DNA of 38,000 nucleotides from Macrostomum lignano. Taxonomy: Eukaryota. Below are positions 1 through 38,000 of the stretch, piece after piece. Made by a program: the position numbers and the translations under genes. Below the pieces are notes generated by a model. The model was not told where the DNA came from, ran no database searches, and saw nothing but the letters and a program-made list of their open reading frames with translations. Numbering within the stretch: position 1 is the first letter of the stretch; every line of letters begins with the position of its first letter. The stretch spans positions 1 through 38,000 of the forward strand of contig NIVC01003428.1 in the NCBI GenBank assembly GCA_002269645.1, read 5' to 3'.

Positions 1-61
1 TAGTTACTTAGCAGTTTGATTTCGTTATACGACTACCTTCTAGCCACTTTCTCTCGCGCAG

Positions 62-3000
62 ATCTCCCACCTGACGGGCAAATCGGCTGTACTCGCCTTC
101 CTGCCTGCCGCCTCGGCGCTGCCGCACTCTGTGCTGCTCAATGGCGCTGAGACGCACCGCTGCGAAGCCGGCGGTCGCTGCCGGATCCGATTCGACGGCC
201 TGAAGCCGGACAATCTCTACCGAGCCGAGGTGCGCGCGCTGCCGTCGTCTGGGCGCGATTTGGCGGGACTGTCGGCCGGCGGCGCGGAGCGACGCCGCCG
301 ATTCTGACGCGGCTGTCGAGTTTCGAACCGGGCTGGGGCTCGGCCGGCCGGAGCCTCCAGCTAATGTGCAGGTAAGTGAGAGATCAGATGAGGTGTGACT
401 TGGGGCACCCTCTGGTCAACACCAAAGCGCATTGCCTGACGAGAAGAAATAAAATTGTGCGCGAGATTCATGTGCGGGTGATTTATAATTGGTCACATTA
501 ATTGCGTATTATTCCTAATGAACTACATTCATTTGGGCTTCTCCTGCGATTCAAATACACGAGGGTCAACCCTTTAGGCACAAGGAGTGTACATGTGAGG
601 CATTGTGTGTATGAGTGCCTGCCTGAGTACAGTATTGGTCACGCGCTTTTATGTGCTCAGGAGTCAGCGGAATGGGCAGAATTGCTGTCAGCGCTGGTTG
701 TGGGCCTTTTTTACGTTAAGGTGCGACCCTTCTGCAATTATTACGATTGTTAAGATATTATCATTATCAGAAACCAGAGCAACTTTATCAGAAACTTTAA
801 CATCTTCGAAAACCAGTGGAACATTCTCATAGGGAACTTTCTACCATCCATTCGACCATAGAAGACTCATAGGGGAATTACAAAGATGTCAAGGCTCCTG
901 GGGAATTGTTGAAATGCTGTCTCCCAATGCTTATAGACAATTGCTGAGACGTTAACGCTTACAGTAGAATTTCTGTAATGTTGTGTGAGGCTCTTAGGAA
1001 CAATCGATAAAATGTCAAGGTTCAAATGGCAAATTGCTGAGTTGTCAAGGTTCAGGGGGATTGCAAAAAAATTTATGGCTCATGGGGTTACCTCAGATGC
1101 TTTGAGTGTTAACAATACTGACTATACCAGCCACATCCTCTTTGTTGCCTCCCGACGGAGGGTGTGACGCAGATTGCTAGTACATCTATCTAAACCTTTC
1201 GCAACTAATTCACCCAGGTGGAATCGGACCTCGAAATGAGACCTTACTGGTGACCTGGACACCTCTAGCCGGTGCCGAGTCGAAGGGCACCCGGTTGGGT
1301 GGCTACGCGATCTACGCGGACGCCTCCCAGCTGGTGGCCACCTGCATGCAGGTCGACGCCGACCATTGCGTTGTTGCCATGGCAACGCTACCTACGAATG
1401 CCCGAGTAGTCACCTGCCGAACTGTAGCTACGATCAGGATGGACGAGTAGTTGAAAGCGAAGATTCGAGTCCCGCTTGCGAGCTCGACGACGTGATTCTA
1501 GCTGCAAGTTCAAGCTTGAGCCAGCAGGAACAGGTGCCTCTACCTCACGACGTGAGTTCGCGTTCTTTAAAAATAAAATTCTGAAAAATTTACACCCACT
1601 CGTATGTTTTCTGTTATGTTGTAAGATGCTTGTGCAACGTTTGTGTACTTTAAAGAATACGTACTTTTAAGGAGAATTTACAGCTTGTTAATGTAGACAA
1701 AGTCTGCAGATTAACAAAGCGCTTGGATTCCTGATGCAGTTCTATCTTTTAATTATTTCCTTAGCAAATTCTTACGTACAGAAAGGCTGCACTATTAAAA
1801 ACTCAAAATAACACGTGCTTCGTCAAAAAGTATTTTAACTGAATTTTTCTAGCGATTTATTAAAGTACTTCTAGGCGAAAAAAAGAACATTGTTCGAGAC
1901 AACGGTTTTCAGCAATATTTTTTGTTTAAAAAAGCGAAGGCAACAGCTCTGGGTGATAGAACTGGGTCTTTAAATTTTAAAAATTTTGTGGCTTTGTACG
2001 TAGACTTAAACATGTGCATCTATAAGCGTAATTCAGTTTGCGTAATCTCAAATACTGTGTAACATCGTATATAACGTTTAAACTCTACATTTTAATATCT
2101 CATCTCGCTGTAAATTAGACCACTGAAACACCAAAGGGTATGAGGACACACCGTCGAAACACCGAAGGGAATGAGGACACACCGTCGAAACACAGAAGGG
2201 AATGAGGACACACCGTCGAAACACAGAAGGGAATGAGGACACACCGTCGAAACACCGAAGGGAATGAGGACACACCGTCGAAATACAGAAGGGAATGAGG
2301 ACACACCGTCGAAACACAGAAGGGAATGAGGACACACCGTCGAAACACAGAAGGGAATGAGGACACACCGTCGAAACACAGAAGGGAATGAGGACACACC
2401 GTCGAAACACCGAAGGGAATGAGGACACACCACTGAAATGGCAATACTACATTAGCCCGCAGGAAATTAGCCCGCGGGAAGTTTGCCAGCAGACGTTTCC
2501 CGCAGACGTTTGCCCGCGGGCAAGCTTCCCGCGGGCTAATTTCCTGCAGGCTAATGTCGTACTGCCGTTTCGGGTCTATGACATTAGCCATCGAAACACT
2601 GAAGGGTACAAGCGTATGAGGACACACCATAATCGGGTTGAGATTATGACACCATTGAATTCAGGTAACATTTAAACAATTGTTACTAACACCAACTCCG
2701 TGACTCGCAATCCCAGGCAACCACAAACGAGTTTGGCATCTTCGTTAATTCAGCTGGTGTTCCAATTTTGTCGTCGCCAAATAGTGACGGAAAATTATTA
2801 GACGCCAACGGCAAAGCTTTGGCTTGTCGACGAGCGGTGGCATCGGTTGACCCGGAACTGGCGAGCAGCGCCTTATTGACAAACTAGACGGCTTGCCCAT
2901 TCGCGGTCTTCGACTTGGACCAAACGGAGTCCTACTAGACGAGTCCGGTTTGCCAGTTCGCGGTGAGAACGGCGAATTCTTCGGCGCTAATCATCGGCCG

Positions 3001-4527
3001 GTCTACGGTCGTCGAGGCGCCGAAGGTGAACTGTTGGACGAAGAGGGACAGGCTCTGCAGCAGCTGGGCTTGAACAGCTTTGGCGTGTTGGCCGATTCGA
3101 CCACCGGACTGCCGATTACCCGCCAGTCGGATGGTGCTCTACTCGACGCTAACGGCCAGCCAATCGATTGTCGACGTTGCGAGCTCAGCGCCAACGATTT
3201 GCTAGTCGATCCAGTCGACGGCTCGCCAATCGGCGTCACCAGTGTCAACGTTTTCGGCGTGCTGGTAGACTCGCAGGGCCGTCCGTTGCGCGGACCTCAG
3301 GGCGAGTTCTACGGAGCGAATCGGGCGCCGGTGTACGGCGGACTGCGCGGCCCTGACGGTCAGCTGATCGACCCGGCGAACGGCGGTCAGAGACGGACTC
3401 GAGTTAACGAGTTCGGTGCACTAGTGGACGCATCCACTGGCGAGTTGCTACTGGGTCCAGACGATCAGCTGTTAAATTCTCGGGCACAGCCAATGTCAAG
3501 CCGGCGGGTTCGGCTGGTTGAAGCGACGGAAGAGGGCGGCCAACAGCAGCTGGTGGACGCAGAAACTGGGGAGCCGCTGAGTCCGGAAACGGGCTGGCGT
3601 GTCAACGAGCACGGTGTCCTTGTGGACGCAGAGTCTGGCTTGGCTCTGCGTGGTCCTTCAGGCGAGTTTTTCGGTCCACCGGACGGTCTACCACTGGCCG
3701 GAGGTCCCACACGAGACGCCGAGGGTCGTCTGGTACGCGACGGCGTAGAAGATGGATCAGACTTAAGTGGTAAGCCGTTAAAAACGAAAGTCAACGACTG
3801 GGGCGTTCTAGTAGAGGTTGTCAGCGAAGGTGAAAACGCTGAGGAGCGACCAATTTTGTCGTCGGATGGTAAGCTTTTGGACGCGTCCGGCCGGGTCATC
3901 GACTGCCGAATCGTGCCAACAACAGCCGCAGCTCGGTCTCGTTTCGTCGACGACGTCGCTAAGAACAATGGACTGGAGCTGAGTGAGCACGGAGTGGTCA
4001 TCGACACGGCCAGTGGTCTACCGGTTCGAAGCCAGGCCGCTGGCGAGTTTCTCGGCACCGATGGTCGACCCGTCTACGGACCAAGAGACGCCGATGGCAA
4101 GCTTAAGATTGAAACGAAGCTGAATGATTACGGAGTTTTGGTCGACGCGACAACCGGGGAAGCAATCCGAGGACCGCGAGGACAGCTGTTAGACGCAAAC
4201 GGCCAGGCGATAACATGCGAGGTCGTTGAGCCCGGCTCGGACGGAGCCCTGCCGGCGCCGCCGACGGGTCAAGAGTATCGACTCAACGCGCACGGCGTAC
4301 TCATTAACTCCGCTTCCGGCCTGCCGGTGCGCGATTCCAACGGTCGATTCTACGGACTGAACCGGCGGCCAGTGTACGGGGAGAGACTGGCAAGCGGCAA
4401 GCTGGCTGGTGCGGTGCAGGTTGGTCCAGACGGCCATCTGGTGGACGCTGAGGGTAACCCGGTTAAAGGACCCGATGGAGAGCTGCTCGACGCCAATGGA
4501 CAGCCGATTGATGAGGCAGCTGTTGCA

Positions 4528-4559
<32 letters not shown>

Positions 4560-7121
4560 GGCTGATGCTGCTGCCACTACCGATACCGAAGCTGGAACGG
4601 GAGCCGAGACTGACGCTGCAGCCGCTGCTGGTGGGGCAACGGCTACAGCTGAAACGGTAACAGATGCCGTTGAGTCGGTGGAAGCCGCGGCAGAGACCGG
4701 AGACGGTGTCGCCAGTGGCGAGGAACTGGAAGCGGCGACTATTGCCACGGAGACGACGGAGACCGGGGCGCAGGCAGACTTCGAGGACGAGCCGCAGCCG
4801 GGCGATCCAGGCTTCTTTGGCCGCATCAAGAAAGGCTTCCAAGAGTTCCAAGAGAAGGTCGAAGAGTTCGCCGAAGAGACCAATGAGAAGATGAAGGAGT
4901 TCAACGAAGATACAAAGCGCAAGATGGAGGCGTTCAACGATGACACGCGCAAGAAGTTTGAAGAATTCGGCGAAGGCACAAAGAAGACGTTCGGAAATTT
5001 TGGCGAAAGCACGGCAGCGGCCTTCAAGAAGCTGGATCCGACGAGTTTAGGTGATGATGCGGCCGCGGCTCCGAAGGAGGAGACGGCTGAAGCGTCAACA
5101 TGATCATGATTTTCCTGGCGATGGGAGCTCGCGCCTTACCTGCACAGACAAGTCAATTATCACATGTTATTTCGGCAATTTCAATGCGTTTATTACAAAG
5201 AATCTAGCACAGTTATCACCACTGCACCGGCACCAAACAAATGGGTTCTAAAACTGCATACTGTGAAAGGTATCTATGCTAGAGATATGGCTACTGGTTA
5301 CTATGGTGATGGCGCTAAAACATGCTTGATAAAATATCATATTATTGCCATCAATTCAGTTTTAATACGGGTATAGATATTGCCTATAATTTTCCTATGC
5401 TCATATGCTATTTTTTGTTGTCGCGTTTTTCTGCCTACCGGTATGCGGTGCGACGTTTTTTAATTTCGAAAATAATGCAACTTACCGCTGTTAAAATAAC
5501 TTTCACCAAATCTTCTAAATTTTACATTTCTAGTCGGATTCCGATCAACAAAGTGAAGACAGAAGTGAGACCAGGACGCCGCGATCTCGTCCAAAGCCGA
5601 CTCGAATCTCCAACACGAATCTCAACCAGCATAGCAACCAATCTAGCAGACACGCTAGCGCTTCACCATCGCGTCGATATCAGACCTCGCCTTCGATTCG
5701 TGAGTGCTGGACTGAGAGTGCACTTATGTATGCAACTAAGATAGAGAGGCTTAACCATAGTACACCAACGAACCATAGTATCATAGTAAAATCATAAAAT
5801 GCGTCAAATTGAACCCACACTGATGAATAAAGTCTGTGAAAAACTTTATGCTTACCAATTTCAGTTGGGACATCAACTCCGAGACGCAGTCAGCAGGTGC
5901 AGCAGCAACAGCAACAGGTACTACAACAGCGGCAGAAGCAGATTCCGACGCAGCAACCAACAGCTGGGCGAGCACCTCATCGGGTGCATCGATATCGAGC
6001 GCATCATCGTCGACAGCAAGCTGACGATGCTTCTACTGACGAAGACGGCGCCTACGGCCAATCGGACGCGTTTCTGGTTGATTCATCAGCCAACGACAAG
6101 GATAACAACCAAAGCGACCAGGACATCGATCAAGGCAAAGAAGAGAGCTTTAAAGGGGACATTGTTGAAGAGGCTTCAACGCCGAGCAGCTGGCACCGAC
6201 GTCACCGACGTCACCGGCATCGGCACAGGACATCCAGACAGCAGCCCAATCGAATCTTTGTCGCCCTCTACGACTACGATCCGGCCTCAATGAGTCCGAA
6301 TCCCGACGGGGTGCAGCGAGAGTTGGCCTTTCTTGAGGGCCAGCTCTTGACTGTCTTCGGCAGCAGGGACGCCGACGGTTTTTATAACGGCGAGTGCGCA
6401 GGAAAGCTCGGACTGATTCCTGGAAACATGGTGGCCGAGGTGTCCGAGTACGAGTTGACTCAGAGCAAAATGAAACAATCCAGTGCCGGGTGAGGGATTT
6501 CTACTTCATATTTTACACTTTAACGACAGTTTGAGTTTAGACTAGATGTCGAAAACTGTAGCCAATTCAAACTACATTTATTTAAAAATCCAGCTTGAAA
6601 GAGAAATATTTTAAAGTACATTCGTGCATGCGTATTTTTGAATAAAAATTGGTAGCTCGTAGCTTGACTAGTTTCTCCACTGCATGTATGACTTCCCTAA
6701 ACATCCAGTTGGTTCAGAAGCTGACAAAACCAGCAAATCCACTTAACCCAGGCATGATGCAGGCTCAGATCTGCCGGGCAATGAGCAGTTATCAAAGCAT
6801 CACGATAGCAGAAAGAAGCAACAAAAGTGGAAATCTGCAACAACATCGCCGCTGCCACAGCAGATCGGTCGCAGTAGTCGTCAACGACAACGTTCAAGCT
6901 CGCGTCACCGCCTCATGGTTGCCCTGCACGACTTTGAGCCGGATCAAGCGCTGAATTGCGGATTCGGCCTCACCGCGGCGGTCGCCTTTCGCTCCGGCGA
7001 TTTGATCACGCCGTTGGGCCAGGCGGGCGAGGACGGCTTCCTACTGGCCAGGGTGGAACGGTCTCAGCTGGAGGGCTTCGTGCCGAGAGAACTTCTCAGA
7101 GTCTTATCGCCGGATGAATAA
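62..7121 (+). CDS. RIMBP2: RIM-binding protein (RIMBP2-like), 3' part, canonical SH3-containing isoform; 5' end lies outside the window
   Basis: Exons 62-371, 1218-1551, 5534-5699, 5865-6489 and 6752-7121, all with GT/AG ends and matching phases (0, 0, 1, 2). FN3 sequences ISHLTGKSAVLAFLP...FDGLKPDNLYRAEVRALP...AAVEFRT...PEPPANVQ|VES(G)PRNETLLVTWTP...GGYAIYAD...DHCVV...VTCRT match the 2nd and 3rd FN3 domains of RIMBP. SH3 IFVALYDYDPASMSPNPDGVQRELAFLEGQLLTVFGSRDADGFYNGECAGKLGLIPGNMV has the RIMBP-typical MSPNPD insert. A second SH3 (MVALHDFEP...GFVPRELL) ends at TAA 7119-7121. Three 1-bp frameshifts must be assumed (~285-300, ~1227, ~1431). Confidence 0.85.
2119..2434. repeat. Intronic minisatellite, 31-bp unit, ~10 copies
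   Basis: Unit GAAGGGAATGAGGACACACCGTCGAAACAC(A/C), seen at 2164, 2195 and onward. A degenerate copy resumes at ~2590-2630. Confidence 0.95.
2435..2571. mobile_element. Foldback/MITE-like hairpin element, 137 bp
   Basis: GAAATGGCAATACTACATTAGCCCGCAGGAAATTAGCCCGCGGGAAGTTTGCC (from 2435) is the near-perfect reverse complement of GGCAAGCTTCCCGCGGGCTAATTTCCTGCAGGCTAATGTCGTACTGCCGTTTC (to 2571). No clear TSD. Confidence 0.6.
2717..5103 (+). CDS. Large alternative (probably terminal) exon of the RIMBP-like gene: novel Gly-rich repeat domain, poly-Ala/acidic linker and 11-mer amphipathic helix
   Basis: Acceptor TCCCAG|GCA at 2716/2717 is phase 0, the same as donor GAC|GTGAGT at 1551/1552. The frame reads ATTNEFGIFVNSAGVPIL...LLDANG, needs one extra base at ~2870 (AGC G[G]C CTT = SGL), then continues as the 736-aa ORF 2893-5103 to TGA. 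Long, GC-rich, with a coherent internal repeat structure. Confidence 0.7.
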
Positions 7122-7414
7122 ATTGACAGTGGATACGGTCAATGAACGACTGAAGTAGAAAAATGACATTTAGAAGGAGCAATACGTAACATCTAGCGAC
7201 TTAGAACGACATGGGTAAGGAAGGAAACTTAGTTTCTGAGAAGATCGTTGAGGGCTCTCTTTTGCGCGAAAAAGTGGGATACTATATTGGAAGTACTATT
7301 AAATTTTGTAAAAACCTCCTTTAAATGAATTTCTGACTTAGAAAGGATCGACATAAAAGATGAAAATGCGTCACAAGTTTTGATAACGCATTTTTAAGAC
7401 TAATCTTTATAAAA

Positions 7415-7989
7415 TACAAGCTGTTGAAACCCGCGGAATTTGAACCCGGGGAATTCCAATCCCCGGAACTATTTTTGCATGTATTCTAAAATCAGCCCAT
7501 ACTGAAACAAAAACTTGTTAATAGTTAGTAGGATTCAGGTAAACAAAATGGAGTACATTCGCGTAAAATTAGGATTTCAGGCAAACATTGATATTGTTGG
7601 CTGGGGGGGGGGGGTGCTTTTTACTTTAAATAGGAAATTAATGTCTGCCTGACTCTAAAACATGTATTGGCAAACTCTGGCCTCTGCCTCTGACTCTCCC
7701 TCCCTTGGATCCTTTGAAACTTCTATCTTCTCTTCTGTTTCCTCTCTTCTTTCTCGTCCCTCGTCTCTTTTTCCTCTCTCCTCTCTCCCCTCTTCTCTCG
7801 TATCTTCCCTCATTTCTCTTCTTTTTCATCTCTCTTATCTCATTTCTTTTCTCTTCTTTTCTCTTTCCTCTCCTCCCACTCTTCTCTCGTCTTTTCCTTC
7901 ACCTCTCTTCTCTCTCGTCTGCTCTTTCATCTCTCCTTTTTCTTCTTTTATCTTTTCTCTCTTATCTCTTCTCGTTTCTATCTGCTCTG

Positions 7990-8044
<55 letters not shown>

Positions 8045-8254
8045 CCAATCTCTTCTCCAAGTTTTTTGCACTTTTAGGTGGGAAGACTCAAATTTAGGAA
8101 ATTTTAAAGGTAGCCTATGACACTTTCCGTAGTGAATTTAGGGTGGGTGCAAAATTTGGTGTAATTTGGTTGAGCGGTTTGGGAGTCTATAGCGAAGTAA
8201 TTTGTCCACAGACAGACACACACACACAGAGTTTTGACTTTTATAGGTAGAGAT
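7415..8254 (+). mobile_element. Putative non-autonomous Helitron-like (HINE/Lep1-type) element carrying microsatellites
   Basis: 5' end TACAAGCTGTTGAAACCCGCGG and 3' end AAATTTGG...GAGCGGTTTGGGAG...ACAGACAGACACAC...CTTTTATAGGTAGAGAT resemble the termini of known non-autonomous Helitron-like elements. Internal G12 run, pyrimidine tract and (CT)n. Recognised from memory of family termini, not from a search. Confidence 0.45.
7690..8050. repeat. CT-rich low-complexity tract ending in a (CT)n microsatellite
   Basis: Near-pure pyrimidine sequence, with perfect CT dinucleotides at ~7995-8040. Confidence 0.95.
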
Positions 8255-8981
8255 GGCATATTGCCTTAATTTTACGCATTTTTCGCGTGAAGTCGGCTTT
8301 TAAAGATTTTTTTAGGAAATAGAGTTTCGATCCTAATTAAGTTGTCCTTGTTTCTGGTTCCTGTGAGGTTACTTGAGTTCATTGGAGTGAGTACAGCTTT
8401 GTATATGCTTGCCGGATCAGGCGGCGATATTCTAGGCTATTTAGCTACCTATAGCTAGACCAGACTATATAATCCTGGGTAGCTTTGGACGATTCTTCCA
8501 CAGAAATCAGTTTAACAATACGGGGTTTAAAATTACCATTTCGCAGATTTTCTTTGCCGTTTTTGAATTAAACATTTTGTGTAATTCTCTGTGTTCAGTC
8601 ACCGTGTCCTGCTTTTTTATTTGTAAATCAGAAATCATATCTCCTTATTGTAGAATTTTATCGCTAAAAATCGAGCTTTTGAGACTTATTTTACAGTTTA
8701 CTAGAAAAATGACCCCATCTATGCGTCATTCAAGCTGCTACTAGTTAGTAACTCAGCTAGGTACTTCAGGTTCTGCACCTGTGCGAAGCGTTTTTGAAAC
8801 ACACAGTAATAACGAGCATATTTAACCTTAGTTAGTTCAATTTCGGTAATGAGCTAATCTCTCGACTACTTCTGAACTTAAGCAAAGTATTATACAGCCT
8901 ACTGAGCATCTATTTATAATAAGATTAAATACTATAATGTTTTCGCGTTTTATGCACTGTAATTACTTACTTTCTTGAGTT

Positions 8982-9437
8982 TCATGTGTCGCTGTCAGAC
9001 TAGCTACCAACGAATGTCAGAGGTTTCATGTGTCGCTGTCAGACTAGCTACCAATGAGTGTCAGATGTTTCATGAATCGCTGTCAGACTAGCTACCAATG
9101 AGTGTCAGAGGTTTCATGAATCGCTGTCAGACTAGCTACCAATGAGAGTCGGAGGTTTCATGAGTCGCTGTCAGACTAGCTACCAATGAGAGTCAGAGGT
9201 TTCATGAGTCGCTGTCAGACTAGCTACCAACGAGAGTCAGAGGTTTCATGAGTCGCTGTCAGACTAGCTACCAATGAGAGTCAGAGGTTTCATGTGTCGC
9301 TGTCAGACTAGCTACCAACGAGAGTCAGAGGTTTCATGAGTCGCTGTCAGACTAGCTACAAATGAGAGTCAGAGGTTTCATGAGTCGCTGTCAGACCTGC
9401 TACCAATGAGTGTCAGAGGTTTCATGAGTCGCTGTCA
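8982..9437. repeat. Minisatellite, 44-bp unit, ~10 copies
   Basis: Unit GTTTCATGAGTCGCTGTCAGACTAGCTACCAATGAGAGTCAGAG. TAGCTACC recurs at 9001, 9045 and onward. Confidence 0.95.
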
Positions 9438-9728
9438 AGTCTGATGTCAAAGTGTAATTTTATTTGATGAAGTTACAGAAGCAGTTCACACTAAGCAAGC
9501 GTCACTAGAGCACAGACGTGGTATACTCTATGGGATATAATTTCTAAGAAAAAACAGCAACCTGGGAACACCAAGAAGTTCACATTTACGTTTATAACGT
9601 CTGGGAACAAAATTGTATTTGCAGTACTTGCTGTGCAGCAACATACGCTCGTAGTAAAATAACGAGCCAGCAACTCTTAAATTGTTTTAAAGAAATAATT
9701 AATTTAGCAAAAAGCAACAGTTTGCTTG

Positions 9729-10906
9729 TCAGACTAAAACCAGCTCGAATACTTCCATTCCCACGAAGCCTTGGCATCTGTTGCCGAATCCACCGTCCAC
9801 GCAGGGAAAGACGTTGCAGAGATCCGCAGACTGATAGGGCAGACCATAGACTATGCGATCGCCGCAGTAGCACCACCTGCGATCGGCGATGCCAAAGTAA
9901 TTGAACGGCTTGGGTTTCCTCGCCGTTAAGCATTCTGTCATGCAGGTTGTCTGGCTCATTTCATCCAGGGGTCCCGCCACCTCCAGTTCTAGTACGGGAG
10001 GCAATTCGTCCGACAACAAATAGCAGCCTTTTGGAACGGCTGGAGTGCAAAAAATGGTGAAAGGAATAAATTTAGAGCACCCAGACCTCCTAAGCTTGTC
10101 TGTATCTGTTGTTATAGCCAGTATAATAGCATGGGCGGGGGGAGCTTGCGGCACCGGGGACACGTGCCCCCCCCCCCAAAAAAAATGAGTCCACGCGGCA
10201 CAAATCTATTGTGCCCCCCTGAATTTTTGAAATTTTGATATTTTAGTGCATAGTATTACGGGATATTGGTAATTTTTAGTGCTTTTTCTGATTTTAGGCC
10301 CTAATCGAAGCTTATAGGGACACCCGTGCCCCCTTGCCCTGTGCCTGGTGCCCCCCCCCCACTAAAATATTAGGCTCCGCCGCCCCTGTATAGGCTGTTG
10401 ACTAGTGAATGAAGACGCTGTCGTCTTCAAAGGTGGGACGATGGTTATATTTGCTTATTATTCTTTTATGAGATATTAAGAATTAAGAGCTTAAAAGCCT
10501 ATAGCTAATGGCTATATTTATAATTTAATTTAGAATATTTTTAATAACTATAGCTACATAATTTAATTTAAACAAAGTCTATCATTTATATATAATTTAA
10601 TTTTTTAAAATTCTATTATCTATATATTATTTAATTTAAACAAAGTCTATTATATGTATTTGATTTAATTTAAACAGTCTTTTATCTATATATAATTTAA
10701 TTTAAATAAAGTCCAATAAAGACGCTTAAGACGAGAATAATAGGCAATTAATGCACTAATTCTGGCTTATTCCGCTCATTTAAGCAAGAGAATTCCGACG
10801 ATTAAAAAGCTCAGATGAGTCCAAGTGTCTCACCTTTGAAAATGGCTGCAAATACGCCCTGAACAGAAAGAAGAACAATCAGAGTCGTCAGAGCTGAGCA
10901 CAGCAT
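9729..10906 (-). CDS. Small secreted single-WSC-domain protein (~149 aa), 2 exons
   Basis: Exon 1 (10906-10834) encodes the signal peptide MLCSALTTLIVLLSVQGVFAAIFK and ends G|GTGAG (phase 1). Exon 2 (10105-9729) follows AACAG| and continues in frame: DTDKLRRSGC...GCY...MSQTTCMTEC...YFGIADRRWCYCGD...CNVFPC...CQG...VFE. This is the WSC cysteine pattern. Confidence 0.85.
10130..10388. mobile_element. MITE-like insertion (CAGGGGCGG-type termini, hAT-like) in the WSC gene intron
   Basis: Left end CATGGGCGGGGGGAGC versus the reverse complement of the right end, CAGGGGCGGCGGAGCC. Internal C-runs. Flanks AATAG and TATAG match at 4 of 5 positions. Confidence 0.5.
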
Positions 10907-11110
10907 CACAGTTGGCTTGTTAATTACTGAACTTTGTTGGTCCTGGATCCGTGCTTCATTAGTGATATGAAGCTTGACGTGAGAGCATTATCTGTCTTGC
11001 GCATCCAAGTTATAGCCATGATTTAACCATAAACTATGGTTTGTTCACAGAGAATGAGTGAGTACACTGGAGACCAAAGAGTAGAAAACTCTGCTTCAAC
11101 TGGAGACTTG

Positions 11111-11304
11111 CGGCCGTATGCAGAAAGCTTAGTCCAGACTAGCTAGTCCGGACTTGGGTAGTTCAGTCTATAGTCTATGGTCTAGCTACCTTAGTTCTGT
11201 CTATAGCAGACCGGTCTAACTTTGTGTTTCTGCATACCAAATCCAAGTCCAGACTAGCTTTTCAAGACCGGACTACCCTAGACAGAGCTTTCTGCATACG
11301 GCCC
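11111..11304. mobile_element. MITE with perfect 18-bp TIRs and 3-bp TSD (PIF/Harbinger-like)
   Basis: GGCCGTATGCAGAAAGCT (11112-11129) and AGCTTTCTGCATACGGCC (11286-11303) are exact reverse complements. TTG flanks both sides (11108-11110, 11305-11307). Confidence 0.75.
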
Positions 11305-11559
11305 TTGGAGTCTTGACTTGACTTGACTTGACTTTCCAATCCAGAATTCAAGCGCACCCAGACCAAAGAAGAAATTTCACAGATCAAAGATCCCTTACGA
11401 GAACAGGACCTGCCCAAAGGGCCTGAAAGTGAAGCTAACTGTTAAAGTTATCTGTAGATACAACATCGAAAACTCTAGTAAGAGACTTCATAAGGTCGAA
11501 ATATTACAACGTAGAAAACTACAGCATAGTTCTTGTTATATTAAGTTTTCGACGTTTTG

Positions 11560-11780
11560 AAATTTCAAGCTTATGAAGTTTCGACCTTGTGAAAGTGGAT
11601 GCTATTTGAGTTTTCGATGTTGTGAAATTTCGATCTTGTGTAATTTCGATCTTGTGAAATTTCGACCTTATGAAGTCTTTTACTAAAGTTTTCGGTGTTG
11701 TGAAATTTCGACCTTGTGAAGTTTCGACCTTGTGAAAGAATTTACTTTTCGACGTTGTGAAATTTCGACCTTGTGAAAGC
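11560..11780. repeat. Degenerate ~16-bp tandem repeat
   Basis: Recurrent GAAATTTCGA(C/T)CTTGT. Confidence 0.8.
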
Positions 11781-12729
11781 ACCCCCTTGCCTCGGCTCCT
11801 CCTGTTCATCATTTGCCTCCTCTCCCCTCTGACTCGCCTGCTTTCTGGAGTTTGGGGTTGCTCCCCTGATCGCTGCTTTGTGCCAACGTTCTGCATTCGG
11901 TCTTCGTCACTCGCCTAAACCCTAATGATAAATATGGATGATGGCGGTAGAGCCTCTGCAGCAGCAACGTCATTGCAGAGCAAGAAATCTTTAACACGGA
12001 AATCGAAGAGATCCGACTCCAGTGAGGTGTCATTGAGATGTCTCTCTACTTCAGAATCCAAGGGTGCAAAGATACAAGGATAATAAAATAGGGGAAGGAG
12101 CGCAGTTTCTAATTGGCTTGCATTGGTTGCAACAAAGCCTACAATGAAATTCTATTAACATCTACCTGTTGGTTAAAATGAATATACTTGTCAGATTTAT
12201 GAACATAAATTGACAATAAGTATCCCTTTTTCTACTTTCTCTATGTAATTTCGCGTTCGGTGGCTCCCAATTGGGCCGTTTTAGCTGTGCCTGTTTTGTG
12301 CGTACGTATATTCGTATAATAGTTCCACGATCGATAATTTAGGCCTCTCAGTGCCCGTGGAGCACGAAGAGGTCGATTTTATTACCTTTAAATATAACCC
12401 GGTCTCTCTCTTCCTACTTTTTACGACCGTTTAAAACTTTGCTAAATATAGCCTTCCTAAGTGTTAGTCATTCAGTCTTCGTTATTTGTCCCAATAGCAG
12501 TTGGACAATACTAAACTTACTGTACTATCAATTAAATATAAGCTAACCTTAGTTTTTTTTTAAAGTAGCCATTACAATTTTTACTAAACACGCTATCACA
12601 TGTACTCGTAGCTAGATGCAACTACCTTTCAAAGTGGGCACCAGTATCTTAAAAGATGACGCGATTTAGCAGTATCTATAAAACATGATCATGAGTCATG
12701 TTTCATGACTCAAAACATGAGTCAAGGCT

Positions 12730-13265
12730 CATAGAGTGTGGGGGTGAATCGTCAAGTTGTCAAGGCTCATAGAGTGTTGGGGTGAATCGTCAAGTTGTCA
12801 AGGCTCATAGAGTGTTGGGGTGAATCGTCAAGTTGTCAAGGCTCATAGAGTGTTGGGGTGAATCGTCAAGTTGTCAAGGCTCATAGAGTGTGGGGGGTGA
12901 ATCGTCAAGTTGTCAAGGCTCATAGAGTGTGGGGGGTGAATCGTCAAGTTGTCAAGGCTCATAGAGTGTGGGGGGTGAATCGTCAAGTTTTTAAGGCTCA
13001 TAGAGTGGGAGTGAATCGTCAAGTTGTCAAGGCTCATAGAGTGTGGGGGGTGAATCGTCAAGTTTTTAAGGCTCATAGAGTGGGAGTGAATCGTCAAGTT
13101 GTCAAGGCTCATAGAGTGTGGGGGGTGAATCGTCAAGTTTTTAAGGCTCATAGAGTGGGAGTGAATCGTCAAGTTGTCAAGGCTCATAAAGTGGGGGGGG
13201 GGGCTGAATCGTCAAGTTTTCAAGGCTCATGGAGTGGGGGTGAATCGTCAAGTTGTCAAGCTCAT
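12730..13265. repeat. Minisatellite, 39-42-bp unit, ~13 copies
   Basis: Unit GTGAATCGTCAAGTTGTCAAGGCTCATAGAGTG(T)GGGG with a variable G run. Decayed relatives with the GTCAAGG core occur at ~880-1100 and 13300-13480. Confidence 0.95.
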
Positions 13266-14267
13266 GGAATAACTGAATTGCTGTGGCTCATAATAGACAG
13301 ATCATTTCTGACAGGTCAAGGATTACCGGGGAAAATTGCTAGTGATTTAAGGCTATGAGGGAGTCGTTTAATAGCTGAAGCTCAAGGGCAATGAGGGAAC
13401 TGCTAAGATGTCATTTCTCATGGGGGCCGGATTTCTGAGATGTCAAGGCTTCAAAGAAGAACTGCTGAGGTGACAAAAGATTTGCTCAGATGTTGACTGG
13501 AATAGATTTTGGCTAATAGGAATTCGTGCTGGACTGTTTGGGCGAGGATTAGGCTAAATGATACTGATATCTGCTAAATGGAAAATATTGATTAGACAGA
13601 ATTGATTCCTTGACTTGAGCGAATAAAAATGGGCATATAGCAATTTAGCAATAGCAATGTCATCAAGTGTTGAGTACTCTAGTGAGCTCAGTTGCGAACC
13701 CAGTCCATTGATGCCAAATTCTGATAAAGCTATTTTTATTTTCATTTTTAACACGAGTAAATTTCTGTCTCTTGTTGCAGAGCACCCGAAATGTAAGTTC
13801 ATCATTGATGCACCCTTATTGAACTTTTATTTTCTTCCTATGTGTTTAAATTGCGACACTTACATAAACCTTTGCACTGACTGGTGTGGGACAATGGCAG
13901 AAACGGATCTCGCTCTCACTCATAAATTTACCCAATTAGCGTCTGAGCACGAGCTCAAGGTGCCTTCGGTCCTCTGGCCGGACCCACTTCGAACTCTGAG
14001 CTGAAGATCGCGTCTTCGTTGGGATCGACCCATCCCCAGGCACACACAATACAGTACGAATCTCCAGCCCTCTAAGAAATAACGCAGCTCACTCAAAATG
14101 CTCTTGGATTCAACGAGTCCGACAGGCAAGTGACAGGGCTTGGTTGCACGGAGCGCTGAGTAGTATCGTAGTTGACTGACTCAGCTGAGTGAGCTCTCGA
14201 TCGTCTGAGTTTATCTGAGTATCTGAGTCTGAGTAGACTCTGCGCACCACCCATGCTGTCAACCTCA

Positions 14268-14290
14268 GCACACAAATTATATAAATATTG
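14268..14290 (+). promoter_or_regulatory. Candidate TATA box for WSC copy 1 (counterpart at ~19255-19265 for copy 2)
   Basis: TATATAAATA lies ~55 bp upstream of ATG 14336. The paralogous TATAAATA lies upstream of ATG 19313. Confidence 0.45.
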
Positions 14291-14335
14291 TGCACTGTTT
14301 CATCATTGGTGCACCGACCCCGACTACAACTGAAA

Positions 14336-15038
14336 ATGCGATTAGCGACTGTAGCGCCATTCTATTTTACTTGTCCATGAGTTTGAGCATGAGCAGTGCA
14401 CTCTCTTATTAGTTTTTGCGTAACTCGATCTTTGCATTTAAATTTCAGTTAAACTGCATGGCTGCTTCGATTACTTGTGGGATCTAAATGTTGTTATTTT
14501 GGAGTCGATTTGTTTAACTTTAGGATGAGCAACGGAAAAACGAACGTTAGGCACGAAAGGCCTTGCACGGTCAATATATTTTGTATTAAAAAATGGTGAG
14601 TGAAAATTTGGGGGTTTGAATTGCAGATAATAAAGAGAGGGGGTGGAGTGCGCGACTGAGGAAAGAGGCGAGAACGGAGAGCCAATCAGAACGCAGCAAG
14701 GGAGAGAGAGATAAGAATAACAAGATTGAGCTAGACAGAGAGAGAGAAAACGGAGTAAACAGAGACAATTGAAGGTGAACTAAGAAATGACTAGGAAAGT
14801 CGCGACACTACAAGACCAAAAATCATCCGAGTCCATGACAATCGAGAGCTGCCAAAAGGACTGCAGTGTCACTACTTATCGCTACTTTGGAGTCGCAAAC
14901 GGATTAAAATGCTTCTGTGGTGATTCAGTGAGGGGAGTAAAAGTTCCTTCCAAATATTGTGATTCCAAGTGTTCGGGAAACCCAAAGCAGCTATGCGGTG
15001 GTCCTAAAACAGCTGTTGTGTACGAGCAGCCCGTCTGA
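14336..15038 (+). pseudogene. WSC-domain gene copy 1, interrupted by a ~300-bp insertion; possibly non-functional
   Basis: Intact WSC core in ORF 14787-15038 (SSESMTIESCQKDC...YFGVANGLKCFCGD...CDSKCSGNPKQLCGG...VVYE). The N-terminal motif KLHGCFDYLW (~14450-14480) is separated from it by insertion 14491-14789. The ATG-14336 frame stops early. Confidence 0.55.
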
Positions 15039-15387
15039 TTGAGGCCAAGTTCATTTACTAGCGAAGGAACTGACTTTGAATGAAAAAATAATAGCTGCCT
15101 CACTGACAATGAGAGATGATTAAAATCCTGATTAAAAAACAAAATCTTTCAGCGTTGTACTTTAGTGTCCGTGATTTCTCAAACAATACTTCTCAAGGAC
15201 AGCAGTCGCACAAAAAGTTTTGCGCTGTAAAAAGTGCTGTAGCAGAGCTGTACTGTGAAAATGTAGCCAGAGCCTCCTAATCCAGTGTAGTGCACAGGCT
15301 GCAGCAGCTGTTAGTTTAGCAAACACCAAATGGTCTGCGAGTTTAAAAAGCAGGTCGAAGGATCCTTTAGTGCCGCTGCCAACCTTC

Positions 15388-18294
15388 AGCCAATCAAGCT
15401 GATAAAAAGCCAATCCAGCTGATAAAAAGCCAATCAAGCTGATAAAGAGCCAATCAAGCTGATAAAAAACCAATCAAGCTGATAAAAAGCCAATCAGCTG
15501 ATAAAAGCCAGTCAAGCTGATAAAAAGCCAATCAAGCTGATACAAAAGCCAATCAAGCTGACAAAAAACCAATTAAGCTGATAAAAAGCCAATTAAGCTG
15601 ACAAAAAGCCAATCAAGCTGACAAAAAGCCAGTCAAGCTGACAAAAAGCCAATCAAGCTGATAAAAAGCCAGTCAAGCTGATAAAAAGTCAAGCTGATAA
15701 AAAGCCAATCAAGCTGACAAAAAGCCAGTCAAGCTGATAAAAAGCCAATCAAGCTGATAAAAAGCCAGTCAAGCTGACAAAAAGCCAATCAAGCTGATAA
15801 AAAGCCAATCAAGCTGATAAAAAGCCAATCAAGCTGATAAAAAGCCAATCAAGCTGATAAAAAGCCAGTCAAGCTGATAAAAAGCCAGTCAAGCTGACAA
15901 AAAGCCAATCAAGCTGATAAAAAGCCAATCAAGCTGACAAAAAGCCAATCAAGCTTACAAAAAGCCAGTCAAGCTGACAAAAAGCCAATCAAGCTGACAA
16001 AAAGCCAATCAAGCTGACAAAAAGCCAATCAAGCTGAAAAAAGCCAGTCAAGCTGACAAAAAGCCAGTCAAGCTGATAAAAAGCCAATCAAGCTGATAAA
16101 AAGCCAATCAAGCTGATACAAAAGCCAATCAAGCTGACAAAAAGCCAATCAAGCTGACAAAAAGCCAGTCAAGCTGACAAAAAGCCAATCAAGCTTACAA
16201 AAAGCCAGTCAAGCTGACAAAAAGCCAATCAAGCTGACAAAAAGCCAATCAAGCTGACAAAAAGCCAATCAAGCTGAAAAAAGCCAGTCAAGCTGATAAA
16301 AAGCCAGTCAAGCTGATAAAAAGCCAATCAAGCTGATAAAAAGCCAATCAAGCTGATACAAAAGCCAATCAAGCTGACAAAAAGCCAATCAAGCTGACAA
16401 AAAGCCAATCAAGCTGACAAAAAGCCAATCAAGCTGACAAAAAGCCAGTCAAGCTGACAAAAAGCTAATCAAGCTGACAAAAAGCCAATCAAGCTGACAA
16501 AAAGCCAATCAAGCTGAAAAAAGCCAGTCAAGCTGACAAAAAGCCAGTCAAGCTGATAAAAAGCCAATCAAGCTGATAAAAAGCCAGTCAAGCTGACAAA
16601 AAGCCAATCAAGCTGACAAAAAGCCAATCAAGCTGATAAAAAGCCAATCAAGCTGATAAAAAGTCAAGCTGATAAAAAGCCAATCAAGCTGACAAAAAGC
16701 CAGTCAAGCTGACAAAAAGCCAATCAAGCTGACAAAAAGCCAATCAAGCTGATAAAAAGCCAATCAAGCTGATAAAAAGTCAAGCTGATAAAAAGCCAAT
16801 CAAGCTGACAAAAAGCCAGTCAAGCTGATAAAAAGCCAATCAAGCTGATAAAAAGCCAGTCAAGCTGACAAAAAGCCAATCAAGCTGATAAAAAGCCAAT
16901 CAAGCTGATAAAAAGCCAATCAAGCTGATAAAAAGCCAATCAAGCTGATAAAAAGCCAGTCAAGCTGATAAAAAGCCAGTCAAGCTGACAAAAAGCCAAT
17001 CAAGCTGATAAAAAGCCAATCAAGCTGACAAAAAGCCAATCAAGCTTACAAAAAGCCAGTCAAGCTGACAAAAAGCCAATCAAGCTGACAAAAAGCCAAT
17101 CAAGCTGACAAAAAGCCAATCAAGCTGAAAAAAGCCAGTCAAGCTGACAAAAAGCCAGTCAAGCTGACAAAAAGCCAATCAAGCTGATAAAAAGGCAATC
17201 AAGCTGACAAAAAGCCAATCAAGCTGATAAAAGCCAATCAAGCTGACAAAAAGCCAATCAAGCTGACAAAAAGCCAATCAAGCTGACAAAAAGCCAATCA
17301 AGCTGAAAAAAGCCAGTCAAGCTGACAAAAAGCCAGTCAAGCTGATAAAAAGCCAGTCAAGCTGATAAAAAGCCAATCAAGCTGATAAAAAGCCAGTCAA
17401 GCTGACAAAAAGCCAATCAAGCTGATAAAAAGCCAGTCAAGCTGATAAAAAGCCAATCAAGCTGACAAAAAGCCAGTCAAGCTGATAAAAAGCCAATCAA
17501 GCTGATAAAAAGCCAGTCAAGCTGACAAAAAGCCAATCAAGCTGATAAAAAGCCAGTCAAGCTGATAAAAAGCCAATCAAGCTGACAAAAAGCCAGTCAA
17601 GCTGATAAGAAGCCAATCAAGCTGATAAAAAGCCAGTCAAGCTGACAAAAAGCCAATCAAGCTGACAAAAAGCCAATCAAGCTGATAAAAAGCCAGTCAA
17701 GCTGACAAAAAGCCAATCAAGCTGATAAAAAGCCAGTCAAGCTGATAAAAAGCCAATCAAGCTGACAAAAAGCCAGTCAAGCTGATAAAAAGCCAATCAA
17801 GCTGATAAAAAGCCAGTCAAGCTGACAAAAAGCCAATCAAGCTGATAAAAAGCCAGTCAAGCTGATAAAAAGCCAATCAAGCTGATAAAAAGCCAGTCAA
17901 GCTGACAAAAAGCCAATCAAGCTGATAAAAAGCCAGTCAAGCTGATAAAAAGCCAATCAAGCTGACAAAAAGCCAGTCAAGCTGATAAGAAGCCAATCAA
18001 GCTGATAAAAAGCCAGTCAAGCTGACAAAAAGCCAATCAAGCTGACAAAAAGCCAATCAAGCTGATAAAAAGCCAGTCAAGCTGACAAAAAGCCAATCAA
18101 GCTGATAAAAAGCCAGTCAAGCTGATAAAAAGCCAATCAAGCTGATAAAAAGCCAATCAAGCTGATAAAAAGCCAATGAAGCTGATAAAAAGCCAATGAA
18201 GCTGATAAAAAGCCAACCAAGCTGATAAAAAGCCAATCAAGCTGATAAAAAGCCAATCAAGCTGATAAAAAGCCAATCAAGCTGATAAAAAGCC
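15388..18294. repeat. Satellite array, 20-bp unit, ~145 copies
   Basis: Unit AAGCTGA(T/C)AAAAAGCCA(A/G)TC with rare 14-, 19- and 21-bp variants. Confidence 0.99.
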
Positions 18295-18854
18295 TTCAAT
18301 ATCCTTTTCAGGATATTAGCTCTTCAAGCATGATGTGGGTTAATAAGTCCAAACACGGATATCCACAGTACAGTGATTTTTACTGAGTGATAGCATCTTC
18401 CCAATGGTGCTTTCAGCATAATTTTTATCCTATGTCTTTGAAAAAACATCAACGCCTTTTATCGCAATTTTAAGATTTAGCATCAGGTTTTTGCATACTA
18501 TGTTTTTCGGTGCTTACTTTTATCCATAAAATGCAGATGAGGGTGGCGATAAGCAGACGATTGTTAGACAACTGAAAATTCGCTACTGCTAACCGTGGTG
18601 TTGCTTTAGAGAGGCCGCAAGCAGCTTGGGATCAATCAGATAATTCCAAAGAGCAATACAAGCGGGAGTGAGAGGGGAGCGAGAGAGAGAGGAGGCCGAT
18701 AGGGAAAACAAAAAAATGCACACAAAAACTAATCAACCTCAGAACACCCAAAGAATTGATGACCCGCACAACTATGCAAAGGCTGAACAGTAGAGCTACG
18801 GGTTTTGAACCTTAATTTGCAACGATTCCGGAATGCTAAGCTTGTACTCGAAAT

Positions 18855-19915
18855 TTACACTGGTGTTGGGACAATGGCAGAAACAGATCTCGCTCTCAGA
18901 TTGATCCAATGAGCCTCAGAGCACGAGCTCAAGGTACCTTCGATCCTCTGGCCGGACCCGCTTCGAGCTCTGAGCGGAAGATCGCGTCTTCGTTGTGATC
19001 GACCCGTCCCCAGGCAGACACAATACAGTACGAATCTCCAGCCCTCTAAGAAATAACGCAGCTCACTCAACATGCTCTTGGATTCCACGAGTCCGACAGG
19101 CAAGCGAGCGACAGGGCTTGGTTGCACGGAGCGCTGAGTATTATCGTAGTTGACTGACTCAGCTGAGTGAGCTCTCGATCGTCTGAGTTTATCTGAGTAT
19201 CTGAGTCTGAGTAGACTCTGCGCACCACCCATGCCATCAACCTCAACACAAATGATATAAATATTGTGCACTGTTTCATCATTGGGTGCACCGACCCCGA
19301 CTACAACTGACAATGCAACTAGTGACTGTAGCGCCCTTCACTTTGCTTGTCCTTTACTTTGCATTAAAATTTCAGTTAAATTTAAAGAGGCTGCTACGAT
19401 TATATTTGGGGTCCATCACTCCATCTCTAATCGGCTACGGATCATCCAGCGAGTCCATGAAAATCGAGAGATGTCAAAAGGACTGCAGTGTCACTACAGC
19501 TCGCTACTATGGAGTAATACGTGGAAAAATTTGCTACTGCGGTGATGAAATAAGGGGTACACGATTGTCTTTAAGAAAATGTGATTACAGGTGTCCGGGA
19601 AATCGAAAGCAGATCTGCGGTGGTGAATGCATAATGGTTGTGTATGAGTAGCCCTTCCTAATTGAGGCCTGATTAACTCATTAGACTAACTTTTCAAAAA
19701 AACGTCATTTAAAAATCATGTTGGACTCTGATTATTACGAGTAAATAAACACAATCTTTAAACAGTGTCCGTAGTGTCCGTGTTTTCTGAAACAATATTT
19801 CTCAAAAAAGTTTTGCTCATAAAAGTGCTGGAGCAGAGCTGCACAATGAAAAAGATGGCCACAGCCGCATGTTTTTGTGCAGCGCACAGGCTGCTGCAGC
19901 TGTAGAGAGAAAAGT
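18855..19915 (+). repeat. Tandem segmental duplication, copy 2
   Basis: Paralog of 13870-15340, lacking the 14491-14789 insertion. Confidence 0.9.
19313..19651 (+). CDS. WSC-domain protein copy 2 (5' structure uncertain)
   Basis: Open frame MQLVTVAPFTLLVLYFAL (hydrophobic, signal-like) ... SSESMKIERCQKDC...YYGVIRGKICYCGD...CDYRCPGNRKQICGG...VVYE*. The expected GCYD motif (GGCTGCTACGAT, ~19389) is in another frame. Confidence 0.65.
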   Translation: MQLVTVAPFTLLVLYFALKFQLNLKRLLRLYLGSITPSLIGYGSSSESMKIERCQKDCSVTTARYYGVIRGKICYCGDEIRGTRLSLRKCDYRCPGNRKQICGGECIMVVYE

Positions 19916-20094
19916 AAGAGTTTTATCGAGTTCAATTTTAAATTAATAATTTGTTACAAACCAATGATAAACTAGTCGTAGAACTGCCCTCTCGCCCCAA
20001 AACTTTCCATTTTTGTTTGATGACAGCTACTGCAGTACAGAAAAATGTAGAAAAGCACCATCGCCAGTTGACCCGATGAAAACGTTACCGTGAC

Positions 20095-20300
20095 AAGAAT
20101 CGTATTAGAATCGTTGTAGTGATTCAAATACGCGTCAAGTGATTCAAATACGCTTCAAGTGATTCAAATGCGCTTCAAGTGATTCAGAAACGATTCTTGT
20201 GATCTTAAAACGCTTCTGGGGTGGGTGAGTGAGTCGCACCAATTTTTCTGATGGCTAGAATCGTTTCTGAATCGTTTTTGAAGCGTATCTGATGCGTTTC
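20095..20300. repeat. Short tandem plus inverted repeat element (foldback-like)
   Basis: Four tandem GTGATTCAAATACGC(T/G)TCAA units. TCAGAAACGATTCT (~20185) and ATACGCTTCAA are mirrored as AGAATCGTTTCTGA (~20257) and TTGAAGCGTAT (~20278). Confidence 0.6.
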
Positions 20301-21077
20301 AATTCTTTGCAAGTTTCTGCAGCGTGTTAAAATGAAAGTATATGAGCTGCTGCTGCACAGTATTATAGTGTCTTCAGTAGAACCGCCACCATTTGTATTT
20401 TAGAGCAGCATGGATAGGCGACAATGTTGCGATGGAGTGTATTGCCGTGTACCGTGACATCTCGTCGGTTTTGAATCACACAGAATTACTTTCCCTCCTA
20501 TCCCCCAGTGCAACTCCAAAACGCTTCAAAAGCGATTCAAATACGACGCAAACGCTTCATTTACGATTCTAGGCCACAGTCACGTTTTCATCGGGTGAGT
20601 GCGAGATTGAGATGAGAATCGATGAGTTGAGATTGATGAGACTGCAGACTGACATGTGAGGATGAGGGAACCGCGAGTGAAGAAAATTGACGAGAGAGAC
20701 CGCGGTGGGATGGACTGCCGACACCGACTCTGGTGAGGCAACCGACTTTCTTTTATGACTTGACATGACGCTTCTCTTATGCTCGATATGACGCTTACAT
20801 TGACAAATTTTTAACGCTTCGCTAGTGCATCCGGTATGCTCTCGAGAAATCGGATTTTACTTGGCCAAATCTGTCTATGGCCCTAACAGCGTTCAGCGCT
20901 ATGCGTTCACACAAGGAATTCTTTAGAATTCCTTCGTTATGTATATAATCTTTGTCTGTTCTTTTGGTTCCTATGGCAGAGAAAGGCTTTCTGTCTTTCT
21001 GTCATAGACACCAAAATAATTCTAATTCCAGAATTCCTTCGTTCGCCACAACCAATGCGTTCTCTTGGTTCACCAGA

Positions 21078-21255
21078 CCCACTGGCCCTCAACCCCCCTT
21101 GCCCACTGGCCCTCACCCTCACTGGGCCTCAACCCCACTGGGCCTCACCCAAACTGGGCCTCAACCCCACTGGGCCTCACCCAAACTGGGCCTCAACCCC
21201 ACTGGGCCTCACCCAAACTGGGCCTCAACCCCCACTGGGCCTCAACCCCAATGGC
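21078..21255. repeat. Minisatellite, 16-17-bp monomers
   Basis: Alternating CCCCACTGGGCCTCA and CCCAAACTGGGCCTCAA. Confidence 0.9.
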
Positions 21256-21414
21256 CCTTCATCGCAAAAATAGACTGGGCTTACCAACTGCAATAACCTT
21301 CCTTCTTAACACTTCTAGTCCCATCAACGTCACCTTAAACGAGCTGTCCCGAAGGGCACACCGCGATTAAGCAATTACAGGATTATAACAACTCGATCTA
21401 TTCATACAGAAAGA

Positions 21415-21932
21415 CAGGTGATTTTGAATTATCGGTTCTCATGTTCTCATGGCGACGGATTGGGGGAGTCTCAAGTTCTCATGAGTTTGAATTGGCGAGT
21501 CTCATGTTCTCATGGCAATGGATTGGGGAGTCTTATTCTCATGAGTTTTTATTGGCGAGTCTCATGTTCTCATGAGTTTGGATTGGCGAGTCTCATGTTC
21601 TCATGGCGATGGATTGGGGAGTCTCATGTTCGCATGAGTTTGGATTGGCGAGTCTCATGTTCTCATGGCGATGGATTGGGGAGTCTCATGTTCGCATGTG
21701 TTTGAATTGGCGATTCTCATGTTCTCATGGCGATGGATTGGCGAGTCTCATTCTCATGAGTTTGAATTGGCGAGTCTCATGTTCTCATGGCGATGGATTG
21801 GCGAGTCTCATGTTCGCATAAGTTTGAATTAGCGAGTCTCATGTTCGCATGAGTTTGAATTAGCGAGTCTCACGTTCGCATAAGTTTGAATTAGCGAGTC
21901 TCATGTTCGCATGAGTTTGAATTAGCGAGTCT
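21415..21932. repeat. Minisatellite, ~31-bp unit with two interleaved variants
   Basis: GAGTCTCATGTTCTCATGGCGATGGATTGG(G/C) and GAGTCTCATGTTCGCATGAGTTTGAATT(A/G)GC. Confidence 0.9.
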
Positions 21933-22444
21933 TTCTGTGCTCGTACTCGCATAAATAATTAAATAAATGAAGAAAATACCAATAACTGCACATAAATTTC
22001 AATTATTTTTTCCATTCTCAAAAGTCATGAACACTATGACTTTTGCAGAAATCTACGCCACAAACTGCTTTTGGCTTGAGAAAACAAAGTAGATTTTTGT
22101 TGTATTGTCCGCACCGATAAGAACAAGAACGCAGGATCAGACAGATAAATATAAAGCTGATACGAGCTAAAAGCAATGTCATCGGTCGGACAGATAACTA
22201 GACAAAAACAGACACCAAAATCAAATCAAGTTCAATCAAAATCACTGCTCACTGGATGATAGATCAATAGTGGGGATTCAATTCAATTCAAGCGACTTCA
22301 AGTGTGTGGCATAAGAATGGTTCTCAGGGCTGCTTTGATGAAGATTGCTTTCTTGGAATCATTTTTAGTTTGAACTTTGAACTCAATTCGTTGTCATCAT
22401 AAATGTTATGATGGATTTGAGTTTATCTCTCCAGAGATTTAAAA

Positions 22445-22925
22445 CTCTCATGACGAATCTCTTGATTGATTAGAGATGAATCTCATGATGGATTAGAGAC
22501 GAATCTCATGGTGGATTAGAGACGAATCTCATGATGGATTAGAGACGAATCTCATGGTGGATTAGAGACGAATCTCATGATGGAAAAAGAGACGAATCTC
22601 ATTATGGATTAGAGACGTACGAATGAATGAATCTCTTGATGGATTAGAGACGAATCCCATGGTGGATTAGAGACGAATCTCATGGTGGATTAGAGACGAA
22701 TCTCATGGTGGATTAGAGACGAATCTCATGGTGGATTAGAGACGAATCTCATGGTGGATTAGAGACGAATCTCATGGTGGATTAGAGACGAATCCCATGG
22801 TGGATTAGAGACGAATCTCATGGTGGATTAGAGACGAATCCCATGGTGGATTAGAGACGAATCTCATGGTGGATTAGAGACGAATCTCATGATGGATTAG
22901 AGACGAATCTGACGGTGTATTAGAG
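22445..22925. repeat. Minisatellite, 23-bp unit, ~20 copies
   Basis: Unit GATTAGAGACGAATCTCATG(G/A)TG. Confidence 0.95.
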
Positions 22926-23311
22926 AGGAATCCAAGGGAAAATTAGGTACAAATATGGAAATTTAAAGACAATTATAATGCTAATTTCGAATCGAAAAGA
23001 TACCAGAAACAGCAGCTAGACAGATAGTTAAACCACAACAGCACCACACACAGGCAGGTGACTATGACATGAAGTAGGCATGGCAACCGGCAGGCTACAA
23101 AAACTTACCTGGACAATCAATAGATTATAATGAATTTATGATCCAAATGTATTATTATGATTTTAAACACAAACAAAGTTTAAGCATAAGACTTAAACGC
23201 AATGAATGCTAAAATGTTTATAACTATATCCCTATCTCCATCAGCTAAACGCCGTCAAAAAGTACAAACAGTACTCTCGAAAAAAATAAAGGCAGTCTTG
23301 GCCAGCAGTCT

Positions 23312-26300
23312 TCAAGGCGTAAGCCGCTTCGGGTCGCGTGGAAACAAGGAAGTCTTGCGGATGTTGTCCAACCCGAGAAACAACATGGTGACCCGCTCCA
23401 GACCTGCGGCAATTCGTGAGGGGTACAAGTACACGCACTAGTCATGTTGAGTAATAATTAGTCAGCTCAATGACCCCCTCAATAATTACAGGAGATGGCA
23501 ATGACCCCCACCCCCATAATTACAGTGGAGGGCAATGACCCTACCCTCTCGAATTATAACGGAAAGCTTTGACCACCGCCACCCATCCACCCTCATAAAT
23601 ATCCGCCCCTTCGGCATCCACCCTCATAAATATCCGCACCTTCGGCATCGGCCCTCATAAATATCCGCCCCTTCGGCATCCGCCTTCATAAATATCCGCC
23701 CCCATCGGCACCCGCCCTCATAAATATCCGCCCCATTGGAATCCGCCCTCATAAATATCCGCCCCCATAAGTATCCGCTCTCATAAATATCCGCCCCCAA
23801 TGGAATCCGCCTTCATAAATATCCGCCACATCGGCATTCGCCCTCATAAATATCCGCCCCATCGATCCTCCCCTTAGTCTCCGCCCCCAAGCAGCCCCCC
23901 TAAAACACACGGAGCCCTCACCAATGCCTCCGCCAGCATGGGGCGGGCAGCCGTACTTGAAGCAATCAACATAGGACTGCATCTTAGCCGTATCGATGCC
24001 AAAACCCTGGGCCCGTTCAACCAACAAGGCCGGGTCGTGAATGCGCTGGGCGCCGCTCAAGATCTCTTCGCCTCGCATAAAAAAATCGTAGCTATTCGAA
24101 TAGCCGGGCCTGGCCGGGTCGGGCATCGTGTAGAACGGCCGAGCAGCCAACGGGAACTTATCGAGTATATAAAAGTCCGTCTTGTACTTTGCTTTAACCA
24201 GACGGCCAAGCAGTTTCTCGTTAGGCGTTGACAGATCGTCAAAGTCGCCCTGTTCGGCTCCGGCCTCTCTTAGCATCCTGACGGCTTCGGGAAACTCTAG
24301 ACGAAGAGTTGGTTCGAGAAACTCGAACGGCTCAGCCGGGTACTGCTTGCACACGGTGGAGATTAGATCGGCGCAGCTCGCCTGCAGGCCTTTGAATATG
24401 GCCACAAATAGTCGGCTGAGAGTGTCCAGCACCTCGTGGTAATGACTAAGGAACGCCATCTCCAAGTCTAGGCCAATAAATTCGGTCAAGTGCCGATGCG
24501 TGTTCGAGTCCTCCGCCCGGAATACGCTGCCGATGGTGAACACTCGATCGAAATCCCCCGCTATGGCCATCTGCTTGTAGAGCTGGGGAGACTGGGCCAA
24601 GTAGGCCTTGGACTTGAAGTACGTCACCTCGAATACGTTGGCGCCGCCCTCTGATGCAGCGCTGATGATCTTCGGCGTGTGGATCTCCACGAAGCTTTCA
24701 GCTGCGGGGATTGCAGATTTGATGAGGGACTCTGATTGGGGATTCTGATTGGGGATTCTGATTGGGGATTCTTATTGGGGATTCTGATTGGGGATTCTGA
24801 TTGGGGATTCTTGTTGGGGATTCTGATTGGGGATTCTGATTGGGGATTTCTAATTGGGGATTTCTAGTTGGGGATTCTGATTGGGGATTTCTAATTGGGG
24901 ATTTCTAATTGGGGATTTCTAGTTGGGGATTCTGATTGGGGATTCTGATTTAGGATTCTAATTCGGGATTCTGATTTGGGATTTCTAGTTGGAGTTTCTG
25001 ATTGGGGATTTTGGTTGGTGATTCTGGTTGGGGATTCTGATAGGGGAATTCCGGTTGGGGATTCTGATCGGGGATTCTGGTTGGGGATTCTGATTGGGGA
25101 TTCTGATAGGGGAATTCCGGTTGGGGATTCTGATCGGGGATTCTGGTTGGGGATTCTGATCGGGGATTCTGGTTGGGGATTCTGATAGGGGATTCTGGTT
25201 GGGGATTCTGATTGGGGATTCTGATAGGGGATTCTGATAGGGAAATTCCGGTTGGGGATTCTGATCGGGGATTCTGATTTAGGATTCAAATTCGGGATTC
25301 TGATTTGGGATTTCTAGTTGGAGATTCTGATTGGGGATTTTGGTTGGTGATTCTGGTTGGGGATTCTGGTTGGGGATTCTGATTGGGGAATTCCGGTTGG
25401 GGATTCTGATCGGGGATTCTGGTTGGGGATTCTGATTGGGGATCCTGGTTAGGGATTCTGATCGGGGATTCTGGTTGGGGATTCTGATTGGGGGTTCTGG
25501 TTGGGGATTCTGATTGGGGGTTCTGGTTGGGGATTCTGATTGGGGGTTCTGGTTGGGGATTCTGATTGGGGATTCTAATTGGAGATTGGATGAATTCAGG
25601 TTATGGATACTACGAGCTACTTTATTACATGCACCTATTATACTACTGCTAGCTAAGGGTAGTTAATCAGTAGGCCAGCAAGAACTCACCAGCCAGAGTG
25701 TCTCTGAAGAGTCGGCAAACTTCAGCCTCTAATCGGAATACGGCTTGGTTGGTTGGAGTACGCAGATCGATGACCCGATTATCGAGTTTAATCTCCTGAC
25801 CGGCTGTGGCTAGAGAGGCTTGCTGTTGATCTGGGCGCATGGCGTCTTCAACTTGCAGTGGCAGGCGGGGCTCCGCAGCCGACACGCACCAGATCTCAGT
25901 GGTATGCAGCTCCACCTGATTTCGATTCGGAGATTTACTGTCATGTATATCTAATCTGCCTAGTCTATCTGACCCCCTAGTCTATTCGACGGATCTAAAT
26001 CTAAGTCTATCTACCAGATTTTAAATCTAAGTCTATCTGCCAGATTCTAAATTTAAGTCTATCTGCCAGATCTAAATCTACTCAGATCTACTCTATCTGC
26101 CAGATCTACATCTACCCAGATCTACTCTATCTGCCAGATTTAAATCTACCCAGATCCAGTCTATCTGTCAGATATAAATCTATTAATCGCTAATCTGCAA
26201 CAGAGCGAGCTGATGCCAATAATTTCTCACCTCCTGCTGCGAGCACGCGGCCACAGGTGAATCCACTTTACGCAGCACGCCAGCCACATCAACAATGGAC

Positions 26301-27916
26301 TCTTTACTAACTGACGCGGCAAACTTCATCATCTGACGGGACACAGCCGAGCCAACAGACAGCACACACTGCACAGAGTAGTGCTGATGCCGAATAACAA
26401 AGAAACCAGTTTTGCCTTTGAACCGAGACGTGTGCAGGCGGCCTCGAATCCACACGGATTTCCCATCCAAGCTGGACTCCAACAGTTTGATAGGCGAGTA
26501 GGATTTGCTCAGAAAGTTCTCCGATCGGTTTAACGGCATATTGCCGTACAAACCCTGCGACACGTCGGCCTCGGACGATTCCGACGCGTCGGCAGCGGCA
26601 TCGCCAGCGGAATTCTCCGTGGATGGGGCGCCTGCGGCTGCTTTATGGGCGGCTTTTTTCTCCTTTTTGGCCGCCTTTTTAGCCGCTTTCTCTGCCGCTT
26701 TCTTGGCGGCCTTGTCGCTTTTATTCAATTGAAAGGTGGGGGGGGGGTTTCCTGTAGGAAGCCAGCCAAGTCGGCAAACGGGAGCTGCTGGGATGCTGAG
26801 ACTCAATGGGGAGTTGCTGAGATGCATACTCATATCTTGACACACCTATCAACATCTCTAATCTACCCATATCTAGCCTATCAATATCTCTAATCTACCC
26901 ATATCTAGTCTCCCCATCGATATCTATAATCTACTCATATCTTGACTCACCTATCAACATCTCTAATCTACCCATATCTAGCCTATCAATATCTCTAATC
27001 TACCCATATCTAGCCTATCAATATCTCTAATCTACCCATATCTAGTCTACCCATCGATATCTCTAATCTACTCATATCTAGTCTCTCCTATCAATATCTC
27101 TAATCTACCCATTTCTAGTCTCTCCTATCGATATCTCTAATCTGTCTATATCTAGTCTCTCCTATCAATATCTCTAATCTACCTATTTCTAGTCTCTCCT
27201 ATCGATATCTCTAATCTGTCTATATCTAGTCTCTCCTATCAAAATCTCTCATCTACCCATATCTAGTCTCCCCATCGATATCTATAATCTACTCATATCT
27301 AGTCTCTCCATCAATATCTCTAATCTACCCATATCTAGTCTCTCCTATCAATATCTCTAATCTACCCATATATAGTCTATCACATCGATATCTCTAATCT
27401 ACCCATATCTAGTCTCTCCTATCAATATCTCTAATCTACCCATATCTAGTCTATCACATCGATACCTCTAATCTACCCATATTTAGTCTCCCCATCGATA
27501 TCTATAATCTACTCATATCTAGTCTCTCCTATCGATATCTCTAATCTGTCTATATCTAGTCTCTCCTATCAATATCTCTAATCTACCCATATCTAGTATC
27601 TCCTATCAATATCTCTAATCTCTCTAATCTAGTCTATCACATCGATATCTCTAATCTACCCATATTTTGTCTCCCCATCGATATCTCTAATCTACCCATA
27701 TCTAGTCTCCCCATCGATACCTATAATCTGGACGAGGATGTGAACCCAGCAGAGCAGCTGATCAAAATGCGACTCATATCTAGTCTCTCCTATCGATATC
27801 TCTAATCTACTCATATTTAGTCTCCCCATCGTATAATCTACCCATATCTAGTCTCACCAACTAACTGCTTACCTATTGTCAGCGGCAGGTACTTCCACAG
27901 CTACGGGTTCCGACAT
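23312..27916 (-). CDS. DARS1: Cytoplasmic aspartyl-tRNA synthetase, complete, 5 exons, 542 aa
   Basis: Exons 27916-27873, 26717-26231, 25915-25690, 24701-23922 and 23403-23312 total 1629 nt with consistent phases (2, 0, 1, 1). Motifs: [96 protein letters not shown]. Confidence 0.97.
23590..23860. repeat. Minisatellite in DARS1 intron 4, ~31-bp unit
   Basis: Unit CTCATAAATATCCGCCCC...GG(C/A)ATCCGCC. Confidence 0.9.
24730..25585. repeat. Minisatellite in DARS1 intron 3, 13-bp unit
   Basis: Unit G(A/G)TTGGGGATTCT, with block duplications (24940-25030 resembles 25270-25360). Confidence 0.95.
25950..26180. repeat. Degenerate repeat in DARS1 intron 2
   Basis: Recurrent TCTATCT(G/A)CCAGA...TAAATCTA. 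Confidence 0.8.
26835..27855. repeat. Minisatellite in DARS1 intron 1, 32-37-bp unit
   Basis: Unit TCTAATCTACCCATATCTAGTCTCTCCTATCAATATC and variants. Confidence 0.95.
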
Positions 27917-28179
27917 TAGTTTCTGTTTATGTTGGCAATTCGGCTCAAGTTAAAACTGACTGCACTTCAGTACACTTGAAAGTTTGCAGCGCAGCATAAA
28001 TATAAAAATGAAAAGGTAAAAAAGTTCAAATGATTTAACAAAAAATACAACTTTTCCTATACTTTTTGTTTAAAATGAATACTGCTGATTAAACTCGCGG
28101 AGGGGGGGGGCATTGCAGACAAATAAAAGTAAAGATTTGGTTGCTTTTAATTTTGATGAATCTTATCTTCTCGATAGCT

Positions 28180-28335
28180 GGTTCTCATGTCTCACTCATT
28201 CACAGTCCCTGGTTCTCATGTCTCAGTCATTCACTGTCCGTAGTTTTTATTTATCACTCATTCAATGTCCCTAGCTCTCATGTCTCACTCATTCACTGCC
28301 CCTAGTTCTCATATCACTTGCATTCACTGTCTCTT
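28180..28335. repeat. Degenerate ~33-bp tandem repeat, intergenic
   Basis: About 5 copies of GTTCTCATGTCTCACTCATTCAC(T/A)GTCCC. Confidence 0.75.
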
Positions 28336-29237
28336 ATTTACTCTTTCTGATGTGCTCAGCATCAAACGAGATTATATGGTATACAAAATTGAGGAAAAAC
28401 CACACCCCACGGTTTCTACTTATCCAGCAAGTAGTATATAAAAATAAAGAATTAGCTAAGGCTTCTTAACACCGCGCAAAAAAATTGAAATTACAAATGA
28501 ACAATTAGGTAAGAAATATGAAAATAAATAAACTGACGGCAACTCCAAACAGAATAAAAGTAGTAACCTCCTCTAACTATTAATACGAAGACTAACTTTT
28601 TTAAAGAAGTAACGCAAACTCAAAATAAGTATTAATTTTTTACTCCGAGTATCTGCGTAAGCTTTTTATATATTTATATACACGGTGCATTACTGTACGT
28701 AAATTATATAATAGAAATATAAATACCACAAAAAATTAAGAATCAGTCAAAACTTGATTCAAGCAGTTTTAACAAGAGTTATTATTTTTTTGCCAAACCC
28801 TATGCGAGTCAATAAAAAATATGCAAATTATATTACAATAAATTTTTTGAAATTTGCTACATCAGCTGTTTAAATTAATTTTATCCAATTTATGGATAGG
28901 CACTATGATGGGAGATTCACCTATGCACTTTAGTGAGTGAGTTTATATGTACTTATATACCTTCTTATGTACTTTAACGGTTTTTTTGTGTACTTTTATG
29001 AGTGCTTTGATTATTTTACCTTTATAGGGGCTACTATGATGTACTTTTATGCGTGCTTTTCTATGCACTTTAGTGAGATTTTTTCGATGCACTTTAAGGA
29101 GCGATTGTATTTTTTATTATTTTCATGGAAGCTTTCCTAACATGTATAATTCTTAGAAAGGCTTCAAATAAAGTACGACTACTTTAAAGACAATTCACAA
29201 TGTTTTTAGCAGAAGCCTGACGAAAAAAAGTAAAAAA

Positions 29238-31293
29238 TTAACAGTCACCAGAAGACTGAGACGAAGTCTGCAACATTGCTTTCAACTTGGCATTCTCAAT
29301 TTCAAGCAGTTCCACTTGCCGCTGCATATCTTGCACTTTAGTTAACAGCTGACTTGATTCTTCAGCTAAATGTACGTTTTGTATCTGCAATTTGCCGAAA
29401 TAATCCACCGCCTTGTTTAATACGGCACTTTTTGGCAGGCAGAGCCAAGGCGCTTGCTGCTGATCAAGCTGTTGTTGCTGATGCTGCTGCTGTAACTGAA
29501 GCTCCTGGTCTTGCTCTGAGTCCATTGTTAGAGCCTGCTGGCTGTCCGGAGAAGCCGAGGTTGCAGCGGCGGCTGCTGCTGCGTGGCCGCTCCATTCCTG
29601 AGCTGGCATCATCTCGGCCAGCTGGTTGATCAGCGTGTTGATCTTGTCACGGCGCCGCCGCTCCACCTGTGACACAGCGGCGATTTTAAGGCCATTCTTA
29701 GAAAGGCGAATCCTATAGGGATGATTCTTAGAAAGGCGAATCCCACAGGGATGATTCTTAGAAAGGCGAATCCTACAGGGATGGTTCTTAGAAAGGCGAA
29801 TCCTACAGAGATGGTTCTGAGAAAGGCGAATCCTACGGGGGAATTTCTGAGAAAGGCGATTCCTACGGGGAATTTCTGAGAAAGGCGAATCCTACGGGGG
29901 AATTTCTGAAGAGGCGAATGCTACAGGGATAATTCTTAGAAAGGCGAGTCCTACAGGTGCGATTCTTAGAAAAGTAAACCCTACAGGTGCGATTCTTTGA
30001 AAAGCGAATCCTACAGAGACGATTCTTAGAAAGGCGAATCCTATAGGGATGATTCTTAGAAAGGCGAATCCTACAGGGATGGTTCTTAGAAAGGCGAATC
30101 CTACAGAGATGGTTCTGAGAAAGGCGAATCCTACGGGGGAATTTCTGAGAAAGGCGAATCCTACGGGGGAATTTCTGAGATAGGCGAATCCTACGGGGGA
30201 ATTTCTGAGAAAGGCGAATCCTACCGCGGAATTTCTGAGAAAGGCGAATCCTACGGGGGAATTTCTGAGAAAGGCGAATCCTACGGGGGAATTTCTGAAG
30301 AGGCGAATGCTACAGGGATAATTCTTAGAAAGGCGAGTCCTACAGGTGCGATTCTTAGAAAGGTAAACCCTACAGGTGCGATTCTTTGAAAAGCGAATCC
30401 TACAGAGACGATTCTTAGAAAAGCGAATCCTGCAGAGACGATTCTTAGAAAGGCGAATCCTACACAGCTGATTCTTAGAAAGACGAGTCCTACAGAGGGG
30501 ATTTTCAGAAAAGCGAATCCTACAGGGGTGATTCTTAGAAAAGGCTAATCTTACACTGGGCGACCCTTAGAAAGGCGAATCCTACAGGGTGATCATTTTA
30601 ATGCGAGATTAGAAGACAAATATTACAGGACAATAAAAAATGCAATTCTCGCGAGAATTGACCTTCAGGCTACATCAGTTACAGGGATTAAAGGGCCAAA
30701 TGTTGATCAAAAAGGTTGCATTTAATTTTTACCTCATTATGACTTGATTTTCTACGCTTCTCCCGATCGCAGCAAGCCGACAGCTGTCCATTAGCTGCAC
30801 TGCCGTTGACATTTCCAACAACAGAAGCAATGACTGGTCCGCCGCCGCCACCGCTGCTGCTGCTATTGCTATTGCTGTTGCTGCCAACAAGTCGATCTGA
30901 ATCCAACAGAAAGTTCTGCTGCTGTTGAGAGTGAGACGGTCTGCCACTGCCGCCACTATAAGGTCGAGGTCGTTTAACAGCATGCTGTTGATGATGATTG
31001 GCATCTATGGAATTCAGAGCGGCATTAGATTGCAATTGATAAGCGGCAATGTGTGAAGTAGTGGCTACAGAGGCAGTGGCAGCGGCAGAGCCAGCAGTAG
31101 TAGTAACGGAGCTGCTGGGCGTCACCATTATATAGATGTCACCGTTTGTGCCTTGCACCAACTGGCCAGTTGTTATGCTGGCAAGACTGCCTGCTGGGCC
31201 AATAGGCTGCGGCTGCTGCTGTTGCTGACCAGCTGATGATGAAGCTTCCAATGCGGCTCTCCAGCTTCCATTGGTGCCAATTCCGGGCCGCAT
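29238..31293 (-). CDS. USF: USF-like bHLH-leucine zipper transcription factor (start codon uncertain)
   Basis: Exons 31293-30733 and 29666-29238 join in phase 0 to give EKRRKSSHNE|VERRRRDKINTLINQLAEMMP...KSAVLNKAVDY...LEIENAKLKAML. This matches the USF signature HNEVERRRRDKIN plus a zipper. A strong acceptor lies at 31392 and a 31-nt upstream exon at 32841-32811. Confidence 0.85.
29693..30590. repeat. Minisatellite in the USF intron, 30-bp unit, ~30 copies
   Basis: Unit TTCT(T/G)AGAAAGGCGAATCCTACAGGG(A/G)(T/A)(G/A)A. Confidence 0.95.
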
Positions 31294-31439
31294 AGCGATG
31301 CAGTTATCAGAAATTTGAAGAATATTTCAGAAGGTTGACATTTTACCGAAATATAGAAAATATAAAACGGCTGAACCTGGTTCTGAAGCATCTGAAAAAC
31401 TGAAACTAAAAAAACTAAGTTGCTGGGATGGGCCTAATG

Positions 31440-31985
31440 GGAAAGTGAGATAAGAGCTTATAGAATATGGGAAGGTGAGATTGGAGCTTACAGATTATGG
31501 GAAGGTGAGATTGGAGCTTACAGATTATGGGAAGGTGAGATTGGAGCTTACAGATTATGGGAAGGTGAGATTGGAGCTTACAGAATATGGGAAAGTGAGA
31601 TGGGAGCTTACAGATTATGGGAACGTGAGATGGGAGCTTACAGAATATGGGAAAGTGAGATTGGAGCTTACAGAATATGGGAAGGTGAGATTGGAGCTTA
31701 CAGAATATGGCAAAGTGAGATTGGAGCTTACAGAATATGGCAAAGTGAGATTGGAGCTTACAGAATATGGGAAACTGAGATGGGAGCTTACAGAATATGG
31801 GAAAGTGAGATTGGAGCTTACAGGATTTGGGAAAGTGAGATTGGAGCTTACAGGATATGGGAAAGTGAGATTGGAGCTTACAGGATATGGCAAACTGAGA
31901 TTGGAGCTTACAGAATATGGGAAACTGAGATTGGAGCTTACAGGATATGGGAAAGTGAGATCGGAGCTTACAGAATATGGGAGTC
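31440..31985. repeat. Minisatellite, 30-bp unit, ~18 copies
   Basis: Unit GGGAA(A/G)GTGAGATTGGAGCTTACAGAATAT. Confidence 0.95.
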
Positions 31986-31999
31986 TGAAAAAGTGATTG

Positions 32000-32490
32000 G
32001 GGTGTGATAAAGGAGAGTGGGAAAGTGATTATGGGCGTGGTAAAGGAGAGTGGGAAAGTGATTATGGGTGTGGTAGACTGTGGGAAAGTGATTATGGGTG
32101 TGGTAGACTGTGGGAAAGTGATTATGGGTGTGGTAGACTGTGGGAAAGTGATTATGGGTGTGGTAAAGGAGTGTGGGAAAGTGATTATGGGTGTGGAAAG
32201 AGAGTGTGGGAAAGTGATTATGGGTGTGGTAAAGGAGTGTGGGAAAGTGATTATGGGTGTGGTAAAGGAGTGTGGGAAAGTGATTATGGGTGTGGAAAGA
32301 GAGTGTGGGAAAGTGATTATGGGTGTGGTAAAGGAGTGTGGGAAAGTGATTATGGGTGTGGTAAAGGAGCGTGGGAAAGTGATTATGGGTGTAGTAAAGG
32401 AGTGTGGGAAAGTGATTATGGGTGTGGTAAAGAAGTGTGGGAAAGTGATTAGGGGTGTGGTAAAGGAGTGTGGGAAATTTATTATAGGTG
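32000..32490. repeat. Minisatellite, 30/33-bp unit, ~15 copies
   Basis: Unit GGGAAAGTGATTATGGGTGTGGTAAAGGAGTGT. Confidence 0.95.
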
Positions 32491-32810
32491 TGGTAAAGCG
32501 ATTAGACTGCTATTTAAAAATGCTTAGTGCTGTTACAACCAGCAAGGAAGAAAAGATGAGTCATACTTTTTTATTAATATAGACGCATATCATGTTCTTA
32601 ATTATGCGAAACGCCCAAATTATTTTATTTAGATTAAGTTGTTTTTGTTTATTTGTTTTGTTTATTCTGAATAAAATTGTACTACAGGCAGACAGACAGC
32701 AAACTTTCGAGCAGAAAGAGCTATTGTTATTTTTTTCAAAGGCGCTATGATCATAGCGGATTAAATAATGTTATTTAGTTGCTATGTTGCTATGCAGGTA
32801 GTGTCCTTAC

Positions 32811-32841
32811 CTGTCCTTAACACCGCAGGTCTACAACTGCA
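32811..32841 (-). other. 31-nt exon, probably the 5'-UTR first exon of the USF-like gene
   Basis: Bounded on the - strand by the acceptor TCAACTCCTCCCATAG| and the donor CAG|GTAAG. Confidence 0.5.
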
Positions 32842-33134
32842 CTATGGGAGGAGTTGATAAATAGCGAAGAAAAAACATAAAAAACGGAGGAGGAACAGAG
32901 ATTTGAATTACAATATTAAAAAGCACAAAAAGATTAACAGACAAGGATAAGGATAACAGTTTTTGTGGTGCGGCCAACTTATTTGTATTAGATATTCACT
33001 AATATAATTGTATATTGGAACAACAGTTGACAGCCAAGTGAGGGAGGGACTTAGACGGCTAAAAATTGGTTGGGAAAAAAGAATATAAATTGTTTCTTAT
33101 TATTTTTACTATGATGATGATGATGATTATTATT

Positions 33135-33140
33135 TTTATT
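33135..33140 (-). terminator. Candidate polyadenylation signal of DNAJA
   Basis: AATAAA on the - strand, 14 nt after the stop codon. Confidence 0.5.
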
Positions 33141-33153
33141 TAACTCGCCGAGC

Positions 33154-36100
33154 TCAGGACGAGGCGCACTGCACTCGCTGACCGCCGCCAGCTCCGTCTT
33201 CATCGTCGGAGTCTGCGCCGCCGGCTGCGGCCCGCATGAAGCCGCCGCGACCGCCTGCGGGTGAATTTAGGTTAATAGTTTAATATTAACGACTTAAATA
33301 GGAAATATAATATGATTATTAGGAATTATAAATAGTTAAAAAACAATGTTCAGAATTAGATTGCGACACGCCGTGCATAAAAAATCTGACTTTGGAAAAA
33401 ATCTCTGTATAAATTGGGAGATAGTATGGTTGGCTGTGCTTTTTGGGTGAAGGCGGTCGAGTGTACATCAAGGGACGGGGTTTGGGGGGTGAAGGCGGTC
33501 TAATGTACATTAAGAGATGGGGTTTTGGGAGTGAAGGTGGTCTAATGTACATTGAGGGACGGAGTTTTGGGGGTGAAGGTGGTCTAATGTACATTGAGGG
33601 ACGGGGTTTTGGGGGTGAAGGTGGTCGAGTGTGCATTGAGGGACCGGGTTTTGAGGGTGAAGGCGGTCGAGTGTACATTGAGGGACGGGGTTTGGGGGTG
33701 AAGATGGTCGAGTGTACATTGAGGGACCGGGTTTTGGGGGTGAAGGCGGTCGAGTGTACATTGAGGGACCGGGTTTTGGGGGTGAAGGCGGTCGAGTGTA
33801 CATTGAGGGACCGGGTTTTGGGGGTGAAGGCGGTCGAGTGTACATTGAGGGACCGGGTTTTTGTAGTGAAGGCGGTCTAATGTACATTGAGGGACCGGGT
33901 TCTGGGGGTGAAGTCGGTCGAGTGTACATTGAGGAACGAGATTTAGGGGGAAGAGATTGAATTGTAATTAGTTGAAGAACGACCGCTGCCAAATTTCTTT
34001 AGACAAAGAGGCAAAGAAAGACACTGCTTTATTAATAATCAACTACTAACTAATGCTGCTCAGTGGTGCAGCGTAGAAACATATTGTCTAAAAAAGAATA
34101 AATCTAATAGTCAGACAGTTGATAAGAGCAAGCTGATTAATAAGCGGCATTAAGCGTATGGTTAGGTAAGAAACTACATAAGGTATAATATCAAATCAGA
34201 CAGATTTAGTTACCAAACTGGCTCCTCATTCTCTCTAAAATGTTTGAGGAGCACGGGGTATTGTGAAGAAAGAGATTTAAATTCAAAGGCGAGGGTCGAG
34301 TTCAAAAATACAAAGTGCATTATGTATTATATAATCTAAAACACTAAAGCAAGCGATATAAAATTTGCACAGTTGTATATACTCTTAGTAAATTTGTTTG
34401 CTTGGTTAGTAACAAATTATTAATTGGCGAATGTTTGCGGAGAAATTAATCGATTTTACTACCGATATGTTTTGTAAGACACTTTTATTGAACTCTCATT
34501 GGATTTAAAAGCTTGTAAAGCAATAATAAATTAATATTACAGATAATTTTATAGCTTAAACATGCCATGTACATCTGCGTAGAGACCTAATCGAAATTCG
34601 ATCTAATATACCGATATGTTGCGTAATAAACTTTTTCCATTAGAAAACTTACCGTCTCTCTGCTGCCTGGCATCCATTTCAGGGTCGAATTCGGTCATGA
34701 CAGTCTCCTCAGCATCGTCGGGAACGATGACTTCCTGTCCTGGCGGAAGCAGTTTGCGCAGCTGCTTCAACTCTTTCTCGCTGAGGAAACCGGTTGGCGG
34801 GAACTCCACAGTGAAATGTATTATAAGGCGGCCCTTCTCGAACGGATTCTTATAAGTTGGCATGCCCTCGTGTTCGACAGTTTTATAGGAGCCGTGGCGA
34901 ATCACTTCGCCAGGTCGCGACTCAATTAGCAGGCTGCGCTGATCCAGGGTGCCAATGACGCGTTTGAATCCGGTCAGCGACTCGTTCAGATTGATGGTGA
35001 GCTTCAAGATGAGGTCGCGACTCCGACGAATGAAGGTCTCGTGCTCGCGCTCCTCTAGCACGATGACGATATCCCCGGGCTCGAGTTCGGGATCTTGATC
35101 GCCTTCGCCGGTGAAACGAATCTGCTGGCCATCCTTCATGCCTTTGTCGATGTTTACTTCGAGTATCTTCTTCTCGCGATTTACCTGCATTTTTTGGATG
35201 TCAAGGGGATTTTTAATCTCAGATTGTACGCCTACTGATTAGCAGTAGTATATCGCAACACAAACATTACTAACCTTTCGTCCTTCGCACTTCTTGCAAC
35301 GATCCTTGGCATTGATCACTTCGCCTTGGCCCTGGCAGTTGCGACAAACAGTCTGGATCTGCTGCACCATGCCAGGAGCCAGCTGGCGAAGGTGCACCTC
35401 CATGCCAGAGCCGCGACAGTTCGAGCAGGCCTGAACAGCGCCGGCTTTGCCGCCCCGACCTTCGCATTTGTCGCAGACGACATTCTTTTGCACGGCTAAT
35501 TTCCTAGTGGCGCCGTTGTACAACTCCTCCAGGGTGACGCCTAGCTGGTGGACAACGTCTTTACCGCGTCGGGGACCGCGCGAACGGCCGCCGCCGCCGA
35601 AGAACATGTCGAATATGTCCATGGGATTGTGGAAGCTGAAGCCTTCGCCCGGCGTGCCCTCCTTCAGGGCCTGAAGTTGGAGGGGTAGGGAGAGAGTGAA
35701 GAGAGTGCATTGTGGGTGAGTGAAGCCAGCGGGTAAAATGAGCACGCGAAATTATAATTTCATGCGAAATAGCAACTTCGGCGTGCAAATGGGGAAATCA
35801 TAAGGCACTTCATATTATAGCATGGGATAAATGAAGGGAGATGGGAATGGGATCAGTGATGGTGGGAGAGGGGAATGGGATAAATGATGATGGGGAGAGG
35901 GGAATGGGATAAATGATGACGGGGAGAGGGGAATGGGATAAATGATGACGGGGAGAGGGGAATGGGATAAATCATGACGGGAGAGGGGAATGGGATCAAT
36001 GATGACGGGGAGAGGGGAATGGGATAAATTATGACGGGGAGAGGGGAATGGGATAAATGATGACGGGGAGAGGGGAATGGGATAAATCATGACGGGGAGA

Positions 36101-36583
36101 GGGGAATGGGATAAATGATGACGGGGAGAGGGGAATGGGATCAGTGATGATGGGTAGAGCTGGGAATGGGATGATGATGGGAGAGGGGAATGGGATAAAT
36201 GATGATGGGAGGGGAATGGGATCAATGATGAAGGGAGAGGGGAATGGGATAAATGATGATGGGAGGGGAATGGGATAAATGATGATAATGGGATGGGGCA
36301 AAAGGGGAAAGGGAAAAAACGGGAAGTGGAACATAAAAAAGCAGAAGCTAATAGCAGAAAGCAAAGTCTCACCTGCTCGCCACCCTCATCATAGATCTTC
36401 CTCTTCTTAGGATCGGATAGCACTTCAAACGCCATGGCAATCTCCTTGAACTTGTCGCCAGCCTCCGGATTCTTGTCCGGATGATATTTCAATGCCAATT
36501 TTCTGTAAGCCTTCTTGAGCTCCTGCTCAGAAGCGTTCGGGGGTCACGCCTAGCAAATCGTAGAACTTTGTTTCCTTAACCAT
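33154..36583 (-). CDS. DNAJA1: DnaJ/Hsp40 subfamily A co-chaperone (DNAJA1/2/4-like), 4 exons, ~412 aa; one apparent +1 frameshift in exon 1
   Basis: Exons 36583-36373, 35670-35275, 35184-34653 and 33254-33154 have matching phases (0, 0, 1). J domain [13 protein letters not shown]...[10 protein letters not shown] region, four CxxCxGx(G/K) zinc motifs, [11 protein letters not shown], and a C-terminal CaaX-like VQCASS*. A G5 run at 36539-36543 has one base too many (expected [16 protein letters not shown]). Confidence 0.95.
33440..33935. repeat. Minisatellite in DNAJA intron 3, 42-bp unit, ~12 copies
   Basis: Unit GTGTACATTGAGGGACCGGGTTTTGGGGGTGAAGGCGGTCGA. Confidence 0.95.
35820..36295. repeat. 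Minisatellite in DNAJA intron 1, 29-bp purine-rich unit
   Basis: Unit GGGAATGGGATAAATGATGACGGGGAGAG. Confidence 0.95.
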
Positions 36584-38000
36584 TGCTGCTGCCTTTAACT
36601 GTAAGATTAATATATAAATAAATAAATTGTAGTATTCACGGTCTCTTTCTGCGAAGATTTGTTTAAATCACAGAGATGGAAGCTTGCAGAGATGCCTGGA
36701 CTATAAGTGTAGTTAATAAAGCAAGTAGCTTTAAAGCATAAAAATAAAGCAATTTTATGGGGTAGGATAGAATTGTGATGTACTTTTGCTTATATCTAGA
36801 AATTTTGTCAAAAAATAAAGTTCAAATTTAATTCTATCAGTTTGACTAAATTATGTTTGTTTGGTATTTAGAAAAAATATTAATAAACGACTACACACTT
36901 AAAGATAACTCAAATTCAGCAATTGATAGAATTATGAAATGTTAAGAATGTGTATACTTCTAATGAAATAAAATATTTATTATTGCTTGATGGTAATAAG
37001 GCCTATTATTAGCCAAAGTGTCATTTAATCCAAATTGGAATCAATAGTAAAATAATAGATTTATTGACAGATAACTATATAGTAGAGGTCTATAGATGCT
37101 TATTTACTATTTTGGGTCTTGCTTGCCCTCACTAGGCCCTACAGATAAGTAGTTTTTTAAAGATTTACCAGGTCAGCACTAAATGGTTAGCAGTTCTATT
37201 CTTAAAGAAAGTGCATTTTAAACAAAGGCTTTAGGTTTAGAACTGTATATAGACCTCTACTTTATGTTTAATCAAAGCCTTAGTGCCTTTACAAGTGCAG
37301 AATAACCAAAAAATTACCCAATAAAATGTTTACCTGATTAAAAAGTTTCTATGTAAACATTTTGATAGGATTTTATTTTACTAATACAGAACTATATATA
37401 TTGCAGATAATATACTCAATGATATAATTTTCCCACATACATGAGCCCTTGTTTTTTTTTTTTTTGTGTGCATATTTATATAAAAATTAATATGCCTACA
37501 ACACTTGAGATTATGCTTGGCATATACCAAATTGTGCATAGAATTTAGAACTAGAATTTTTTGGAAACTTAGGTCTAAAATTTGTTAGTAATTAATAATG
37601 AGAACAGTACTAAAAACACTAGTATTAACTAATGATCTACATAGTTGAATATGTTGACTATCAACTAAATTCATACGTGTGCAACTGCCCTGATTTATAT
37701 CACAGATACTAGAATAACTAGATAGGCCACTCAACATATTTATATATAAACTTTCAGTTTAGTAGCAAGTCAAACAGAAGCCGTTTCAATATACTTTTAA
37801 ATTCAAGGCTTATCTAGCCAAAACTTCAATTGCTACTTCTATACTACCCCCCACCCCAATTTTTATTGCCTTTCTTAGAATTTAGCTAAAGCTACCATGT
37901 AAATTTCAATTTCTGGCTAATATACATTAGTGCTAAACCAAATTAATAAGTTATTTAAACCTGCAAGCTTGGGCTTTTAAAGTTATTAAAGTCATTTCAG

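Follow-up and report, generated by a model that had tools for sequence, protein, structure and literature searches.

Which gene does a long Gly-rich repeat of Macrostomum lignano belong to, and does it represent a protein domain already described elsewhere? The question arises from a window of 38,000 nucleotides (the whole stretch of DNA analysed), where an initial annotation made from the sequence alone had described an alternating A/B repeat of about 11 modules that it could not assign to a named family. Translation of 2717-2884 in one frame and of 2869-5103 in the next gives exactly the peptides quoted there, and 2717-4512 encodes 11 strictly alternating modules in the order B0, A1, B1 to A5, B5, as listed in Table 1. 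With a probability of roughly 0.6, the region is a coding exon of about 2.39 kb of a RIM-binding protein (RIM-BP) gene, consisting of a hairpin array, an Ala/Glu-rich spacer, a tail of 11-mers and a stop codon, and likely used as an alternative 3′-terminal exon. The initial annotation did not include the RIM-BP exon, the three-hairpin plan shared by the modules, the frameshift in B0, the 11-mer tail or the motif likeness to TrbI/VirB10 proteins.

Table 1. Position, strand and characteristics of the features in the window.
Feature	Position	Strand	Remarks
RIM-BP FN3-II exon	44-371	+	donor cag/GTAAGT at 371/372
RIM-BP FN3-III exon	1217-1551	+	donor gac/GTGAGT at 1551/1552, phase 0
TACTAAC branch-point-like motif and acceptor tcccag/G	2682-2716	+	repeat exon starts at 2717, phase 0
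Module B0 (type B)	2717-2913	+	split by frameshift
Module A1	2914-3069	+	
Module B1	3070-3243	+	
Module A2	3244-3402	+	
Module B2	3403-3600	+	most degenerate B; LLNSRAQPMSS, without Cys
Module A3	3601-3789	+	contains insertions
Module B3	3790-3978	+	insertion within hairpin 1
Module A4	3979-4119	+	
Module B4	4120-4281	+	
Module A5	4282-4419	+	
Module B5	4420-4512	+	short/truncated, two hairpins
Ala/Thr/Glu-rich low-complexity linker	4513-4803	+	37 Ala in 97 residues
C-terminal tail	4804-5103	+	starts GFFGRIKKGF; stop TGA 5101-5103
RIM-BP Ser/Arg-rich linker exon	5534-5699	+	phase-0 start
RIM-BP SH3-II exon	5865-6489	+	SH3-II domain about 6251-6442
RIM-BP last exon, divergent SH3-III	6752-7122	+	phase fits acceptor 6751/6752

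A module comprises three hairpin motifs that follow the pattern phi-phi-D-x-x-G-x-P-phi (phi, hydrophobic), and across the array about 32 such short beta-hairpins can be counted, their consensus being G-x-phi-phi-D-x-x-G-x-P-phi-x-G. Matches to the strict motif phi-phi-[DNG]-x(2,4)-G-x-[PA]-phi number 18, whereas shuffled sequences (n=2000) contain a mean of 0.15 and at most 2. The second hairpin reads GEF(F/Y)GxNxRPVYG in type A and GxLLDANGQPI(D/T)C in type B. Modules of the same type are on average 44% identical and those of different types 29%, and the alternating labelling is the single best among all 462 possible labellings. The strict alternation of two module types is upheld by these data, but the types are not unrelated, since alignment of A with B by hhalign (probability 97.6%, E 2.8e-12) identifies both as homologous forms of a single module, about 55 aa in length. 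The AB pair (about 110 residues) would have been duplicated five times, and the duplication would be ancient because synonymous sites are saturated. Gly constitutes 14.5% and Pro 7% of the modules.

The repeat ORF is open over 744 codons in DNA of 60% GC, and the GC content at codon positions 1/2/3 is 0.72/0.49/0.60. Mismatches between modules of the same type are most frequent at position 3 (0.47/0.35/0.69 for positions 1/2/3), dN between the paralogous modules is approximately 0.5 with dS saturated, and each of the invariant G, V, L and P residues is spelled by 3-5 different synonymous codons. Module-to-module DNA identity is only 40-59%, and Tandem Repeats Finder detected no DNA-level repeat inside 2717-4510 even at a score of 30. 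The protein-level selection that had been proposed is borne out by these measures, and the repeat region looks protein-coding. A transposable element or an antisense gene was rejected as its origin, as no such Pfam matches were obtained and the codon-position signature fits the + frame.

The structure of the modules was modelled with AlphaFold2. The model of one AB unit, with five aligned sequences as input, reached pLDDT 83.3 and pTM 0.62 and contains six mini-hairpins of two strands each, whose positions coincide exactly with the phi-phi-D-x-x-G-x-P-phi motifs, with bridges at every motif. The two-unit model (pLDDT 67.6, pTM 0.55) has the same hairpin pattern, and its segments between modules are at pLDDT <50. 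DSSP of the models gives bridges of only 1-3 residues and no long strands. When both models were compared with the PDB by Foldseek, as the initial annotation had suggested for AB pairs, no significant structural neighbour was obtained (best E 0.07 and 0.015, probability ≤0.12, TM 0.12-0.18). Of the stacked beta-hairpins with D-x-x-G turns that had been postulated, the hairpins are thus retained as a prediction, whereas the stacking is not supported by the two-unit pLDDT and the TM values. The top non-significant neighbours were the LytA choline-binding domain, the glucan-binding repeats of glucansucrases and the C-terminal repeat (CROP) domains of large clostridial toxins, which are solenoids of tandem hairpins of about 20 residues, as in the models. 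The modules have neither sequence similarity to these solenoids nor an aromatic-rich motif, and the likeness is best regarded as an analogy of building principle only.

The low confidence between modules, the short DSSP bridges, the missing structural neighbour and the content of Gly and Pro would also fit a flexible, disordered Gly-rich linker in which the motifs serve as short linear binding motifs or transient turns, and no folded domain is reported between FN3 and SH3-II in canonical RIM-BPs (PMC7565545). We regard such a linker as unlikely. A single AB unit reaches pLDDT 83 from only five aligned sequences, and the hydrophobic residues that precede D (phi-phi) and follow P (phi) are conserved as strongly as Gly, which suggests packing rather than disorder.

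RIM-BPs (Drosophila Rbp, vertebrate RIMBP1-3) are synaptic scaffolds and core organisers of presynaptic release sites. Their SH3-II and SH3-III are the modules for binding of RIM and the calcium channel, and the described architecture, which comprises only SH3 and FN3 domains, is considered conserved all the way from sponges to mammals. In the window, the repeat exon (2717-5103) lies between the FN3-III exon and the SH3-II/SH3-III exons on the same strand. Joined into one translation, 44-371 and 1217-1551 align continuously to FN3-II/III of Drosophila RBP (6q9m residues 111-289, E 3.1e-21) and also match the FN3 of RIMBP2 (2csp, 5e-7), with three one-base frame corrections required. SH3-II matches the RIMBP2 SH3 (2csq, 1.7e-25), Drosophila RBP (4z88, 6.8e-22) and Pfam SH3_2 (37.9 bits vs a cut-off of 21.8), whereas SH3-III is divergent and remains under the cut-off of 30 for Pfam SH3_9 (16.8 bits). 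The stop codon of the last exon at 7120-7122 overlaps an AATAAA. The N-terminal SH3-I and FN3-I of the protein would lie upstream of the window start. Described RIM-BPs contain three SH3 and two or three FN3 domains and, unlike the Macrostomum locus, no repeat domain between FN3-III and SH3-II (PMC7565545). None of the strings GVLVD, LLDANG and RPVYG, hallmarks of the modules, occurs in the RIM-BP sequences covered by a survey from sponges to mammals.

The acceptor at 2716/2717 is phase-compatible with the phase-0 donor at 1551/1552, and since the linker exon at 5534 starts in phase 0, the same donor may also skip the repeat exon. No strong in-phase donor was found before the stop codon of the repeat exon; a cassette exon using an internal in-phase donor was rejected, the only candidates at 3733, 4327 and 4420 being weak. 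We infer that the repeat exon is most likely an alternative 3′-terminal exon of RIM-BP, although no AATAAA or ATTAAA occurs within 500 nt after this stop. Its product would be an isoform lacking SH3-II and SH3-III and carrying in their place a long, non-globular rod of hairpins or a multivalent surface, with a lipid- or membrane-binding amphipathic tail at the rod end.

It is quite unlikely that the ORF instead contributes to no RIM-BP protein, being either a gene of its own within a RIM-BP intron or the terminal exon of a transcript unit located upstream. Such an arrangement would account for the stop codon of its own, the lack of a strong in-phase donor downstream, the possibility that FN3-III splices straight to the linker exon (phase 0 to phase 0), and the occurrence of frameshifts in the FN3 exons but none in the 744-codon ORF. 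Against it, there is no ATG near the ORF start, the first in-frame Met is within module B2 and 1552-2716 shows nothing that could serve as a first exon. The exon start moreover has a good acceptor of the same phase as the FN3-III donor, and the tail resembles the RIM-BP C-terminal motif.

Four one-base frameshifts are present in window 1-2900, and none was found in about 6 kb of other coding sequence of the window (DARS, DnaJA, SH3-II/III and the repeat ORF). One frame correction is needed in the FN3-II exon at about 255-300, two apparent shifts are in the FN3-III exon at about 1217-1230 and 1425-1440, and the fourth is inside B0 between 2850 and 2868. The first two hairpins of B0, TNEFGIFVNSAGVPI... 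and GKLLDANGKALAC, are in one frame and the third, LIDKLDGLPIRG (LIDKLDGLPI), is already in the frame of A1, while the layout of B0 matches that of B1 in parallel (…CRRCELSANDLLVDPVDGSPIG). The initial annotation is corrected in this respect, B0 being for its first two hairpins in another frame than A1-B5. A very short intron was rejected as the cause of the B0/A1 frame change, the frames overlapping by only about 35 nt, and so was an alternative acceptor at 2868/2869, which lacks a pyrimidine tract and from which the exon would begin in the middle of B0, a module with its third hairpin in the frame of A1.

The shifts may reflect either a decaying locus or assembly errors in this stretch. Their confinement to 1-2900 and the divergent SH3-III, with Pfam scores under the cut-off, could indicate a recently inactivated, non-functional relic in which the RIM-BP locus decays and the ORF is open only for lack of time. 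This is very unlikely, as the FN3 exons, with 3 shifts over about 660 nt, have a density that predicts about 11 shifts in the 2.39-kb exon where one is seen, the divergence of the modules bears a long-term coding signature, and the shifts adjoin short homopolymers (GG, CCC), as assembly indels frequently do.

The modules correspond to no named family. Pfam gave no family above the gathering threshold for the whole ORF (best Dioxygenase_C, 21.3 bits vs 27.3) and nothing >16 bits for single AB units, and a sequence search of the PDB gave no match to the repeat, so that together with Foldseek the earlier failure to name a family is confirmed. A word-index protein search returned nothing for the repeat domain and also no candidate for SH3-II, the index being poorly suited to such queries. 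The DARS exon as query had a best identity of only 78%, and the protein collection therefore contains no close relative of Macrostomum lignano. An exhaustive HMM search of 1.84 billion representative proteins produced 53 matches, which are motif-level relatives only (10-19 bits per repeat); the A/B architecture was present in 0/53 and no orthologue was found. These relatives comprise, from bacteria, central repeats of the TrbI/VirB10 (DotG/IcmE-like) kind and, from animals, a few uncharacterised proteins.

The best-scoring matches were bacterial TrbI/VirB10-family proteins, with whole-protein E down to about 3e-15 for the AB profile, a significance that arises because many repeats of 10-19 bits add up. 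Proteins of the DotG/IcmE type, e.g. WP_045861752.1 of Teredinibacter purpureus, share the two-hairpin motif V..dG.LlDa.GnPI.g.dG..L.danG..i, and hhalign of module B with the 77-aa bacterial unit gave 95% (E 3e-8) over 32 of 77 columns. Unlike the modules, the bacterial repeats have a period of about 77 aa with four hairpins, and they lack both the A/B alternation and the GEFYGxNRRPVYG hairpin. DotG/IcmE-type proteins are membrane proteins of bacteria and carry a TrbI domain at the C-terminus. The Macrostomum ORF lacks this domain; the only TrbI score (13.4 bits vs a cut-off of 35, E 0.068) falls on the repeat/linker region and is no real domain. The motif shared by modules and TrbI/VirB10 repeats may reflect a remote shared origin or convergence. 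Horizontal transfer from a bacterium with such a protein, or bacterial contamination, would be in line with these best matches, the hhalign result and an exon GC of 60% above that of its flanks, but is extremely improbable given the flanking of the exon on either side by RIM-BP exons with comparable GC and spliceosomal signals, the low bits per repeat, the absent TrbI domain and the comparable repeats in animal proteins (Onthophagus, Lingula).

These uncharacterised proteins of animals and microbial eukaryotes (Onthophagus taurus XP_022918532, Lingula anatina XP_013415029 and metagenomic P0034, P0042, P0050 and P0053) carry the same hairpin motif as GxLLDxxGxP(I/L) repeats in long tandem arrays, and P0034 contains GPNGELLDANGFPILGPNGELLGADGKPILG, very close to the A1 start. 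They differ in having periods of 10-50 aa and no A/B module pair, none is a RIM-BP, and their flanking domains are LIM with a KY-like Ig domain, a dual-specificity phosphatase and Cys-rich regions. Among the relatives, Pfam DUF3659 (PF12396; cut-off 24.8 bits) matches P0034 and P0008, RHS_repeat (PF05593) matches the Lingula protein, and flagellar FlgE/F/G D1 (PF22692) matches P0005 and P0008. All three families have D-x-x-G hairpin turns like the modules, but none matched the protein of the window even at E ≤10 (ORF and modules), and the RHS/YD signature Y-x-Y-D (motif YxYDxxGRL) is missing from the modules.

A wider and doubtful reading is that the modules belong to an undescribed, scattered two-hairpin class, G-x-L-L-D-x-x-G-x-P-(I/L), and form an alternative C-terminal arm of RIM-BP. 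Through this class, several proteins of animals and protists would be connected with the central parts of type IVB VirB10/DotG-like proteins of bacteria. It would have been recruited in the Macrostomum lineage as an arm with a hairpin rod in place of SH3-II/III, whose 11-mer membrane-binding helix would be an expanded form of the conserved RIM-BP tail GFFSKGK...KKL. The hairpin motif recurs over hundreds of residues in bacterial secretion-system and uncharacterised eukaryotic proteins for which there is no family model, and a profile built from the modules could annotate it. As to the alternative 3′-terminal exon of RIM-BP, an isoform with a long hairpin array and a lipid-binding tail in place of the two SH3 domains that bind RIM and the channel would, if true, be a new wiring of the scaffold; if the exon is unexpressed or decaying, it would be a lineage-specific repeat of little consequence.

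In the C-terminal tail, amphipathic repeats of 11 residues occur seven times (4810-5040), with a DNA period of 33 bp and a perfect 11-mer register; AAFKKLDP and an acidic end come after them. Its hydrophobic moment peaks at 98.2 degrees (0.39), which is the angle of a 3-11 helix, and is 0.38 at 100 degrees and 0.06-0.13 at the unrelated angles tested. Amphipathic repeats of 11 residues are likewise found in apolipoproteins A/E, alpha-synuclein, perilipins and LEA proteins; Pfam Apolipoprotein scored 18 bits on the tail vs a cut-off of 90, and the likeness is one of periodicity and not membership. The conserved C-terminal end of RIM-BPs is KKKGFFSKGK..KKL (PMC7565545 supplement), which the tail, GFFGRIKKGF...AAFKKLDP, resembles over about 10 residues, and the SH3-III exon at the Macrostomum locus is without a tail of this type. 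Between array and tail, a (GCT)n poly-Ala run is located within the linker at 4519-4574.

The repeat exon is probably, at a probability of about 0.6, a genuine coding exon of the gene for RIM-BP (RIM-binding protein, a synaptic scaffold) that encodes an unnamed hairpin-repeat domain, most likely as an alternative 3′ exon. Two adjacent forward-strand frames are open across 2717-5103: positions 2717-2884 encode the peptide ATTNEFGIFVNSAGVPILSSPNSDGKLLDANGKALACRR..., and 2869-5103 is an open frame of 744 codons with the stop TGA at 5101-5103. Every peptide quoted in the initial annotation was recovered in these translations, and when each (V/L)N-x-(aromatic)-G-V-L-V-D start was taken as a module border, the strict two-type alternation it described held for 11 modules, A and B in turn (Table). 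Hairpin 1 in both types is (V/L)N-x-x-G-V-L-V-D-x-x-x-G-x-P-phi-R-G (phi, hydrophobic residue). Hairpin 2 is diagnostic of type, the A form being G-E-F-(F/Y)-G-x-N-x-R-P-V-Y-G and the B form G-x-L-L-D-A-N-G-Q-P-I-(D/T)-C, and hairpin 3 in both is D-G-x-L-phi-D-x-x-x-G-x-P. Since profile-profile comparison of five A with six B modules gave 97.6% probability (E 2.8e-12, 49/53 columns), A and B are not independent inventions, and they share a three-hairpin plan. The elementary unit is therefore a motif of about 15-19 residues, three per module, and what was duplicated is the AB pair (about 110 residues).

Mean module identity was 44% within type versus 29% across types, and the alternating labelling gave the highest contrast among the 462 ways to pick five 'A' out of eleven modules. 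The strict pattern phi-phi-[DNG]-x(2,4)-G-x-[PA]-phi occurred 18 times in 593 residues versus a mean of 0.15 and a maximum of 2 in 2000 shuffled sequences. As the initial annotation had claimed, the module DNA is diverged, unlike nearby minisatellites: Tandem Repeats Finder, taken down to score 30, detected no DNA-level array between 2717 and 4510, versus a score of 565 for the neighbouring 31-bp minisatellite. Aligned codons of same-type modules differed at positions 1, 2 and 3 in 47%, 35% and 69% of cases, dN between modules was about 0.5 with dS above 1 or not computable (saturated), and the invariant Gly, Val, Leu and Pro positions are encoded by three to five synonymous codons each. An open frame of 744 codons does not arise by chance at 60% GC. 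Taken as a whole, the data show that the modules were duplicated long ago and evolved under protein-level selection, at least until recently, and for the paralogous modules they bear out the selection that had been proposed.

For A1B1, with the four other AB pairs as alignment input, the AlphaFold2 model (mean pLDDT 83.3, pTM 0.62, every residue ≥50) showed six mini-hairpins, one per motif. Its secondary structure consisted of short beta bridges only, at phi-phi-D and P-phi of all six motifs. The two-unit model A1B1A2B2 showed the same pattern more weakly (pLDDT 67.6, pTM 0.55). Because the bridges lie at the motifs in both models, the hairpins with D-x-x-G turns suggested earlier are supported as a model. 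A disordered array whose motifs serve as linear binding sites is possible but unlikely; the inter-module segments of the two-unit model, below 50, speak for it and the one-unit model against it. The proposed Foldseek check, run against the PDB, gave no significant structural neighbour of either model, the top entries being non-significant hairpin solenoids (LytA choline-binding domain, glucansucrase repeats, large clostridial toxin repeat domains) at TM-scores of 0.12-0.18.

By sequence comparison, the surrounding exons identify the gene as RIM-BP. Translated, 44-371 and 1217-1551 give a continuous alignment to the FN3-II and FN3-III domains of the Drosophila RIM-binding protein (6q9m, E 3.1e-21), and they also align with RIMBP2 FN3 (2csp). 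The donor of the FN3-III exon and the starts of the repeat and linker exons are all in phase 0 (Table), so that this donor can be spliced to either of the two. No strong in-phase donor was found within the repeat exon before the stop codon, and an alternative terminal exon is the simplest model; the lack of AATAAA or ATTAAA in the 500 nt 3′ of the stop codon counts against it. In the isoform, the N-terminal SH3-FN3 part would be retained, and SH3-II and SH3-III would give way to about 32 hairpins in an extended, probably semi-rigid array with an amphipathic, presumably lipid-binding tail at its end. Such an array would serve as spacer or multivalent arm, not as a catalytic or globular domain. 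The SH3-III of this gene (6915-7122) is unusually divergent and falls under the Pfam SH3 cut-offs, with ALHDFEP..., GFLLARV and GFVPREL in place of ALYDYDP, GFYxGE and GLVPSNF. The intron directly upstream of the repeat exon contains a nearly perfect 31-bp minisatellite at 2125-2431 (9.9 copies, 97% matches, score 565); short 13-15-bp arrays come after it at 2451-2555.

Table. Positions of exons, splice sites, repeat modules and frame corrections
Feature	Position	Strand	Remark
FN3-II exon translation	44-371	+	Drosophila RIM-binding protein, PDB 6q9m
One-base correction	~255-300	+	inside FN3-II exon
FN3-III exon translation	1217-1551	+	Drosophila RIM-binding protein, PDB 6q9m
One-base correction at GAATCGG-ACCT	FN3-III exon start	+	
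One-base correction	~1425-1440	+	
FN3-III donor gac/GTGAGT	1551/1552	+	phase 0
Repeat exon acceptor TACTAAC...tcccag/G	2716/2717	+	phase 0
Module B0	2717-2913	+	
Module A1	2914-3069	+	
Module B1	3070-3243	+	
Module A2	3244-3402	+	
Module B2	3403-3600	+	
Module A3	3601-3789	+	
Module B3	3790-3978	+	
Module A4	3979-4119	+	
Module B4	4120-4281	+	
Module A5	4282-4419	+	
Module B5	4420-4512	+	
Ala/Thr/Glu-rich low complexity, 97 residues, incl. (GCT)n run	4513-4803	+	directly after B5
Seven 11-residue repeats: GFFGRIKKGFQ + six more	4810-5040	+	
Ser/Arg-rich linker exon	5534-5699	+	phase-0 start
ORF with SH3 domain	5897-6493	+	RIMBP2 SH3 2csq 1.7e-25; Drosophila RBP SH3-II 4z88 6.8e-22
Last exon, divergent SH3-III	6752-7122	+	

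Phe/Met and Lys/Glu recur in register across the 11-residue repeats of the tail, whose hydrophobic moment is 0.39 at 98.2 degrees and 0.38 at 100 degrees versus 0.06-0.13 at the unrelated angles 90, 110, 120, 160 and 180. This periodicity is the signature of 3-11 amphipathic helices, like those of apolipoproteins, synuclein and perilipins; for apolipoproteins this is analogy, not membership, because the tail scores 18 bits versus the Pfam Apolipoprotein cut-off of 90. RIM-BP sequences of Lingula and vertebrate RIMBP2 end in KKKGFFSKGK(S/Y)(I/L)(F/L)KKL after an Ala/acidic stretch (PMC7565545, supplement). The exon tail (4804-5100) starts with GFFGRIKKGF and finishes with AAFKKLDP, the seven amphipathic 11-mers separating both half-motifs; the SH3-III exon of the same gene stops at ...LSPDE and has no tail of this kind. 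This short resemblance suggests, as a lead, that the repeat exon contains the C-terminal motif of RIM-BP in a form expanded by 11-mers. A separate nested gene containing the repeat ORF is improbable beside this resemblance and the phase-0 acceptor.

Within module B0 the frame shifts between 2850 and 2868, with hairpins 1-2 in one frame and hairpin 3 (LIDKLDGLPI) in the A1-B5 frame; an intron as the source was excluded, the open frames overlapping by only ~35 nt. The alignment of the FN3 exons with Drosophila RBP needs one-base corrections at three places. The four shifts are clustered within the window's first 2.9 kb, since the other coding stretches, ~6 kb in all (remainder of the repeat ORF, linker exon, SH3-II, SH3-III, four exons of the aspartyl-tRNA synthetase gene DARS and the DnaJA exons), have none. 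Either the assembly has local indels here, beside short homopolymers, or this RIM-BP copy is disabled in its 5′ part. A recently dead relic, which the latter would fit, is very doubtful for the repeat ORF: at FN3-exon density about 11 shifts are expected in the 2.39-kb exon and one was seen, and the repeat is therefore clearly better preserved.

Profile search of Pfam with the ORF and single AB units gave no family, in agreement with the earlier statement that no named family could be assigned, and there was no PDB sequence match for the repeat. A word-indexed search of 5.8 billion proteins matched nothing. Exhaustive HMMER with the AB-unit profile on 1.84 billion representatives gave 53 proteins at E ≤ 1e-3 (best 4e-16, 0/53 at 1e-30); whole-protein significance arises because 5-20 weak stretches of 10-19 bits each are summed. 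Most top matches are long bacterial proteins of the DotG/IcmE type with an N-terminal membrane anchor, a central hairpin array (DG-x-L-V-D-x-x-G-N-P-I-L) and a C-terminal TrbI/VirB10 domain, one cluster including Teredinibacter purpureus WP_045861752.1. The 77-residue unit of a bacterial TrbI/VirB10 protein aligns with module B at 95% probability over 32 columns, equal to two hairpins. A bacterial origin of the repeat is hardly credible even so, its exon having RIM-BP exons on either side. None of the 53 matches has the A/B alternation. The single best match (4e-16), an Asn/Ile-rich protein of 4282 residues that contains long tandem repeats, matches profile positions 62-96 only. Eukaryotic matches are uncharacterised proteins of Onthophagus taurus (beetle) and Lingula anatina (brachiopod), the latter also with LIM and KY-like Ig domains, and small metagenomic proteins. 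Some relatives reach Pfam DUF3659, RHS_repeat or FlgE D1, which the window's protein does not. The beetle (XP_022918532) and brachiopod (XP_013415029) proteins are very large; their related hairpin repeats (GVQLDESGHPLLDAEGHMLT...; QLYDQNGQPI...LHFDEHGRLVDQSN) extend over hundreds of residues, have no dedicated family model and score via summed weak matches to flagellar FlgE D1, RHS and 'beta-flower' profiles.

Domains of tandem beta-hairpin repeats are already known, and the core hairpin motif recurs in other proteins; to our knowledge nothing described so far matches the A/B module pair, its placement in RIM-BP or its combination with an 11-mer tail. In a sponge-to-mammal survey, no RIM-BP sequence contained the string GVLVD, LLDANG or RPVYG. 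The species is without a close relative in the protein collection, since its DARS has at most 78% identity to any member, and 'no orthologue found' therefore differs from 'no orthologue exists'.

Elsewhere in the window, the intact cytoplasmic DARS gene lies at 23315-26845 (-) with at least four exons, and its intron at ~24700-25660 is filled by a minisatellite giving the same 13-residue reading in several frames. A DnaJ subfamily A-type gene with J domain, Cys-rich zinc-finger region and C-terminal domains is found at 34603-36498 (-), and a bHLH-leucine-zipper gene with poly-Gln tracts and a USF/MITF-like basic region ERRRRDKIN at 29238-31293 (-). The ORFs 9729-10163 (-) and 19286-19651 (+) resemble each other in their Cys pattern (…YYG…CYCGD…), which recalls WSC-type carbohydrate-binding domains. 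Long minisatellite arrays at 12843-13358, 31475-32582 and 33319-33992 are open in many frames. Strand asymmetry is extreme in stretches at 15-18 kb, 27-28 kb and 32-33 kb: the AT skew reaches 0.59 at 16-18 kb, and the GC skew is -0.56 in the second stretch and +0.62 in the third.

What the first reader, a model, noticed from the sequence alone, without database searches (positions are those of the whole stretch)
1552..5533. RIMBP gene carries a 2.4-kb alternative last exon that swaps out both C-terminal SH3 domains
Seen: the FN3 exon donor (1551/1552, phase 0) fits two phase-0 acceptors. One (5533/5534) leads through 5534-5699, 5865-6489 and 6752-7121 to the canonical SH3-SH3 end. The other (2716/2717) leads into a ~795-codon exon that ends at its own TGA (5101-5103). 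Established: RIMBP C-terminal SH3 domains bind PxxP motifs of RIM and of voltage-gated Ca channels at active zones. Inference: one locus makes a canonical synaptic scaffold plus an isoform whose FN3s are followed by a novel repeat domain and a candidate lipid-binding tail. A phase-0 donor-like ACG|GTAACA at 4656/4657 could instead let 2717-4656 act as an in-frame cassette that keeps the SH3s.
Basis: partly seen in the sequence, partly recalled or inferred. Interest (0 to 1): 0.8.

Follow-up and report, generated by a model that had tools for sequence, protein, structure and literature searches.

The report
Orphan repeat exon inside RIMBP intron
An animal synaptic scaffold gene (RIM-binding protein) carries a large protein-coding exon of no known family in one intron; it probably gives an alternative C-terminus without the two SH3 domains, but the exon is frame-broken in this assembly and no transcript data could be checked.

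Summary
The window starts inside an animal RIM-binding-protein (RIMBP) gene. The path 5534-5699 / 5865-6489 / 6752-7121 encodes a clean SH3-SH3 end.

The intronic exon is real coding sequence:
- It has a 750-codon open frame (2851-5103).
- It holds five diverged ~115-residue super-repeats, under protein-level constraint.
- An Ala-rich linker and a 77-residue amphipathic helix built of 11-residue repeats follow.

It is not the continuous 795-codon exon described. The phase-0 frame entered at 2717 stops at 2885-2887. The long ORF lies in another frame, so there is a 1-nt frame break at 2851-2884. Three similar breaks lie in the upstream FN3 exons and none in about 6 kb of other coding sequence examined, which suggests local assembly error.

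The exon has no ATG for 258 codons and a consensus branch point and acceptor. No alternative first exon was found upstream. An alternative RIMBP 3' exon is therefore the best reading (about 0.5).

Evidence against: no canonical poly(A) signal before 5534, no orthologue among 1.8 billion representative proteins, and absence from a beetle RIMBP locus. The 4656 cassette donor is at chance level. RNA evidence is needed.

The parts
62..371 (+). RIMBP exon encoding the second FN3 domain and the start of the third (…VEFRTG…PPANVQ). Donor CAG|GTAAGT at 371/372. Contains a frame break at about 240-305.
   Evidence: tblastn of Daphnia RIMBP residues 521-580 hits 56-238. The three-frame view and the Daphnia sequence 'VEFRTLPKGVPDPPVDVQVELGPQDGTLLVTW' support the break.
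1218..1551 (+). RIMBP third FN3 (Ig_RIMBP2) exon, with donor GAC|GTGAGT at 1551/1552. Two frame breaks: 1218-1230 (VES / GPRNETLLVTW) and 1425-1447 (…RTVAT / DQDGRVVESEDS…).
   Evidence: Pfam PF25523 E=3.7e-13 on the mended translation. tblastn hits 1223-1429. Frames shown.
1552..2716 (+). Intron upstream of the big exon. It is AT-rich and holds a 31-nt x ~10 tandem array (2125-2431) and a palindrome with 56-nt arms (2435-2571). It holds no ATG-initiated exon with a usable phase-0 donor.
   Evidence: repeats; scan for first exons.
2684..2716 (+). Branch-point consensus TACTAAC (2684-2690) and acceptor CCCAG (AG at 2715-2716). The frame of the first repeat unit opens only at 2690, and this is the only AG between there and that unit, so it is the only acceptor that includes the unit.
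   Evidence: Direct reading of the sequence; frames.
2717..2884 (+). First 56 codons of the exon (ATTNEFGIFVNSAGVPILSSPNSDGKLLDANGKALACRR…), which form the first A-type repeat unit. This is the frame that is phase 0 with the 1551 donor. It is closed by TAG at 2885-2887.
   Evidence: It aligns with the other A units at 49% identity. tblastn self-hit E=1.8e-5.
2851..2884 (+). Zone open in both frames, in which a 1-nt indel must lie (the frame break of the exon).
2851..5103 (+). 750-codon open reading frame plus TGA (5101-5103). First ATG only at 3493. GC by codon position 0.74/0.48/0.61 in the repeat part.
2726..4512 (+). Repeat domain of five super-repeats of 110-130 residues plus a final half unit. 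Each super-repeat has an A unit (N-x-F/W/Y-G-V-L-V-D-x-x-T-G-x-P-I…D-G-x-L-L-D-A-N-G-Q-P-I-D-C-R) and a B unit (…G-V-L-V-D-x-x-G-x-P-x-R-G-x-x-G-E-F-x-G-x-x-x-x-P-V-Y-G). Predicted to form short beta-hairpins.
   Evidence: 40-51% identity between units; pN about 0.4 against pS about 0.75 (saturated). AlphaFold2 models of low to moderate confidence, strands only.
4513..4809 (+). Ala/Thr/Glu-rich low-complexity linker, including a GCT-rich run at 4519-4574. Contains the donor-like ACG|GTAACA at 4656/4657.
   Evidence: pLDDT below 50.
4810..5040 (+). Seven 11-residue repeats (x-x-x-x-K-hydrophobic-x-x-F-x-x) that form one long amphipathic helix.
   Evidence: 33-nt tandem repeat. Hydrophobic moment 0.40 at 98-100 degrees, z=5.3, 0 of 2000 shuffles reach it. 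AlphaFold2 helix at residues 654-727, pLDDT 70-84. Pfam Apolipoprotein only 14.9 bits against a cut-off of 90.
5104..5533 (+). Sequence between the exon's stop and the canonical acceptor. It would be the 3' UTR and poly(A) region if the exon is terminal. It has no AATAAA or ATTAAA, only weak variants: AACAAA 5236, GATAAA 5328, AATAAT 5471, AATAAC 5495.
5534..7121 (+). Canonical RIMBP 3' end, exons 5534-5699, 5865-6489 and 6752-7121 (386 aa). SH3-II at 6236-6481, SH3-III at 6909-7115, stop TAA 7119-7121. AATAAA at 7117-7122 overlaps the stop.

Best explanation
The block 2717-5103 is a lineage-restricted coding exon of the RIMBP gene itself. It is used as an alternative 3'-terminal exon, joined to the FN3-exon donor at 1551. 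The isoform would keep the N-terminal SH3/FN3 part of RIMBP. It would replace the linker and the SH3-II/SH3-III tandem by about 795 residues: five beta-hairpin super-repeats, a disordered Ala-rich linker, and a 77-residue amphipathic helix that could lie on a membrane or vesicle surface. Such an isoform should lose the PxxP-dependent contacts that the SH3 tandem makes with the Ca channel, RIM, Unc13 and the transport adaptor. The frame break at 2851-2884 is most likely an assembly indel.

Shown here: the coding nature of the exon, its repeat anatomy, the splice-site geometry, and the amphipathic tail.

Inferred: the 1551>2717 junction, the terminal-exon status, membrane binding, and that the frame break is an error.
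For: (1) Real coding sequence.
- A 750-codon ORF has chance probability about 2e-12.
- Codon-position GC resembles the other genes in the window.
- Repeat units are saturated at synonymous sites (pS about 0.75) but conserved at replacement sites (pN about 0.4).

(2) It cannot be a first exon. There is no ATG for 258 codons, the first being at 3493, yet that part is made of constrained repeat units.

(3) The acceptor is good.
- TACTAAC lies 27 nt (branch A) upstream of CCCAG|G.
- The acceptor has the same CCCAG|G form as the gene's acceptors at 1217 and 6751.
- It is the only AG that lets the first repeat unit be read.

(4) It is on the same strand as RIMBP and is phase-0 compatible with the 1551 donor.

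(5) No ATG-initiated exon with a phase-0 donor of reasonable strength exists in 1552-2716. Only two poor candidates exist in 372-1216.

(6) It has its own stop codon. Any downstream splicing would leave a premature stop.

(7) The canonical isoform needs no extra exon. The FN3-3 to SH3-II linker is about 219 aa without it, as in Daphnia (about 210 aa). So the exon is an alternative, not a constitutive part.

(8) The frame breaks are probably errors.
- All four lie in window 1-2884.
- None was seen in the long ORF, the SH3 exons or AspRS; the DnaJ ORFs, inspected by eye only, also look intact (about 6 kb of coding sequence).
- There are no in-frame nonsense substitutions.
Against: - No RNA evidence of any kind could be consulted.
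- As assembled, the 1551>2717 product would terminate at 2885-2887.
- There is no AATAAA or ATTAAA in the 430 nt after the stop, so terminal-exon status has no positive signal.
- No protein with this repeat domain, fused to FN3 or not, exists among 1.84 billion representative proteins. The best hits are motif-level: 3.8e-11 for a bacterial protein and about 1e-5 for small animal proteins.
- None of the 29 RIMBP hits is close to this species.
- The beetle RIMBP locus has no large ORF at that position.
- A weakly similar hairpin-repeat gene in another animal contig is a stand-alone gene, not linked to RIMBP.
- In Drosophila, RIM-BP lacking both C-terminal SH3 domains hardly reaches the terminal (PMC7337501). 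A natural SH3-less isoform would therefore need another targeting route.
Confidence: 0.5

Rival explanations
1. Independent gene on the RIMBP strand. The exon belongs to a separate transcription unit. Its first exon(s) would lie in an upstream RIMBP intron or beyond the window, or it would receive a trans-spliced leader at 2717. It would encode a stand-alone hairpin-repeat/amphipathic-helix protein.
For: - The domain has no relation to any RIMBP in the databases.
- A weakly similar repeat gene in another animal contig (L003) stands alone next to unrelated genes.
- Two weak ATG…GT candidates exist in 372-1216.
- The acceptor with a strong branch point would also suit trans-splicing.
Against: - No ATG-initiated exon with a phase-0 donor exists in the 1165-nt intron directly upstream.
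- The first 258 codons have no ATG but are constrained coding sequence. A leader without an in-frame AUG would therefore not explain them.
- The candidates in 372-1216 have poor donors (GTGATT, GTGTGA) and no coding character.
Confidence: 0.22
2. Decaying or dead exon. The frame break at 2851-2884 is real. The exon, and perhaps the FN3 exons with their own breaks, no longer gives a full-length product. Only the canonical or a shortened product matters.
For: Four frame breaks lie in window 1-2884. As assembled, the 1551>2717 frame ends after 56 codons.
Against: - 2250 nt downstream remain open (p about 2e-12).
- The SH3 exons are intact.
- There are no nonsense substitutions.
- The breaks are confined to one stretch next to a tandem array and a palindrome, which is the pattern expected of unpolished assembly, not of uniform decay.
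- An AG at 2864-2865 or 2867-2868 would also restore a phase-0 entry into the long ORF, though both are poor acceptors.
Confidence: 0.13
3. In-frame cassette. 2717-4656 is spliced to 5534 through the GT at 4657. This would insert the repeat domain between the FN3 and SH3 modules and keep the SH3 tandem.
For: 4656/4657 is phase 0 in the long ORF and 5534 is phase 0.
Against: - GTAACA scores 9 on a simple consensus scale. At least 15 other GT sites in the exon score higher, and the gene's real donors score 11-17.
- The constrained amphipathic tail (4810-5040) and its stop codon would be left unused.
- Phase agreement alone is a 1-in-3 chance.
Confidence: 0.05

Closest known systems
RIM-binding proteins (Drosophila Rbp/RIM-BP, vertebrate RIMBP2 and TSPOAP1, Daphnia RIMBP)
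   Same: The host gene has the family's FN3 cluster (Ig_RIMBP2). It also has the C-terminal SH3-II/SH3-III tandem, 57-60% identical in SH3-II to Daphnia, fish and mammal proteins. The FN3-3 to SH3-II linker length matches Daphnia.
   Different: None of the 29 RIMBP hits is close to this species (best 33-39% identity over 40-44% of the query). No protein in the collections carries the hairpin-repeat domain. The beetle locus has no ORF at this intron position.
Engineered Drosophila RIM-BP lacking SH3-II+III (Petzoldt et al. 2020, PMC7337501)
   Same: It has the same domain loss as the proposed isoform. The tandem that binds the Ca channel, Unc13A and the adaptor Aplip1 is absent, while the N-terminal region and FN3 domains are kept.
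   Different: The engineered protein has nothing in place of the SH3 domains and is nearly absent from terminals. Here about 795 residues with an amphipathic helix would replace them. The consequences are unknown.
Amphipathic helices with 11-residue repeats (exchangeable apolipoproteins, alpha-synuclein, perilipins, group-3 LEA proteins); the comparison rests on established knowledge of these families
   Same: There are seven tandem 11-residue repeats with a narrow hydrophobic stripe flanked by Lys and an acidic opposite face. The helical hydrophobic moment is large and a long helix is predicted.
   Different: There is no sequence membership. Pfam Apolipoprotein scores 14.9 bits against a cut-off of 90, and apoA-I in the PDB search has E=0.84. 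Phe is the dominant hydrophobic residue. Lipid binding is untested.
Gly/Asp hairpin repeats 'DG-x-LLD-x-x-G-x-P-I-x-G-x-DG' in a bacterial TrbI-domain protein (P0001), a CpaB/RcpC-type protein (P0005) and small animal proteins (P0004/P0160; P0004 passes Pfam DUF3659)
   Same: They share a short motif and tandem organisation. hhalign gives probability 96% over 32 columns to P0004. phmmer gives 3.8e-11 to P0001.
   Different: Identity is 23-27% with many gaps. The ~115-residue A+B super-repeat, the FGVLVD start and the PVYG end are not found in those proteins. The window ORF itself does not reach any Pfam or NCBIfam threshold.

Membership tests
RIM-binding protein family (host gene) | C-terminal tandem of two SH3 domains | tested here: met
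   Pfam SH3_2 E=1.7e-12 with two stretches, plus SH3_9. tblastn to Daphnia SH3-II (57% identity) and SH3-III (35%).
RIM-binding protein family (host gene) | Central cluster of three FN3 / Ig_RIMBP2 domains | tested here: met
   The second and third domains are present (56-238, 1223-1429). Pfam PF25523 E=3.7e-13 after mending a frame break. The first domain lies outside the window.
RIM-binding protein family (host gene) | N-terminal SH3-I domain | not testable with these tools
   It would lie upstream of the window start.
Alternative last (3'-terminal) exon | One upstream donor compatible in phase with two acceptors | tested here: met
   The 1551 donor is phase 0. 2717 is phase 0 for the first repeat unit and 5534 is phase 0 for the SH3 path. 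This is compatibility only, with a 1-in-3 chance per pair.
Alternative last (3'-terminal) exon | Continuous reading frame to its own stop codon | tested here: not met
   The frame from 2717 stops at 2885-2887. The long ORF with TGA at 5101-5103 is in another frame. This would be met only if the 1-nt break is an assembly error.
Alternative last (3'-terminal) exon | Own cleavage/polyadenylation signal before the next acceptor | tested here: inconclusive
   There is no AATAAA or ATTAAA in 5104-5533, only weak variants. The canonical end has AATAAA at 7117. About 0.4 AATAAA matches would be expected by chance (my estimate from base composition, not a tool result), so absence is weak evidence.
Alternative last (3'-terminal) exon | Transcript junctions 1551>2717 and a poly(A) end after 5103 | not testable with these tools
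   No RNA data were available. The species is absent from the protein and contig collections.
In-frame cassette exon (2717-4656) | A donor of normal strength at the 3' end of the cassette | tested here: not met
   GTAACA at 4657 scores 9. At least 15 GT sites in the exon score higher, and real donors score 11-17.
Exchangeable-apolipoprotein-like 11-residue-repeat amphipathic helix | 11-residue periodicity and an amphipathic helical face | tested here: met
   33-nt repeat. Seven 11-residue repeats in register, moment z=5.3. Helix with pLDDT 70-84.
Exchangeable-apolipoprotein-like 11-residue-repeat amphipathic helix | Sequence membership (Pfam PF01442 or similar) | tested here: not met
   14.9 bits against a cut-off of 90. 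PDB apoA-I E=0.84.
Exchangeable-apolipoprotein-like 11-residue-repeat amphipathic helix | Binding to lipid or membrane surfaces | not testable with these tools
   This needs a liposome or lipid-droplet binding assay.
DUF3659 / Gly-Asp hairpin repeat proteins | Match to the family profile above threshold | tested here: not met
   The window ORF has no DUF3659 hit at E<=1. Only the distant hit P0004 passes (25.7 against 24.8 bits). The similarity of the ORF to P0004 covers 32 columns.

The most novel reading that the evidence does not exclude
By choice of 3' exon, an active-zone scaffold gene makes a second protein. In it, the SH3 tandem that binds the Ca channel and RIM is replaced by a lineage-specific beta-hairpin repeat array and a long amphipathic helix of the apolipoprotein/synuclein type. 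This would give the RIMBP N-terminal/FN3 module a direct, SH3-independent attachment to membranes or synaptic vesicles. It would also be an example of a new domain family born inside an intron of a conserved synaptic gene.
Probability: 0.2. Interest if true: 0.65.

Novelty: new variant of a known kind. Interest (0 to 1): 0.4.

Why it matters
RIMBP is a core organiser of release sites. Its known functions run largely through the C-terminal SH3 tandem, which binds Ca channels, RIM, Unc13 and a transport adaptor.

A natural isoform that keeps the scaffold-integrating N-terminal and FN3 parts but swaps the SH3 tandem for a membrane-seeking helix would be a new way to use this scaffold. It could act as a competitor of the canonical form or as a vesicle or membrane tether.

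The exon is also a clean case of an orphan, internally repeated coding exon under constraint, useful for studying how new domains arise. If it turns out to be a nested gene or an assembly-damaged relic, the finding is an ordinary annotation matter.

Tried and rejected
- Word-indexed search of the 750-aa ORF against 5.8 billion proteins gave no hit, not even to itself.
- Exhaustive phmmer of the repeat domain against 1.84 billion representatives gave 7 weak, motif-level hits.
- Pfam, NCBIfam and PDB sequence searches reached no threshold.
- Single-sequence AlphaFold2 of the whole ORF gave a repeat domain with pLDDT below 50; only the tail helix is credible.
- AlphaFold2 of one super-repeat, with the other units as its alignment, gave pLDDT 65.5. 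Foldseek against the PDB gave nothing below E=0.09. The top hits, the hairpin repeats of glucansucrases and choline-binding proteins, are not significant.
- Species identification failed. The best AspRS hit is 78% identical and unnamed, and named hits are mostly arthropods at 72-74%. Rfam and tRNA scans found nothing.
- A transposon or viral origin was rejected. There are no terminal repeats around the ORF and no family hit.
- I tested a 52-nt mini-intron (2665-2716) joining an ATG at 2646 and rejected it. The ATG is in the wrong phase, and the phase-0 frame has a TGA two codons upstream of the donor.
- Alternative acceptors at 2865/2866 or 2868/2869 would enter the long ORF in phase 0. They lie in coding-like sequence without a pyrimidine tract, so they are considered unlikely.
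- The antisense ORFs (3465-4058, 4189-4851, 4350-5027) are low-complexity by-products of the GC-rich sense frame.
Full report
**What the window is**

The window is animal genomic DNA. Its first 7.1 kb holds the 3' part of a RIM-binding-protein (RIMBP) gene on the + strand.
- Daphnia RIMBP aligns by tblastn to 56-238 (second FN3), 1223-1429 (third FN3), 6236-6481 (SH3-II) and 6909-7115 (SH3-III).
- Pfam gives Ig_RIMBP2 (E=3.7e-13) for the third FN3 exon and SH3_2 (E=1.7e-12, two stretches) for the 3' exons.
- A database search with the spliced canonical product finds only RIMBP2/TSPOAP1-type proteins at 33-39% identity.
- The neighbouring AspRS finds nothing closer than 78%.

So the gene family is clear, but the lineage is not represented in the collections. 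It may be an arthropod or another poorly sampled invertebrate.

**Check of the observation**

These points hold:
- All the named splice sites exist: donor GAC|GTGAGT at 1551/1552, acceptor CCCAG|G at 2716/2717, acceptor TTTCTAG|T at 5533/5534.
- The further exon borders are as given.
- The path 5534-5699 / 5865-6489 / 6752-7121 is 1161 nt and translates without a stop to a 386-residue SH3-SH3 end.
- An AATAAA overlaps the stop codon.

The '~795-codon exon' does not hold as stated.
- 2717-5103 is 2387 nt, not a multiple of three.
- The frame that is phase 0 at 2717 is open only from 2690 to 2884 and ends at TAG 2885-2887 after 56 codons.
- The long ORF, 750 codons from 2851 to TGA 5101-5103, is in another frame.
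- Both pieces belong to one protein. The 56 codons encode a unit (NEFGIFVNSAGVPILSSPNSDGKLLDANGKALACRR) that aligns with the other A-type units at 49% identity.
- The ORF's own repeats hit 2693-2884 in the other frame with E=1.8e-5.

A single-base indel therefore lies between 2851 and 2884.

**The frame breaks**

The same kind of break occurs three more times upstream:
- at about 240-305 in the second-FN3 exon;
- at 1218-1230 in the third-FN3 exon (…PPANVQ|VES then GPRNETLLVTW);
- at 1425-1447 in the same exon (…RTVAT then DQDGRVVESEDS).

Each is supported by the Daphnia sequence VEFRT…PPVDVQVELGPQDGTLLVTW…VTVRTKARESQSGDS.

The rest of the coding sequence examined shows none. That covers the long ORF (2250 nt), the SH3 exons (1161 nt) and AspRS (about 1.35 kb by tblastn); the DnaJ ORFs, which I only read by eye, also look intact. 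There are no in-frame nonsense substitutions.

Four indels confined to positions 1-2884, next to a tandem array and a palindrome, look like a locally unpolished piece of assembly rather than gene decay. This is an inference, and only reads can settle it.

**Anatomy of the exon**

The product has three parts.

1. Residues encoded by 2726-4512 form five super-repeats of 110-130 residues plus a final half unit.
   - Each has an A unit (N-x-aromatic-G-V-L-V-D…T-G-x-P-I…D-G-x-L-L-D-A-N-G-Q-P-I-D-C-R) and a B unit (…G-V-L-V-D-x-x-G-x-P-x-R-G-x-x-G-E-F-x-G…P-V-Y-G).
   - The units are 40-51% identical as protein.
   - Between units, synonymous sites are saturated (pS 0.65-1.0) while replacement sites differ by about 0.4. 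The duplications are therefore old and the sequence has been kept as protein.
2. 4513-4809 encodes an Ala/Thr/Glu-rich low-complexity linker.
3. 4810-5040 encodes seven 11-residue repeats (x-x-x-x-K-hydrophobic-x-x-F-x-x).
   - The DNA shows a 33-nt tandem repeat.
   - The helical hydrophobic moment is 0.40 at 98-100 degrees (z=5.3; 0 of 2000 shuffles reach it), with no signal at other angles.
   - AlphaFold2 predicts one long helix there with pLDDT 70-84.

The repeat domain is modelled only as short strands at low to moderate confidence. It has no significant structural neighbour.

Further support that this is a real gene piece:
- A 750-codon open frame at this composition has chance probability about 2e-12.
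- Codon-position GC resembles the other genes of the window.

**Relatives**

None of substance was found.
- The word-indexed search found nothing.
- An exhaustive phmmer of the repeat domain against 1.84 billion representatives gave seven hits, none below 1e-11.
- Those hits are bacterial proteins with DG-x-LLD-x-x-G-N-P-I-L-G-x-DG-K-P-L hairpin repeats (a TrbI-domain protein and a CpaB/RcpC-type protein) and small animal proteins from metagenomes.
- Pairwise identity is 23-27% with many gaps. A profile comparison aligns only 32 columns.
- One of the animal relatives sits on a contig next to Rpb1, a carboxylesterase and a chondroitin transferase. There it is part of a multi-exon stand-alone gene, not linked to RIMBP.
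- Pfam, NCBIfam and PDB sequence searches give nothing above threshold.
- The RIMBP locus of the beetle Dendroctonus ponderosae has no large ORF between the third FN3 and SH3-II, and no similarity to this exon.

The exon is therefore lineage-restricted, or at least unsampled.

**Which transcript does it belong to?**

Sequence alone gives these pointers towards RIMBP:
- The exon cannot start a protein. The first ATG is 258 codons in, at 3493, and the codons before it are constrained repeat units.
- Its 5' border is well defined. The frame opens at 2690, and the only AG before the first repeat unit is at 2715-2716. That AG is preceded by a perfect TACTAAC at 2684-2690 and has the same CCCAG|G form as two other acceptors of this gene.
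- The exon needs a phase-0 donor upstream. A scan of 1552-2716 found no ATG-initiated exon with such a donor. In 372-1216 there are only two poor candidates.
- The RIMBP donor at 1551 is phase 0 and of normal strength.
- The canonical product needs nothing extra. Its FN3-to-SH3 linker is about 219 residues without the exon, as in Daphnia.

Together these make an alternative 3' exon of RIMBP the simplest reading.

These points go against it:
- The frame break.
- The absence of AATAAA or ATTAAA in the 430 nt between the stop and 5534. Only about 0.4 AATAAA matches would be expected by chance (my estimate from base composition), so this is weak evidence.
- The lack of any RNA or comparative support.

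**The cassette alternative**

The GT at 4657 is phase 0, but GTAACA scores 9 on a simple consensus scale. At least 15 other GT sites inside the exon score higher, and the gene's real donors score 11-17. Using it would also discard the constrained amphipathic tail. I rate this option as unlikely.

**Likely function (inferred)**

In Drosophila, the SH3-II/III tandem binds the Ca channel Cacophony, Unc13A and the kinesin adaptor Aplip1. A construct lacking both domains is almost absent from terminals. The N-terminal region and the FN3 domains govern integration into the scaffold (PMC7337501).

An isoform ending in the repeat array and amphipathic helix would therefore lose those contacts. It would need another route to its site of action.

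The tail has the hallmarks of surface-seeking helices of the apolipoprotein, synuclein and perilipin kind: 11-residue repeats, a narrow Phe-rich stripe, Lys at the interface and an acidic far side. This comparison rests on established knowledge of those families. Membership in them was tested and not met. It is a plausible membrane or vesicle anchor.

**Verdict**

The sites and the coding block are real. The exon is not continuous as assembled.
- It would be a new variant of a known kind of gene. It is of moderate interest until RNA data exist.

Noticed in passing
window 1-2884 (breaks at ~240-305, 1218-1230, 1425-1447, 2851-2884): Four homology-supported single-base frame breaks cluster in the first 2.9 kb. 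About 6 kb of other coding sequence examined in the window shows none. This suggests a locally unpolished assembly stretch rather than pseudogenisation.
   Followed up: partly
window 2121-2628: An intronic insert: a 31-nt unit repeated about 10 times (2125-2431), directly followed by a palindrome with 56-nt arms (2435-2571). It is bracketed by related CACTGAA…GGACACACC copies at 2121 and 2597. It is foldback- or MITE-like, and the unit occurs nowhere else in the window.
   Followed up: partly
L003 9087-10931 (ENA metagenome contig k141_302075, sample ERZ27250226): An animal contig carries a multi-exon gene with GPDGKP / D-x-x-G-N-P hairpin repeats that is weakly similar to the window ORF (tblastn 6e-9). 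Its neighbours are Rpb1, a carboxylesterase and CHGN, not RIMBP. A relative (P0004) just passes Pfam DUF3659.
   Followed up: partly
window 2864-2869: Two adjacent AGs (2864-2865 and 2867-2868) would each give a phase-0 entry into the long ORF just downstream of the frame break. They lie in coding-like sequence without a pyrimidine tract, so they are probably coincidental.
   Followed up: no
window 9729-10163 (-) and 19286-19651 (+): Two ORFs with WSC domains (Pfam E=5.6e-07 and 4.2e-14), on opposite strands about 9 kb apart. Their gene structure was not worked out.
   Followed up: no
window 23315-26470 (-), 29238-31293 (-), 34603-36498 (-): Three genes lie on the minus strand: a cytoplasmic aspartyl-tRNA synthetase (four exon hits by tblastn, no frame break), a bHLH-zipper gene, and a type-A DnaJ gene (DnaJ_C and CXXCXGXG domains).
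   Followed up: partly
window 7700-8100, 12843-13358, 24891-25289, 31415-32582, 33319-33992, 36029-36498: The window is unusually rich in minisatellites with units of about 12-90 nt. They create long spurious ORFs on both strands, and several lie inside introns of the neighbouring genes.
   Followed up: no
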